Shown in pieces: positions 1-64,000 of a stretch of 64,000 nt of DNA. The DNA is from Vulcanimicrobiota bacterium. GTDB lineage: Bacteria > Vulcanimicrobiota > Vulcanimicrobiia > Vulcanimicrobiales > Vulcanimicrobiaceae. Position 1 is the stretch's first letter, and each line of letters starts with the position of its first letter. The notes beneath the pieces were generated by a model, which ran no database searches, was not told the origin of the DNA, and was given only the letters and a program-made list of their open reading frames with translations. Location: assembly GCA_963777315.1 (NCBI GenBank), contig CAVZQC010000002.1, forward strand, positions 640,001 to 704,000, in the 5' to 3' direction. Position numbers and translations under genes: made by a program.

Positions 1-119
1 TCGGCATTGCTGCGCCGCTGCAGACCGGAAAGATAGCTCAGCGTGAGCCATCCCGTGGCGAGCGCCAAAACGACGGCTATCGCTAAGGTCGTGCGACGCG
101 CGTGCAGTGTACCGACCAT
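1..119 (-). CDS. cpaB: Probable Flp pilus assembly protein CpaB, 5' end (runs off window)
   Basis: My translation: ATG at 119 after a GAGGAGG RBS gives MVGTLHARRTTLAIAVVLALATGWLTLSYLSG (basic residues plus TM helix, typical CpaB N-terminus); divergent from the Tad secretin. Only 39 codons visible. Confidence 0.55.
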   Translation of the reverse strand, partial: MVGTLHARRTTLAIAVVLALATGWLTLSYLSGLQRRSNA

Positions 120-359
120 AGCGCCTCCTCTGCGCGGATCTCCACCGTTTACGCCGCGGCTGGTGGGGAAGGCCGGTCGCGGCGTAAGCGGTTTATGTGT
201 CCTCTCGGTGGATGCATCATGCCATCGCTCGCCCGGTTTGCGCAAGACGAAACGCCGTGATTGTACGCTTTTATGACAGAACGTCTATTGCTTGTTGACG
301 TGTTAACGTATCCGCGCGTGGCATAATAGCAGCAAGGAACCGTTCGGAGGCATTCTTTT

Positions 360-1775
360 ATGCGGCTTCGGCTCGCTGTTTTGCTCGCTGCCTGCGTACT
401 GGCCGCTGCGGCCGGTGCGCCTCTACAGGTCCGCTGCGCCGAAACCGTGGCGCTGCTGGCAGTGCAGTCCGGACACTCGGTGCTGCTGCAGACGCCCGGA
501 CTTACCCGCGTTGCCGTGGGCGACGGCCGAATCGCGGGCGTTCTTCCGATCGGTACGTCACAGCTCGTGATCAACGCCAAAGCTCCGGGGCACACGACGG
601 TTTTCGTTTGGGAAAGCGGACGGCGCGCAACCTATGAGATCACGGTGAGCGAGCAGAGCATGGACGATCTCGCCCAGATGCTGCGCAGCTCGATCGACGA
701 GCCGTCCGTGCAGATCGTCAGCTTTCGCGACTCGGTCGTCGTGCGCGGCACCGTCGCGGACGGAGCGCACTTCACCGCGCTCGACGACGTGCTCAACCGG
801 TTCGAGCAATACGCGAAAAAGCAGAGCTACACGATCGTCAACGCGGTGACGGTCGCGCATCCATTGGGAGATCTGCAGCGCGATCTGGCCAGCCTTCCGG
901 GCGCGAACGACATCCGCGTCGATCCCGACGGCAAAGGCAACGTGATCGTCAGCGGGCACGTCCACGATTTGGTCACCGCGCAGGCGATCCTGGAGCGGGC
1001 CAAAGGCTTGGCCGGAGCATATCTCTCGGCGCAAGGCCAATTGCTCGATCGCATCAGCACCGACACGCACACGCAGATCGACATAAAGGTGTACGTTCTC
1101 GAAGTCGACCGCACGGCGCAAAAGAATTTGGGCGTACAGCTGCAATCGGCGGTGTTCCATCCGGACGGCACGTACTCGATTGCTTCGCCGCTCTTTCCGG
1201 TGGTCGAAAATCCCGGGCCGCCGGGTTCCGGTCTCAAAGTGGGCGCATTTTTCCGCACCGTAACGCTCGCGCCTACGCTCAATTTGCTCATTCAGCAGGG
1301 GCATGCGCGGGTGCTCTCGTCCCCCGACTTGGTGACCACTCCCGGAAACAAGGCAACGTTTCTCGTCGGCGGCCAAGTGCCGATTCCGTTCGCCACGGGG
1401 CTCGGACAAGTGAGCATTATCTACAAGGAATTCGGCGTGCAGCTCAACGTCACGCCGCAGCTGCTCGGCGACGGATCGGTAGAGGCGGACATCGAGCCGG
1501 ACATATCGGACCTCGATTTTCAAGACGGCGTCAATCAGAACGGCTTTTTGGTGCCGGCGCTCAAGGAGAGCCGGCTGGCAACCAACGTCATCACGCAGCC
1601 CGGTGAATCGATCATCATGGGCGGCATGGTACGGCACGTCGAGCAGCGCGTCTTGACCAAGCTGCCCGTGCTCAGCGACATACCGATTTTGGGCAAGCTC
1701 TTTACGTCGACCAGTTACCAAAACGATCGGTCGGATGTCGTGTTCATCATGACGCCGGAAGTGCTGACGCACTGA
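360..1775 (+). CDS. cpaC: Tad pilus secretin (CpaC/RcpA family) with BON-like middle region
   Basis: Signal peptide, pilus N-domain (RVAVGDGRIA...INAKAPGHTTVFVW), secretin motifs ATFLVGGQVPIP, YKEFGVQLNVTP, LPVLSDIPILGKLF. Confidence 0.92.
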   Translation: MRLRLAVLLAACVLAAAAGAPLQVRCAETVALLAVQSGHSVLLQTPGLTRVAVGDGRIAGVLPIGTSQLVINAKAPGHTTVFVWESGRRATYEITVSEQSMDDLAQMLRSSIDEPSVQIVSFRDSVVVRGTVADGAHFTALDDVLNRFEQYAKKQSYTIVNAVTVAHPLGDLQRDLASLPGANDIRVDPDGKGNVIVSGHVHDLVTAQAILERAKGLAGAYLSAQGQLLDRISTDTHTQIDIKVYVLEVDRTAQKNLGVQLQSAVFHPDGTYSIASPLFPVVENPGPPGSGLKVGAFFRTVTLAPTLNLLIQQGHARVLSSPDLVTTPGNKATFLVGGQVPIPFATGLGQVSIIYKEFGVQLNVTPQLLGDGSVEADIEPDISDLDFQDGVNQNGFLVPALKESRLATNVITQPGESIIMGGMVRHVEQRVLTKLPVLSDIPILGKLFTSTSYQNDRSDVVFIMTPEVLTH

Positions 1776-1963
1776 TGCTGCGCGCGGCTGCGGCGATGCT
1801 GTGCGACGAATCGGCGAGCACGCTGGTCGAATACGGCTTGATCGTGGCGCTGTGTTCGGCCGGCGCGACGATCGTGCTTCTCGGAATCGCGGCGAGCGCA
1901 AACGGCTTGCTCGCGAGCGTTTCGTCCAACATGCAGTCGTTCCAGACTGCGCCGCCGCCGTAG
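1775..1963 (+). CDS. flp: Flp family type IVb pilin
   Basis: 62 aa; DESASTLVEYGLIVAL Flp motif plus hydrophobic helix; TGATG overlap with the secretin. Confidence 0.88.
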   Translation: MLRAAAAMLCDESASTLVEYGLIVALCSAGATIVLLGIAASANGLLASVSSNMQSFQTAPPP

Positions 1964-1968
1964 CCTGC

Positions 1969-2925
1969 GTGCCCTGCGTCGCGACGCGCGGTGCCGCTTT
2001 GGTGGAAACTGCGCTCACTCTGGGCTTTACGATGCTGATGGTGCTCGGAGCGGTGCAGATCGCCGCGATGGGCTTTTATCAGATGGAGCTCGACGGTGCG
2101 ACCTTTTTCATGGCGCACAATTACTCGGCCGGCTCGACGAATCTGAGCAGCCTGGACGCAGCCCTCGCGCCGGTGTTCCCGAACGTCAAACTCAACTTTA
2201 CGCCGGCTCCCGCGAGCCCGCCGCTCACGAACGTTCCGGTGAATTTCACCCAATGGGGAAACCTGAAAAACCGATTCGGCGGCGCCTCGCTGCTTCGGCC
2301 GCAGCGCATACAAGTGTCCTCGTCGATGAACCTGAACTGGCTCTCGGTGCTGGGCAAAAGCGTCACGCTCAGCAGCGGCAGCGTCGATGGGAAATCGATG
2401 ATCGGCAATCACGACGACGACGCGCAGGGCGTCGCGTACGATTCGAGCGCGGCTTACAGCACGCTCGAAGAGCCGCTCACCGGCGACGATCAGAACGTGC
2501 CGCCGTACTACCTGAATTTGGCGTTCATTTGGTACTGCGGCGACGCGATTCCGTGGGGACCCACGTGTGCCAATCGCACGCTGCGGGCGCTGGGTCTTGG
2601 CGAGTACCTCAAAAACGACAACTACAAGGCGCTGCAGAACGGGGTCGGACCGGACGGAGTGTTTCAGACCGCCGCATGTCATCAGCGCATCTACGCCGAT
2701 TTGGCCGCCGCGTTTCCGGCGACGATGCCGGCGTATGCCTCAGGGGGCAACTACGACTGGGCCGGCGGTCCGTCGTCGGTGTCCGCCTGGAACGGAGCTT
2801 CGTTTAAACTGGTGTACGGCTGGGACTACATGCCGGTTCGCGGCGAAAACGGCAGCTCGACGCCGGGGCGATTGTATCCGGTGAACGTGACGTCGGGATG
2901 CGGGGCGGGCGCACCGGGCGCATGA
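1969..2925 (+). CDS. Large TadE/TadG-like minor pilin
   Basis: GTG 5 nt after the flp stop; RG|AALVE prepilin motif, TM helix, then ~270 aa extracellular domain. Confidence 0.75.
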   Translation: MPCVATRGAALVETALTLGFTMLMVLGAVQIAAMGFYQMELDGATFFMAHNYSAGSTNLSSLDAALAPVFPNVKLNFTPAPASPPLTNVPVNFTQWGNLKNRFGGASLLRPQRIQVSSSMNLNWLSVLGKSVTLSSGSVDGKSMIGNHDDDAQGVAYDSSAAYSTLEEPLTGDDQNVPPYYLNLAFIWYCGDAIPWGPTCANRTLRALGLGEYLKNDNYKALQNGVGPDGVFQTAACHQRIYADLAAAFPATMPAYASGGNYDWAGGPSSVSAWNGASFKLVYGWDYMPVRGENGSSTPGRLYPVNVTSGCGAGAPGA

Positions 2926-3974
2926 ACCATTCGCAGCGCGGGCAGACGCTGCCCATCTGGGCATTCGGTTCGCTTACCACTCTCGTGCTGCTGGCAATGG
3001 CTCTGAGCTTCGGCTCGACGCTGCGCTGGCAGATGCGGGCGCAGAACGCAGCGGATGCGGCGGCGCGCGGCATGCTGACCGTGCAAACGTCGCAGTGGAA
3101 TGAAACGATCGCGCAGCTGCACGCAGCCGCGGTCGAGGAATATCGCATTCGCTACATCATCAACGATTTGCTCGAGGTAATTTCCGGCAGCGGCGGCTGC
3201 GACTCCAAGCCCGGCGACGAGGGACCTGCCACGTGCACGGCGATCTATGCCTCGCTGCGGCAGAATTATCTGGACGCGCTCACGCGCTATACGAACGACA
3301 TAGCGCTGCTTCATCGCATCAGCTATCCGAGCCAGGAAGATCAAGTCGAAGCGATTGCGGCCGCGCTCACGCTCTATCAGCAAAATTGCGGAAAACCCAA
3401 CGGCGGCGACTGCGCGTTCAATTATTCGCTCGTGGGCTACCAGCCGCGTGCCGACAGTTACGTCGAAGACGTATACTCGGATTGCTGCGCCTTTGCCGTG
3501 GGCGGCGGAACGTCGGTCACGCCAAAACCGGATCTTTCACCGCTCGAATTGGAGATCGTGGCGTGCGCGAACGTGCAGCCGCTGCTTGGCTCGTTCTTCA
3601 AATTCACTCCGCAGACGTATCAAGCCGTCGGACGGGCCGCGGCAACGAGCATCATGAGCACGCAAGAGTTCATGTACGTGGGTTCGATTAACAATCCGGT
3701 TTCGGGGCAAGTGTTTCAGCCGTCGGAGTATCCCGATAGCACTGCCGGTACCTCCGTGTTCGGCAACGGCGATCCCAACTATCGCATCGATTTCGGCGGC
3801 AACCCGGACAACCCGTACAATCAAGGAAACCCGGCGGTTTCCGACGGCAAGTGGGGCTTTACGTACACGCCGCGCGATCAAGGCATTCTGGAAGCAACGG
3901 GATGGTGGCAAGCAATGGCGATCAAGCCGTTCTCCGGTCAACTCAGCAGCGGAACGAGCTTCACGTGCAAATAG
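2922..3974 (+). CDS. TadG-like pilus protein (Tad domain), Cys-rich
   Basis: ATGA overlap; QRG|QTLPI, TM, then RAQNAADAAA Tad-domain signature. Confidence 0.82.
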   Translation: MNHSQRGQTLPIWAFGSLTTLVLLAMALSFGSTLRWQMRAQNAADAAARGMLTVQTSQWNETIAQLHAAAVEEYRIRYIINDLLEVISGSGGCDSKPGDEGPATCTAIYASLRQNYLDALTRYTNDIALLHRISYPSQEDQVEAIAAALTLYQQNCGKPNGGDCAFNYSLVGYQPRADSYVEDVYSDCCAFAVGGGTSVTPKPDLSPLELEIVACANVQPLLGSFFKFTPQTYQAVGRAAATSIMSTQEFMYVGSINNPVSGQVFQPSEYPDSTAGTSVFGNGDPNYRIDFGGNPDNPYNQGNPAVSDGKWGFTYTPRDQGILEATGWWQAMAIKPFSGQLSSGTSFTCK

Positions 3975-4621
3975 CCGCTGCGAACGCACAGCGCGGCGTG
4001 GCGATGATCGAGAGCGCGATTTTTCTGCCGCTCTTCTTACTGCTGCTCTTCGGCGTGATTTGGGCCGTGCAGTCCAGCGTGCAGAACGAGCGCGTCCAAA
4101 TCGCCGTTCGGTACAGCGGACTGGTTTCGAATGAAGCTGCGCCGTACGTCGGATACAGCACCTATGCGCTGTATAATGCGATCCGCTCGCCTTCGGTAAG
4201 CACCGCGTGCACGGCGCCGACCAGCGACGCGCTGACCAATTCGAACACCTTTCCCGGTCCTACCGCTCCTGCGTTTTGGTCGCCCGCCGGCACCACGAAC
4301 GGTACGTGCACCAAAGGCACCGCGGTGCTTTCCGGAGGCCAGCTGGATTCGCCGGTGCTGTTTTCGCAGACTTCGAGCAACATCTCGACGCAGGTGACGG
4401 TGCCCGGGCCGATGCAGGGTTCGCTCGGCTCCAATACGCAAACGCTCACCGCAAGCGAAAACTTCTTCGACACCCCGGACATCGGCACGCTGATGAGCTG
4501 CTATCCCGAACTCGACACGGCGGTCGGCGCTTCGCTGCAAAACACCGCGCAAAACGCGGTAACCGCTCCCACGCCTTTACCGGACTCCCCGGCAACCGAC
4601 GCACTCAAGGAGAGCTGCTGA
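3965..4621 (+). CDS. TadE-like minor pilin
   Basis: QRG|VAMIESAIFLPLFLLLLFGVI is a canonical TadE motif; GTG start inferred. Confidence 0.82.
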   Translation: MQIAAANAQRGVAMIESAIFLPLFLLLLFGVIWAVQSSVQNERVQIAVRYSGLVSNEAAPYVGYSTYALYNAIRSPSVSTACTAPTSDALTNSNTFPGPTAPAFWSPAGTTNGTCTKGTAVLSGGQLDSPVLFSQTSSNISTQVTVPGPMQGSLGSNTQTLTASENFFDTPDIGTLMSCYPELDTAVGASLQNTAQNAVTAPTPLPDSPATDALKESC

Positions 4622-5983
4622 TGGACGCTCTAGCGCTCGCGCAACGGCTCCCGCAGCGCGTACAGCCGTACGGCACGCGCGCCCGGCTAAAAGCTGCAAG
4701 CGGCGACGTCGAAGGGCACCTCGCCCTCGCGGGGTACGACAAGCGCGCGGGGACCGCCAATTACGCGCTTCGGATCGTCAACCAGAGCAGTCTTTGCCTG
4801 CGTGCTCGAATGACGTGCGCCAAGCTGCGCGGCGAGCCGGTTCCCGCGTATCCGCTCGACGTTCGAGTCGCGCCGTTTTCCATATCGGAAACGCTGCTTC
4901 CGGTGCGCGCGGCGGACGTTGGCCCGTATGACCGTGCGATCGTGCAGATTGCCGGAGACGACGTTGCGTTTTCGCTCGAAGCGCCGGCGCCGGCGAAAAT
5001 TCCCGCGCGTTCGCGCTGGTCTGCTGCGGTGGCGGCCGCAATTGCACTGACTGCCGGAGTGTCGTTTGCCGCCGCAGTCTGCGAGCCCGCGAATACAAGC
5101 GATGGCCGCGCCGGCGCGCATCTTCCCGGGAAGCGCGCTCGACGTGCCTTACGCATTTGCCGGTTGGGCGACGATGCGGTATGCGCTCACGACCGCCGAT
5201 GGACGCCAGCTCTTTGCCGGTCTGGTGTCGGCGCATCAGGGAACGCTGCATTTCACGCTACCGGCCGGCGCAGGAGGCGACGTCGTGCTTTCCGCTCGCG
5301 TGGACGGTCCGCTCGGCTCGCTCGCGGTCGCGCGCCGGATTGCCGTTGCGCCTGCCGCCGTGCGCGCCGCGCGAAAGACCGCGCAGCTTCCCGCTCCCCG
5401 CATCAGCGAATTCGCGCTGGTGACGCAAGCAGTTCGCGCGAAAAGCGATCTCACGTTCGCGTACGCTACCAATGCGCGCGATGGAGAGATATGGCTGTTC
5501 GGCGCCGATGGGCGCCTGTGGGCGAGCGCGCCGATGAACCAGGACGGCGCGACCACGATCGCCGTGCCGCAAGGCGCGGCAGGACGCCGGCTGCGCGCGG
5601 TGCTGCACGCGCGAATCGGCGGCGCCGACACGCTGGCGAGCCTAGGCTTCACGGTGCTTCCGGCGGCTGTGCCGCCGAAAGTCGAAAGCGTTCACGCTGC
5701 CGGGGCAAAAACGCAGCCGCCGGCCCTGCGTCTTTCAACGCAATCCGCTGCGCCGGGCGAAACGGTGACCGTCGGCATCTCTGGCAAACACGGCGACGCG
5801 CGCGTTTCGGTGACCGACGCTGCAGGCAACACGATCGAGCAGGGCGACATTCCTTCGGGCCAAAACGCGATCACGATCGACGCGCCCGGCGTCAGCTCGC
5901 CCAAAACGTATTACGTGACGGCGGACGTCACGCAGGGGATCGGCGTGCAAACGTTCGTGCGCAAACTGCGCGTCGTTCCCTAG
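4621..5983 (+). CDS. Membrane-anchored hypothetical protein ending the Tad operon (one +1 frameshift near 5078)
   Basis: TGATG overlap; frame 1 MDALALAQ... through a TM helix continues in the +1 frame (ASPRIQAMAAP...RKLRVVP); beta-rich C-terminal part. Confidence 0.7.
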
Positions 5984-5985
5984 CG

Positions 5986-7212
5986 CTACGCCCTCAGCGC
6001 GTGCCATAGCTGCGAGAGCTTCGGCGGCCGCCCGTACAGCAGCATGCCGATGCGGTAAATCTTTCCACCCAGCACGGCGATGGCCCAAATTGCCGCGAGG
6101 TTGATCGCCAGAGACGCAACGATTTGCCACAGCGGCACGCTGCTCACCACGATGCGCGCGAACATGACGAACGGCGCGATGAGCGGGATGAAGCTCGTGA
6201 CGATCACGAACGGCGCGTCGGGGACTTGCAACGCCGTAACGGCGATCAGCAAAGCGGCGATGACCGGGATGAAGAACGGGCCGCCGATGCTGCCGATGTC
6301 CTCCGTTCGGTTGATCAGCGAGCCGATTGCGGCAAACATCGTGGCCATTTGCAGATAGCCGATCATGAAGAACACCACGAAGCCCACGATGTCGGCCGGC
6401 GAAATGCCGCTCAGCGAAAAAGCGTTCGAGTCCGTGGATCCGGGATTGATGCTGCCGGTTGCGCCGGGTCCGTGCGTCCCCACGATGAAGCCGATCGCGA
6501 CCCAGAGTGCCATCTGCAGAATCGCTAAGCTTGCCGATGCCGCGATCTTGCCTGCCAGCAGCGAGCTGGGACGCACCGATGCCACGAGCAGCTCGGCGAT
6601 CCGGCTGGTTTTTTCCTCGGCGACCGAGGTCATGATGAGCTGGCTGTTGAGAACGATCAGCAGGTACAACAGAAAGATCAGCACGTTTGCAACGACGCGC
6701 GCTTGATCGGCCTGCGCCGCGGTGCCGAATTTGGAGGAAAGCGGTTTGACGTCGATCGGCATCGTCAGCAGCCGATCGACTTGCCGGGCTGAAAGGTTCA
6801 TCGAAAAGCCGACGTGCAGCGCGAGCAGATCGCGCCGGACCTCGCTCACGCTCAACGAGCCGGGATCTTTGGTGTAAACCGACACGCTCAGGCCGCGAGC
6901 CGAGCGAACGAGTACGATCACCGCCGAGGCGTTCTGGTGCGACTGCAAATCGGCGGGGGTCGGATGCACGAGGCCCGGCATGGTCGCGACGATGTTGTAG
7001 TCTTTTTGCAGCATCGGTTTGGCGCGATTCACCAGCGCCGGGTCGCCCGCTAGAACGACGCGATAGGATTGGGACGCGAAGGATTCCATCAAAACGGGCA
7101 GCCGCAGCATGAGCACTATGCCTAAGGCGCCCACGACCAGCCCGATGATGAAGGCGCGCGAACGAAGCCGGCGCATCACTTCGGCGGAGTAAACGGTGAC
7201 GAACGCGTTCAC
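5986..7212 (-). CDS. ABC-2 type exporter permease (NatB-like)
   Basis: GTGA overlap with the ATPase; SVAEEKTSRIAELLVAS motif; multiple TM helices. Confidence 0.9.
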   Translation of the reverse strand: MNAFVTVYSAEVMRRLRSRAFIIGLVVGALGIVLMLRLPVLMESFASQSYRVVLAGDPALVNRAKPMLQKDYNIVATMPGLVHPTPADLQSHQNASAVIVLVRSARGLSVSVYTKDPGSLSVSEVRRDLLALHVGFSMNLSARQVDRLLTMPIDVKPLSSKFGTAAQADQARVVANVLIFLLYLLIVLNSQLIMTSVAEEKTSRIAELLVASVRPSSLLAGKIAASASLAILQMALWVAIGFIVGTHGPGATGSINPGSTDSNAFSLSGISPADIVGFVVFFMIGYLQMATMFAAIGSLINRTEDIGSIGGPFFIPVIAALLIAVTALQVPDAPFVIVTSFIPLIAPFVMFARIVVSSVPLWQIVASLAINLAAIWAIAVLGGKIYRIGMLLYGRPPKLSQLWHALRA

Positions 7213-8108
7213 GTTGACTGCTCGATCGTGCGGATGTAGATGTCGTGCAGTGAGGGCTCTATCGACTCGAAACGCGTGATCGCATCGGCATCGATCAATT
7301 CGCGCAACAGGGCCGGCAGCGGCGTGCCGGCCGGAACTTCGTAATACAGCGCACCGTTGTCGCTGGGCAGCGCGCGAGTCTGTGGCACGCCTTCGAGCAC
7401 GAGCCTGACGGCGCCGGAGTGCGGCTCGACCTTGATCACCCGAGTCGGCCATGCGGCGCGCAGCTGGGCGAGCGTTCCGGCCGCGCGGTTGCGTCCGGCG
7501 GTGATGATGCAGAACTCATCGCAAAGCTGCTCGAGCTGCCACATTTGATGGCTCGAGAGCACCAGCGCGGTCCCACGCTTGCGAAGTTCTTCCAGCGTGT
7601 GCAGCAAAGCATCGGCGTTGACGGGATCGAGCCCCGAAAACGGTTCGTCCAGGATCAGCAGTTCCGGATCGTGGACCGCGGCGCACGCCACCTGCACCTT
7701 CTGCTGGTTGCCTTTGGAAAGCTCCGCGCACGGTCTGGAGGCATAGCTTTGCAGCCCGAGCTTTTCTATCCAGCCGTCCGCCCGAGTTCCGGCGTCGGGT
7801 TCGGTCAAACCGTGGAGGCGTCCGAAATAAACGATTTGGTCGCGGACCTGCATCTTGCCGTAGAGGCCGCGCTCTTCGGGCAAATACCCGAATCTGCGGC
7901 GCACGCGATCGGTGATCGGTAAGCCGTCCCACGTTACGCGGCCGCCGTCGGGAGCATAGATTCCCACGATCATGCGCATCGTCGTGGTTTTTCCGGCGCC
8001 GTTGGGGCCGAGCAAGCCGAACGTGTGCCCGCGGTCGATGCGGAACGACACGTCGCTCACGGCGCGGACGGCGCCGAAATCTTTGCCAACGCGATCGACC
8101 TCGAGCAT
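7209..8108 (-). CDS. ABC transporter ATP-binding protein
   Basis: GPNGAGKT, LSKGNQQK, LILDEPFSGLDP. Confidence 0.95.
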   Translation of the reverse strand: MLEVDRVGKDFGAVRAVSDVSFRIDRGHTFGLLGPNGAGKTTTMRMIVGIYAPDGGRVTWDGLPITDRVRRRFGYLPEERGLYGKMQVRDQIVYFGRLHGLTEPDAGTRADGWIEKLGLQSYASRPCAELSKGNQQKVQVACAAVHDPELLILDEPFSGLDPVNADALLHTLEELRKRGTALVLSSHQMWQLEQLCDEFCIITAGRNRAAGTLAQLRAAWPTRVIKVEPHSGAVRLVLEGVPQTRALPSDNGALYYEVPAGTPLPALLRELIDADAITRFESIEPSLHDIYIRTIEQST

Positions 8109-8138
8109 GGATCGACGGTTATGCCGCGGCAGCGACGA

Positions 8139-9536
8139 TCAAGACGTCTGCAGATCCGATATCCACGATTGCACCGCGTCGGGCGCGGACGGCAGAATGG
8201 CGGAAAGGTTGTCGTGGCCGCCGCCGGTGACCAGAACGTCGTCTTCGATCCGCACGCCGATTCCGCGGAAACGCTCGGGAACGGTCGCATCGTCCGGCTG
8301 AAAGTAAAGCCCCGGTTCGACCGTGAGAACCATGCCGGTGCGCAGCTTGCCGTAACGGTACGTTTCACTTCGCGCTTTCGCGCAGTCGTGCACGTCGAGC
8401 CCGAGCATATGACTGACGTTATGAAGCGTATAGCGCTTGTGATACTGCTTTTGCGGATCCAGCGCTTCGTCGAGCGAGCACCGCAATACCCCAAGATCGA
8501 TCAACCCCTGCGCAAGCACGCGCATCGCGGCCCGATTGGGTTCCAAAAATTCGTTGCCCGGACGCACCTGAGCGAATGCGGCGCGCTGCGACTCGTAGAC
8601 CAGCTCGTACAAAGCGCGTTGTTCGCCGCTGAAGGTTCCGGAAATCGGCAGCGTGCGCGTGATATCGGCCGTGTACAGCGATTCGGCTTCCACGCCCGCA
8701 TCCAGCAGCAGCAAGTCACCTGCATGAAGTTCGCCCCCGTTGTGGTTCCAATGCAGTGTGCAGGCATGCGTTCCGGCTGCGGCTATGGTCAAATATCCTA
8801 CGTCGTGGGCTTCGATGCGCGCGCGGCTCCAGAAGGCGGCCTCGATCTCGCGTTCCGATCGTGCGCGCCCAAGAATACGGATGACGTCTTCAAACGCGCG
8901 TTTGGTGATCTCCACGCAACGGCGAAGTTCGGCGATTTCGTAGTCGTCTTTGATCAAACGCATTTCCGCCAGATGCGCGGCCAGTTCGGCATCTTCGTCG
9001 ACCGCACGCACGGTGCAGCCGCGAATGCGCAGATCTTCCAGATACTGCTCGATCTCGCCGATCGGCCGGCATGCCTCGACCCCGAAGTACAGCTGGCTTT
9101 CGTCCACGCCGCGATGGCGGCCGACCCAAAGTTCGCCGTGCACGCGGTCGGTGAAAAATTCCGCTTGACCGCGGTTGTGCGGCGGCACGAACAAGATTGC
9201 GCGATGCCCGCCGTCGTGCGGCTCGAGCACGAGCAATCCGGCAGGCTCGCCGGGGCCGACCAGATACGCAAAATCGCTCGACGGGCGAAACCGGAAATTC
9301 GTGTCGTTCGCGCGCACCTTTTCCGTCCCGGACGCTACGAGCACGTGCGTGCCGGGAAACGCTTGCGACAGCGCGCGCCTGCGTTCTTTGAAGCGAGCGC
9401 TCTGCGGCGCAGTCGCCACGGTAATCGGCGCGTCCATCCATCCCGTCGACATGAATTCAACCAATGCGGGAGGCGGATCGGTATCGTAGTTCGTCTTGGG
9501 CGGGGCCGGCTGCGGCGGCGTGCTGCGAATGTCCAT
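8139..9536 (-). CDS. pepP: Xaa-Pro aminopeptidase (M24B)
   Basis: RANDTNFRFRPSSDF N-domain; YTADITRT, HMLGLDVHD, TVEPGLYF, GVRIEDD. Confidence 0.92.
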   Translation of the reverse strand: MDIRSTPPQPAPPKTNYDTDPPPALVEFMSTGWMDAPITVATAPQSARFKERRRALSQAFPGTHVLVASGTEKVRANDTNFRFRPSSDFAYLVGPGEPAGLLVLEPHDGGHRAILFVPPHNRGQAEFFTDRVHGELWVGRHRGVDESQLYFGVEACRPIGEIEQYLEDLRIRGCTVRAVDEDAELAAHLAEMRLIKDDYEIAELRRCVEITKRAFEDVIRILGRARSEREIEAAFWSRARIEAHDVGYLTIAAAGTHACTLHWNHNGGELHAGDLLLLDAGVEAESLYTADITRTLPISGTFSGEQRALYELVYESQRAAFAQVRPGNEFLEPNRAAMRVLAQGLIDLGVLRCSLDEALDPQKQYHKRYTLHNVSHMLGLDVHDCAKARSETYRYGKLRTGMVLTVEPGLYFQPDDATVPERFRGIGVRIEDDVLVTGGGHDNLSAILPSAPDAVQSWISDLQTS

Positions 9537-9539
9537 GCC

Positions 9540-10388
9540 CTATGTTTCTACGTCGAGTCCCAAATCCAGCGCCGGAGCGCTGTGGGTGATCCAGCCCGAT
9601 GAAATCAGATCTACGCCCGCGGCCGCCACGCTCGCGACGCTCTCTTCCGAGATGCCCCCCGAGGCCTCGCTGATCGCGCGTCCGCCGATCATCCGTACCG
9701 CCTGCGCAAGCCGTTCGGGCGGCATGTTGTCCAGGAGCACGGCGTCGATCCGCGTTTCCAGGGCTTGGGCCAGCTGATCGAGCGTATCGACCTCCACTTC
9801 GATCTTCACCATGTGGCCGGCACGTTCGCGCGCGGACTGCACCGCTGCGGCGATCGAACCCGACAGCGCGAGATGATTGTCTTTGATCAGAACGCCGTCG
9901 TCCAAACCGAACCGGTGATTGGCGCCGCCGCCGCAGCGCACGGCATATTTTTCCAGCGCGCGCAAGCCCGGCGTCGTCTTGCGAGTGCAGACGATTTGCG
10001 CGCGGTACGGCGCAACTAAGTCCACCAAGCGCCGTGTCGCAGTCGCGATTCCGGACAGCCGGCACATGAGATTGAGCGCGGTGCGTTCGCCGGTAAGCAG
10101 CGCTTGCGCGCTGCTCGATATCGTGGATATGGTCTGCTGCGGCTGTACGCGGTCGCCGTCGCGCACGTGATTGCGAATCTTCGCGCCCGGATCGAGCAGT
10201 TCGAACGTTATGCGGGCGGCGTCGATTCCCGCGACGATTCCGCCGGTCCGCGCGACGATTCGGCCGGTCGCGCGCAGGTCCGAGGGCACGATTGCCTCCG
10301 TGGTGAGATCGCCGCCGTGACCGATGTCTTCCAGCAGCGCGTTTCGCACGATCGGCTCGAACACGAGCCGGTGAGGACTGCTATGCAA
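9540..10388 (-). CDS. nadC: Nicotinate-nucleotide pyrophosphorylase
   Basis: CTRKTTPG, HRFGLDD, LIKDNH, EVEVD, LLDNM; TTG start overlapping nadB is inferred. Confidence 0.95.
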   Translation of the reverse strand: MHSSPHRLVFEPIVRNALLEDIGHGGDLTTEAIVPSDLRATGRIVARTGGIVAGIDAARITFELLDPGAKIRNHVRDGDRVQPQQTISTISSSAQALLTGERTALNLMCRLSGIATATRRLVDLVAPYRAQIVCTRKTTPGLRALEKYAVRCGGGANHRFGLDDGVLIKDNHLALSGSIAAAVQSARERAGHMVKIEVEVDTLDQLAQALETRIDAVLLDNMPPERLAQAVRMIGGRAISEASGGISEESVASVAAAGVDLISSGWITHSAPALDLGLDVET

Positions 10389-11925
10389 CGCCGGCGAGCG
10401 TGGTGAACGAGCGTTTGGCAAAAGCTTGATCCGCATGCGGGTAATCGCTGCGGTAGTGGCTTCCGCGGCTTTCTTTGCGCGCGAGCGCCGCCCGCGCGAT
10501 CAGGCGTCCCACCGTAATCAAATTGCGCAGCTCGTTGCTTTGCGCCGGGTGCGCGCCGTCCAACGACGCCAGCCGCTCCAGCGCGGCGCGCAAGCCCGAA
10601 TCGTCACGCACCAGTCCGACGTTGGCGTACATCAGGGCTCGCACGTCGGCAACGGCTTGATCGTCGTCGTCGCTCGCCGGTTGCGTCGCCAAGCCATATT
10701 CGAACCGCGTCGACGCTGCCGGCAGCCGGGCGCCGGCGACGTCTTTGGCCACTCGGGTTGCGTATACGAGCGCTTCGAGCAGCGAATTGCTGGCCAAACG
10801 ATTCGCGCCGTGCACGCCGGTGGCGCTGGTTTCGCCGCATGCCCACAGACCTGCAAGCGACGAACGGCCCCAGGCATCGACGGCGATTCCTCCCATATGA
10901 TAATGCGCGGCGGGCGTGACCGGTATTGCGATCCGGCGCGGATCGATTCCCGCGTGCATGCACGCGGCGAACACCGTGGGAAACGCCCGCGGAAAGGCAT
11001 CGCCGATCGTTTCGCGCGCGTCAAGGCCGACGGTCCGGCCCGCGCGCTGCTGAAAAAAGATCGCTCGTGCAACGACGTCCCGGGGCGCGAGTTCGGCATC
11101 CTCGTGCAGGTCGAGCATGAAACGTTCGCCCAAATCGTTGCGTAGGATCGCGCCTTCACCCCGAATCGCTTCCGTCACCAGCGGCAGCGGATCGCTCGCG
11201 ACCGCGAGCGCCGTCGGATGAAACTGCACGAACTCGACGTCGCCCAGTACCGCTCCCGCGCGCGCGGCCATCGCCGCTCCGTCGCCGGTGGATTGCGGCG
11301 GGTTGGTCGTGTAACGGTAGAGCCGCCCGATGCCTCCGCTAGCCAGAACCGTTGCTCGCGAATGCACGATCAAGTATTCGCGCGTATCGGCATGGTGAGC
11401 GTACACGCCGGTGACGCGGCCGTCGGTTACGATGAGATCGTCGGCGACGACGTTTTCGAGCACGGCGATCGCCGGCGTCGCCCGAACCGCCGTTATCAGC
11501 GTGGTGAGAATCTCGCGGCCGGTTGCGTCCCCGCCGGCTTTGATGATGCGCCGTCGCGTGTGCGCGGCTTCGCGTCCCAGCGCCAGCGTGCCGGCCGCAG
11601 TGCGATCGAACGCTGCGCCGAGCTCGAGCAGATCTTCGATGCGCGCGGGCGCATCGCGGGTGAGGATATCGACGATCGCTTCGTCCGAAAGGCCTGCGCC
11701 TGCACGCTGCGTGTCGATTTTGTGCAGCGCCGGCGAATCGTCCGCGCCGATCGCGGCCGCAATGCCGCCCTGCGCCCAATCGGTGGTGGCGCCGCTTCCC
11801 AGCGCCGTTTTGCACAGCACCGTCACTGCAGGGCCGGAGCCCGCGCCGGTGCGGTGCGGCGCGAGTTTGAGCGCAGCGGTCAAACCTCCGATGCCCGCAC
11901 CGACGATGAGGACGTCGCTATGCAC
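10381..11925 (-). CDS. nadB: L-aspartate oxidase
   Basis: [49 protein letters not shown]; lies between nadA and nadC. Confidence 0.95.
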
Positions 11926-12949
11926 TGTACTGCAGCATCCGCTCCACGGCAGCACGCGCACGCTGCGCGACGGCAGGCTCGATGCGGACTTCGTACTCCA
12001 TGGTCTGCAGCGAGTGCAATATCTTGGGTAGCGTATTGCGTTTCATGTGCGGGCACAGATTGCACGGGCGCACGAACTCGACTTGCGGGAATCGCGCCGA
12101 CACGTTGTCGGCCATCGAACACTCGGTGATCATCACGACGCGCGGTTTGCCGGCGCCGGCGCGAGCCGCAAGCGTCTCCACGTACCGTCCCATTCCTTGC
12201 GTCGATCCGACGTAATCGCAGGCGGCCAAAACGTCGGGAGGACATTCCGGATGTGCGAGAACGACCAGCGACGGATCGTCCTGGCGGTAAGCGCGGATTT
12301 GATCGCCGGTAAAGCGCTCGTGCACTTCGCAGTGCCCCTTCCATGCAACGATCTGCACGTCAGTCTGGGACGCGACCCACTTGGCCAGATATTCGTCGGG
12401 AAGAAAGATGACGCGCGCAGCGCCTAGCGCTTTGACGATTTTGAGCGCATTGCCGCTGGTCACGCACACGTCGGATTCGGCTTTGACTTCCGCCGACGTA
12501 TTGACGTACGTCACGACCGGAACGCCGGGATAGCGCTCGCGCAAAAGCCGCACGTCGGCGGCCGTGATCGACTCGGCCAGCGAACAGCCCGCGCGCAAGT
12601 CCGGCACGAGAACGGTTTTGCCCGGGTTGACCAGCTTGGCGGTTTCGGCCATGAAATGCACGCCGCAGACGACGATGACTTGCGCGTCGGTGCGCGCGGC
12701 TTCCATCGCCAAACCCAGCGAATCACCCACGATGTCGGCGACGGTGTGAAAAATCTCGGGCACCTGGTAGTTGTGCGCAAGAATGACTGCGTTGCGCTCG
12801 CGTTTGAGCCGCTGTATTTCGGCGACATAGGGGGCGTGGATAGGCCATTCGACGGCCGGGATAACGTGCGCGACGCGCTCGAAGATGGGCCGGGTCTGCG
12901 CCTGCACTTCCGGCGTGTACGGCAATTCCGCAGCGGTCATTCCTTTCAT
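11918..12949 (-). CDS. nadA: Quinolinate synthase
   Basis: [35 protein letters not shown]. Confidence 0.96.
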
Positions 12950-12975
12950 AAGACCCGCTTAAAAGGGCGCGGTTT

Positions 12976-13899
12976 TCACCTGCCGGTCAGGAAACCGGCT
13001 ATGTCGGCGTGCAGTTGCTCGGGCTTGTCGAACATGATGAAGTGCCTGGACCCTTGCACGATCTCCACCTTGGCCGTGGCGTCACCCGAAAGCAGTCCGG
13101 CATAGTAGGCCGCTTTGGCTGCCGGAGTCGCGAACCTCGAGCCGTCCAGCGTGGGATCGTAGGGAGCGATCTCGAGCAGCGGCACGCCGACCTTTTGCAA
13201 TTGCGGGCGCAGGTCGAGAACGAGATCCTGCGAGATCCAAGCCGCCACGGCTTTGGGATCGCTTCTGGCGGTAAGCGGTGCGACGGCATCGATGTCCGCT
13301 TTCGAGCTGATCATGTACGGCAAGGTGTACGTCTTTTCGGCTTGTTCGAACAGCTGGGGCGTCGAAGCGGACTGGATCATGGAACTCATGCGCTGCGCGC
13401 CTTGAGCGCGCTGCTGCGGCGTCTCGCGTTCGGAACCGGGGTAGATCGGAAGTCCGTCGACGGCGATTACGCCGCCGAGGCGGTCGGAATGCTGTTCCGC
13501 CAGCATGATCGCCAGCGTGCCGCCCAGGCTGTGCCCGATGAGGATGGGCTTGGATATCTGATGGCTTTGCAGCATGCTCCAAACATCACCGCTCGTGCTC
13601 GCGAACAAATCGCCCGAAGCCGTTGCAACCCCATCGAAACCGGGCAACGTGAGCGCATAAATCGTGTAGCTGGGAGCGAGCCGCTCGATCTCGGCGGACC
13701 ACTCCCAAGGCCCGCATGCCAACCCCGGAATGAAGACGAGCGCCGGTTTTCCCGGCGTGCCGTACACGTCGACGCGCATGCTTCCGGCGTTGAACGAAGA
13801 CGCGGGTTTGGGAAGCGGCGGTCCCACGGCAGCCCATGCGGGAGCGGCAACAAGCAGTGCGGCCAGCATCAGCGCCGCGCAAATCAGCGTGCGTTTCAT
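12976..13899 (-). CDS. Secreted alpha/beta hydrolase
   Basis: Signal peptide; FIPGL, GHSLGG nucleophile elbow, SRHFIM. Confidence 0.9.
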   Translation of the reverse strand: MKRTLICAALMLAALLVAAPAWAAVGPPLPKPASSFNAGSMRVDVYGTPGKPALVFIPGLACGPWEWSAEIERLAPSYTIYALTLPGFDGVATASGDLFASTSGDVWSMLQSHQISKPILIGHSLGGTLAIMLAEQHSDRLGGVIAVDGLPIYPGSERETPQQRAQGAQRMSSMIQSASTPQLFEQAEKTYTLPYMISSKADIDAVAPLTARSDPKAVAAWISQDLVLDLRPQLQKVGVPLLEIAPYDPTLDGSRFATPAAKAAYYAGLLSGDATAKVEIVQGSRHFIMFDKPEQLHADIAGFLTGR

Positions 13900-13969
13900 C
13901 AGTATCCTCCGATCGGGCGGCAGTTTCTCTTACGATTCGTTCGCCTCCAATTGTACGTGCGGCATACGG

Positions 13970-13975
13970 TATACT
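13970..13975 (+). promoter_or_regulatory. Candidate -10 element (TATACT) for a leaderless transcript
   Basis: TATACT ends 6 nt before ATG 13982; no RBS present. Confidence 0.4.
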
Positions 13976-13981
13976 GTATTC

Positions 13982-14194
13982 ATGGCCAGACAACGCAAGG
14001 GCGGCGACCCCGGCGGACAGCGGTTCCAGGCGAGTTTTCAGACGCTTCGCTTGAAGAAACCGGCCGCCGCACTGCCGCAAGCGCCGGCAGCGCAAGAAAA
14101 CGACTCGGCGAGCCAAGAGCCCGGCGCACCCGCCGTTCCGGCGGCACCCGCGACGATGAAGCGACCCGGCGCCCGTAAGAAAGTGAAACGCTGA
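13982..14194 (+). CDS. Small basic, low-complexity hypothetical protein (70 aa)
   Basis: MARQRKGGDPGGQRFQASFQTLRLKK...RKKVKR fills the intergenic gap; candidate -10 directly upstream. Confidence 0.55.
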   Translation: MARQRKGGDPGGQRFQASFQTLRLKKPAAALPQAPAAQENDSASQEPGAPAVPAAPATMKRPGARKKVKR

Positions 14195-14288
14195 AGGTAT
14201 TTCAGCCGGTTGGGTAAGCTCGGCAGATGCGCCGGGCCGGCGCAATATGTCTACTATCGCTTCTTTCGTAAAGGTTGGAAAACTGCAA

Positions 14289-14843
14289 GTGTTAGCACAG
14301 GTTGGTAAACCCGCACCCGATTTTGAGTTGCCCAGCACCAAGGGCGCGAGCAGCGCCAAAGATCTCGGCACAAAGGTCAAGCTCTCCGACTATCGCGGAA
14401 AGTGGCTGATCTTTTTCTTTTATCCGCTGGACTTTACGTTCGTGTGTCCGACGGAGATTACCGCGCTGTCGGATCGCTACGGTGAATTGCGCGAGTTCGA
14501 TGCCGAAGTGCTGGGATGTTCGTGCGATTCCGAACACAGCCATTGGGCGTGGATGAAAGTACCGCGCGAGCAGAACGGCATCGCCGGCTTGAAGTATCCG
14601 CTGGCTTCCGACTACACCAAGGAAACGGCGCGCGCGTACGGCGTGCTCGATGAAAAAAGCGGCGTAGCTCAGCGCGGTCTGTTTATCGTCAATCCCGAGG
14701 GGATTCTCAAGTACGCCGTCGTTACGGACGACAACGTCGGGCGCAGCGTGGAGGAAACGATCCGCGTGCTGCAAGCCCTGCAAACCGGCGGTCTTTGCCC
14801 GGCGGAATGGAAACCCGGCAAAGCGCTCCTGCAGAAGGCGTAG
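14289..14843 (+). CDS. ahpC: 2-Cys peroxiredoxin (AhpC/Prx1 family)
   Basis: FFYPLDFTFVCPTE and LCPAEWKPG; GTG start inferred (ATG 14247 is an alternative). Confidence 0.94.
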   Translation: MLAQVGKPAPDFELPSTKGASSAKDLGTKVKLSDYRGKWLIFFFYPLDFTFVCPTEITALSDRYGELREFDAEVLGCSCDSEHSHWAWMKVPREQNGIAGLKYPLASDYTKETARAYGVLDEKSGVAQRGLFIVNPEGILKYAVVTDDNVGRSVEETIRVLQALQTGGLCPAEWKPGKALLQKA

Positions 14844-15353
14844 ATGCCGTTGCGTATGCGCAGCCTCCTCCCCTCGCTGGAGGGAGTTGCCGCATGGGTG
14901 AACGGGCAACCGAACGACGCGGACTTGGCGGGACGGCCGGTGCTCGTTCACTTTTGGTCGATCAGTTGTTACCTGTGCCATAGCGTCGTAGATCAGGTCA
15001 ATGGCTGGCGCGACGAATATGCTGCCGACGGCCTGGCGTTCTTGAGCGTTCACCAGCCGAGATCGCCTGCCGAACTCGACGCGCAGGCGGTTCGAGAAGA
15101 TGCGCTGCAGGCGATGAAGATGACCCAGCCCTGCGCTATCGACAACGAGCATACGATCGTCGATCGCTTCGAGAACCAGTTCGTGCCCGCGTACTACATC
15201 TTCGATCGATCGCATCACCTGCGCCACTTCCAAGCCGGCGACAAGGGCTACGAGCGCATAGAATCCGCTCTGGATCGCGTGGTACGCGAACAGTCGGTTC
15301 CTCAGCTCCTGACCGCAACTCTCATCGCCGATCCTGATTGTAGGCGTGCGTAA
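14844..15353 (+). CDS. Redoxin / thiol-disulfide oxidoreductase (YkuV-like)
   Basis: HFWSISCYLC CxxC, VHQPRS, FVPAYYIFD; directly after the peroxiredoxin; true stop may be earlier (~15312). Confidence 0.88.
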   Translation: MPLRMRSLLPSLEGVAAWVNGQPNDADLAGRPVLVHFWSISCYLCHSVVDQVNGWRDEYAADGLAFLSVHQPRSPAELDAQAVREDALQAMKMTQPCAIDNEHTIVDRFENQFVPAYYIFDRSHHLRHFQAGDKGYERIESALDRVVREQSVPQLLTATLIADPDCRRA

Positions 15354-15404
15354 TGCGCAAAAGCAGGGTAGATGCTTTTCGCTATTCTGAAACTGGAGGA
15401 ATTC

Positions 15405-15857
15405 GTGGACGCACTCAGATTGCTGAAGGAAGATCACAAGAAAGTCAAGCTGCTGTTCGGCGAGGTCGAAGGCTTGGGCGATCGCGCAAACGCGCAGCGC
15501 AAAAAATTGTTCGCGCGCATCGACAAAGAGCTCACCGTGCACGCAAAAATCGAGGAGACGATCTTTTATCCGGAGTTTCGCCGGCGCGCAGAGAACAGCG
15601 AAGAGCGCGACGAGGTGCTCGAAGCGTACGAAGAGCACGCGATCGTCAAGAACTTGATTCACGAACTGGAAGCGTTGGATCCCAAGGACGAGACGTACAA
15701 GCCCAAGCTGTCGGTCCTCAAAGAACTGGTCAACCACCACGTCAAAGAAGAGGAGGGCCCCATGTTCAAGATGGCGCGCGAGCTCTTCGATAAAGAGGAG
15801 CTGAACGAAATCGGCGAGCGCCTGATGGAAGCCAAACAGGAAATGGGAGCCGCTTAG
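15405..15857 (+). CDS. Hemerythrin (HHE) domain protein
   Basis: GGAGG RBS plus GTG; LKEDH, HAKIEETIFYP, EEH, HHVKEEE. Confidence 0.92.
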   Translation: MDALRLLKEDHKKVKLLFGEVEGLGDRANAQRKKLFARIDKELTVHAKIEETIFYPEFRRRAENSEERDEVLEAYEEHAIVKNLIHELEALDPKDETYKPKLSVLKELVNHHVKEEEGPMFKMARELFDKEELNEIGERLMEAKQEMGAA

Positions 15858-15871
15858 CGCGGCTCCCATTT
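15841..15871. terminator. Hairpin / probable terminator between convergent genes
   Basis: 13-bp perfect inverted repeat AAATGGGAGCCGC-ttagc-GCGGCTCCCATTT spanning the hemerythrin stop. Confidence 0.7.
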
Positions 15872-15878
15872 CTTCACG

Positions 15879-16661
15879 TCAGGGCGACGCTGTCGGACAC
15901 ACGACCGGAGGCGGCGTCGGCCCGACCGGCGGCGGTCCTCCTCCGCCGGGCGGCGTACCGGCATTTAGCGGCGGAACACTGCTGCCGCCGTGGCCGGCCA
16001 GCAGTGCGACTATTGGGATCAGCAGCAGAGGCCACCAACCCATGCGATGCGCTGGAGGAGTCGACGCGGCGACGCTTTGATACGGCATCGGCGTGGCTGC
16101 AGGCGGTGCAGGCATTGCAACGGCTGGAGCAGGGGCCGGCGGCGGTGCCGCGACTTGCGGAGGAGCCGTTGCGGCGGCGGCGACTGCTACCGGGTGCGGG
16201 CGCGCTGCTTTTGCGACCATCGGCACGCTGCGTCGCAGCAGTGAAAGATTGGCGCAGCGTGCCGGCACGAAGATCGCCAGGACTTGATTGCCCTCGCGCA
16301 GGTCGACTTCCCATCCTTTGGTCCGAGCGGGGATGATGACGTCGCGAACGACGTGGACTTGTCCGCCGCTTGCCCAGCTCATTGCGTCGAGATGGCGCGG
16401 GACGGTAACGTACGTCAATTGCTTGGCTGCGATGCGCGTTGCGAATTGTGAAAACTCGTCGGGCGTGAGTCCGAGTTTGAGCCCGGCGTTTTCGAAGAGC
16501 GCACGCTGGCGGGATACGTCGGCTTGGAGTTGCGGTGTCGAAGTGATTTGGCCGAGCAAAGGCGCAGAGCCCAGTTCCGCGATGACGTGCGGTTGCGCAA
16601 ATGCCGGGAGCGGAAGCGCTGCGCTAAGCAGCACAGCAAACATGATGCGGGCGATTTTCAC
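15879..16661 (-). CDS. Exported Pro-rich hypothetical protein with a late TM segment
   Basis: GTG after TAAGGA; signal peptide (PAFA|Q), globular domain, Pro/Ala linker, GWWPLLLIPIVALL, Pro/Gly tail. Confidence 0.75.
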   Translation of the reverse strand: MKIARIMFAVLLSAALPLPAFAQPHVIAELGSAPLLGQITSTPQLQADVSRQRALFENAGLKLGLTPDEFSQFATRIAAKQLTYVTVPRHLDAMSWASGGQVHVVRDVIIPARTKGWEVDLREGNQVLAIFVPARCANLSLLRRSVPMVAKAARPHPVAVAAAATAPPQVAAPPPAPAPAVAMPAPPAATPMPYQSVAASTPPAHRMGWWPLLLIPIVALLAGHGGSSVPPLNAGTPPGGGGPPPVGPTPPPVVCPTASP

Positions 16662-17151
16662 TGTGGTCTTCCTTATCGTGCGAGCGTTACACATAGAATA
16701 CCCTGGCTAGGCTGCTTTTGGTTTGGGCATTACGGGATGGGACACAGTCCCAACGGGCTGGCACAAGCCCTTGCCTGCGGTCCCAAACGTCCTATCGGAG
16801 CAATGTCGAGCTCATGCTACGTTGTCAGCACTCGGCAGACGATCGATAACGCGATCCTGACGGGTCGTTATCCCGGCAAAGAGAACGTCCGCGAGCCGCC
16901 CGGCCTTCCCCCAGGACGCGCGGCATACCGTCCGGTGCAACGGACGTTTTCCGAGCAGTGCGGCGATGACGTGCGGGCAGAGAGGCTGACGGATGAAATC
17001 CGTCGGCCTGCTCGCATTTTATGGCACTTCGGTGCGCGCGATACCTGCACGGCGCCCGCGCATTTGCCGCAGGAAAAGCGCGAAAAAAGCGGTACAGCAA
17101 GGCGAAAAATAGCGCTTTTTGCATCACCCGGATCAGCATGAGAGGAAGCCG

Positions 17152-17571
17152 ATGAATAAAGTCGATTTGGTTCGCACGGCGATGGAGCGGTCTGAAATGT
17201 CGCGAAGGGACGCGGTCGCGTTGATCGACGGCGTTTTCGAAGACATTCAAGGCGCGGTGTGCTCGGGCGAAGCGGTGAAGATCCCCGGATTCGGACAGTT
17301 CAAAGTTCGGGATCGCGCCGCACGCGTCGCGCGCAATCCCGCTACCGGCGAGCCGGTCAAGGTCCCCGCGAAGCGCGTGTTCAAATTCTTGCCGGCCAAA
17401 GCACTCAAGGAAGCGGTGATGTCGCGCAAAGGCGGGGCCAGGGCTGGAGCAGGGCGCAAAGGCGCGGCCAAGCCGTCCGCTCGCAAAGGCGCAAAAAAGG
17501 GAACGGCGCGCAGTGCTGCGCCGGCGCGGAAAACCGGCGCGAAAAAATCGAGCGGGCGCAAAAAGCGCTAG
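17152..17571 (+). CDS. hup: HU family DNA-binding protein with Lys/Arg/Ala-rich tail
   Basis: MNKVDLV, IPGFGQF, ARNPATGEPVKVPAK; ~48 aa basic tail. Confidence 0.93.
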   Translation: MNKVDLVRTAMERSEMSRRDAVALIDGVFEDIQGAVCSGEAVKIPGFGQFKVRDRAARVARNPATGEPVKVPAKRVFKFLPAKALKEAVMSRKGGARAGAGRKGAAKPSARKGAKKGTARSAAPARKTGAKKSSGRKKR

Positions 17572-17617
17572 CAAGCTCGCTCGTCTTACTGCGGCTCGCA
17601 CCGCAGTCGTAATCTGT

Positions 17618-19234
17618 TTGCTGGCGGCGGCCGGCTGCGCGCAAAATGCACGCGCCGGCTTGCCGTTGCGCCGGTACGCTGAGTCCGGCATCTTCCCGGT
17701 TGTCCCGTATCCGCAGACGATTCGCAGCCGCAGCGGGGTCTACGTCTGGCCGGCCGGAAGTTCGCCGAGCGATTCGGCCCGCGCGAGCATTCGTACGTTT
17801 CGTATCCCGCTGCGCGGCTTGCATCGCAGCGGCGCGTACTCTCTCGACGTGCGGCCCGGCGGAATTCGTATCAGTGCAGCCGATGCGGCCGGCCTGTTTT
17901 ACGGGCGCGAGACGCTGGCTCAAATCACGCTGCGGCAAGGTGATCGTTTCGCAACGCCCGCCGTGCGCATCGAGGATGCGCCGCGATATGCTTGGCGCGG
18001 CATTCACCTCGACGTGGCGCGCCGGTATTTTCCACTGCCGACGCTCGAGAAATTCGTCGTGCTCGCCGCCCGCTACAAACTCAACGTCGTTCACCTGCAC
18101 TTCACCGACGATCAGGCATGGCGTTTGCCGAGTGTTGCGTATCCCCGCTTGCCATCGGTGCTTCACTATACGCGCGCGCAGCTGAAAGCCCTGAACGTAT
18201 TCGCCGCTCGGCATTTCGTCACGATCGTTCCCGAAGTCGATCTGCCTGCACACAGCGCGGCAGCGATCCGCGCCTACCCGGCCCTGGCGTGCGGTTCGAG
18301 CAGCGAGCTGTGCCCGTCGCGCGCGAGCCGATTCGCCGGCACGATCGCACACGAGCTCGTGCGCATGTTTCCCGGTTCCTGGATCCATTTCGGCGGCGAC
18401 GAAGTGCAGACGTGGACGGCCACGCAGCGTGCGCAGTTCGAAGCAAACGTCGCTGCTGGCGCGCACGCGCTAGGGCGCACGCCGGTGCTTTGGGACGACG
18501 AAGCAGACGTAGCGCCCGCGCAAGCCGCGATCATGGTTTGGCATTTGGGCCGAGCGGAGCAGCGCGCTGCGCGCGGCTCGCACCGAATCGTGCAGGCCCC
18601 GGACGGACCGCTGTATTTCAACGCCGCGCAAGGCGAGCCGGCGCAGGAACCGCCGGCCAGCCGTTACGTTTCCACTTTGGAACAGGTGTACGCGTACGAT
18701 GCAGTCGGTTCGTTTTACGGGATCGAAGCTACGATGTGGACCGAAAAAATCGCTACGGAGCGCGCACTGTGGTACATGCTGTTACCTCGCGAGATCGCGC
18801 TGGCCGAAGTAGCTTGGACGCAGCCGCAGCATAAAAGCTGGGCACGCTTTTACCGCGGGCTGCCCGCGCAGCTGGCGTGGCTGGACGGACATGGATACTC
18901 CGCGCGCATTCCCAACGTGATGTTCCGCGTCCAAAACGCCGGTACGCGATATGCAAGCGTCACGGGCCGGATGAATGCGGCATCTGCAAATGTACCCAAC
19001 GGGACGGCGAGCATCGCGCTAGATGAAGCGATGCCCGGAGCGGTCTTGTGGTATCGCAGGTCGGCGCGCGGGTCTTGGCAGCGCTATCGTGGCCGGTTTA
19101 CCGTTGCTTGCGGTGCAGAAGTGGACGCATACGCGTCGGCCGGTGGGCGCAGCGGTGCCGTTTCACAGTTGATGACCCGCTGCAGCGGCGCCGCAGCGGG
19201 ATCGACGGCATTCGACGGCATAGTTTCACCATAG
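17618..19234 (+). CDS. GH20 beta-N-acetylhexosaminidase
   Basis: IEDAPRYAWRGIHLDVARR, HLHFTDDQAWR, PEVDLPAH, HFGGDE catalytic pair; start uncertain (frame open from 17513; possible lipobox LAAAGC). Confidence 0.9.
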   Translation: MLAAAGCAQNARAGLPLRRYAESGIFPVVPYPQTIRSRSGVYVWPAGSSPSDSARASIRTFRIPLRGLHRSGAYSLDVRPGGIRISAADAAGLFYGRETLAQITLRQGDRFATPAVRIEDAPRYAWRGIHLDVARRYFPLPTLEKFVVLAARYKLNVVHLHFTDDQAWRLPSVAYPRLPSVLHYTRAQLKALNVFAARHFVTIVPEVDLPAHSAAAIRAYPALACGSSSELCPSRASRFAGTIAHELVRMFPGSWIHFGGDEVQTWTATQRAQFEANVAAGAHALGRTPVLWDDEADVAPAQAAIMVWHLGRAEQRAARGSHRIVQAPDGPLYFNAAQGEPAQEPPASRYVSTLEQVYAYDAVGSFYGIEATMWTEKIATERALWYMLLPREIALAEVAWTQPQHKSWARFYRGLPAQLAWLDGHGYSARIPNVMFRVQNAGTRYASVTGRMNAASANVPNGTASIALDEAMPGAVLWYRRSARGSWQRYRGRFTVACGAEVDAYASAGGRSGAVSQLMTRCSGAAAGSTAFDGIVSP

Positions 19235-19907
19235 ATGATCAGGCTTTGGATTACTCTGAGCGCAGTGTTGATCGTTTGTTGGACAAGTGCGCGCGCCGCC
19301 ACGATTCGGGTTGCCGGCGACTATATCATTATAACGGGCAGGCTGAATGCCGGAGACGAGAGTCAGTTCCAGTCCGCGCTCGCTACCGATCCGTCCATTA
19401 CGATGGTCGTGCTTTACGATTCACCCGGCGGCAACGGTTCGGCGATGCAAGCGCTTTCGGCGATGATTCGGCAACACGGCATGAGCACCGGCGTCGCAGG
19501 CTACTGCACCTCAGCCTGCGCCATGGTTTTTTTGAGCGGCGCACAGCGGTATTTCACCGACCTCGCTCCCGTGCGTGACACCTCGCTTGGATTTCACGGC
19601 AGCTATCGCCCCGGAGGCACGCTCGCGAGCGAAGTGCAGGCTTCGAATGATCGCCGGCATGATAATGGACGAAACCGGCGGCAAAGCGGATGCGGCGCTC
19701 GTGCAGCACTGGACGCATCTACCCAGTCCCGGCATGACCGTGCGATTCGCGTATCCCGGCGATCCGCCTAAGGGCGTGACGGTCTTCGAATGCGCCGGAC
19801 ACCGCCGGTCGCTATCGGACTACAGCACGTGCACGCCCGTTCCGGGGCATGATGCGCTAAGCATGGGCATCATCACGTCCGTCAAGATTCTGCACCTTAA
19901 TCCATAG
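19235..19907 (+). CDS. Exported ClpP/crotonase-like hypothetical protein (one +1 frameshift near 19640)
   Basis: Signal peptide, DSPGG, CTSACAMVFLSG, LGFHG; C-terminus continues in the +1 frame. Confidence 0.65.
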
Positions 19908-19912
19908 CTGGC

Positions 19913-22393
19913 TTAGGGAAGGGCGCGCGCGTCGACGCGCACGGCGGTACCGGCTGCAAACTTCACGTACGTCACCGGTCCATACCGGTCCGTGCCCGCA
20001 CTCCAGCCCCAGCCGGCTGCGCTTTCGAGCGCACCTTCATCGGCATGGCGAGGCGCAGGTGTTCCGTCGAGCGCAACGCGATGCGCCGACAGGCCGTGCA
20101 GGCGGAGGACGAATTCGCGCAATTGCGGCCGGTAGCTGCCGGTAGGGGAACCGGCGAGGAACTCTACAGAATCGTCGCGGCGTGCAACGGCGAGCCGCTG
20201 TTCGTAGTACACGCCCTTTTCGTACGCATACGAAACGCCGTCGTCATCGTAATAGTCGAACGAACTTGTCGCATCTGCAGGGAACACGTCCAGATACACG
20301 CGCGTCACGGGACGTTCGCCGACGTATTGGGCGACGTTTTGCGTAGGAACGATCGCGCCCGAGCGCACGAACAGCGGAATGTCGGCCCACGTGCTCGGGT
20401 CGACGGCGTAATCGATCGTCTTGGGCCCCATGTAGCGCGTCCCGCGGAAATAGTCCAACCAGACGCCTTTGGGCAAATAGACGCTGCGATGCGCCTGCCC
20501 TTGGCCGAAAACCGGCGCAACGAGCAGCTCGTCTCCGAACATCCACTCGTCCGTTACCCAACGCGCGTCTCCATCGTCCGGAAAGTCCCAAATCAACGGC
20601 CGCACGATCCCCGCGCCCGTGAGGTTTGCTTGCCGCTCGTATGCGTACATGTACGGCATCAGCTGATAGCGCAGATCGATTGCCGCCTTTGCAACCTGCT
20701 CGGCATGCGGGCCGTAGACCCAAGGCTGGCGCTTCTCGCCCAGCGTTCCGTGCACGCGCATGATCGGCACGAATGCCGCGAACTGCATCCAGCGCGCGTA
20801 GTTTTCGCCGTCGGGATGCCCGTCGAAACCGCCGGTGTCCATGCTCCAATGCGGTTCTGCCAAGTCGATCGTTCCCAGCATGCGAATCGCCTGCTCTCGC
20901 ATCGAGTCGAAGCTGGTTTCGACATCGCCGGACCACTGCGCGTACGCGTAGCGCTGCGCGCCCAGATAAAAATTGCGGTTGAGCGACCAAACGCGACGGT
21001 CGCCGTGAGAACGCGCGCCCTCGTACATCGCGCGCTCCATGTTCAAATGCTGAAAGTTCGGAAACCGCACGAAACCTTCGTCCAAGGGGCTTCCGAGGGC
21101 ATCGGCCTCATCGTTCCAAAAACCGGCGATCCCGGCGCGATATGCCGACAGCATGTGCCGCCAGAACCATGCGCGCGCGAGCGGCCTGGAGAAGTCGACG
21201 TCCAGCGCCTGACGTCCGGAAAAATAGTCGGTATACGGTCTTTCCCACGAGAAGAACAGCCGGTGCGCAAAAGCGAACCGCGCCGCCGCATCGACGCGGT
21301 GCGAAGCGTCGTACAGCAAGATGCGCGGCTTGTAGATGCCCGCGACGTGCACGCCCAATGCGGCCAGCGTGCGCGCAAATGCGCCGGACGCACCGTCTGG
21401 GAACAGATCGGGGTGCACGTTGCCCGGTGCGCGCGTACTGTTCCAGCGCCATTCGCCGTAGTGGTCTTCGCCCCACGCTTTCCAGTCGAAGTCCAGGATG
21501 AATGCGTCGAGCGGAATCTGCTTGGCGCGGTAGGTGCGCACGATACGCTCGACTTCGCTTTGCGACGAGCCCCACTGGCTGTTCATGAAGCCGAGCGACC
21601 ATTTGGGCATCATCGGCGGATGACCGCTGATGTCCGCGACGGCGTGCATGATGGTTTTCGGATCGCCCACGATCGCGTAGTAGACGACGTCCCTGCGGGA
21701 ACCATGTTCGAACCGGATTCCGCCGCGTGTGTCGAACCTGCCGCCGTCCGAATCGACGAGCAAGCCGTAACGCGTCGTGTACACCAGCGGAGCGCCGCCG
21801 TCGCCCTGCTCGCCCGCGCTCACGACGCCGCCTAAGCGCGCGATGCCCAAGCGAATGTCCTGAGCGGCGTTGACGTTGTCGCCGGGAAGGCTCGTATTGT
21901 CGATGCCGAAGAGCGTGCCGTCCCACGGACGCGTGAAGCGAACCGCGCCCGGATGCACGCCTTGCGTCTGCGGTTCTTGCACGAGTAAATGACGCGCGGC
22001 ATCGTACAGCGAGAGCCGAACGGGATCTTTGGCGATGGTCACGATCATGCGGCCCGTGGAGATGACGATTGGATTGGAACGCGTATCGATCTGCGCGCGG
22101 ATTTGCGTATCCCATTTACGATTGGGATCCAGCACGAGCGTAGATGCACCGGAGCGCCCCTGCGGCAAGTAGTGCACCCGCACGACGTTGCGTTCGACGA
22201 TTTGCACGATGAGCGTATCGCGTCCGGCACGCAGGGTAACCGTATCGCCCCGCACCGTCAGGCCCGTCATTCGCCCAAGGGCGCCCCCCGCTTGCTCGGC
22301 GGCGGCCTGCGAGCAGGTCACCGCCGAGGCGGCGAGCGTCGATAGCGCAAATACCAGCGCGGCTGTGCACGTTCCGCGGTATGGATCGCCCAT
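19913..22393 (-). CDS. Secreted GH31 alpha-glycosidase
   Basis: PPMMPKWSLGF, IPLDAFILDFDW, GFWND, QWSGD, ENYARWMQF, WMFGDELLVAPV. Confidence 0.93.
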   Translation of the reverse strand: MGDPYRGTCTAALVFALSTLAASAVTCSQAAAEQAGGALGRMTGLTVRGDTVTLRAGRDTLIVQIVERNVVRVHYLPQGRSGASTLVLDPNRKWDTQIRAQIDTRSNPIVISTGRMIVTIAKDPVRLSLYDAARHLLVQEPQTQGVHPGAVRFTRPWDGTLFGIDNTSLPGDNVNAAQDIRLGIARLGGVVSAGEQGDGGAPLVYTTRYGLLVDSDGGRFDTRGGIRFEHGSRRDVVYYAIVGDPKTIMHAVADISGHPPMMPKWSLGFMNSQWGSSQSEVERIVRTYRAKQIPLDAFILDFDWKAWGEDHYGEWRWNSTRAPGNVHPDLFPDGASGAFARTLAALGVHVAGIYKPRILLYDASHRVDAAARFAFAHRLFFSWERPYTDYFSGRQALDVDFSRPLARAWFWRHMLSAYRAGIAGFWNDEADALGSPLDEGFVRFPNFQHLNMERAMYEGARSHGDRRVWSLNRNFYLGAQRYAYAQWSGDVETSFDSMREQAIRMLGTIDLAEPHWSMDTGGFDGHPDGENYARWMQFAAFVPIMRVHGTLGEKRQPWVYGPHAEQVAKAAIDLRYQLMPYMYAYERQANLTGAGIVRPLIWDFPDDGDARWVTDEWMFGDELLVAPVFGQGQAHRSVYLPKGVWLDYFRGTRYMGPKTIDYAVDPSTWADIPLFVRSGAIVPTQNVAQYVGERPVTRVYLDVFPADATSSFDYYDDDGVSYAYEKGVYYEQRLAVARRDDSVEFLAGSPTGSYRPQLREFVLRLHGLSAHRVALDGTPAPRHADEGALESAAGWGWSAGTDRYGPVTYVKFAAGTAVRVDARALP

Positions 22394-22448
22394 CGGAAAG
22401 CCCTTCGCCGCAGCAAGCGCTCGCACCAGCCCAATTTTCGCTCATCCG

Positions 22449-22475
22449 TGTCGATTTTGGCAGCGCTCGTTCGAC
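22449..22475 (+). promoter_or_regulatory. ECF42-type promoter TGTCGA-N17-CGAC
   Basis: Matches the ECF42 consensus as I recall it (TGTCGA / CG(A/T)C), upstream of the yciI-sigma operon. Confidence 0.7.
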
Positions 22476-22511
22476 GTGTAGATAAACCGCGTAAACAAAG
22501 GAGATGCAATA

Positions 22512-22928
22512 ATGCGATTCATCGTGCTGGTCAAAGCCACTGCGGATTCCGAGGCCGGCGTTTTGCCCACCACCGAGCAATTCGCTGAAATGGGCGCGTT
22601 CAACGAAGAGATGGTCAAAGCGGGCGTGATGCTCGCGGGCGAGGGACTCCAGCCCAGTTCGAAGGGAGCGCGCATTCGCTATTCGGGCACCAAGCACACC
22701 GTGATCGATGGTCCCTTCACCGAAGCCAAAGAACTCGTGGCCGGCTTTTGGCTGATTCAGGTCAAATCGAAGGAAGAAGCGATCCAGTGGCTGTCTCGCG
22801 CGCCAATGGGCGAAGGAGAGGTCGAGATCCGGCAAATCTTCGAAGCCGAAGATTTCGGGGAGGCAGTCACTCCGGAACTGCGTCAAGCTGAAGAGAGAAT
22901 GCGCGCGCAGCTCGGCGGAAAGCCCTAA
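22512..22928 (+). CDS. YciI / DGPF domain protein
   Basis: IDGPFTEAKELVAGFWLI motif. Confidence 0.93.
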   Translation: MRFIVLVKATADSEAGVLPTTEQFAEMGAFNEEMVKAGVMLAGEGLQPSSKGARIRYSGTKHTVIDGPFTEAKELVAGFWLIQVKSKEEAIQWLSRAPMGEGEVEIRQIFEAEDFGEAVTPELRQAEERMRAQLGGKP

Positions 22929-22941
22929 TGTGTCCGGTTGC

Positions 22942-24223
22942 GTGACCAGGCCGGATATCGCTCGCACGATCGACGCGATCTGGCGGATCGAGTCGGCGAA
23001 GCTGATTGCCTGCCTGGCACGCATCGTACGCGACGTCGGTGTCGCCGAAGAGGTGGCGCAGGACGCGTTCGTCGCCGCGCTCGAGCAGTGGCCGCAGTCC
23101 GGCGTTCCCGCTAAGCCGGGTGCGTGGCTGATGGCCACGGCAAAGCATCGCGCGATCGACCGGCTGCGGCGAGATACGTTGCTCGCGCACAAGCGCGAGC
23201 AACTCGGCCGCGAGCTGGCGCGAGTGCAAGCGGTTACTGCGGGTTTCGACGACGCCGACGACGGCGACGATCTGACGCGCCTTGTTTTCATCACGTGTCA
23301 CCCGATTCTGTCTAAGCCCGCACGCGTTGCGCTCACGCTGCGCCTGCTCGGCGGTTTGAAGACCGACGAAATCGCGCGCGCTTTTCTGGCTGCGGAGGCC
23401 ACGATCGCCCAGCGGATCGTGCGCGCCAAACGCACGCTCTCGGAAGCGCGGATTCCATTCGAACTGCCCGGCGCGCAAGAGCGATCGCAGCGCTTGTCGT
23501 CGGTGCTCGAAGTGATCTATTTGATTTTCAACGAGGGTTATTCGGCGACCGCCGGTGACGACTGGCTGCGCCCGGATCTGTGCGAGGATGCGCTGCGGAT
23601 GGGCCGCGTCGTGGCCGAGCTCATGCCGCAGGAACCCGAAGTGCATGGCCTTGCAGCTTTGATGGAAATCCAGAGCTTCACGCCTGCGAGCACGCACGAA
23701 CGCGGCAGGCAAACCCATCCTGCTGCTCGATCAAGATCGCACCCGCTGGGACCGGCTGCTGATCGGGCGCGGCCTTGCATCGCTCGAGCGTGCCCAACGC
23801 ATTGGCGGCCCGCTCGGACCTTACGCGCTGCAAGCGCACATTGCCGCATGCCACGCACAAGCTTCCTCGGCGGCCGATACGGATTGGGCGCGAATCGTCG
23901 CGCTCTACGATGCGCTCGCGCAGCTCACGCCTTCGCCCGTCGTGGAGCTGAATCGCGCAATCGCCGTTGCCATGGCATTCGGCCCCGTCGCGGGTTTGGA
24001 GCTGGTCGATGCTCTGGTTCACGAACCTGCGCTCGAAAGGTATCATCTGCTGCCCAGCGTGCGTGGCGATCTGCTGGAAAAGGTCGGCCGTCCGAGCGAG
24101 GCGCGAACCGAGTTCGAGCGCGCGGCGTCGCTTACGCGCAACGCGCCCGAACGTCGGCTTCTGCTCGAACGGGCCGCCAAATGCGAGCGCGCACTCAGCG
24201 CAGATACTTGGCGAACCAATTGA
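22942..24223 (+). CDS. ECF42-type RNA polymerase sigma factor with C-terminal TPR extension (one +1 frameshift near 23674)
   Basis: AEEVAQDAF, AWLMATAKHRAID, IYLIFNEGY; +1 frame continues LLDQDRTRWD...SPVVELNRAIA; adjacent to the DGPF gene. Confidence 0.88.
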
Positions 24224-26153
24224 CGGTCCGCGTGAGAATGTCGATCTGATTGGCGGGTTTTCGCGGCCCGTGGCCCTCGTCGGCATACACCACCAGCTGG
24301 GACGGCACGCGCAGCTCCTGCATCGCGTGATAAAACTCAAACGCCTGGGGCGCGGGAACCTCTTCGTCGCGCTCGCCCTGCAGGATCAGCACCGGCGTCT
24401 TGGAGTGTTTGATGAACGTGATCGGCGAGCTCTTCGCATAAACTTGCGGATCGTCGTATACCGAAGCGCCGAAGAATGGAATCATCCATCGATCGATATC
24501 GTTCTGCCCGTAATACGATTGCCAGTTCACGATACCGGCGCCCGCGACGATGGCTTTGAAACGCGTAGTCTGCGTTTCCGCCCACATGCCCATGTATCCG
24601 CCATAGCTCCATCCGAACAGCCCGAGCGCACGCGGATCGATCGGTGCGGAGCGTTCGGCGGCATCGACGCCGCTGAGATCGTCGCGCCAGTCGCCGTAGC
24701 CGAAGTCCTTGATGTTGGCACGCGTGAAACGCTCGCCTTGACCGAAGCTGCCGCGCGGGTTGGGCTCGAAGACGAAGTAGCCGTGGCTGCTTAGCGCGGC
24801 GACGTAGCGGTTGCCGAAGTCCGGTAAACTCTCCGCGCCCGGACCGCCGTGAACGATCGTTATCATCGGATAGCGATGCTTGCGATCGTACCGCAGCGGA
24901 TATACGAGCCAGCCTTGAACGTCGAAGCCTTCGTTCTTCCATTGCAGCGACCGCGCCGGGCCCCAAAGGCGCATTGCTCCCGCGTTGACGTGGGTGATTT
25001 GATGCAAGGCTCCCGGTAGGCCCGTCCAAAGCTCGGGCGGTGCGTCGAACGACTCGCGCACGAGCGCAATCCGTCCGGATCGCGGGACTACGTCCCAGCT
25101 GCGGATCGATTCCGCGCTGCTCGTGAGCGCGCGCAGCGCACCGGTGCGCGCGTTAAGGCGGTAGAGGTGAATCGTCCCCTTGCTGTGCGCGGCCATGTAG
25201 AGAGTGCCGTCGTTCACCCAACGCAGCGACGAAGCCGAGATCGGCATGCCCGGAGCAACGTCGCGCACCTGTCCGGACGACGCGCTGACGACGTACACGT
25301 CGCCGCCGACCGATCCGAAGTCGCTCATCAGGCCGCCCACTAACGCAATGAGCTTTCCGTCGGGGGACCATTGCGGATCGTTGATTTGGTACGAAGGACG
25401 CAGCAAATCGCGGGTGCGGCCGTGCGCATCCACCGATGCTAGCCGCGCCAGCCACCAATTATCGTCGCCGCTGCCGTAGGCGTACGTATAGGCCAGTCGC
25501 TTCGAACCCGGGGCCCAGGCGTACTCGTAGACGTAAGCATTTGCCGGCGTCAGCTCGCGAACGGCGCCCGATTTCGGATCGACCAGCGCAAGCTGCTGTT
25601 CGTCGACGGTCGTGCCGATTACGCCGACCTTGCGAGCGGCGGCTGCAAGAGCACCGGATTTCCGGTGCGGGTGGGCGATGTACAGCATGGCCAGCGTTGT
25701 GCCGTCGGGCGACCAGCGTAACGCTTGCGGCGCACCGGTGAGATGCGTAACGCAGCGCGCGTTGCGGCCGTTGGCGTCCGCGATAAGAATCTGCAGCTGT
25801 CCCTGCGATTTCGCATCGGAGAGAAACGCTATGCGAGATCCGTCCGCAGACCACACCGGGTCTTCGTCGTCGAAATAGTTCTGCGGATTGCCCGTGCTCA
25901 AGCGCACCGGAGCACCGGCGTTTCGCTGTACGAAGAGCGCGGTTTTTATGGCCGGATGCGCCGGGCCGCCGGGCCGAAACGATTCCTCGAACACGACGGC
26001 ATCGCCGCGCGGTGACAGTCCGACGTTGGACAAATCGTGCAAAGCAAAAATCGAACGCAGCACGAACGGCATGGACGGCGCAGGCTGGGCTTGAGCCGCG
26101 GCGGCCGGCGCCAGTGCCAAAGCGCAACCTGCAAGCATGCGCAGCACCTTCAT
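24195..26153 (-). CDS. Secreted S9 family peptidase
   Basis: Signal peptide, TolB-like propeller repeats (WSPDG), HGGP, GWSYGG, GERD, DEGH. Confidence 0.93.
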   Translation of the reverse strand: MKVLRMLAGCALALAPAAAAQAQPAPSMPFVLRSIFALHDLSNVGLSPRGDAVVFEESFRPGGPAHPAIKTALFVQRNAGAPVRLSTGNPQNYFDDEDPVWSADGSRIAFLSDAKSQGQLQILIADANGRNARCVTHLTGAPQALRWSPDGTTLAMLYIAHPHRKSGALAAAARKVGVIGTTVDEQQLALVDPKSGAVRELTPANAYVYEYAWAPGSKRLAYTYAYGSGDDNWWLARLASVDAHGRTRDLLRPSYQINDPQWSPDGKLIALVGGLMSDFGSVGGDVYVVSASSGQVRDVAPGMPISASSLRWVNDGTLYMAAHSKGTIHLYRLNARTGALRALTSSAESIRSWDVVPRSGRIALVRESFDAPPELWTGLPGALHQITHVNAGAMRLWGPARSLQWKNEGFDVQGWLVYPLRYDRKHRYPMITIVHGGPGAESLPDFGNRYVAALSSHGYFVFEPNPRGSFGQGERFTRANIKDFGYGDWRDDLSGVDAAERSAPIDPRALGLFGWSYGGYMGMWAETQTTRFKAIVAGAGIVNWQSYYGQNDIDRWMIPFFGASVYDDPQVYAKSSPITFIKHSKTPVLILQGERDEEVPAPQAFEFYHAMQELRVPSQLVVYADEGHGPRKPANQIDILTRTVNWFAKYLR

Positions 26154-26210
26154 AAACGGCGCTTTCGCGGCGGTGCGCCCCGCGCCTGTAGCGATGCGAG
26201 CCGGCGGCAA

Positions 26211-26840
26211 TTAGCGCGCGTGCTGAACGATGTGAGCCACGATTCGAGACCCGTCGGAGAGAATGTATTCGTCCGCGGGCGGCGCATTGGGCACGAACAG
26301 TTCTCCCGCGTTACCGCTGATCGTTAACCGTCCCAGCACGACGGCGGCAGCGCCCCGCCTGGCGGTGACCGTGTACGAAATGCGCGTCTGCGCAACGAAA
26401 TAGCGCCAGGGCCGGGTACGGCCGAACAGCATTTTTGCCGGCGGCGCATTCGGCACGAGCGGCACGAATTGGGCGTGCGCGAAGTGGCTGGTGGCCAGCG
26501 CGTGCACTGCGGTCTGTTGCTGAACGTTGAACGCGTTCTGCGTGCGGCCGGCGTTCCAGATCCATGCCGTGGGCAATAGGCCCAGCACGAACGCTGCAGC
26601 AACCAGCGCGCTTGGTGCGCGCCACGAACGGTTGGGCGCGAACGCGGCGTGCATGCGCCGATCCAATTGTTCGGACGGTCGAGCTTCCTGCACCAATTGT
26701 GCCACGGTAGCCTCAGCCTCGCCGATGCGCCGGGCGCAGGCGCCGCACTGGGACGCATGGCGATCGACCTGTGCGCGCGATCGATCGTCGAGTGCGCCGA
26801 GCGCGTAGAGTTCAGCCAGTTCCTCAACGTGCGCTGTCAT
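26211..26840 (-). CDS. Anti-sigma factor (zf-HC2, RskA-like)
   Basis: ELYALGALD, HASQCGAC (HxxxCxxC), TM helix; ATGA overlap with the sigma gene. Confidence 0.85.
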   Translation of the reverse strand: MTAHVEELAELYALGALDDRSRAQVDRHASQCGACARRIGEAEATVAQLVQEARPSEQLDRRMHAAFAPNRSWRAPSALVAAAFVLGLLPTAWIWNAGRTQNAFNVQQQTAVHALATSHFAHAQFVPLVPNAPPAKMLFGRTRPWRYFVAQTRISYTVTARRGAAAVVLGRLTISGNAGELFVPNAPPADEYILSDGSRIVAHIVQHAR

Positions 26841-27400
26841 GAATGTCTCTCCGAGAGCGCGCCGCGCAGGCTGCGCAACGCCTCCGACAGCCGGCTTTTC
26901 ACCGTGCCGAGCGGCGTTCCGAGCCGGTTTGCGATCTCCGCGTGCGTTAAGCCTTCATAGTACGCGAGCTGAATGGCCTCGCGCTGCACGCCGGTCAGCG
27001 CGCGAACGCCTTGCGAGAGCGCAACGGCATCCAAGAGCTGCTCTTGGTCCGTGAGCGGTTCGAGCGACTCGAGGATGCGTTTTCGATTGGCGTCGCGCCG
27101 TACGCGCGAAAGCGCCTCGTTGCGTGCGCAAACGATCAGGAACGCGCGCAGCGATCCGCGTTGGGTACTGTAGGCGTGCCCGCGCTGCCATAGTCGCACC
27201 AGCACGTCGTGCACGCAGTCTTCGGCGTCCGCGCGATCGCGCAGCACCGTTAACGCCGCACCGAACAGCAGGTTGCGGTACATGCGGTAGGCGGCTTCGT
27301 ACGCCCACGCCTGGCGAGCCACAAAGCCGACCTCGATCGCGTCGGTTATGGCGGCTGAGTCATCCCGCGAGCGATTTGTCGCCGATGATGGGCGATCCAT
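26837..27400 (-). CDS. ECF sigma-70 factor (SigK-like)
   Basis: DAEDCVHDVL, LAYYEGLTHAEIA, PLGTVKSR; start inferred. Confidence 0.92.
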   Translation of the reverse strand: MDRPSSATNRSRDDSAAITDAIEVGFVARQAWAYEAAYRMYRNLLFGAALTVLRDRADAEDCVHDVLVRLWQRGHAYSTQRGSLRAFLIVCARNEALSRVRRDANRKRILESLEPLTDQEQLLDAVALSQGVRALTGVQREAIQLAYYEGLTHAEIANRLGTPLGTVKSRLSEALRSLRGALSERHS

Positions 27401-28250
27401 CGACCTGCAATTCGACGGTCCGATAGCCGATCGCATGCAGCAGCCGATCGGGCGGGAGCGTGAGCGGTCCGGGTCTGGGCGCCTTGCCCGGCGCGGGTTG
27501 AGGATACGCCGTCGCATCCGCCGTTGCGAACGAGATATTGCCTTCGCTGTGCCGGATCACTTGATGAATGTGGCCGTTGAGCACGGTCACGCGATCGAAG
27601 CGTTTGAGCAACGCAAGAGCCTGCGCACCATCTTCGGTGGTCCAGCCCCATTGGGCGTACAGCGCATACAGCGGCACGTGCGCGAACACGACGATCGGCG
27701 TAGTGCCTTTCTGTCCTGCCAGGTCACGCTGCAGCCACGCCAGCTGCTCGGTGCCCAGCAAGCCCATCTTCTCGAAGCTGAACACGTTGATCAGTGCGAC
27801 GTAGTGGATTCCATCGCGATCCCACGAGTACCACTGCAAACGCGCATCGGGCGTTTGAAACGCTTGGAAAAAGCTGCGGTGATCGCCGCCGATGAAGTCG
27901 TGTTCGCCGGGAAGGACGACGAGCGGCGCGCGCAGCTGCTGCAGAATGTCCTTGGCGGCGGCGAATTGCTCGGGCTTGGACAGATGCGTGACGTCGCCGG
28001 TGTGCACCACGAATTGCGGCTGCGGAGAAAGGGTATTGATGATGTCGACCGTGCGCTTGAGCGTTGCGCTCACGTCGTGGTTTGCCGCCTGGTGAAAGCC
28101 GATGTGGCTGTCGCTGATTTGGACGAAATGCGCGGCGCTTTTGAGGCCGCCCGCTATGGCCGTTCCGGTAAACAGTCCTTCGACCGAAAGCGTATAGGCA
28201 ATGCCCGCGCCGGTCCAACCGACGTGCTGCAAAAAATCTGCGCGTTTCAT
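27360..28250 (-). CDS. Metallophosphoesterase (Icc/CpdA-like) with Tat-like leader
   Basis: DSH, GD, GEHD, H, GHIH motifs; MKRADFL leader. Confidence 0.9.
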   Translation of the reverse strand: MKRADFLQHVGWTGAGIAYTLSVEGLFTGTAIAGGLKSAAHFVQISDSHIGFHQAANHDVSATLKRTVDIINTLSPQPQFVVHTGDVTHLSKPEQFAAAKDILQQLRAPLVVLPGEHDFIGGDHRSFFQAFQTPDARLQWYSWDRDGIHYVALINVFSFEKMGLLGTEQLAWLQRDLAGQKGTTPIVVFAHVPLYALYAQWGWTTEDGAQALALLKRFDRVTVLNGHIHQVIRHSEGNISFATADATAYPQPAPGKAPRPGPLTLPPDRLLHAIGYRTVELQVDGSPIIGDKSLAG

Positions 28251-28531
28251 CGGCTGCCGCGTTTCGGTGCGACGACGATAATCGTGCCGATCATATACGG
28301 ATGGAGTTCGCAGAAGTACCGGTACGTGCCCGGCTTAGTGAAGCGATGACTCCACGAAGCGTTGGTGTCCAGGCCTCCCGAGTCGAACGATTTGCCGGCG
28401 TCCGTCACGGTGTGCGCCTCGTCGTCCTTGTTGACGAAGCGAACCGTTTGGCCGGTGGTTACGGTAAGCGTTGCCGGCTTGAACGCAAAATTGTCGATGG
28501 TGACCAGAGCGGCCAAAATCATATGCATCAT
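28247..28531 (-). CDS. Small cupredoxin (plastocyanin/amicyanin-like)
   Basis: AHTVT and YFCELHPYM type-1 Cu ligands. Confidence 0.92.
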   Translation of the reverse strand: MMHMILAALVTIDNFAFKPATLTVTTGQTVRFVNKDDEAHTVTDAGKSFDSGGLDTNASWSHRFTKPGTYRYFCELHPYMIGTIIVVAPKRGSR

Positions 28532-28567
28532 ACCGCATATATGCGTGGGCGCCCGCTTTGGTTCGGT

Positions 28568-29305
28568 TTAAGGCGCCGATGCCTGCCAAGCCGCGACGTC
28601 GGTCACGCGAGGCAGCATGGCATTGCGTGTAAGCAAGGTTTTGACGTACCATTGGCCGCCGTGATCCGAGAACACGGCCACCACGGGATCCCCCAGCGGC
28701 GGCAACACGACGCTGTGCTTACGAAGAAACGGATCGTCCGCCCATGGTGCAGCCGGACCGGGGCGCCAAACGAACTGCACGCGGACGGCGTGCGAGCCTG
28801 CAGGCCGAGTCCAACGCACGCGAGTTGGAAGCAGCCGTGAGTAGCACAAATACGGGAAGTGATCCGGATTGTCTCCAAAGCCGTTATCGTCGAAGTAATA
28901 GGGCAATGCGCGAAGCGTCAGGCGATAATACGTGCCGTCGGACTGGGAAGTCCGTACGAGCAATCCCGCACGCACGAGTGCGTTGAGCACGCCGTATGCC
29001 TGGCGAACCTTCGGATGGGTCAGCCCGCTGCGCGGCACCATGCCCAACCAGTAGGGGCGCAGCCAAACGCCGTTCTGCCGATATTCTGCGCTGTATGCGG
29101 GATAGTACGAGCCTGCGACGGGCTGCGGTGCCCAACCTAGCGGAACGCATTGGTGATATTGCTGCGATAGCTGGGTGGCCAGGGCGCGCATGATGAAGCG
29201 CGGATTGCTCGGACTGTTTGCATCGAAAACGGCGGGCAGCAGCGACCACGCGGCTAGGCCGGCACCCAGGAGCATCCAAAGAACGAACTGCGCGCGCACT
29301 GCCAT
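28568..29305 (-). CDS. Hypothetical membrane-anchored protein
   Basis: N-terminal TM helix, aromatic-rich domain; fills the gap; start inferred. Confidence 0.65.
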   Translation of the reverse strand: MAVRAQFVLWMLLGAGLAAWSLLPAVFDANSPSNPRFIMRALATQLSQQYHQCVPLGWAPQPVAGSYYPAYSAEYRQNGVWLRPYWLGMVPRSGLTHPKVRQAYGVLNALVRAGLLVRTSQSDGTYYRLTLRALPYYFDDNGFGDNPDHFPYLCYSRLLPTRVRWTRPAGSHAVRVQFVWRPGPAAPWADDPFLRKHSVVLPPLGDPVVAVFSDHGGQWYVKTLLTRNAMLPRVTDVAAWQASAP

Positions 29306-29413
29306 ACCTGCTGCTTGCATTATAGCAATTCCGGCTCGGGCTGCGTGACACTCCCCGGCCGTGGCGAGCGTAAAAAAAAAGGCGTCGTCCGCGTTCTGAC
29401 CAAGTGGGTCGCG

Positions 29414-30211
29414 ATGCCGCATCCGCTCTTACCAACCCGCGAGGCGCTTGCCGCATGGCGCAGCGCCGCTAAAGCTCCGCAATGGCCGTCGTTTCGAGGA
29501 ACCGCCCAGCTCGTGGGTACCAGCTCGGACGGCCGAGTCACCGTGTACATCGACGCGGCGTTTTCCGCGGCAATGCAGAACGCGGCCGATCTTCTCAACG
29601 ACGCCAATCGGATCGTCTCGGCCAACGACGCGATCTTCGGAACGGTTGGTTCGCACGTCAACGCTATCGTATGGGCATTGAACGGACAAACCGACGGCAC
29701 CGGCGGCGCAGACCATGCCGCGTGCAATTACGCGACCGGCGGGGACATCGAGGTGGACGCGTCCCTGGGCAGCTCGCAGCGCGTTTCGGCATTGTTCGAA
29801 GCGGAGCTGAGCGAGTGTTCGATGGGCGGAGATCTTTGCGGGCAAAGCACCGGAGAGTCGCTCTCGCGCTGGTGCGCTGCCGTCATCGGCAACAACGCGC
29901 TTCCCGACTTTGCCACGGCGCCGACGTGGGCTAAGGACGGCATGCCGGATTACGTCGATCGCACCGACCCAACGGATCAGAATACCGACAGCATCGGGTG
30001 CGGCATGGCATTCTTGTCGTGGCTGATGAGCCAGGGCCATGCGCTCGACACGATTGCACCGGTAATGGTATCGCTCGGCGACGCTGGAACGCTCGCGCAA
30101 CTCTACGCTCGCGTGAGCGCAGATGCAGCGGCAAACGCGTGGCCGAAGTTTCAAGCCGCGGTCAACGGCCTCTCCGGCGGCGTGACGAGCGACGATCCGT
30201 TTGGAGCCTAG
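29414..30211 (+). CDS. Hypothetical protein (possible degenerate zincin-like fold)
   Basis: Protein-like composition; overlaps the next gene; FEAELSE...GESLSRW. Confidence 0.7.
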   Translation: MPHPLLPTREALAAWRSAAKAPQWPSFRGTAQLVGTSSDGRVTVYIDAAFSAAMQNAADLLNDANRIVSANDAIFGTVGSHVNAIVWALNGQTDGTGGADHAACNYATGGDIEVDASLGSSQRVSALFEAELSECSMGGDLCGQSTGESLSRWCAAVIGNNALPDFATAPTWAKDGMPDYVDRTDPTDQNTDSIGCGMAFLSWLMSQGHALDTIAPVMVSLGDAGTLAQLYARVSADAAANAWPKFQAAVNGLSGGVTSDDPFGA

Positions 30212-31202
30212 CCGGCTCCTAGTTCTGGGCGAACGCGACGTGCGGGAGTTGCTTGCGATGCGCGAATGCATCGAGGTGATGCAGCGTACCTTTGCAACGC
30301 TGGATGCAGCCGGGCATGTGCAGCCCGTCCGATTGCTCGCGTGGAATTCGCAACGCAGCGGCGCGGTCGCCGCGATGCCCGCATGGATGGCGCAGCCGCC
30401 GGCGATGGGCGCCAAACTCATCAGCGTCTTTCCGCAAAACCGCCGGCGCGGACGAGATTCGCATCAGGGGCTGGTCGCGCTCTACGGCACGGACGACGGA
30501 CGGCTTTTGGCGATTTTGCATGCAGGCGCGATCACGGCAATACGAACCGCAGCCGTGAGCGGACTTGCGACGCGTTTATTGGCCAATCCCGACGCTCGGA
30601 CGCTTGCGGTCATCGGTTCGGGCGTTCAAGCGCGCACGCACCTTTACGCGATGCTCGCGGTGCGCCCGATTGCGTCGGTGCGCGTTTGGAGCCGCAACGC
30701 GGACCACGCGCACGCGTTTGCCTGCGAGCACCAACAGGCGGCCGGCGTTCCCGTGTACGCCGTTGGAAGCGTGCAAGAAGCCGTTGCCGGCGCAGACATA
30801 ATATGCACCGTGACCGCTTCGGCCCAGCCGCTGCTGTCGGGTCAATGGCTGCAAGCCGGCGCGCACGTGAACGCGGCAGGCGCAAGCGTTCCGGGCTTTC
30901 GAGAACTCGACAGCGAGGCGATCGCGCGCGGCCGGTTGTACGTGGACAGCCGCGAGAGCGCGATGGCGGAAGCCGATGAGGTGCGCATCCCGAGCGCGCA
31001 GGGCCTCATCGGCGAAGATCATATCATTGGCACGCTTGCGGAATTGGCCGCTGCAACCTGTGCGGGACGCTCGAGCGCGGAAGACGTGACCATCTTCAAA
31101 TCATGCGGCATGGCCATCGAAGATCTCGCTGCCGCGCACTACGTCTACGAGCGCGCGCTTGCGGCCAAGCGCGGAACGCTCGTGGAATTTAACGCTTCGT
31201 AA
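30201..31202 (+). CDS. Ornithine cyclodeaminase / mu-crystallin family protein
   Basis: GAKLISVFP, ITAIRTAAVS, IGSGVQA, IFKSCGMAIEDLAAA. Confidence 0.93.
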   Translation: MEPSRLLVLGERDVRELLAMRECIEVMQRTFATLDAAGHVQPVRLLAWNSQRSGAVAAMPAWMAQPPAMGAKLISVFPQNRRRGRDSHQGLVALYGTDDGRLLAILHAGAITAIRTAAVSGLATRLLANPDARTLAVIGSGVQARTHLYAMLAVRPIASVRVWSRNADHAHAFACEHQQAAGVPVYAVGSVQEAVAGADIICTVTASAQPLLSGQWLQAGAHVNAAGASVPGFRELDSEAIARGRLYVDSRESAMAEADEVRIPSAQGLIGEDHIIGTLAELAAATCAGRSSAEDVTIFKSCGMAIEDLAAAHYVYERALAAKRGTLVEFNAS

Positions 31203-31205
31203 GAC

Positions 31206-32153
31206 TCACCGCACCGTGACGGTGCCGATCATGCCGGTCGGGCCGTCGTGAAATAGGCAGTAATACGTGTATGTCCCAGGTTTCGTGAAGGTCAGACTGT
31301 AGCTTGCGCCGGGTGCCATCACGCCCGAGTTGGTGAGCGCACTGCCGTCATAGGTCGGTCCACCGGACGGCGGAACTTGGTCGGGCGATCCTGTGGGCGG
31401 CTGCTGTCCCAGCGCCGGAAAGGTCACCGTGTGCGGCGCGTTGTTCGCCTCGTTGGTCCACGTCACGGTCGTGCCGGCCGCAATCGTGATGTTGCTCGAA
31501 GCTCCGGTTTTGTCGTCGAGGAAGCGCACCACCGTGGCTTGCGAGGGTTTTGTGCCGGACAGTCCTGGCGAAATGCCGGCGGCAAGATGCGTTCCGCCGG
31601 CGCCGTACGGGAAGAGCTGCAGCGCGGATGCGCCGGCTTGAAGATCGGTAGAGAGATCGGCCGCCGCGGCCGCCGCGTATTGCGATGCCGACATCGGCAG
31701 CGGGGCGCCTGCGGGAACCACGACGATCGTTCCGCTCATTTCGGGCCGGTGCACGATGCAGTAATATGCGTACGCCCCCGGGTGGGTGAACTGCACGACA
31801 TACGATTTGCCTTTGGTGATGAACCCGGAACTGATGTACGCGCTGCCGTCGAAGACGTTGGCGCCGGCCTGGGCGGGATTAGGGGCGCCGGGCGGCGGCA
31901 TTTGCCCCACCGGCGGGATGGAAACCGTGTGCGGAATGCTCGTGCTATTGGTCCACGAGATCGTATCCCCGGCGTGAATCGTGATCGCGTTCGGATAAAA
32001 GTCCAGCGCTTGAATGGCTTGAGAAGATGCGGAACCGCCGGCTCCGACGCTCCACGTCTGCGGCGCATCCGCCGTGGGAGGCGCACCTGTGCCGCTGCCG
32101 GCTCCTCCGCATGCAACCAGTGCGAAAAGTAAGGCGAGCGCGAGTAGCTTCAT
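31206..32153 (-). CDS. Lipoprotein with two cupredoxin domains
   Basis: GGAGG RBS; lipobox LVAC; PHTVS...YYCIVHRPEM and PHTVT...YYCLFHDGPTGM. Confidence 0.88.
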   Translation of the reverse strand: MKLLALALLFALVACGGAGSGTGAPPTADAPQTWSVGAGGSASSQAIQALDFYPNAITIHAGDTISWTNSTSIPHTVSIPPVGQMPPPGAPNPAQAGANVFDGSAYISSGFITKGKSYVVQFTHPGAYAYYCIVHRPEMSGTIVVVPAGAPLPMSASQYAAAAAADLSTDLQAGASALQLFPYGAGGTHLAAGISPGLSGTKPSQATVVRFLDDKTGASSNITIAAGTTVTWTNEANNAPHTVTFPALGQQPPTGSPDQVPPSGGPTYDGSALTNSGVMAPGASYSLTFTKPGTYTYYCLFHDGPTGMIGTVTVR

Positions 32154-32172
32154 GGAATACCTCCTTGGCTCG

Positions 32173-32218
32173 TGAGACAGATGTCTCATGAAGGGGTATT
32201 CGTGATACTAGAGTATCA
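32173..32218. promoter_or_regulatory. Two palindromic operators, probably TetR sites
   Basis: TGAGACA-ga-TGTCTCA (32173-32188) and TGATACT-ag-AGTATCA (32203-32218), 30 bp apart in the divergent intergenic region. Confidence 0.75.
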
Positions 32219-32226
32219 GGACGGAG

Positions 32227-32814
32227 ATGTCAAGCACATACGAGCACAACGGCCGGACCGCTCAAAAGCAGCGCACGCGGCAATCGCTAATCGATGCGGC
32301 GCGCGAATTGCTGGATGAGGGCGCTACGCCGACAGTGGAACAGGCCGCGGAGCGGGCGCGGCTCTCACGGCCCACCGCGTACCGCTACTTCCGCAGTCAG
32401 TCGGAGCTGCTGCTCGCAGCGCACCCCGAACTCGCAGTCGATTCGCTGCTGCCGCAAAAGGCGCCGGACGATCCGGTGCGCCGGCTCGATGCCGCATCGG
32501 GGGAGTTAATGGGTCTTCTGCTCGAACACGAACGCGCGCTGCGCGCGATGTTCCGCCTTTCGGCCGAAAAAGCGCCGCAAACACCGCCGCCTGCGCTGCG
32601 CAGCGGCAGACGGATCCGATGGGTCGAAGATGCGCTTGCGCCGGTGCGCAAGAAACTGGGGCCGAAGAGATTCCGGCGGTTGGTTTTGCAGATCGGCGCA
32701 ACGCTGGGAATCGAGCCGCTCATGTGGCTCATCGACGTTGCGCACCTGGAGCGGCAGGAAGCGGTAGACATCCTGCGGGCGTCCGCCCGTGAATTGCTGC
32801 GGGCTGCGCTGTGA
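32227..32814 (+). CDS. TetR/AcrR family regulator
   Basis: RTRQSLIDAA...TVEQAAERARLSRPTAYRYF HTH. Confidence 0.93.
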   Translation: MSSTYEHNGRTAQKQRTRQSLIDAARELLDEGATPTVEQAAERARLSRPTAYRYFRSQSELLLAAHPELAVDSLLPQKAPDDPVRRLDAASGELMGLLLEHERALRAMFRLSAEKAPQTPPPALRSGRRIRWVEDALAPVRKKLGPKRFRRLVLQIGATLGIEPLMWLIDVAHLERQEAVDILRASARELLRAAL

Positions 32815-33212
32815 ACGTCGAGCCGGAAGACCTCCGGGCGCTGGAGAACGTCGTAGCGCAACTGGCCCTTGCGTGGAATGACGGCGACGCTGCGCGCTTT
32901 GCCGCCGTGTTCGCGAACAGCGCGGAACAAGTCAATATCTTCGGAGCGCAGATTCACGGGCGCCCGGAGATCGAAGAAAAGCACAACCGCATCTTCAAGA
33001 CGATCTATCAAGGAAGCGCGAACACGCTGCGTCTCGTGAGCGCGCAGGCGATCGCCGACGGCGTGCTGCTCGCGCGCGTCTCCTCGCGTGTAGAAGTGCC
33101 GCGGGGTCCGATGAAAGGCGCGCTGGAAACGATAATTTCGATGCTGCTCAAGCGCGACGGCGGCCGCTGGGAAATTATCCTGTTTCACAACACCAGGGTA
33201 GCCGCGAAGTAG
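32811..33212 (+). CDS. SnoaL/NTF2-like (SgcJ/EcaC, DUF4440) protein
   Basis: AWNDGDAARFAAVF, GRPEI, RWEIILFHNT. Confidence 0.85.
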   Translation: MNVEPEDLRALENVVAQLALAWNDGDAARFAAVFANSAEQVNIFGAQIHGRPEIEEKHNRIFKTIYQGSANTLRLVSAQAIADGVLLARVSSRVEVPRGPMKGALETIISMLLKRDGGRWEIILFHNTRVAAK

Positions 33213-33215
33213 CCC

Positions 33216-33821
33216 ATGCCGCTGCAAAATCGCGTAACGCCTTTCGGTGAAATACTGGCCCTGCACGGGCGCGGCCTGATGATGGGCAACCGCGGCATCC
33301 TGCACGATGACGATCGCCGAATCGTTCGGCAGTGGCAATGCCGCCGCTGGATCGCGTGCGTGCTCAGTTACCGCGGAATACGGCGAACCGTCATGCGTCC
33401 GCATTCGTATACCGAGCTCTTCTTTTTAGACGAAGCCGCCGCGCTCAGTGCCGGTCATCGGCCATGCGCGGAGTGCAGGCGCAACGAGTACGATCGTTTC
33501 AAGGCATTGTGGGAAGCGTGCCGCGGCAGCGCGACGAACGCGGAGGCGATGGACGCCGTACTCGATGCGGAGCGCCGCGCCGGTCGCGCAAAGCGCACGC
33601 ACCGCGCGGATTTCCGTTCGCTGCCGGACGGAACGTACGTCAGCCTCGACGGCAAAGCATGGCTGGTCTGGGCGGGGCGAATGCACGCGTGGTCTGACTC
33701 CGGTTACGCCGAGCATCGCACGTGCCGCTCCGGTGATGTCGTCGTCCTTACGCCGCCGTCGATCGTCGCGGTGTTGTCAGCGGGATATACACCTTTCGTG
33801 CATCCAAGTGCGTTGCCGTGA
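33216..33821 (+). CDS. Conserved hypothetical protein with an Ada-like Cys motif
   Basis: MPLQNRVTPFG, MGNRGILH, FFLDEAAALSAGHRPCAECRR. Confidence 0.82.
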   Translation: MPLQNRVTPFGEILALHGRGLMMGNRGILHDDDRRIVRQWQCRRWIACVLSYRGIRRTVMRPHSYTELFFLDEAAALSAGHRPCAECRRNEYDRFKALWEACRGSATNAEAMDAVLDAERRAGRAKRTHRADFRSLPDGTYVSLDGKAWLVWAGRMHAWSDSGYAEHRTCRSGDVVVLTPPSIVAVLSAGYTPFVHPSALP

Positions 33822-33834
33822 TCGCGCCGCACCG
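33613..33834 (+). repeat. 222-bp direct repeat, copy A (3' end of the hypothetical gene)
   Basis: Ungapped match to 36622-36843; 11 mismatches by manual alignment. Confidence 0.95.
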
Positions 33835-34324
33835 ATGAAGACCCGCGTGGCCGGCGGAAACGATGGCATAACGCTGTCGGTACGATAAACGCGCCCACTG
33901 TGGAATCGAGGACGGCTGCGTTTGCGCCCGGCGGCACGTAGATGGCAAGATCGCAGCCCGAACCGTTAACGTTGAGGTTGGATGCGGGCTTCGTCAAAAT
34001 CATCTTTGCGGACAGACCGGCCGCGTTGGACCCGGTCAACGTGATGCATCCGTTTTGCGAAGTCCCGGCCGAAAGCGGTCGCCGCATCGCGCTCCGCGTC
34101 GCTGCGAACCGCGATTTTCGATTGATTTCGGGCGCAAGCAGCAGCCGTTCCCGCTCGGCGAAAGTCATCCGCCTGCCCGGCCCCGTCGTGTTCGGCAACC
34201 AGGTGTTGGTTTGGGCGCCACTCAAAGGTGTGGTCACCGAGGGTGTGCTGCCGCCTTTAGCGCATCCGGCCAGCGCGCATGCCGCCGCAGCAGCTGCGGC
34301 TATTGGCCAAAACGATTTCGTCAT
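33835..34324 (-). pseudogene. 3'-truncated lipoprotein gene
   Basis: GAGGAG RBS, MTKSFW...LAGC lipobox; protein-like sequence ends near 33890 and the frame runs into the antisense of the repeat. Confidence 0.65.
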
Positions 34325-34630
34325 CGCAGTATCTCCTCGGCTTATTGAGGCCGAACCGTGCGGTAACAGCATGCTACGGTCGTGACGACAGTATATGGCG
34401 GTCACTTTCCAACCACTTTGCGGCCTGTCTACGTTGCCTTGCCGATTTCCGGCCGCTCTTAAACGAACGGCACCGACGGGCACAACTCTCTACGCACTCA
34501 GCTGCTAAGGTTTAATTTGGGGTACTGGTTGGAGGTGTGGTCATCAACGGCGGATACAACTTGGCCGCGGCGATTGTCGAAGCGCTAATTGCCTTCGGTT
34601 GACGCTACGGCACCGATGGGAGGAACGGCC

Positions 34631-35188
34631 ATGTCGAAGGAAGGCGCCGTGATCGGTGTCTCGGATCACGGTGGTTGGGCGGTGTTGGTGACGGTGGCGC
34701 ACGACGGCACGCTGCTCGACCGCCGCCGAGTCGAGCTCGTCGATGAGAATTTGCCAAGTATTCCCTGCCACCACGAAGCGCAGCTGCTGCCGACGGACCA
34801 GGCAGTAGCGCTGGTCGAGCGGGTACGCGTATCGGCGGAGCGACACGCCGTGCTTTCGCTGGACGCCGTTGCGCTCGCCGTCCCGAACGTCCTTGGCGTT
34901 GCCCTTCGAAGCTGTCCGCCGCTTCCGCCGACGATCGCCGAGCGCATCAAGGACTATCGCGCACGAAACGTGGCCGATTGGGTGATGTATCGCAAAGCTC
35001 TCGCCTTCGCAGCCGAGACGCGTGGCTGGCTTGTCTATTGGTACGATGCAAAGACGGTACTTGCGTCGGCGAGGCACCTTGTAGAGCTTCGGAGCGCGGT
35101 CGGGCCGCCATGGAATGCGGATCACAAACTGGCAATGGCGGCTGCCAAGCTTACCGGCCGCAAGCCGGCAATGCGATTGCGCAGTTGA
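34631..35188 (+). CDS. Hypothetical protein
   Basis: GGAGG RBS; MSKEGAVIGVSDHGGWAVLVTV...GPPWNADHKLA. Confidence 0.78.
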   Translation: MSKEGAVIGVSDHGGWAVLVTVAHDGTLLDRRRVELVDENLPSIPCHHEAQLLPTDQAVALVERVRVSAERHAVLSLDAVALAVPNVLGVALRSCPPLPPTIAERIKDYRARNVADWVMYRKALAFAAETRGWLVYWYDAKTVLASARHLVELRSAVGPPWNADHKLAMAAAKLTGRKPAMRLRS

Positions 35189-35214
35189 AATCAAATCGCC
35201 CGAACCTAACGAGA

Positions 35215-35698
35215 TTATCTCAACGCGTTGCGCAACGAACGCCTTAAGTCGTTCATGCCTTGATACACGAAGTTGTCGATCTGCCAGCCCGTGGAACGCC
35301 GGACGGCGACCACGCGCACGACGGCGCTGCCGTTACCGCCGGAAAATCGGATTCGCACCGGAACGACGGCGCTACTCGCGTTACCCGAAGGCGCGAGAAG
35401 CGCGTATGACGACGGTTCGGACTGCGACTCCGCTGAAAGGGTCGAAATCGAGCATTTCCGCGTGCTCTCGGCCCTCCTCCGTTACGAGTTTTTCGAGCGA
35501 AGCATAGAGCGACGGCGTAAAGTACGTGCGGGCGCCGGAAAGTTTGGTCCAATTTCCATGCGTTGACAGATACCAGGTGTAGAAGGCGTTCACGACGGGG
35601 ACGGCTCCGGAGGTTTGCGCGAACGCAATTCGGCCGCTCATCCCAAGGATCGCTACGATCAGCAACGCCATGAGTAAGGGGCCGGCTCGACTAAGCAT
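35215..35698 (-). CDS. Exported DUF3828/YbjP-like protein (one +1 frameshift near 35429)
   Basis: Signal peptide, VNAFYTWYL, LDFDPFSG then +1 frame SQSEPSSY...GWQIDNFVY...LRNALR*. Confidence 0.6.
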
Positions 35699-35716
35699 CG
35701 CCTCAACGATACGACG

Positions 35717-36190
35717 TTAAAGCGTTTCGGGCAAGACGCCAGGTAGGACCGCCCCAGATGGGTTCTCGCTATTCCGGACATTAGCGATCGTGGTTTGCAT
35801 GAGCGCGATTAGCTTGTAGGAAGGCTCGCCGCCTACAAAGGCTCGGACTTCGCCAGTGCAGACGGTAAGCAATTTTCCGGCGCTCGCCACTCTCCCAATT
35901 GCAAGAAAGGTTTCGCCCAGCGCCGGCCGCAGCAAATTGATTTTGAACTCCGCGCTAACCACTTCGTAATCTTGCGGCGCCTTCGTGAGTGCCGCATAGC
36001 CGCAGGCGCTGTCGAGAATGCTGGTAACAGCACCAGCATGCACAAAGCCATGCTGCTGGGAAAGACGCTTGGAGGATGTCAGCGCAATATGCACCTCGCC
36101 TTCTGCGACGAGAACCAGTCTTGCGCCGAGGGTCTCCATCAGCCCTTGCGCGCCGAAGCTGATGGCGATTCGTTGTTGGATATCGATCAT
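35717..36190 (-). CDS. PaaI family thioesterase
   Basis: QQHGFVHAGAVTSILDSACGYAA, EFKINLLRPA. Confidence 0.9.
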   Translation of the reverse strand: MIDIQQRIAISFGAQGLMETLGARLVLVAEGEVHIALTSSKRLSQQHGFVHAGAVTSILDSACGYAALTKAPQDYEVVSAEFKINLLRPALGETFLAIGRVASAGKLLTVCTGEVRAFVGGEPSYKLIALMQTTIANVRNSENPSGAVLPGVLPETL

Positions 36191-36299
36191 GGAGGCTGCG
36201 AACATATCACATCGTTGCGGGCCGGCGCAATCGCACGTGCTGCGCTGGAGCGCCCGGGAAGCGCCCAGCGACGATCACTCGCGACAACTTTGGAGTCGT

Positions 36300-36622
36300 T
36301 TAGGGAAGCATATCCGAAATCTCAATGTGTTTACCGTCTGTTGCCACACTGGCGGCGCCGTTTTTATCACTGCGGTAGATGCGTGCGCCGAAGCGCAAAA
36401 GCGTTTCGATGGTGGACGGCGCCGGGTGACCGAACATGTTGTGCCGGCCGACCGAAATGATCGCATACCGGGGATGCACGGCAGCGATGAAAGCAGAGCT
36501 ACTGCTGTACGCCGATCCGTGATGTCCAACTGTGAGCACGTCAACGCGCAAATCTAGGCCTTCGCTTAGAAAACGCTGTTCCGCGGCAACGCCGGCATCA
36601 CCCGTAAGCAGCATGCCGAACT
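36300..36622 (-). pseudogene. comEC: Start-less second copy of the comEC 3' end (~106 codons, alternative C-terminus)
   Basis: Colinear with 40647-40969; MLLTGDAG...VGHHGS...GHPAPSTIETLLRFG; 41 bp identical core at 36385-36425 = 40732-40772. Confidence 0.93.
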
Positions 36623-36843
36623 CCGTTCGCTGCCGGACGGAACCTACGTTAGCGTCGACGGCAAGGCATGGCTCGTCTGGGCGGGGCGAATGCACGCGTG
36701 GTCTGACTCCGGTTACGGCGAGCATCGCACGCGCCGCTCCGGTGATGTCGTCGTCCTTACGCCGCCGTCGATCGTCGCGGTGTTGTCGGCGGGATATCCA
36801 CCTTTCGTGCATCCCAGTGCGTCGCCGTGATCGCGCCGCACCG
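36622..36843 (+). repeat. 222-bp direct repeat, copy B (start-less 3' fragment of the 33216-33821 gene)
   Basis: ~95% identical to 33613-33834; frame and stop (36828-36830) preserved. Confidence 0.95.
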
Positions 36844-37174
36844 TTTTCCTAGGCGTCGCCTTCGAGACCGCCGGGCCGTCCACATCGCGGCCGCCGTGCT
36901 GCCGCGCCGCATCGGCCACGAGCGCCACTTGCTCGGGGCTGTTGCAGCAAAGCGCGAACCGATTTACATTGGGCACCATCGCCACGTCGGCAACGATGCC
37001 GAAAAACTCATCGTTCGGTGACCAGCCGTCCGCGCGCCAACCGGCTTCGTTCTGGGCAAAGAGCGGGTACGTTTGCCGGCGGAACCCTAGCACGGCGAGT
37101 ACGGCATCGTAGAATCGCGCCGAACGTTCGAGATCACGTACGCGCACGTCGATGTGGCTGAAAAGCCGCGGCAT
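36844..37174 (-). pseudogene. 3'-truncated VOC/glyoxalase family gene
   Basis: FSHIDVRVRDLERSARFYDAVL...GGRDVDGP; lacks the final F-x-D-P-x-G-N strand and has no stop before the repeat. Confidence 0.8.
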
Positions 37175-37405
37175 GGTCCAGTCTTCGTCGGGGGTGCGTG
37201 GCGCTCCATGTCGCGTTCTTACGCCGGAACACGCACGCATGTTGAGCAGGTAGCGGCGATTCTGCGCCCTCTGCTACGTCGCCTGAATTTCCCGCTGGTT
37301 GATCGCGTCATTCACGCCATGATTGGCAATAAGGCGCTCGCTAGGGTTTGCCGGCTCGGAACTTCGCCGGCGGAGCGAGACGTCCCCGACGCGAAATTGT
37401 GGCGC

Positions 37406-40208
37406 GTGGCGACTCGCGTGAAATCGGGAACGCCCTCTTCCCTCCGTCCTAGCGGCACGGTCACTTTCTTGTTTTCCGATATCGAAGGCAGCACGGAACG
37501 CTGGGACCGCGATCGCGATGCGATGAGTGGTGCGGTCGCGCGGCACGATGCCCTGATGCGCGCAACGCTCGAGGCGCACGGCGGTTACATCTTCAAAACC
37601 ATGGGCGACGAATTCTGCGCCGCTTTTTTCACTGTGCCCGACGCCATCGGAGCGGCGCTTCAAGCACAGCGCGCGCTTGACGCGCAAGATTTCTCGGCCG
37701 TTGCGGGGTTGCGCGTCCGCATGGCGCTGCATACCGGAACCGCCGACGAACGCGACGGCGACTACTTCGGGCCCACGGTGAACCGCGTGGCGCGCCTGCT
37801 GGCAATCGGCCACGGCGGTCAAGTGTTGGTCTCCGGCACCGCCGCGGATGTGCTTGGCACCGAGATGCCGCAAGAAGGCGCCTTACGCGATTTGGGCCGG
37901 CATCGACTCAAAGATCTTTCGCGTCCCGAACGGGTCTGGCAGCTCGTGGCGCCCGATTTACCGCAATCATTTCCGGCGGTGCGCTCGCTCGACCATGTGT
38001 CGAACAATCTGCCGGCGCAGCTGACGACATTCGTGGGACGCGGCCAAGTCATCGCGGCAATCAAGACCTTGACCGAGCAACATCGGCTTGTGACGTTAAC
38101 CGGCACGGGCGGCGTTGGTAAAACGCGGTGCGCAGTTCAGATTGGTGCCGAGCTCCTCGACCAATTCGGCGACGGCGTGTGGCTGGCGGAGCTCGCACCA
38201 ATCTCCGATCCGGCGCTCGTAACAAGCGTGGCTGCGCGAGCGCTGAACCTTGAGGAGCAACCGAACCGCCCACTGATTGAGACACTGCTCACGTATCTGA
38301 AGCGCAAACGCTTGTTGCTCATTCTCGACAATTGCGAGCATGTTATTGACGAAGCGCGGCGCCTCTCGGGTGCCATCCTGCGCGGTTGCCCCGAGGTGCG
38401 GGTCATCGCGACCAGCCGCGAGCCTTTGAATATCTCCGGCGAAGCGACGTATCGCATGCCGTCGCTCGAGGTTCCGTCCGACACGCGCATGCCTGACGCG
38501 GAAGGCTTGACGCAGTACGGGGCCACTCAGCTGTTCGTCGATCGTGCGCAGCTTAGCAACAGTCGGTTCGCGTTGACACCGGAGAATGCAATCCATGTGG
38601 CGGAGATCTGCCGGCGGCTCGATGGGATCCCTCTAGCGATAGAATTCAGCTGCAGCGCGAATAAAAGTGCTCTCGCCAAAGGAGCTGGCACGCAGGCTCG
38701 ACGAGCGCTTCCGCCTGCTCACGGACGGAAACCGCACTGCGTTGCCGCGTCAACGCACCATGCGCGCGCTCATCGACTGGAGCTACGATCTGCTGTCCGA
38801 CGACGAACGCATGCTGTTCAGAAGGCTTTCGATTTTCGCCGGCGGCTTCACCATCGAAAGCGCCGCTGCGGTATGCGCCGCCGGCGCGATTGACGAGATG
38901 GCCTTGCTCGAACCGCTCGCGTCGTTGGTCGACAAATCCCTCGTACAAGCCGATGCTGCTGCGGAAGGGACGCGCTACCGGCTCTTGGAGTCGACACGCG
39001 AGTACGCGCGTGAGAAGCTGACGGAGCGCGGGGAATATTCGGCGGCTGCGCACGCGCACGCGCGTGCGTTCCTTGCGCTTGCGGAGAAGCTGGACCGGCT
39101 GGACGATACGACTGCGGATCGCACGTGGATCGCGCAAGCCAAGCCGGAGATGGAAAACTGGCGCGCCGCGTTAGGCTGGTCGCTCGGTTTACGCGGCGAC
39201 GTCGCGCTGGGACAGCGTCTTGCCGGTACGATGCGATGCATGTGGCTCTACCTAGCGGCAAGCGAAGGCCGCCGCTGGATTGCGTCCGCGCTTGACACAT
39301 CCGACCATACGACGTCTGCTGGCGTAGTCGCAAGATTACAGCTTGCCGAGGCGCAGCTGTGTGCGGGCCTCGTGCAGCACAAAGCCTCGGGCGATGCGGC
39401 ACAGCGCGCGCTCGAACGACTGCAGGAGTCCAATGACTCCGACGTCGTGGAAGCGCAGCGGTTGGTGGGCCGCGCCGGCCTCCTTCTCGGACACGGCGCC
39501 GAAGGCGAAGTACTCCTACGCGAGGCGCTGGCGGGCGCTGAAAAATTCGGGATGCACAAAGCGAGAGCGAGAATCCTAAAAGATCTTGCGATGGCGCGAT
39601 TGACCGCAGGGGACCTGGACGCGGCCCGAGCGTTATTCAACGATGCGCGCACACTTGCTCGCGCGTTGGGCGCGGATCAGCTGACGGGATTCGTTGCGAT
39701 CCACTCGGCCGAGCTGGAGTTTGAGCGCGGTGACGCCTCAGCGGCTGCGCAGCTCGCGAGCGAGGCACTCGCAGCATCGCGCTCGCAAAATGATCCGCGA
39801 CGCGCTACTAACGCACTTTTGAACCTGAGTGCCTATCTGGTAGCCCTGGGACGCTATGAAGAGGGTCGCAATCGGGCGTGGGACGCGCTTACGTTAGGTC
39901 GCGATCTCCAGGGCGGCGTTCTTACGGCATTTGCTCTACAGCATCTTGCAGCGGGCGCGCTGTTTCGCGCCGCGGACGAAGGCAGTCCCCCAATCGAATC
40001 CAGCGCGCGAGCGGCGCGCTTGGCGGGTTATATTGATAGGCAGCTCCATGCACTGGAGGCCGTGCGCGAATACACCGAGCAGCAAGAGTACGACAAGATG
40101 GTCGCCGCCTTGCGCGCTGCGCTTGGCGAAGAAGAACTGGGAAAGCTGATGTCCGAAGGCGCCGCATGGCTTGAGGATCGCGCCGTCGCCGAGGCTCTGC
40201 TCATCTGA
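37406..40208 (+). CDS. Class III adenylate/guanylate cyclase + STAND-type ATPase + TPR protein (one +1 frameshift near 38647)
   Basis: TFLFSDIEGST, KTMGDEF, DYFGPTVNRVAR; GTGGVGKT, LDNCEH, LDGIPLAIE|AAAR; helical repeats; start uncertain. Confidence 0.9.
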
Positions 40209-40234
40209 GGCTTCCAGCGGTAACACCAGGCCGG

Positions 40235-40477
40235 TCAAATCACGCGAATGACGCCCATCATCCCATTATCTTCGTGGAAAAGCATGTGGCAGTGATAAAC
40301 GAATTCGCCGCGCGGCACGTTTCGGAAGTCCAATACAATCCTCGTGCGGCTCGGTTGGATGAGCGGGAAATTTGGATCGCCGGGATTGGGCAGCATGCGC
40401 CCGGGGGGAATATTCACAGTGTCGAGCATAACGGGCACCGGCGTTTCCTCTTCAGCGGCGAAGGCCATCTGATGAAT
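40235..40477 (-). pseudogene. 3' fragment of a multicopper oxidase
   Basis: IHQ...LDTVNIP...FVYHCHMLFHEDNGMM; the upstream HxxHxH motif is cut and there is no 5' part. Confidence 0.85.
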
Positions 40478-40646
40478 GCGCGATCGCCGGAATTGCTCGG
40501 GCAGCACAAGGAGATCGAGCGCGAAGGAATTCCCGCGCGCGGCAAGGGGAAGAGACATCTTCTCCTTGCCTATCTTCGCGAACATCCCGAAGAACTGCGT
40601 CCGGTGTTGCGCAAAAGAAGCGCGCTGTAGAGGCGGCAGCGTGTCG

Positions 40647-42950
40647 CTAAGGCAGCATGGGGCGCACCGTTGTCCGGGTGCCATCGGTCGTCACGGTGAC
40701 GGCGGCGTTCTCGTCGGTTCGGTAGGTGTGAGCGCCGAAGCGCAAAAGCGTTTCGATGGTGGACGGCGCCGGATGGCCGAACATGTTGTGGCGGCCGACC
40801 GAAACGATCGCATACCGGGGATGCGCGGCAGCGATGAAAGCAGGGCTACTGCTGTACGCCGATCCGTGGTGTCCGACCTTGAGCACATCCGCATGCAGAT
40901 CGATTCCTTCGCTTAAAAACCGCTGCTCCGCGGCAACACCCGCATCGCCGGTGAAGAGCATCCGGAACTGCTTGTACTGCAGGACGAAGGCGATGGAATT
41001 ATCGTTGATGGTGTTGTTGCTTTCGATGAGCGGCAGCGACGGGCCGATGAACGTGAGCGTTACGCCATCATCTGTTCGCCACACCATTCCCGCGCGCGGA
41101 TAAACGATGGGAACGTGTTCGCCGAGCGCAGTCTGAATCGCATCGTTGTACGCGTAACCACCATATCGCTGCCCGCTATCCGCAAGTTCCGAAACGGAAA
41201 AGGCGCGCAAGACCGGGGCGATTCCGCCGGCATGGTCTCCGTGAGGATGCGAAAGCAGCACGGCGTCCAATCTGCGCACTCCGACGCGCCGCAGGAACGG
41301 CACGACGATTCGTTCGCCGACCAGTTCCGCACTCGATCCGGCAGCCGTGCCGCGTTCCAGCCGTCCCCCGGCGTCGACCAGCAGCGTATGGCCGGCCGGC
41401 GTTTGAATGACGATACCGTCCGCCTGCCCAACATCCAGCACGGTGATGCGCAGACTCGTGTCCACGTGGAGTGGCGGTGTCATGACGACGGCGAACGCTA
41501 ACGCCGCCGCGAGCAGCGCCGGCGTGCGGGCGCCGCGTTTCCAACACCACACCGCCATCACCAAGCCGCAGTCATAACAGGCGATCGTCCACGCCGGCGG
41601 CGGCGTAACGGCAAGGGCGGCGTGCGGCAGCGTTGCAATCGTGTGCACGACGGCGACGATCCAAGCCAACACCCAGCTATTGACGTTGGCGAGAAGCTGC
41701 GCTATCGGGGAAAGCCGGTACGCGAGCAACTGCAGTGCGGCCAGGATCATCGTGACGCCTACTGCCGGCACGACGAGAAGGTTTGCGAGCAGCGCGTACG
41801 ATGAGAACATGAGAAAAATCGAGGCGGTCAGCGGCCACGTTCCGATTTGCGTGGCCGCGGTCAGAACGAGAGCCTCCTTCACTCGCTCGGGAACCGCGAG
41901 CGATTCGAGCAGCGGGCCGATCTGGTCCGAGAGCAGCAAAATCGCGCCTACGCAAGAGAACGAAAGCGCGAAGGAAGCGCTGCCGACGCTCTCGGGGCGC
42001 CACATTGCCAGCGCCGCCATCGCGATACCGTACGCATTCCAAGAAAGAGGCCGCGCTCCGGCTGCATAGGCCGCTAAACCGAACGTCGTCATCAGGGCGG
42101 CGCGCGTTGCCGGCAAATGCAGACCACCGAAAGCCGCATATCCCCAAATTGCAGCAGTCGCCACCGCGCAGGCTGCGACGCGTGGTACGGTGAGTGCGCG
42201 CAGCAGCGCCATTACAACCAGCGCGACGATACCCAGATGCAGGCCGGCGGTCACGAGCACATGCACCGTTCCCGTTTCCTGAAACTCTGCGCGCAGATCG
42301 GGGGCCAAGGCGGCCCGTTCACCCCACAGTTCTCCCGCGACGATCGAAGCGTACGGTTCGGCAATGCGCGCGCGCAACTGCGCGAGCGTCCACTCGTGCA
42401 TGTGAGCCAACGCGATCGGGATCGTAAGGTTGGCCACGGGCAAAGTCGCCAACACGTGCGCGCCGCTCATGCGCGCATCCAGGCCGCGCTCGCGCTCGAT
42501 GCGGGCTTGATCCGGCTCGCCGGGGTTACGCGGTCCGTCGAACGGCTCGAGCCGCCCGCGAAGCAGCACGTGCGCGCCGACTGCCGGAGCGGTGCCCACT
42601 CCATTGACGGCAAGCGCCGGGCCGCGATCGCAAGCGCAGGTATATGCCGCAGCGCCATTGCCGGATTGCGCGAGATCGAGCACGGTGCATGCAACCCGCG
42701 CCGTATGCGCTCGCACTGCGGCGTATCCGGTCGGCAGGTGCTGCAGCGTTCCGCTGGTCGCGCCGGCTGCTAGGGCGAAAGCTGCAAACAGTCGAAATCG
42801 CTCCGGCTGCGCCCTGCGTATCATGCCGTCTGCGCAAAAGAACGCAATGGCAGCGAGCAGAAGGATGCGAACGGTGCCGTCAATCGGCTGGGTGAGCGCT
42901 GCACCGGCTGCAGCGGACAAGCCCACGACCAGCAGCGGGCGGCGTGCCAT
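40647..42950 (-). CDS. comEC: DNA uptake channel ComEC/Rec2
   Basis: RNPGE OB domain, HVLVTAGLH, FALSF, LDVGQAD, SHPHGDHAGG, KVGHHGS. Confidence 0.95.
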   Translation of the reverse strand: MARRPLLVVGLSAAAGAALTQPIDGTVRILLLAAIAFFCADGMIRRAQPERFRLFAAFALAAGATSGTLQHLPTGYAAVRAHTARVACTVLDLAQSGNGAAAYTCACDRGPALAVNGVGTAPAVGAHVLLRGRLEPFDGPRNPGEPDQARIERERGLDARMSGAHVLATLPVANLTIPIALAHMHEWTLAQLRARIAEPYASIVAGELWGERAALAPDLRAEFQETGTVHVLVTAGLHLGIVALVVMALLRALTVPRVAACAVATAAIWGYAAFGGLHLPATRAALMTTFGLAAYAAGARPLSWNAYGIAMAALAMWRPESVGSASFALSFSCVGAILLLSDQIGPLLESLAVPERVKEALVLTAATQIGTWPLTASIFLMFSSYALLANLLVVPAVGVTMILAALQLLAYRLSPIAQLLANVNSWVLAWIVAVVHTIATLPHAALAVTPPPAWTIACYDCGLVMAVWCWKRGARTPALLAAALAFAVVMTPPLHVDTSLRITVLDVGQADGIVIQTPAGHTLLVDAGGRLERGTAAGSSAELVGERIVVPFLRRVGVRRLDAVLLSHPHGDHAGGIAPVLRAFSVSELADSGQRYGGYAYNDAIQTALGEHVPIVYPRAGMVWRTDDGVTLTFIGPSLPLIESNNTINDNSIAFVLQYKQFRMLFTGDAGVAAEQRFLSEGIDLHADVLKVGHHGSAYSSSPAFIAAAHPRYAIVSVGRHNMFGHPAPSTIETLLRFGAHTYRTDENAAVTVTTDGTRTTVRPMLP

Positions 42951-42995
42951 CGCAAAACCCATCGCGACGGCGACGCGGTAAGTAAAGGGGAAGAC

Positions 42996-43928
42996 GTGCG
43001 GATTTTAGTTACCGGAGGCGCCGGGTTCATCGGTTCCCACGTGGTGGATGCGTACCTATCGAGCGGCCACGAGGTGTTGGTGGTCGATTCGCTGTGGGAG
43101 CACGGCGGCGGCCGCCGCGAAAACGTCCCCGCGAGCGCGAGCTTTACCCAGATGGACGTGAGAGATTCGGACCTCTCACATGTTTTCGAAAAATTCGAGC
43201 CGGAAATCGTCAATCATCATGCCGCGCAGCACAGCGTCGCCATCAGCTCGCGCGATCCGCGTTATGATGCGGACGTCAACGTCATGGGATTGCTCAACGT
43301 GCTGGACAATTGCGTCAAGAGCGGCGTGCGCAAGGTGCTGTTCGCATCGAGCGGCGCCACCTTCGGAACGCCGGATCGCCTGCCGATGGACGAACGCACG
43401 CCGCAGCACCCCGAGTCTCCATACGGCATCACCAAGATGGTGTCCGAACACTATTTACGGTTTTACAATGCCGAGCACGGCCTGGACTATACGGCGCTTC
43501 GCTACGGCAACGTATACGGTCCGCGTCAGGATCCCAACGGCGAAGCGGGCGTCATCGCGATTTTCATCGGCAAGTTCCTGGCAAGACAAGGCGTGCGAAT
43601 CGATTGGGACGGCGAACAGACGCGCGATTACGTGTACGTCAAGGACGTTGCGCGAGCCAACGTGCTCGCGCTCGATCGCGGTTCGACGGGGCGATACTGC
43701 ATCGGCACCAACCGGCGCACCAGCGTGAACGAACTCTACCGCGCGCTGGTCGAAATCAGCGGCTTTGCAGCGCCGGTTACGCACGCACCCCGAAGGCCGG
43801 GCGACGCGCGCGACGCACAATTCGATCCCGCGCTCGCAAAGGCCGAACTTGGCTGGCGGCCCGCCACGCAGCTCATCGACGGAATGCGCGAAACCTTCGA
43901 GTACTTCAAGACCGCTCTGCCGGCGTGA
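42996..43928 (+). CDS. NAD-dependent epimerase/dehydratase (UDP-glucose 4-epimerase-like)
   Basis: TGGAGFIGSH, YGITK, RYGNVYGPRQ. Confidence 0.93.
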   Translation: MRILVTGGAGFIGSHVVDAYLSSGHEVLVVDSLWEHGGGRRENVPASASFTQMDVRDSDLSHVFEKFEPEIVNHHAAQHSVAISSRDPRYDADVNVMGLLNVLDNCVKSGVRKVLFASSGATFGTPDRLPMDERTPQHPESPYGITKMVSEHYLRFYNAEHGLDYTALRYGNVYGPRQDPNGEAGVIAIFIGKFLARQGVRIDWDGEQTRDYVYVKDVARANVLALDRGSTGRYCIGTNRRTSVNELYRALVEISGFAAPVTHAPRRPGDARDAQFDPALAKAELGWRPATQLIDGMRETFEYFKTALPA

Positions 43929-45004
43929 GAAACGTTCCGCCGCCCTGGCTCGTACGCGCGATCACGCGCTGCGCCGACGTACTGGCGAAGCTGCGCCGCC
44001 GTCTGCTGCCTGCGCCGTTCGCGGCTCTGGAACTCGGCACGATGTCGTGGGTTTCGCTGGCCGTTGCCGCGTTCTGCGAACTCGGCTTGCCCGATGCGCT
44101 CGCGGACGGCGCATACACGCCCGATGAACTCGCGGACAAAGGCTTTGGCGAGCAAGCGCGACTTTTCCGTCTGCTGCGCGCACTCGCGGGCTACGGCGTG
44201 GTGCGCTATGCCGGCAAGGGCCGCTTCACGCTGGGCTACGCCGGTTTGGGGCTCGTCGGAGACAACTCCATGGGCGCGATGATCCGGTATGCAAACGCCC
44301 CGTGGCACCTGCAGGCGTACACGCAACTCGCGCAAGCGGTCCGTACGCAGCGCTCCGGATTCGAGTTAAGCCAAGGTAAGTCGATGTTCGAATACCTTAC
44401 GAGCGACCAGAGCGCAGGCGTGACCTTCGATGCGGCCATGCAGTCGCTCACGAGCCTGTACGCGCCCGCGCTTGCGCAAGCGTATGATTTCTCGCGATTC
44501 GCGCGTATCGTCGATATCGGCGGCGGCAGCGGAAGCGTGCTTGCGACGATCTTGGGGCGCTTCCGGCGAGTGCGCGGAACGCTTTTCGAACTTCCGGCCG
44601 TCGCGCAACGCGCGCGCGAGCGCGGGATGAGCGAACGAATCGACGTCGTGGAAGGCGACATCCGCGTCGACGTACCGCCGCCTGCGGATGCGTACATCCT
44701 CAGCCACGTGCTGCATGACTGGGACGACGACTCGTGCGTGCGCATGCTGCAGAACGTGCGGCGGGCGCTTGGAGCGGCCGCGCGCGTCTTGGTGTTTGAG
44801 ATTGTCGCGCCGCCGCCCAATAACTCGTGGTCGCAGGACCGCATCACCGACTTGGAAATGCTCGCCATGCTGTCGGGAAGAGAGAGAACGCGCGAAGATT
44901 TTGCAGCGCTGTTTGCACGCGCAGGGTTGTGGCTGCGGCGAATCGTCCCTACGTCCGCGCCGGAATCGATTCTGGAAGGCGTTCCGACGGCCGGTTCAGG
45001 CTGA
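43925..45004 (+). CDS. SAM-dependent O-methyltransferase (dimerisation + Methyltransf_2)
   Basis: GTGA overlap; VDIGGGSG, EGD, SHVLHDWDD, GRERT. Confidence 0.92.
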   Translation: MRNVPPPWLVRAITRCADVLAKLRRRLLPAPFAALELGTMSWVSLAVAAFCELGLPDALADGAYTPDELADKGFGEQARLFRLLRALAGYGVVRYAGKGRFTLGYAGLGLVGDNSMGAMIRYANAPWHLQAYTQLAQAVRTQRSGFELSQGKSMFEYLTSDQSAGVTFDAAMQSLTSLYAPALAQAYDFSRFARIVDIGGGSGSVLATILGRFRRVRGTLFELPAVAQRARERGMSERIDVVEGDIRVDVPPPADAYILSHVLHDWDDDSCVRMLQNVRRALGAAARVLVFEIVAPPPNNSWSQDRITDLEMLAMLSGRERTREDFAALFARAGLWLRRIVPTSAPESILEGVPTAGSG

Positions 45005-47467
45005 AACCACCAAGTTGAGCAGCTTATCCGGGACGTAAATACGTTTGCGTACTTGCTTGCCGTCGAGATGCGCCCGCACGCCGGGCTGCTCGAGCGCCAG
45101 CGAGAACGCGCGTTCCTCGTCGAGCCCCGGCGAGACCTGAAGGCGCGCTCGAACCTTACCGTTGATTTGCACCACGAGCGTAATCTCGTCCAGTGCCAGC
45201 GCGCCTTCGTCGGGTTCCAGGAATGGCTCTCGATGTATCGACTGCGAGTGCCCCAGCCGCTCCCAGAGTTCATCGGCGATGTGCGGGGCAAAGGGCGCCA
45301 TTACCAGCGGTAACGCATGAACTGCGTACAGGACGACTCTAGAATCCGGATCCGTTTGCAGCAAGGCGGTGAGCGCGTTGACGTACTCGTCGAGTTTGGC
45401 AATGGTCGTATTGTAATGAAAGCGGCGCGAAAGGGTTTCGTCGATTGCGGATTTGGCCGCCACGTGCACGGCGCGCAGCAAATCCTTTTCCCGCTGCGAT
45501 TGCGAGGCCGGCATTGCACGAACGTCGACGGCGCCGGCGCGCTGCGCCAGCGGAGCGCACGCGCGCCACACGCGATTGAGAAAACGGACGCGGCCCGATA
45601 TGCCCGCCTCGGTCCAGTCGCTGGTGTCTTCGGGCGGCGTGACGTACAGCAGGAACAATCGCATCGCGTCGACGCCGTTGCGTTCGGCCGTCTGATCGAT
45701 GCCGACGACGTTGCCGCGCGATTTGCTCATCTTCTCGCCGTGATAGAGCAGCATGCCCTGATGGAACAAGCGCGCGAACGGCTCGTTCGAGCCGGTCACC
45801 CAGCCGCGATCGTGAAAAAACTTGTAAAAAAAACGCGAGTAGAGCAAGTGCAGCACGGCATGCTCGGCTCCGCCGATGTACTGGTCGACGCTCATCCAGT
45901 ACTGCGCGCTGCGAAGTTCCCAGGGCTCACGGTCATTCCGAGGATCCAGATAGCGCAGATAATACCACGACGATTCGAAGAAGGTGTCCATCGTATCGCT
46001 CTCGCGTTTGGCCGGGCCGGCGCACTTCGGACACGCAGCGTTGAGAAACTCGGCATCGCGCGCGAGCGGCGAACCTTCGCCCGTGATAGGAACGTTCGCC
46101 GGAAGCACTACGGGCAGATCGCCGTCCGGCACGGCGACTTCGCCGCACCGCTCGCAATACACGATCGGAATCGGCGTTCCCCAATACCGCTGGCGTGAGA
46201 CCAGCCAGTCGCGCAGGCGGAAGTGAACTTGTCGTTCGGCAATGCCGAACGACGCTAGCCGGTCGGTCATCGCGGTGCGCGCTCGCGCGCTGGACATGCC
46301 GGTGAAGTCACCGCTGGCAATCAGCCTGCCGTCCTCGACGAACGCTTGCGCAAGCGGGATTTGCAGCGTACCGGCCGGATCGGTCACCACCTGCGCTATA
46401 GGCAGTCCGTGCTTGCGGGCAAATTCGAAATCACGCTCGTCGTGCGCCGGCACGCCCATCACCGCGCCCGTGCCGTATTCGGCCAGCACGTAGTTGGTGA
46501 CCCAAATCGGCACCCGTTCGTGGGACAGCGGATTGACGGCGTAGGCGCCGGTGAAGACGCCTTGCTTTTCCAGCAAACTGGTGCGTTCGAGTTCCGACTT
46601 GGCTTTCACGTTTTCGGCGAACTCCGCGACGGCCGCCGCGTGTCGTTTGGCGACGATCTCCTGCACGATCGGATGCTCGGGCGCGACGGCTAGATACGTT
46701 GCGCCGAACAGCGTGTCGATGCGGGTCGTAAAGACTTCGATGCGCGCGCCGGAGTTTTCGACTCCAAACGAAAACTGCGTGCCGGCGCTTCGTCCGATCC
46801 AATTGCGCTGCATCGTGCGGGTGCGTTCGGGCCAGCCGCCGAGCTCGTCGAGGTCGTTCAGCAACCGATCGGCGTAGGCGGTGATCTTCAGGAACCACTG
46901 GGAAAGGTTGCGCCGCTCGACCAGGTGATCGCAGCGCCAGCATCGTCCGTCGATCACTTGTTCGTTGGCGAGAACGGTGCGATCGTTGGGGCACCAGTTG
47001 ACGGGCGCCTCGCGTTTGTACGCCAAACCGTTTTCATAGAGGCGCAAAAACAGCCACTGGTTCCAGCGATAGTATTGCGGGTCGCACGTCGCGATCTCGC
47101 GGCTCCAATCGTAGCCGGTCCCCATCAGGCGCACTTGCCGCTGCATGTTGGCAATGTTCTCTCGCGTCCAGACGTTGGGGTCCGCGCCGCGCTGAATGGC
47201 GGCGTTTTCGGCCGGCAACCCGAACGCATCCCAGCCCATGGGATGCAGTACGTTGTAACCCAGCATGCGCATCATGCGCGCCACGGCATCCCCGAACGTA
47301 TAGTTTTTGGCGTGTCCCACGTGCAAGTCGCCCGAAGGATACGGCAGCATCTCGAGCACGTAATATTTCGTACGCGCCGAATCTTCGCGGGCGCGGTACA
47401 CGCCCGTAGCTTCCCAGCGCTCTTGCCATTTCCGTTCGATCGCGCGGTAGTCGTAGACTTCGGGCAT
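44996..47467 (-). CDS. leuS: Leucine--tRNA ligase
   Basis: PYPSGDLHVGH, YGTGAVMGVPAHD, KMSKS. Confidence 0.98.
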   Translation of the reverse strand: MPEVYDYRAIERKWQERWEATGVYRAREDSARTKYYVLEMLPYPSGDLHVGHAKNYTFGDAVARMMRMLGYNVLHPMGWDAFGLPAENAAIQRGADPNVWTRENIANMQRQVRLMGTGYDWSREIATCDPQYYRWNQWLFLRLYENGLAYKREAPVNWCPNDRTVLANEQVIDGRCWRCDHLVERRNLSQWFLKITAYADRLLNDLDELGGWPERTRTMQRNWIGRSAGTQFSFGVENSGARIEVFTTRIDTLFGATYLAVAPEHPIVQEIVAKRHAAAVAEFAENVKAKSELERTSLLEKQGVFTGAYAVNPLSHERVPIWVTNYVLAEYGTGAVMGVPAHDERDFEFARKHGLPIAQVVTDPAGTLQIPLAQAFVEDGRLIASGDFTGMSSARARTAMTDRLASFGIAERQVHFRLRDWLVSRQRYWGTPIPIVYCERCGEVAVPDGDLPVVLPANVPITGEGSPLARDAEFLNAACPKCAGPAKRESDTMDTFFESSWYYLRYLDPRNDREPWELRSAQYWMSVDQYIGGAEHAVLHLLYSRFFYKFFHDRGWVTGSNEPFARLFHQGMLLYHGEKMSKSRGNVVGIDQTAERNGVDAMRLFLLYVTPPEDTSDWTEAGISGRVRFLNRVWRACAPLAQRAGAVDVRAMPASQSQREKDLLRAVHVAAKSAIDETLSRRFHYNTTIAKLDEYVNALTALLQTDPDSRVVLYAVHALPLVMAPFAPHIADELWERLGHSQSIHREPFLEPDEGALALDEITLVVQINGKVRARLQVSPGLDEERAFSLALEQPGVRAHLDGKQVRKRIYVPDKLLNLVVSA

Positions 47468-47536
47468 GCAAGGGTGTTATCGAGAGCGGGACCCGGCGCC
47501 CTTTCGCAGCCTTCGCTCGCGCGTGAAAAATCAGGC

Positions 47537-48157
47537 ATGAACCGCATATTTCTGCTCGGCGCCGCTGCGCTGGTGGTAGCGCTTGCATTTTGGCATCCGG
47601 CCGCGCCCCCTGCGCCGGTAGCGGTCGTTGCAGCGCAGACCGCCCGATTCCATGGTTCAGCGCCAAAACGCCGCCGTGGTGCCATTTCGAGCCAAAGCGT
47701 GGTGGTCTACGTCGCAGGCGCGGTCGAACGTCCCGGACTGTATACGCTCGCTTCCAGCGCGCGCGTAAACGATGCCGTCGCGCGCGCGGGCGGTTTGCGT
47801 TCGGATGCGGATGCCGACGCGATCGATCTGGCCGAACACGTCACCGACGGCGAAGAGATCCGCGCGCTGCGCATCGGCGAGCCGGCGCCCCGGGCCGCGC
47901 ACCGTCACACCGCCCGGCGTCGTCCCTCACGCAAAGCTCGCGTACCGGTGGGCGTTATCGACGTCAATACCGCCGATGCGTCGGCGCTGACCGCGCTTCC
48001 GGGCGTCGGCACGACGTTGGCAGAACGCATCGTCGAATACCGCCGCGTCAACGGCCCGTTTGCCTCACTGGACGAACTCGCCGACGTTGCAGGCATGACG
48101 CAGCGCCGCATCGACGCGATCGCGCCGTATCTTGCGCTGCATGATGCCTCGCAGTGA
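47537..48157 (+). CDS. comEA: ComEA family DNA-binding protein (SLBB + HhH)
   Basis: TM anchor, VYVAGAVERPGLY, IDVNTA, LPGVG, RIVEYR. Confidence 0.93.
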   Translation: MNRIFLLGAAALVVALAFWHPAAPPAPVAVVAAQTARFHGSAPKRRRGAISSQSVVVYVAGAVERPGLYTLASSARVNDAVARAGGLRSDADADAIDLAEHVTDGEEIRALRIGEPAPRAAHRHTARRRPSRKARVPVGVIDVNTADASALTALPGVGTTLAERIVEYRRVNGPFASLDELADVAGMTQRRIDAIAPYLALHDASQ

Positions 48158-48175
48158 GGCGCGAACCCCGCGAAA

Positions 48176-49981
48176 ATGACAGGGGATGCTGCAGTCTCCC
48201 CGCCGGAAACGCTTCCCGCGCTCATCCGCCGTTCGCTCGCGCCCGAGCGCGACGCAGTGCTCATCGAACGGCTCCACGGTCAGTGGTCGCCGACTTCCAG
48301 CGGTCGGTTGCTCACGCGCGTCACGCATTTGGCGTGCGCCATTCGAGACGCGGGTCTGCAGAGCGGCGATCGCGTTGCCCTAATCGCCGCAGATTGCGTG
48401 GATTGGATCGTTGCCGATTTCGCGACCCTTTTCGCCGGCTGTGTGATCGTCCCGATTTTTCCGACGCAGGCGCCGGATCAAATCGCCTACATGCTGCGGG
48501 ATTCGCAAGCCAAGTTGATTTTCGCGGACACCGTTCAGGCCGAGCAGCGCCTTCGCGCTTTGCCCGTCGCCCTGCCGCAACTAGTCGTGTTCGCAAGCAC
48601 GCAAGCCGATTCGCTGGCCGCTTTTGAATCGCGCGGCGCGGAAGCGCACCAAGCGCATCCGGACTGGACGCGCACGTTCGAAGACGAAATCGAACCGCAA
48701 AATATGGCCGTGCTGATCTACACCTCGGGCACAACCGGCGAACCCAAAGGGGTGATGCTGTCGCATCGCAACGTCGGCTTTACTGCGCAGTCGTCGTTCA
48801 GCCACGCCTTCAGCGTGCTGACCCCCGGCAGCGACGTGCTGTCCGTGCTGCCGTTTTCGCACATCTACGAACACTGCATCCTCTACGGCTATCTGCTGGC
48901 CGGCGTTCATCATTACATTTGCCGCAGCGTGGAAGAGCTGCTCGCCGATCTGCAGTCGGTTCGTCCGGTGGCGATGACGGCGGTTCCGCGCATTTTCGAG
49001 CGCATGCTGGCCGGAGTGACGGCGAAAGCGAAAGTGCACGGGGGCCTGGCGGCAAAGCTGGTGCCGTGGGCGCTGGCGGTGGGACGCGATTACATGGCCG
49101 CAAAGACCCGGGGAACGCGGCCCGGCATTGCATTGGAGCTGCGCTACGCAGCAGCGAACGCGCTGGTGCTCAAGAAACTGCGTCCTCGGTTGGGACTGGA
49201 TCGCGTCAAGTTCCTGGTGAGCGGATCGGCGCCGCTGCACTTCGATACGGCGATGACTATGCTTGCGGCCGGCGTGCCCATCATCGAAGGCTACGGGCCC
49301 ACCGAATGTTCGCCGGTCATCACGGTAAACACGTACGACGACAATCGATACGGCACCGTCGGGCGCCCGATACCGGGCGTCGAAATCAAGCTCGCGCAAG
49401 ACGGCGAGATCCTCGCGCGTGGCCCCAACGTGATGCTGGGATATTACGGCAATCCGGCGGCTACGGCGCAAGCGATCGAAGACGGCTGGTATCACACCGG
49501 CGACGTCGGAAGTATCGACTCCGATGGGTTCCTTCGCATAACGGATCGCAAAAAGGAGCTGTTCAAAACGTCCGGCGGAAAGTTCGTAGCGCCCTCCCGC
49601 GTGGAAGCCGCGATCAAACGATCCGTGTACGTCAATCAAGTCATGGTCGTGGGCGATTCCCGTCCGCACCCAACCGCGCTGGTTTCACCCAACTGGGAAC
49701 TGGTTCGTTCGGAATTAGCGATAGAGCCGTCGGTTTCGGCGCAAGATTTGGCCGGCAGGCAAGACGTGATCGATTTTCTGACCGCGCAGGTTCACAAGAA
49801 TACCGCCGATTTGGCAAAGTTCGAGCAGGTGCGCAAGATCGCGGTGCTGCCGGTGGACCTGTCCATTGAAGAAGGCGATCTTTCCCCGACGCTCAAGGTA
49901 AAACGGCGCGTCGTCGAAGACAAGTACGCGCACGAAATAGAGCGTCTGTACGCGCATCCCGCGCATCGCGCCGCCGTGTAG
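48176..49981 (+). CDS. fadD: Long-chain fatty acid--CoA ligase
   Basis: YTSGTTGEPKG, EGYGPTE, YHTGD, ITDRKKE. Confidence 0.93.
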   Translation: MTGDAAVSPPETLPALIRRSLAPERDAVLIERLHGQWSPTSSGRLLTRVTHLACAIRDAGLQSGDRVALIAADCVDWIVADFATLFAGCVIVPIFPTQAPDQIAYMLRDSQAKLIFADTVQAEQRLRALPVALPQLVVFASTQADSLAAFESRGAEAHQAHPDWTRTFEDEIEPQNMAVLIYTSGTTGEPKGVMLSHRNVGFTAQSSFSHAFSVLTPGSDVLSVLPFSHIYEHCILYGYLLAGVHHYICRSVEELLADLQSVRPVAMTAVPRIFERMLAGVTAKAKVHGGLAAKLVPWALAVGRDYMAAKTRGTRPGIALELRYAAANALVLKKLRPRLGLDRVKFLVSGSAPLHFDTAMTMLAAGVPIIEGYGPTECSPVITVNTYDDNRYGTVGRPIPGVEIKLAQDGEILARGPNVMLGYYGNPAATAQAIEDGWYHTGDVGSIDSDGFLRITDRKKELFKTSGGKFVAPSRVEAAIKRSVYVNQVMVVGDSRPHPTALVSPNWELVRSELAIEPSVSAQDLAGRQDVIDFLTAQVHKNTADLAKFEQVRKIAVLPVDLSIEEGDLSPTLKVKRRVVEDKYAHEIERLYAHPAHRAAV

Positions 49982-50029
49982 CCTGTTACAAAAGCAGGGC
50001 CGCCGCGCGCTTCGCGGCAATACCGTTTT

Positions 50030-51559
50030 ATGGACGTCAAATACGTGCTGTCGCTGTTTTGTTTGGCCGGACTATTGGGCGCTGCGCCGGCAAAGCCGTC
50101 GCCTTCACCTTCACCGCTGCCGCCGCAGACCGCACCGCAGGCTGAAACGCCCGACGCCGTCACGCAGCATACGGTTTCGATCGGCGGGACTCCATATGCT
50201 TACACGGCGCGCGCCGGCACGCTCACGCTGACCAATGACAAAGGTCAACCGACGGCGCGCCTGTTCTACACCGCATACACGCTGGACGGCGCAGATGCAA
50301 ACCGCCCCGTCACGTTTATGTACAACGGCGGCCCGGGCAGTTCGACGATGTGGCTGCGCATGGGCTCGTTCGGACCGGTGCGCGTGCTTGCGGGCAACGG
50401 CCGGCCCTCCGGGCCGCCTCCATACCAAATTCGCGACAATCCCTACAGTCTGCTCGACAAAAGCGACTTGGTTTTCATCGACATGCCCGATAGCGGCTTT
50501 GGACGGATCATCGGAGCGGGCAAAGAGAAAGACTTTTTCGGCGTGGATCAGGACGTTGCGGCGTTCGGACAGTTCATCGAGCGCTACGTTACGACGTTTC
50601 ACCGCTGGAATTCACCCAAGTTCATTTTCGGCGAGAGTTACGGCACGACCAGGTCCGCCGCGCTTTCCTCGTATCTGCTCGATCGCGGCATCGCGCTCAA
50701 CGGCGTCGTCCTTCTCTCGTCTATTTTGAATTTCGGACTCGACTACGGCAACGGCGAGCCGAATGCCGGCGGGGACTGGCCCTACGTTCTGTACCTGCCC
50801 ACCGAAGCGGCAACGGCGTGGTATCACGACAAAGTTCGGAGCAAGCCTGCCGACGTGTCGGCGTTCGTTGCGCAAGTCGAGCAATTCGCAATGACCGAGT
50901 ATTTGGACGCACTCTACAAAGGGCATCGCCTGGGGCGCGGCGAGCGCGACGACGTGGCGCGCAAACTTTCGAATTTCTTAGGCATTCCGGAAACGTACGT
51001 CCTGGAGTCCAACTTGCGCATTCCATACGATCGCTACCAGCGCGAACTGCTTCGCGGCCAAAACGTCGTGTTCGGACGATTGGACTCGCGCTATACCACC
51101 TACGGCTTGGAACCGGCCTCCAACGAAGGGCCGCCGTGGGATCCGACGGACTCTTCCATCGACGCGCCGTTCACCACTGCCGTCAATGCGTATCTGCGCG
51201 ACGATTTGAAGTACGATACGCCGCTTCGATACCGCGCCAACATCTACGGCATCATTGGAAACTCGTGGGATTTTACTCACAACCGTCAAGTGCCGACCAA
51301 CGTCGCGCCGGACTTGGCACAAGCCATGACGCAAAACCCCAATCTGCACGTTTTTTCGGCGAACGGCTATTACGATTTCGCCACCCCGTTCTTCGCCACG
51401 ATGTACACGCTGCAGCATTTGCATATCGCGCCGGCGCTGCAGAAAAACATCACGTTCGGCTTTTACCAGTCGGGACATATGGTGTATCTCAACGATTCGG
51501 CCCTCGCACAGTTCAAATCCGACCTGGCGCGCTGGTACGATACCGCGCTGGGCCGCTAA
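50030..51559 (+). CDS. Secreted S10 serine carboxypeptidase, paralog 1
   Basis: NGGPGSS, GESYG, GYYD, SGHMVY. Confidence 0.92.
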   Translation: MDVKYVLSLFCLAGLLGAAPAKPSPSPSPLPPQTAPQAETPDAVTQHTVSIGGTPYAYTARAGTLTLTNDKGQPTARLFYTAYTLDGADANRPVTFMYNGGPGSSTMWLRMGSFGPVRVLAGNGRPSGPPPYQIRDNPYSLLDKSDLVFIDMPDSGFGRIIGAGKEKDFFGVDQDVAAFGQFIERYVTTFHRWNSPKFIFGESYGTTRSAALSSYLLDRGIALNGVVLLSSILNFGLDYGNGEPNAGGDWPYVLYLPTEAATAWYHDKVRSKPADVSAFVAQVEQFAMTEYLDALYKGHRLGRGERDDVARKLSNFLGIPETYVLESNLRIPYDRYQRELLRGQNVVFGRLDSRYTTYGLEPASNEGPPWDPTDSSIDAPFTTAVNAYLRDDLKYDTPLRYRANIYGIIGNSWDFTHNRQVPTNVAPDLAQAMTQNPNLHVFSANGYYDFATPFFATMYTLQHLHIAPALQKNITFGFYQSGHMVYLNDSALAQFKSDLARWYDTALGR

Positions 51560-51573
51560 AAGGAGTGCCGGTA

Positions 51574-53094
51574 ATGATCGATTGGAAACGCTCTGCGGCT
51601 CTTTTGACGGCAATGTGCCTTGCGGCGGCGGCTCCGGCGCACAAACCGCCCAAGCCCTATGTCCCGCCGGCGACGCCCGATGCGATATCTCACCACGCGA
51701 ATCGCGTGGACGGGCAGACGATTGCGTACACCGCCCGAGCCGGGACGATAACCTTGCGCAACGACAAAGATCAAATTACGGCGCGTATGTTCTACGTCGC
51801 GTATACCAAAGACGGCGCCGACCGCAATACGCGCCCGGTAACGTTCTTTTACAATGGCGGCCCGGGCAGCTCGACGGTGTGGCTGCGTATGGCCTCGTTC
51901 GGGCCCGTGCGGGTCCGGCTGACGAACGGACGTGCAACGCCTCCGGCCCCGTACGAGCTGCTCGACAACCACGACAGCCTTCTGGATAAAACCGACGAAG
52001 TGTTCGTCGATGCGCCCAATACCGGTTACAGCCGCGTGCTCGGTTACGGAAAGCCGAAAGACTTCATGGGCATCGATCAGGACGGCCGGGCGTTCACGCA
52101 ATTCATCCAGCGCTATCTTACGCAGTTCGCCCGGTGGAATTCGCCGAAATTTCTTTTCGGCGAAAGCTACGGCACGACGCGCGACGCGGTGCTTGCGAAC
52201 ATGCTGCAGGAGGCCAACGTTCAGATTAACGGCGTCGTTTTTCTATCGTCGGTATTGAATTTCGGTCTTACGGGCCTTGGCGGCTTCACGCCGATCGGGG
52301 GCGGCGACTGGGCGTACGTTCTGTATCTGCCTACCGAGGCCGCAACCGCCTGGTATCATCACAAGGCGGCGGGACGGACGGGAAGCCTGCCCGCCTTCCT
52401 GCACCAAGTCGAGAATTTTGCCGGCACGCAGTACCTGCATGCTCTTGCCCAGGGAGACCAGCTCGGCGCGCAAGAGCGCGAGGACGTCGTGCGCAAAATG
52501 CACGACTATCTAGGCGTCTCCGAACAGTACATCCGCAACTCCAATCTGCGAATCGCCTACTACGACTACGACAAAGAGCTGCTGCGCAGCCAGGACGTCG
52601 TGCTGGGCCGCTACGATTCACGCTATGCCACCTATGGGGTGGACCGCATGAGCGATACGCCCGACTGGGATCCGTCCGACGTCGGCATGAACAGCGCGGT
52701 CGTTTCGACGTGGTCGCAGTACGTTCGCGAGCAGCTGCATTACGATACGAACCTGCAGTACCGTCCGACCGCGTATGGACCGATACTCGGCGCTCGCTGG
52801 GATATGCACCACAACGGCCAGGAACCGCCCGCCAACGTCGTCCCGGACATTGCGGCGGCCATGTCGCAGAACCCGCACCTGCAAGTCTTTTCAGGCAACG
52901 GATACTTCGACTTCGCGACGCCGTATTTTGCGACGCTGTATACGTTCGAGCACATGGACATCGCAGCGCCCCTGGAAAAGAACATCACGTTCGGCTTCTA
53001 CGACTCCGGGCACATGGTGTATCTCAATCCTTCGGCAAGAGTGCGCTTTAAAGCCGATCTGGATCGATGGTACGATCGCGCGCTGGCGCGCTGA
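51574..53094 (+). CDS. Secreted S10 serine carboxypeptidase, paralog 2
   Basis: AAGGAG RBS; same motifs (GESYG, GYFD, SGHMVY). Confidence 0.92.
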   Translation: MIDWKRSAALLTAMCLAAAAPAHKPPKPYVPPATPDAISHHANRVDGQTIAYTARAGTITLRNDKDQITARMFYVAYTKDGADRNTRPVTFFYNGGPGSSTVWLRMASFGPVRVRLTNGRATPPAPYELLDNHDSLLDKTDEVFVDAPNTGYSRVLGYGKPKDFMGIDQDGRAFTQFIQRYLTQFARWNSPKFLFGESYGTTRDAVLANMLQEANVQINGVVFLSSVLNFGLTGLGGFTPIGGGDWAYVLYLPTEAATAWYHHKAAGRTGSLPAFLHQVENFAGTQYLHALAQGDQLGAQEREDVVRKMHDYLGVSEQYIRNSNLRIAYYDYDKELLRSQDVVLGRYDSRYATYGVDRMSDTPDWDPSDVGMNSAVVSTWSQYVREQLHYDTNLQYRPTAYGPILGARWDMHHNGQEPPANVVPDIAAAMSQNPHLQVFSGNGYFDFATPYFATLYTFEHMDIAAPLEKNITFGFYDSGHMVYLNPSARVRFKADLDRWYDRALAR

Positions 53095-53107
53095 TGCTTT
53101 CCGAACG

Positions 53108-56092
53108 CTATTTGGCCTCGTTCACCTGAGCGATCGCCTTGGCGGCTTTGGATCGCAGCAGCGAAAACGCCGTGTACTGATCGGGCGTGGGTCGAACGTC
53201 GCCCATCTCGACGCCTTGCAGCAGATTCTGCAGCGCGTCGCCGATATAGCGCAGGCTGCTGAAATCCTGGGCCGGTTTACCGACTGAATCGTCCTGAGAC
53301 GCCGGGGGTTCTTGGCCGATGAGTTTGCGCAGCTGCGCAGTGTGAGGCAGCGCTTTCGCGCGCTTGAGCGCTTGCGCAACGCTCGACGCCTGTTCTTCGA
53401 TGGCCTGTGCGAGATCGAATTGCGCGCGCAGATCGGCATCGCCGGCGGGGTAGGTCGGATCGCGGCGCAGCGCGAGCGTTTGCGAGTAGGTGCGTCCACT
53501 GACGTTCATGCGTATCGTGTAGCGCCCCGGCGGCGCGAGCACGTGGTTGGAATATTGCAGGTCCCAGACGTAGCGGTGCGCGCCCGCCTCCGCGGACGGG
53601 GGCTGCTGCACCTGCACCCAAGAAACCGGAATGTCGAGCGCTCGCGCGTTAACCGCCGGCGGCTGCTGCGCAGAGGACCAGCGGCGCACGACATGGCCGG
53701 ATTCGTCGATCACTTCCAGAACCAGCGGCGTGGTTGCGTTTCCGACGTAATAGTCGATGATTGCGCCCGCCGGCGGATTCGGCATGGAGGCCTCGTCGAG
53801 CGGCACGGGCGTTCCCTGATCCGAGCCCGGACGCGTGCGATAAGCCGGCGCAGGCGCAAACAGATGGGCGCCGGCGCGCGCGATCGCTGCGGTCATCTGC
53901 CGCAGCGGCGATGCGTCGTCTAAAATCCAGATTCCGCGTCCGTGCGTTGCCAAAATGACGTCGTCGCCGTTGAACACGATGTCGCGCATCGAGGCGACGG
54001 GAAGGTTGAGTTGCAGCGGCTGCCATTGCGCTCCGTCGTCGAACGAAACGTACACGCGCCGCTCCGTTCCCGCGTACAGCAGCCCGCGGCGCTGCGGATC
54101 TTCGCGAACGACGTTGACCGATTCGTTCTGCGGGATGCCCGACGTGATGAGGTACCAGTGCCGTCCGCCGTCGTGCGTTTTATAGATGTACGGCCGGTCG
54201 TCGTCCAGCCGATGGCGGTCGACCGCCGCGTATGCAGTGTTTGCGTCGAAATGCGAAGCGTCGATGATGCCGACTTTGCTCCACGGCGTGAGCTCCGGCG
54301 GCGTCACGTTCGTCCAGTGCGTACCCGCGTCGCGCGTGATCCAAATGAGTCCGTCGTCGGTGCCGGCCCAAATCTCGCTCGAGAGAATCGGTGAGGGCGC
54401 AATCCAGTACACGACACCTCGCCGCGTCAGCCCCGTGCTGTCTGCGACGGTAGGTGGATCGAGCGTCGCGGGAACGCTGTTCGTTGCGCGTGTGAGATCG
54501 GGGCTTATCGGATGCCAGGTCAAGCCGGCGTCCCGGGTGGCAAAAATCGCCTGACGGCTCATGTACAGCACGCGCGGGTTCTGCGGCGAAGCGACGATGG
54601 GCAGCGTCCACGTGCTGCGCCAAACGACGTCGGGATATTTGACGGTCGGATCGATCGCCATCTCCCAATTGGTATCGATGTCCTCGTACGTCGGCGGATT
54701 GCCGAACAAGCGGCCAGCGTGCAGCGCGTCCGCCACAATGGTGCCGCTTTCGCCCCCCACGTCGATCGGTTTCCAGTCCAGCATTGAAATGCGGCTGTGA
54801 ATGCTGCGGCTGGGAACAGCTACGGCTCCCGAATCCTGCTGCGCGCCGTACACCCAGTACGGAAAGCGGTGGTCCGTGACGACGTGATAGAGCTGCGCCG
54901 TGGACTGATTGAACCACGAGCTCCACGTTTTCGCGCCGTCCAACGTAACGACGACGCCTTGATCGCCTCCCAACACCATCCGGTCGGAATTGGCCGGGTC
55001 GATCCAGAGGGCGTGATAGTCGTCGCCGCCGGGCGAACCTTTGATCGCGGTGAAGGATTTGCCGCCGTCGATGGAACGGTACGTCGAAGTGTTCATTGCG
55101 TAGACTTCATCCTGATTTTTCGGATCGGCTGCGATCTGCCCGAAGTACCAGCCGCGTTTCCAAATGCGGGCTTCGCCGTCGGTGTGCGCCCACGTCGAAC
55201 CGCCGTCGTCGGATCGGTACACTCCGCCGGTTTTGAGATCGTTGGTATCGACCATCGTGTAGATGCGGTTATGGTTCGCGGGCGAGATCGCGATGCCGAT
55301 GTGGCCGAGTGCGGCTTGCGTTGAGCCTTGCGGGAAGCCGTTTCCCTCGATATGCGCCCACGTCGCTCCCGCGTCGGTGCTTTTGTACAGCCCGCTTCCG
55401 GGGCCGTTGCTGGGAGGATACACGTTCCAGGGCGGACGTCGCGTTTGCCACAAAGAGGCAAAGAGCACGTTGCGATTGAGAGGATCGATCGCGAGATCGA
55501 TCGCACCGGTATTTTCGTTCTTGTACAGAACTTTGCTCCAGGTGCGGCCGCCGTCGATCGATTTGAAGACGCCGCGCTGCGTATTGGGACCATACTGGTG
55601 GCCCAGTGCGGCGACGTACACGACGTCGGCATTGCGCGGGTCGACGACGATGCGCCCGATCTGCCGCGTATCGTCGAGTCCCACGTGGGTCCAAGTTTTG
55701 CCGGCGTCGATCGATTTGTAAACGCCGTCGCCGTGCTGAATGTCCGAACGCATGTCGGCTTCGCCGGTGCCGGCGTACAGTACGCCGGCGTTGCTGGGAG
55801 CGACCGCAATCGCGCCGATCGATGCAACCGGCAGCGAATCCGAAATCGGAGACCACGTGCGCCCGGCGTTGTCGCTTTCCCACACGCCGCCGCCCACCGC
55901 GCCGAAATAAAACTTGCCGGGCTGCCCGGGCACGCCGCAGACGGCGATCGAGCGTCCTGCTCGAATCGGCCCGATGTTCCGCCACTGCAGACTCCCGAAC
56001 AGCGCTGCGTCATACGTTTGCGCGCGCGCGGGGAGCATAGTCGTAGGGACCGTGAAAAAAAGCGTTAAAGACACAACCCAAAAGCGTCGCAT
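53108..56092 (-). CDS. Secreted BNR/Asp-box (VPS10/sortilin-like) beta-propeller protein
   Basis: WRNIGP; repeated SxDxGxTW boxes; ATHGRGIWILDD. Confidence 0.9.
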   Translation of the reverse strand: MRRFWVVSLTLFFTVPTTMLPARAQTYDAALFGSLQWRNIGPIRAGRSIAVCGVPGQPGKFYFGAVGGGVWESDNAGRTWSPISDSLPVASIGAIAVAPSNAGVLYAGTGEADMRSDIQHGDGVYKSIDAGKTWTHVGLDDTRQIGRIVVDPRNADVVYVAALGHQYGPNTQRGVFKSIDGGRTWSKVLYKNENTGAIDLAIDPLNRNVLFASLWQTRRPPWNVYPPSNGPGSGLYKSTDAGATWAHIEGNGFPQGSTQAALGHIGIAISPANHNRIYTMVDTNDLKTGGVYRSDDGGSTWAHTDGEARIWKRGWYFGQIAADPKNQDEVYAMNTSTYRSIDGGKSFTAIKGSPGGDDYHALWIDPANSDRMVLGGDQGVVVTLDGAKTWSSWFNQSTAQLYHVVTDHRFPYWVYGAQQDSGAVAVPSRSIHSRISMLDWKPIDVGGESGTIVADALHAGRLFGNPPTYEDIDTNWEMAIDPTVKYPDVVWRSTWTLPIVASPQNPRVLYMSRQAIFATRDAGLTWHPISPDLTRATNSVPATLDPPTVADSTGLTRRGVVYWIAPSPILSSEIWAGTDDGLIWITRDAGTHWTNVTPPELTPWSKVGIIDASHFDANTAYAAVDRHRLDDDRPYIYKTHDGGRHWYLITSGIPQNESVNVVREDPQRRGLLYAGTERRVYVSFDDGAQWQPLQLNLPVASMRDIVFNGDDVILATHGRGIWILDDASPLRQMTAAIARAGAHLFAPAPAYRTRPGSDQGTPVPLDEASMPNPPAGAIIDYYVGNATTPLVLEVIDESGHVVRRWSSAQQPPAVNARALDIPVSWVQVQQPPSAEAGAHRYVWDLQYSNHVLAPPGRYTIRMNVSGRTYSQTLALRRDPTYPAGDADLRAQFDLAQAIEEQASSVAQALKRAKALPHTAQLRKLIGQEPPASQDDSVGKPAQDFSSLRYIGDALQNLLQGVEMGDVRPTPDQYTAFSLLRSKAAKAIAQVNEAK

Positions 56093-56136
56093 GGCGGGCG
56101 TTTCCCGAGGATGCTGGGCGGACCCTCGTAAGCGGA

Positions 56137-57816
56137 TTAGATATACGGCAACAGATCGAAGTATTCTTGATCTTCATTGGCGCCGCCATGACCCTCGCCG
56201 ACGGCCTTTTCGGTCTGCACGAACCGAATCTCGCGGATCCATTTCACCATTTTGAAGCCGAGCTGATTCTCGACTCGCAGCCGTAACGGCGCACCATGCA
56301 GATGCGTAAGCGGCTCGTCGTTCATCTCGTAGGCGAGCAGGCACTCCGGCTTCACGACGTCCTCCAGGCGCTGCGTGTCGTAATAAGTTCCGCCGAACGT
56401 TCCTTCGCCAAACGAGACGAACTCGACCACCCGCGCTTCCGGCAGCGGTTTGACGAGCTTCATCAGGCGCGTCATCGAGATACCGCCCCACTGCGCAATC
56501 CCGCTCCACCCTTGAATGCAGTGGTGCAGCGACACGTGCTCGTCATGCGCAAGCGCGCGAATTTGCTCTAAACTCAACTCAACCGGGTTTTCGACGCAGC
56601 CCCGCACGCGTAAACGGTAATCGCGGAAGCCGTCCGCCGCAAGCCCCTTCCATTCATCGGAATCGGGCATCTTACCGTTCGGCCAAAAATACGGGGAGAT
56701 GTCTTTGCGCGTGTAACGCTCTGCCGGATTAAACCGCGGGGAAGCTCGGAGGAGACGCTCGAGCGGAAATATCAGCATCTTGTGCAAACGCTGAATGAAG
56801 CGGGGATATCTCCAGGCGACAACGTGCGCGGCGATCCACGATCCGAGCACCGCTACCAGCCCGACGCAGCCGAGAATCAGTCCAAGGGGACGCGTGTCGT
56901 TCGTTCCCAAAACGATGTGGTTGAAATTGCGCTGCGCCCCGGTAGCAAGTACCAGGCTCACGTGCACGATCGTGAAGGCGACGTATCCGCACAGCAGCAG
57001 AAAATGAATCGAGCGGGCGCCTTGGCGGCCGCCGAAGATGCGCGGATACCAGGGGAACGCGTTATCGATGGCCGGTGACATCGCGATCCCGGTCAAAATC
57101 GAAAGCGGCGCCAGAATGAAGACGACGCCGAAGTACGAGAGCTGCTGAAGCGCGTTGTACGCGTAGAAACCGTTCGGCTCGATCGGAAAATGAAACGTCG
57201 CGTAGTGTACGAATGTTTGCCAGGCGTACGGAACGACTGCCCACGAGGTGGGAACCAGCCGCGGCCACTGACCGCTGATCAGCAGCATCGCGACGTAGAC
57301 GATGCCGGTTAGGATGAATCCGTAGTCGATGATGAAGTGCCAAGAGCGGCCCATCCCGATCGTGTGCCGGTATCCGGGCAGCGCGACGAGCGGCGAGATA
57401 TAGCGCGCGTCGTCCTTGGCGGTCCACACGCGGTTCGTCGGGACGTCGAGCGGCGTAAAGCGCAGCCATTCCGTTCCGGGGGTGCAATCGTTGTTCCAGT
57501 ACAGCCGCGCATGGTCCATCAGGATCGACAACCCGCTGCGTATCAACAGAAAGAGAAACAGCAGATTGGCAAAGTGGGTCCAGCGAATCCAGACGGGAAA
57601 ACCGCGCGGCTCGCCGCTCGGCGCGGCGGCGGTGATGCCGGCGACCGGCGCGAATGCCGAGTGTATCCCAAGCACCAGCACTTGCAGCCACGCCAGTACG
57701 ATCGGCACGGCGATGACGACCGCGAGCCAAGCGATATATGGCCGCCGCAAGATGAATACCAGCCGGCGGTCGGCAGGGGCGTGAACCCTTCGATGCGCTT
57801 CGTCGAAGCGGATCAT
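56137..57816 (-). CDS. Cytochrome b + molybdopterin oxidoreductase fusion (sulfite oxidase family, MsrPQ-like)
   Basis: TM His ligands (RWTH, RSWH, RSIH), YNALQQLSY; HHCIQGWS, HGAPLRL, GFKMVKW. Confidence 0.88.
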   Translation of the reverse strand: MIRFDEAHRRVHAPADRRLVFILRRPYIAWLAVVIAVPIVLAWLQVLVLGIHSAFAPVAGITAAAPSGEPRGFPVWIRWTHFANLLFLFLLIRSGLSILMDHARLYWNNDCTPGTEWLRFTPLDVPTNRVWTAKDDARYISPLVALPGYRHTIGMGRSWHFIIDYGFILTGIVYVAMLLISGQWPRLVPTSWAVVPYAWQTFVHYATFHFPIEPNGFYAYNALQQLSYFGVVFILAPLSILTGIAMSPAIDNAFPWYPRIFGGRQGARSIHFLLLCGYVAFTIVHVSLVLATGAQRNFNHIVLGTNDTRPLGLILGCVGLVAVLGSWIAAHVVAWRYPRFIQRLHKMLIFPLERLLRASPRFNPAERYTRKDISPYFWPNGKMPDSDEWKGLAADGFRDYRLRVRGCVENPVELSLEQIRALAHDEHVSLHHCIQGWSGIAQWGGISMTRLMKLVKPLPEARVVEFVSFGEGTFGGTYYDTQRLEDVVKPECLLAYEMNDEPLTHLHGAPLRLRVENQLGFKMVKWIREIRFVQTEKAVGEGHGGANEDQEYFDLLPYI

Positions 57817-57879
57817 GTGAGGCTCAATCCCTTAACGCGTTCGGCTCGCCTCCGGCGTCGTCGTGTCGCGCGGTATGGC

Positions 57880-59670
57880 TTACCTGCGCGAACCGTGATG
57901 CGGCAACAGCCCCGCAAGCACTTCTTTGACGGATTCCTTGATCACGCCGCCTTCGTCCGGATCGCCTTTGGCAAGTGCGGAGAAAAGATTGTGCGCTTCC
58001 TCGAGCGTGATATGCGGCGGCAGCTGCGTGATGTTTGCATCGACGACCGCATCGAAGATCACGGGGCGATTCGAAGCCAATGCGCGATCCCAGGCCGGCC
58101 CGATGTCTTCGGAGCGTTCGACTCGGATGCCGTTCAGGCCGATTTGGTTTGCGTATTCGGCGTAGTTGAAATGCGGCAAATTCTGAGAGGCTTCGTATTT
58201 TGGATTTCCGCTTTCGATGCGCATCTCCCAGGTGACCTGATTGAGATCCGAATTGTTCATAACCAGGAAAATGAGCCGCGGATCGCTCCAGCGCTTCCAG
58301 TACTTCGCGACGGTAAGCATTTCGGCGCTGCCGTTCATCTGCATCGCACCGTCGCCCGTGCACGCGATAACGGTGCGATCGGGGAACGCGAATTTTGCCG
58401 CAATGGCGTACGGCACGGCGGAGCCCATCGTCGCAAGGCTGCCGGAAAGCGAGGACTTCATGCCGCGCCGCATATGAATGTTGCGCGCAAACCAATTGGT
58501 CGCCGTACCGGCATCGCCGGTAAGAATGGCGTTATCCGGCAGACGCTCGTTCAGTTCCCAGAATACCAGCTGAGGATTGATTTGCGTCCCTTTGACGTGG
58601 CAGCGCGCTTCTTCGTCGCCGTACCAGTCTTTAAGGTTCTTGGCGATGCCATCGCGCCAGCCGGTATCGGTTTTTTGTTTGAGCAGCGGCAGAAGCGCCG
58701 CGAGCGTCGTGCGGCTGTCGCCGATCAAATTGACTTCGGTCGGAAAGCGCAGCCCGACGTTGCGAGCGTCGATGTCGATTTGGACGCCGCGCGCTTGGCC
58801 TTCTTTGGGCAAAAACTCCGAATACGGATAGCACGTGCCGACCATCAGGAGCGTGTCGCACTCGTTCATCATGTCGGAGCTGGGTCGAGTGCCGAGTAAT
58901 CCCAATGTTCCGGTGACGTACGGCAAATCGTCCGGCACGACGTATTTGCCCAGCAAAGCCTTGGCGATCCCGGCGCCCAAGCGGTCTGCAACCGCGAGCA
59001 GCTCGTCGGTCGCGTTCGCGGCTCCTTGGCCGACCATCATCGCTACGCGCTCGCCGCTGTTGAGAACCTCGGCCGCCCGCTGCAGATCCGGCTGCGCCGG
59101 CACGACCACAGGCGCCGAATATCCCACGCTGCTGCGCGTCATGTTGTGCGTGCGCGGCGGCTGAGGAACCGCGTCCTTCTCTTGCACGTCTTTGGGAACG
59201 ATCACGCACGTGACGGCTCGAAAAGCGGCGGCCGTGCGCACTGCGCGATCGACGATGTGGCGCATTGCGGCGGGGCTTGAAACCGTATAGACGTACTCCG
59301 TTACGTCTTGCAGCAGCACTTGCAGATCGACTTCTTGCTGATACGAACTTCCCAGTGCGCTGGTGGCGGCCTGTCCGACGACCGCGACGACCGGCGTGTG
59401 ATCCATCTTGGCATCGTACAAGCCGTTGAGCATGTGTACGGCGCCCGGACCGGAGGTTGCCAAACAGAGCCCCACTTCACCGGTGAACTTCGCGTGCGCG
59501 CACGCCATGAAGCCGGCCATCTCTTCGTGCCGAACTTGAATGAACTGCAGCTTATCGCCGATCCGATCGAACGCGCCCATGATGCCGTTGATGCCGTCGC
59601 CGGGATAGCCGTAGACTCGCTTAAAACCCCACTCGACGAGTCGCTGCAATAAAAAATCGCTCGTATTCAC
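57880..59670 (-). CDS. Thiamine pyrophosphate-requiring enzyme (pyruvate oxidase/dehydrogenase-like)
   Basis: GYPGDGING, RHEE, SGPG, GDGAMQMN...NN. Confidence 0.93.
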   Translation of the reverse strand: MNTSDFLLQRLVEWGFKRVYGYPGDGINGIMGAFDRIGDKLQFIQVRHEEMAGFMACAHAKFTGEVGLCLATSGPGAVHMLNGLYDAKMDHTPVVAVVGQAATSALGSSYQQEVDLQVLLQDVTEYVYTVSSPAAMRHIVDRAVRTAAAFRAVTCVIVPKDVQEKDAVPQPPRTHNMTRSSVGYSAPVVVPAQPDLQRAAEVLNSGERVAMMVGQGAANATDELLAVADRLGAGIAKALLGKYVVPDDLPYVTGTLGLLGTRPSSDMMNECDTLLMVGTCYPYSEFLPKEGQARGVQIDIDARNVGLRFPTEVNLIGDSRTTLAALLPLLKQKTDTGWRDGIAKNLKDWYGDEEARCHVKGTQINPQLVFWELNERLPDNAILTGDAGTATNWFARNIHMRRGMKSSLSGSLATMGSAVPYAIAAKFAFPDRTVIACTGDGAMQMNGSAEMLTVAKYWKRWSDPRLIFLVMNNSDLNQVTWEMRIESGNPKYEASQNLPHFNYAEYANQIGLNGIRVERSEDIGPAWDRALASNRPVIFDAVVDANITQLPPHITLEEAHNLFSALAKGDPDEGGVIKESVKEVLAGLLPHHGSRR

Positions 59671-59746
59671 GTCTTCCAAACTTTCCGCGTAATGCCGTTA
59701 TCCTTTACCCGCTTCAGCCGCAGTCCCGATTCGCGGAGCGCCCGGC

Positions 59747-60721
59747 TCACCAGCCGCCGCCTGCATCACCCCCGCCTCCGCCGAAACCGCCGCCCCCGCC
59801 GCCAAAGCCGCCGCCGCCGAAACCGCCGCCGCCCCAGTCGCCGCCCGCGCCGCCGCCCACGTTCGCCTGTCCCGGATCGGATTGCCAACCGCCCGCGTCC
59901 GCCGGCGCCTGTCCGCCCGTCGGATCCGTGTTGCCCCACGCGCCGGTTCCGACGTTTTGGTGGCCGAACATTTCATTGCCGAGCCACGCGCCGCCCAAGC
60001 CGCCCAGGAGCCCGCTCCAGAAGCCGCCGCCGCCGCCCCAGCCGCCGTAACCGTACCCTGGGCCGCCGTATCCCGGTCCGCCCGGACCATATCCGCCGCC
60101 GTACGCGCGCGGCCCCGCCGCTGCGCGCATGATCGATCGAATGATGAAAAACCCGAACAGCGCGATGATGATCCACCAGAACGTCGTGATGTGCAGGCCC
60201 TGCGTCGATTGTTGCGGACCGGCATTGTTCGCGCCGCTCGCAGCGCGCGAAGACTGCGCTCCCGGCAGCGAGCTCAAGTGGGAACGATAGACGTCGAGCG
60301 TTTCATTGACCGCCGCGGTGATGCCGCCGTCGAAGTCGCCTGCGCGGAACTGCGCCTCCATCGCCGAAGCCACCGAAGCTGAGGTTTGCGAGCTCCACCA
60401 TCCCGCTTGCACGGCCGCCTGGTCGGGAACGATCCAATCTTTGCGATCCCCTTTGTCGATGAAGATCAGAACTCCGTTGACCCGCTGCTGAGCAAACGCA
60501 TTGAGGGCAGCGGTCCGCACGTCGCCGCCGGCAACCGACGGTACCGTTTGCACGACGACTTCCTTGCCGGTTTGAGCGGTGAAGTTTCCCAGGCGCGTGT
60601 TGAGCTGCTGCACCAGATCCGGACTGAACATTCCGGCCTGATCCTGCACGAAATCTTTGGCCAGTGCCGGCGCGGCTGCAGCGAAGACCGCTGCAAGCAG
60701 CACGAGGAGTACGCGTTTCAT
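59747..60721 (-). CDS. TPM domain protein with TM helix and Gly-rich tail
   Basis: Signal peptide, VQDQAGMFS, NGVLIFI, GDFDGGI; GGF repeats. Confidence 0.88.
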   Translation of the reverse strand: MKRVLLVLLAAVFAAAAPALAKDFVQDQAGMFSPDLVQQLNTRLGNFTAQTGKEVVVQTVPSVAGGDVRTAALNAFAQQRVNGVLIFIDKGDRKDWIVPDQAAVQAGWWSSQTSASVASAMEAQFRAGDFDGGITAAVNETLDVYRSHLSSLPGAQSSRAASGANNAGPQQSTQGLHITTFWWIIIALFGFFIIRSIMRAAAGPRAYGGGYGPGGPGYGGPGYGYGGWGGGGGFWSGLLGGLGGAWLGNEMFGHQNVGTGAWGNTDPTGGQAPADAGGWQSDPGQANVGGGAGGDWGGGGFGGGGFGGGGGGFGGGGGDAGGGW

Positions 60722-60738
60722 GTCGCTACCGTTCCTTA

Positions 60739-60885
60739 TCAATGGATGAAGCCCGCGGCGAGCAATCCGCCGACGATGCTGAAGGCAAAGACGAAGATGA
60801 AGATCCATACGCCCATTCGTAAAAGCGCTTGGCGCCTGCGCCGCGCGGACTGAGTTTCATATTTTACTTTGGGACGCCGGCTCAC
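60739..60885 (-). CDS. Small single-pass membrane protein (48 aa)
   Basis: GTGA overlap with the rsfS stop; basic N-terminus plus GVWIFIFVFAFSIVGGLL. Confidence 0.65.
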   Translation of the reverse strand: MSRRPKVKYETQSARRRRQALLRMGVWIFIFVFAFSIVGGLLAAGFIH

Positions 60886-61229
60886 GAAGTTTGCGCCTGC
60901 CGTTCGGGCATCGGCGACCACAACCGTTCCAGATTGTAGAACGCACGCTGCTCGGGGGTGAAAACATGGACGACCACGTGCCCGAGATCCAGCAGGATCC
61001 AGTTGCCGTCGGCGTAGCCCTCCACGCGCGCGACGCGCAGGCCGGCTGCTTTAACGTTCTCGGCAATGTTGTCCGCGATCGATCGCGTCTGTACTTTCGA
61101 TCGTCCGGTGACGATGACGAAGCGATCGGCCAGGATCGTTCGTCCGGCGACGTCGATCTCTGCAACGTCTTCCGCTTTTTTGTCCTGCGCGGCCGCGCGC
61201 ACGATTTCAAGAATGTCCGGCAGTGCCAA
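60882..61229 (-). CDS. rsfS: Ribosome silencing factor
   Basis: DKKAED, DRFVIVTGRS, WILLDLG, FYNLERLW; start approximate. Confidence 0.95.
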   Translation of the reverse strand: MALPDILEIVRAAAQDKKAEDVAEIDVAGRTILADRFVIVTGRSKVQTRSIADNIAENVKAAGLRVARVEGYADGNWILLDLGHVVVHVFTPEQRAFYNLERLWSPMPERQAQTS

Positions 61230-61806
61230 CCTCCAGTGCATCGGCCCTCAGGCTGAACGCTTTCATCGCCGCGGCGGTCTGCGGCGCGAGAGCCAGATGC
61301 CTCCCGGTGAGATACCGCAGCGACGAGGCAATCGTTGCACGCATCGCTGCGGTGAGGTCCTTGAACGCCAGCTCGGCCAGCTCGGCGCGCTCGGCATACC
61401 GCCGCCCCGGCTCCAAACTGTCGGCAAGATACAGAACGCAATCGAGCGTCGACATGTCGGCGTCTGCCAGCGTATGCTTGGCGATGGCGCTCAGTATCCG
61501 GGCGTCCGTTACGCCGAAGCGTTCCTGCGCCAGCCGCGCGGACAGCGGAGCGTGCAGCACGATGGGATGCGCGCTCGCGTAGTCGTCGATGGGGATGCCG
61601 CGCAGCCGGCTTTCGTTCAGCAGCCGTTCGGGAGCATACAGCCGTGAAAGATCGTGCAGCATTCCGGCGATTCGGGCTGCGGTCGAGCAGGCGCCGTGCG
61701 CGTGTGCCAGCTTCTCGGCCATCCGGGCGACGCGCACGCAATGGGCGTAGCGGTGCTCCTGGCCAAGTTCGGATCGAACGCGCCGGCTCAGCTGCGCAAA
61801 CGTCAT
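61207..61806 (-). CDS. yqeK: Ap4A hydrolase (HD family)
   Basis: RYAHCVRV, LHD, LHA, HT, YLADSLEPGR; upstream of rsfS. Confidence 0.92.
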   Translation of the reverse strand: MTFAQLSRRVRSELGQEHRYAHCVRVARMAEKLAHAHGACSTAARIAGMLHDLSRLYAPERLLNESRLRGIPIDDYASAHPIVLHAPLSARLAQERFGVTDARILSAIAKHTLADADMSTLDCVLYLADSLEPGRRYAERAELAELAFKDLTAAMRATIASSLRYLTGRHLALAPQTAAAMKAFSLRADALEVGTAGHS

Positions 61807-62339
61807 CCAAAGAGCGCCGCGCGCAGCGCGCGCAGCCGGTTTTTGTAAATCTCGCTCTTGAGATTGCCCGCCCACATGACCAGCGCGTTTTCATTGTTGT
61901 CGCTGTAGTACGCTTTACGCGTCGACACCGTAGTAAATCCGTACTTGCGGTATAGGGCCTGCGCTACCGCGTTGCTCTCGCGCACCTCGAGCGTCATCCA
62001 CGATGCACCCCGCTCGATGGCCCGGTCCAGCAAATGCAACAAGAGTTGTTCGCCGTACTTGCGGCCGCGAGCTTCGCGGCAAACCGCTATCGTCGTGATG
62101 TGCGAGTCTTCCAAGATCACCCAGATGCCGCCGTAAGCGATGATGCTATCGCCCAAGCGTCCGACGTAATAATGGGCCAGTTTGTTTTCGTGCAGTTCTT
62201 GGTAGAAGGCGTTCGACGGCCATGTCGTCGAGAATGACTGCTGTTCGATGCGCAGCACGTCTTTGACGTCCGCATCGGACATCGTCGTAATGGTCAGCGG
62301 CGCCTCGCCGGTATGTTCGGGTCTGGGCTCGACCTTCAT
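61803..62339 (-). CDS. rimI: Protein N-acetyltransferase RimI
   Basis: HITTIAV, RGRKYG, TLEVRESN, RKAYYSD. Confidence 0.93.
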   Translation of the reverse strand: MKVEPRPEHTGEAPLTITTMSDADVKDVLRIEQQSFSTTWPSNAFYQELHENKLAHYYVGRLGDSIIAYGGIWVILEDSHITTIAVCREARGRKYGEQLLLHLLDRAIERGASWMTLEVRESNAVAQALYRKYGFTTVSTRKAYYSDNNENALVMWAGNLKSEIYKNRLRALRAALFG

Positions 62340-63025
62340 CGAGTGCGCTTCCTTGCCGAGGGATTCGGGACCGTCACTGCGGGCAGCTCGCCGTAATCCG
62401 CTTTCACCGCGTGCAGGCTTTTCGCAGGCTCGCGCGCAGCCGCAAGGCTCGCGATGGCCAATGCGATCGGTTCGGTGCCGCGGTCGAGCATGTGCACGTG
62501 AATTCGGCGTTCGCCAAGCGCCGCAAGCACGTCCTCCGCAGCGCCGACAACGCCGGCTTGGCGGGAGCGAAGCTCGCCTTCCAAGGCGTCGAGCACCTGC
62601 GCGATATAGCCCGATTCGCGGCGTTCGAGCGCGCCGTCCCGCAGCCGCGCCGAGATGACGCCGGCCCGTCCCCGCACCACGGCGAGCACCGGACCTGCAA
62701 TACCGTCGGGCAAGCCGGCTTCGAGTGCATCGAATGAATTGACGCCCACGAGCGGTATCCCCCAGCCAAGCGCGAGCGACTTGGCGTAGCTGACGGCGAT
62801 GCGCACGCCGGTGAAGCTGCCGGGACCCACGCCCACGCCCAGACGGTCGGGCCGCGCGCCCTGCAGGCGACTTGCGGCCAGCACCGTCCTGACGGCCTGC
62901 AGACCTTGCTCCAGTGCGACTTGGCCGTCGACTCGCTCGCGCGCCAGAGGCTCGCCGTTGCGTGTGACGGCGGCCGAAAAGCCGCCCAGGGCGGCGTCGA
63001 TTCCAAGGACGATCACGTGCCGCAT
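62336..63025 (-). CDS. tsaB: tRNA t6A synthesis protein TsaB
   Basis: LGID, GPGSFTGVRI; lies between tsaE and rimI. Confidence 0.92.
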   Translation of the reverse strand: MRHVIVLGIDAALGGFSAAVTRNGEPLARERVDGQVALEQGLQAVRTVLAASRLQGARPDRLGVGVGPGSFTGVRIAVSYAKSLALGWGIPLVGVNSFDALEAGLPDGIAGPVLAVVRGRAGVISARLRDGALERRESGYIAQVLDALEGELRSRQAGVVGAAEDVLAALGERRIHVHMLDRGTEPIALAIASLAAAREPAKSLHAVKADYGELPAVTVPNPSARKRTR

Positions 63026-63466
63026 TCCCGGGTGTGCCGAACGGTCACGCGCCTGGCCAGCGCGCCCATTCCGTCGATCGCAACTTCATACCGATCCGGC
63101 GGGAGCAACGCGGGTGCGTTGTCCCACCATTCGACCAAAACGATCGACTCGCCCGTGAACGCTTCCTCGAGGCCGAGTTCGTCGAGATCGCGCGGTTCGT
63201 CGATACGATACAAGTCGAGGTGATCGATGGGCGGTTCACCCGCCTCGCGGACCGCGCCTTGCGCACCGTAGCGATGCCAAAACGTGAACGTCGGGCTGGA
63301 CGCGAGATCGCTGCCCAGGCGCTCGGCCACCACCGCTTTGACGAACGTCGTTTTCCCGGCGCCCAGCGGTCCCGACAGCGCCACGACGTCGCCGGCGCAC
63401 AGCGTGCGCGCGAATTCGAGCTGCGAACGAACGAAACTCTTGCTCGCTATAAAATGTTCGATGCAT
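63013..63466 (-). CDS. tsaE: tRNA t6A ATPase TsaE (one +1 frameshift near 63418)
   Basis: MHRTFYSEQEFRSFAA|EFARTL...GPLGAGKTT, SSPTF, HLDLYR, VEW. Confidence 0.9.
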
Positions 63467-63509
63467 CGGTTCGGCGAAGCACGCGTGGTGAAAACAGCGG
63501 TGTTCTGCG

Positions 63510-64000
<491 letters not shown>

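What the first reader, a model, noticed from the sequence alone, without database searches (positions are those of the whole stretch)
33613..40969. Tandem cargo cassettes anchored by the 3' ends of comEC and a conserved hypothetical gene, with no recombinase
Seen: the region resolves into two head-to-tail units with the same boundaries. Unit 1 (33613-36621) is hyp-3' A + cargo X + comEC-3' copy. Unit 2 (36622-40969) is hyp-3' B + cargo Y + the 3' end of intact comEC. The two extra gene ends fuse back-to-back at 36622, sharing one base. Cargo X (lipoprotein fragment, hypothetical, DUF3828-like, PaaI) and cargo Y (VOC fragment, cyclase-ATPase-TPR, multicopper oxidase fragment) are unrelated. No integrase or transposase is in the window. 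Inference: this is a variable slot between two convergent genes in which two alleles have been stacked, as expected if a circularised donor segment integrated by one homologous crossover, or by homology-facilitated illegitimate recombination. It would be a gene-accretion site anchored on the DNA-uptake gene itself.
Basis: partly seen in the sequence, partly recalled or inferred. Interest (0 to 1): 0.85.

Follow-up and report, generated by a model that had tools for sequence, protein, structure and literature searches.

The report
Decayed gene-cassette stack behind comEC
The duplicated gene ends are real and look like a worn-down example of a stack of small accessory-gene cassettes that many related soil bacteria build inside their DNA-uptake gene comEC, at a spot also used by a family of site-specific recombinases that is the likely enzyme.

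Summary
Both repeats are real: hypothetical-gene 3' end 211/222 identical, comEC 3' end about 79% over 322 bp, one shared base at 36622, no recombinase found in the window. The hypothetical gene is not a conserved anchor; comEC is. In 21 of 347 family genomes (Vulcanimicrobiaceae by a homologue's name) a conserved arm sits fused to comEC codon 576; in the loci fetched, such junctions close integrase-free cassettes (median 2.9 kb) stacked behind an intact comEC, and whole cassettes recur in other species at other slots. A large serine recombinase clade sits at comEC cut at that codon in 10 of 12 genomes, with matching inverted arms. Relative G064 carries the same cargo order with the arm intact, so this window is most likely a collapsed array whose arm was lost when two about 95%-identical alleles recombined, giving the 36622 joint. 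No read spans the joint. The scan noted this system before on other DNA (e1-8136816, enzyme unknown); the candidate enzyme is added here. Closest known: CIME and SCC accretion. New variant; mechanism inferred.

The parts
33216..33821 (+). Intact hypothetical gene (hyp, 201 aa); an accessory gene, not a core anchor
   Evidence: no Pfam/NCBIfam family; 14 of 40 relatives
33613..33834 (+). hyp 3' end plus 13 bp, copy A
33890..34324 (-). 5' third of a lipoprotein gene, truncated (best homologue 453 aa)
34589..35188 (+). Hypothetical gene; homologues lie away from comEC in G007, G015, G064
35381..35698 (-).
35717..36205 (-). PaaI-type hotdog thioesterase; also follows a displaced comEC end in G064
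36300..36622 (-). Displaced comEC 3' end, codons 666-771 with own stop; lacks the att arm and codons 576-665 seen in relatives
36385..36521 (.). Homogenised tract, 131/137 identical to 40732-40868 (codons about 698-744)
36622..36622 (.). Illegitimate joint between comEC copy and hyp copy B, one shared base inside patchy similarity
36622..36843 (+). hyp 3' end plus 13 bp, copy B (211/222 identical to A)
36845..37174 (-). VOC/glyoxalase gene, decayed and truncated against the hyp tail
37406..40208 (+). Cyclase/NB-ARC/TPR gene with a frameshift near 38650; 71% nucleotide identity to the gene between two displaced comEC ends in G064
40235..40478 (-). Last about 81 codons of a multicopper oxidase (682 aa in G064)
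40537..40622 (.). 86-bp stub of the gene that directly follows comEC in G064
40647..42962 (-). Intact comEC (771 aa; DUF4131, Competence, Lactamase_B; TIGR00361 above cut-off)
41212..41262 (-). Inferred empty attB at codons H-G-D-H (GA core at 41237-41236, codon 576), the site cut in relatives

Best explanation
The region is a collapsed member of a family-wide cassette stack inside comEC, later reshuffled by recombination between two related alleles. Family level: elements carrying a large serine recombinase (LSR) integrate at comEC codon 576 and split the gene (shown as sequence in 10 genomes). Integrase-free cassettes have the form [comEC codons 576-771 + cargo + one recombinase arm]; stacked behind comEC they leave it whole, push older 3' ends downstream, and keep the site usable (shown as sequence). 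Most likely route (inferred): an LSR element lands at the head of a stack, excises with the distal attR and so carries a cassette off, integrates in a new host, then excises with the proximal attR and leaves the cassette; RecA crossovers in the repeated comEC ends also exchange cassettes. This window: an ancestral stack like G064's (comEC, gene, multicopper oxidase, displaced end, cyclase/TPR, arm + displaced end, PaaI) shrank by deletions; then an allele in which VOC was fused to the hyp tail recombined with one that kept the PaaI block, homologously on one side and at microhomology on the other, removing the arm and codons 576-665 and leaving the 222-bp hyp copy (inferred).
For: Extra comEC 3'-half pieces in cis in 5 of 24 same-family relatives plus one split gene against 0 duplicated pieces for the leuS 3' end in the same 40 genomes. 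Arm|codon-576 pattern: 35 sites in 21 of 347 genomes, 7 genera, reversed-pattern control 0 (pattern built from sites, so those genomes are not independent). 26 inter-copy segments of 0.7-12.2 kb, median 2.9 kb; G050 slot 2 = G052 slot 1 (96% over 2913 bp), G047 slot 1 = G056 (99% over 4509 bp) = G052 slot 3 (91-95%). No recombinase family in any scanned ORF lying between comEC copies (137 downstream ORFs; 131 of 201 predicted, comEC pieces and some short ORFs left out). LSR search: 21 of 347 genomes at E<=1e-30; of the 12 with E<=1e-60, 10 lie next to comEC cut at codon 576 (5 at attL, 5 at attR), 0 of 10 more distant loci do. Reverse complements of eight attL arms score against the cassette-arm profile above all but 0-104 of 5000 shuffles (several training arms were 1-2 bases out of register); in-register arms. 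G252 has attL + LSR and, across a contig break, further arm-bearing copies. G064 shares five elements in the same order and orientation with the window. The window's copy has three residues absent from 60 intact ComEC halves and background third-position identity (50%, 43%) to the intact gene outside the tract, like most displaced copies. Tract and hyp repeat are equally diverged (95.6%, 95.0%) with synonymous excess.
Against: The window itself has no arm and the genome has no LSR of the comEC clade, so descent from an att cassette rests on synteny with one genome, G064, at 67-83% identity. Only 1 of the 21 arm-bearing genomes (G252) holds a close-clade LSR (4 candidates scored per genome). 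No genome shows a full element with a captured cassette on one contig. 5 of 21 displaced copies share tracts of >=80% third-position identity with their own intact gene, so homologous recombination alone could move cassettes. The three private residues are weak evidence (5 of 60 intact genes have as many). No read spans 36622.
Confidence: 0.65

Rival explanations
1. One reading: two single-unit alleles (hyp-X-comEC and hyp-Y-comEC) were stacked by one event, a recircularised donor integrating by single crossover or homology-facilitated illegitimate recombination, and this comEC copy was never an attR remnant.
For: One-base joint inside patchy similarity (20/40 identities, matched by 0.2% of diagonals at the best of four window sizes, 0.8-2.7% at the others). 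Homogenised tract and synonymous excess. Recircularisation plus single crossover gave partial duplications in most recombinants of an E. coli assay (PMC3240628, passages). hyp ends the slot in G001 and G015 too. No arm in the genome.
Against: The donor would be 95% alike at hyp but 56-75% alike over most of the comEC end. G064 has the same cyclase to displaced end to PaaI order with an intact arm. Most displaced ends in relatives start at codon 576.
Confidence: 0.25
2. Assembly artefact: two strain haplotypes joined in a metagenome-assembled genome.
For: Six-contig assembly from an unnamed source; the two hyp ends differ by 5%, as strains would; no read covers the joint.
Against: The join is in mid-gene at one shared base, not inside a long shared repeat; G064 independently holds cyclase, displaced comEC end and PaaI in cis; such stacks occur in many other assemblies.
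Confidence: 0.06
3. Intragenomic duplication of hyp and comEC ends by template switching, followed by neutral decay.
For: Copy B carries 7 of the 9 polarisable hyp changes against G001 (read by eye).
Against: 9 synonymous vs 8 non-synonymous differences where 27% synonymous is expected (P=0.023); at codons 713 and 720 the copy, not the intact gene, has the family consensus; saturated third positions outside the tract.
Confidence: 0.04

Closest known systems
CIMEs and site-specific accretion of ICE/IME-CIME tandems (Streptococcus; PMC5704250, PMC7563491, passages read)
   Same: Integrase-free cargo blocks of 1-13 kb stacked at one target gene, bounded by att sites, moved in cis by a full element; most decayed blocks lie farthest from the target gene.
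   Different: The tandems described there sit at gene ends and use tyrosine integrases; the same review says site-specific serine-recombinase IMEs disrupt their target. Here the site is internal, the candidate enzyme is an LSR, and each cassette carries about 590 bp of replacement comEC and only one recombinase arm.
SCC composite islands and ccr-less cassettes at rlmH/orfX (PMC13739063, passages read)
   Same: Large serine recombinase, GA core, degenerate inverted half-sites, tandem cassettes with internal att sites, some without recombinase; order records age.
   Different: SCC uses the very end of rlmH and needs no long replacement; the comEC LSRs score far below the CcrA/CcrB cut-offs; full elements here split the gene.
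LSR elements targeting competence genes (PMC10083194, passages and supplement rows; PMC12378983, passages)
   Same: PF03772 (ComEC) is enriched among LSR target genes (15 target clusters vs 0 random, FDR 0.0014); a genomic island in comEC is listed for S. pneumoniae.
   Different: Those passages describe disruption, not gene-restoring cassette stacks.
Homology-facilitated illegitimate recombination and circle single-crossover (PMC3240628, passages read)
   Same: One homologous and one illegitimate end, insertion coupled to a deletion of similar size; partial duplication after recircularisation. Fits the 36622 joint.
   Different: Reported microhomology is mostly 3-10 bp; here 1-2 bp inside patchy similarity. 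It does not explain the shared breakpoint in relatives.
Integrons (recalled, not read)
   Same: Ordered array of mobile, recombinase-free cassettes at one chromosomal site.
   Different: No resident IntI found; cassettes are multi-gene and bounded by a gene fragment and a serine-type arm, not attC.
e14/phage 21 in icd (recalled; also named in earlier scan notes)
   Same: Replacement 3' end keeps the gene whole and leaves a displaced copy.
   Different: Tyrosine-integrase prophage carrying its own integrase; single unit.

Membership tests
CIME (cis-mobilisable element) | No integrase or transfer genes of its own | tested here: met
   for the window; 18, 32, 43 for relatives' cassettes
CIME (cis-mobilisable element) | Flanked by retained att sites | tested here: not met
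   Window: the empty site in comEC is present but the distal arm is gone. Met in relatives such as G001, G007, G050, G052, G064
CIME (cis-mobilisable element) | Found in tandem with a full element using the same site | tested here: inconclusive
   G252 has attL + LSR and arm-bearing copies, but across a contig break; not so in the window
CIME (cis-mobilisable element) | Co-excision and transfer with the full element | not testable with these tools
   Only indirect: whole cassettes shared between species at different slots
Large serine recombinase att system (relatives) | Resolvase N-terminal domain in a protein of about 500 aa beside the junction | tested here: met
   PF00239 in G269 (491 aa), G093 (508 aa), G252 (also PF07508); 10 of 12 close homologues at the cut
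Large serine recombinase att system (relatives) | Inverted arms around a dinucleotide core | tested here: met
   (GA core)
Large serine recombinase att system (relatives) | Enzyme acts on cassette sites | not testable with these tools
   needs recombination assay
SCC / pseudo-SCC | Ccr recombinase and rlmH target | tested here: not met
   CcrA/CcrB scores 24-34 bits against cut-offs 700-900; target is comEC
Integron | Resident IntI tyrosine recombinase beside the array | tested here: not met
   No PF00589 match in the window or in scanned cassette ORFs
Integron | attC sites | not tested
   no attC model was run
HFIR product (the 36622 joint) | 3-10 bp microhomology at the illegitimate joint | tested here: inconclusive
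   1 base exact, 2 possible; patchy similarity 20/40
HFIR product (the 36622 joint) | Homologous anchor on the other side, RecA dependence | not testable with these tools
   parental alleles not found

The most novel reading that the evidence does not exclude
Vulcanimicrobiaceae run an integron-like gene-capture platform inside comEC in which cassettes borrow the recombinase of comEC-disrupting elements, possibly through a non-canonical attR x attB reaction, and each insertion hands back a working 3' end, so that the parasites' strategy of disabling competence has been turned into a competence-preserving route of gene gain; this window is a late, eroded stage of it.
Probability: 0.25. Interest if true: 0.85.

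Novelty: new variant of a known kind. Interest (0 to 1): 0.58.

Why it matters
LSR elements that hit competence genes are usually read as switching DNA uptake off. Here the same site carries stacks of integrase-free cassettes that keep comEC whole and move between species. If the enzyme assignment holds, it gives a defined, testable LSR/att set for a poorly studied phylum, extends CIME-type accretion to internal serine-recombinase sites, and names the enzyme left unknown in an earlier scan note. The window itself matters less: it is a decayed example that cannot be recognised without relatives.

Tried and rejected
Reads: one short-read run held 8% of the words; its contigs give eight listed 151-175 bp exact pieces but no depth at 36208-36641, so nothing for or against the joint. 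Two exact-pattern scans of metagenome contigs for close strains found 0; the arm pattern found 0 in viral contigs. The genome's own LSR (C6) matched none of the loci then held, gave only a weak hit to G269's LSR and is not of the comEC clade. An arm-profile scan of the window gave no site at comEC, best score 10 against 16-29 for in-register arms. A word-index search for longer lipoprotein homologues found none; the HMMER search did. Similarity of the hyp A tail to G001 beyond 33834 is weak (score 34; shuffles 95th 32, 99th 38). The residue table was one codon out of register and is replaced. The attL pattern search gave 7 sites in 6 of 347 genomes; G125 is not at comEC. Ends of the elements at the second site (codon 692) showed no recombinase family in the ORFs scanned, so their enzyme was not found. 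No tRNA in the window. Literature searches for a described comEC cassette stack (listings and abstract starts only) showed none; subscription journals are mostly outside the library. Unpublished genomes enter only the denominators of the tallies; no locus was taken from them.
Full report
OBSERVATION. The window is contig C2 640001-704000 of a six-contig, 2.83-Mb genome. A homologue of the VOC gene is named from Candidatus Baltobacteraceae, which NCBI files under Vulcanimicrobiaceae, phylum Vulcanimicrobiota; the family assignment of this genome is inferred from that. Both repeats are real and occur only here: the hyp 3' end is 211/222 identical, and the comEC copy runs from 36622 to its own stop at 36300, codons 666-771. 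One base is shared at the joint. No integrase, resolvase or transposase family was found in 66 predicted window proteins or by genome-wide family searches. Three cargo genes are truncated: the lipoprotein near 33890, VOC at about 36845 and the multicopper oxidase, of which about 81 of 682 codons remain.

FINE STRUCTURE. The comEC copies are a three-part mosaic: 75/100 identical at 36522-36621, 131/137 at 36385-36521, 48/85 at 36300-36384. Third-position identity is 50%, 91% and 43%, against a between-genome 95th percentile of 52-59% for these windows. The middle tract is therefore a recombination footprint. In this tract and the hyp repeat together there are 9 synonymous and 8 non-synonymous codon differences where 27% synonymous is expected (P=0.023), which favours two alleles from related strains over duplication and decay. 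The joint sits in patchy similarity between hyp and comEC (20/40; 0.2% of diagonals at the best of four window sizes), modest support for a microhomology-guided joint. The tail of the intact gene is 81% identical at third positions to the tail of the displaced copy in the congener G001, whose comEC is otherwise near saturation, so tails move between species.

THE ANCHOR IS comEC, NOT hyp. hyp occurs in 14 of 40 relatives and beside comEC in 2 (several others are on other contigs and cannot be placed). What lies between differs in all three genomes. Extra comEC 3'-half pieces occur in cis in 5 of 24 same-family relatives and a sixth has a split gene; the leuS 3' end shows no duplicate in the same 40 genomes.

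A SHARED SITE. Most displaced ends in the fetched loci begin at codon 576 behind a conserved non-comEC arm of about 24 bases. A pattern built from those sites finds 35 sites in 21 of 347 family genomes and 7 genera, control 0, none in this genome; two sites lie far from the main comEC locus and eight more were not checked. G239 has four sites. The 26 segments measured between copies are 0.7-12.2 kb, median 2.9 kb and carry metabolic, regulatory and stress genes with no recombinase family (131 of 201 predicted ORFs scanned). Whole segments recur in different species of one genus at different slots: 96% over 2913 bp, and 99% over 4509 bp. Others start elsewhere (codons 557, 572, 615, 660, 687, 692, 702, 722), and the arms in G014 and G208 differ.

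THE CANDIDATE ENZYME. Searching for the mirror half-site found comEC cut at the same codon with a large serine recombinase directly behind it in G093 and G269; the G269 insert is about 37 kb. With the G269 protein, 21 of 347 genomes match at E<=1e-30. Of the 12 at E<=1e-60, 10 lie next to comEC cut at codon 576, five at attL and five at attR; none of 10 more distant loci does. The element arms are inverted repeats around a GA core and resemble the cassette arms: eight attL arms beat all but 0-104 of 5000 shuffles, and the G076 and G001 arms share their first 12 bases. Against: only G252 of the 21 arm-bearing genomes has a close-clade LSR, frameshifted and across a contig break from its array.

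THIS WINDOW. G064 has, in the same order and orientation, comEC, a gene whose end matches 40537-40622, a full multicopper oxidase, a comEC 660-765 piece, the cyclase/ATPase/TPR gene (71% over 2.7 kb), arm + comEC 576-770, and PaaI. The window reads as that stack after deletions, with truncated VOC and the 222-bp hyp piece where G064 has the arm and codons 576-665. The displaced copy carries three residues absent from 60 intact genes, weak support for relaxed selection.

MECHANISM. Shown as sequence: the site, arms, stacks, shared cassettes, LSR adjacency, synteny. Inferred: cis-mobilisation by integration at the head of a stack, excision with a distal attR, transfer, and re-excision with the proximal attR, as described for ICE/CIME tandems (PMC5704250, PMC7563491; passages). 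RecA also acts: 5 of 21 displaced copies share homogenised tracts with their own intact gene. For 36622 the best reading is a secondary event between two about 95%-identical alleles, homologous at one end and illegitimate at the other, with an insertion and deletion of similar size as in HFIR (PMC3240628, passages).

KNOWN SYSTEMS AND NOVELTY. LSRs targeting ComEC-domain genes are in print (PMC10083194, supplement row), as are MGE insertions in comEC (PMC12378983, passages) and composite LSR cassettes with a GA core at rlmH (PMC13739063, passages). It works like CIME or SCC accretion. The window's block fails the att-flanked test for a CIME, and the system is not SCC or an integron. I found no paper on gene-restoring cassette stacks at an internal LSR site in comEC (listings only). 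Earlier scan notes describe the same system in another genome of this phylum with the enzyme unknown, and a similar stack in gut bacteria; I reached the reading before opening them and did not check their DNA.

VERDICT. Real feature; first reading partly right; new variant of a known kind; interest 0.58, mostly for the family-wide system and its candidate enzyme. The joint is unverified by reads.

Noticed in passing
L096/L097 (G137), L098/L099 (G099), L100/L101 (G056), L107 (G357), L016-L018 (G009), L105 (G238), L112 (G283): A second insertion site in comEC at codon 692/693, with its own inverted arms and 27-38 kb inserts; no recombinase family found at the insert ends scanned; a displaced copy starting there occurs in G238.
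   Followed up: partly
L013/L014/L076 (G013), L106 (G215), L094 (G217): In genus g13 comEC appears split into a membrane part and a separate nuclease-domain ORF, and the stack is mirrored: repeated 5' pieces ending at codon 577 followed by the other arm, then a whole nuclease domain.
   Followed up: partly
window 9540-12949: nadC-nadB-nadA lie 28 kb downstream of comEC; nadA is 4 kb and 16 kb downstream in G006 and G016, so the whole 13-40 kb stretch may be the variable region and nadA its far flank.
   Followed up: no
window 31205-33193: Plastocyanin-like, TetR and SnoaL genes match a block that follows a decayed comEC piece in G184, without hyp: probably older cassette cargo.
   Followed up: partly
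G053:C2:924715 and G054:C3:20089: Arm|codon-576 pattern matches far from the main comEC locus; possible secondary sites or moved cassettes.
   Followed up: no
L112 (G283:C2) and L042 (G283:C3): G283 has an LSR with attR and comEC 572-693 on one contig and a long comEC match on another.
   Followed up: no
G000 contig C6 1331-5406: A tyrosine integrase and an unrelated large serine recombinase (585-aa frame) at the start of C6, a probable mobile element.
   Followed up: no
L088/L089 (G269): The comEC-splitting element carries terminase-like, primase/AAA, SocA and Schlafen-domain genes and a second, tyrosine integrase at its other end; G252's element also has two tyrosine-integrase ORFs.
   Followed up: no
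window 360-4621 and 46925-48157: Tad/Flp pilus genes (secretin, TadE/G) and comEA lie in the same window as comEC.
   Followed up: no
L053 (G312) and L056 (G308): Displaced comEC pieces start near codon 572 behind a different shared upstream sequence, perhaps another arm type.
   Followed up: no
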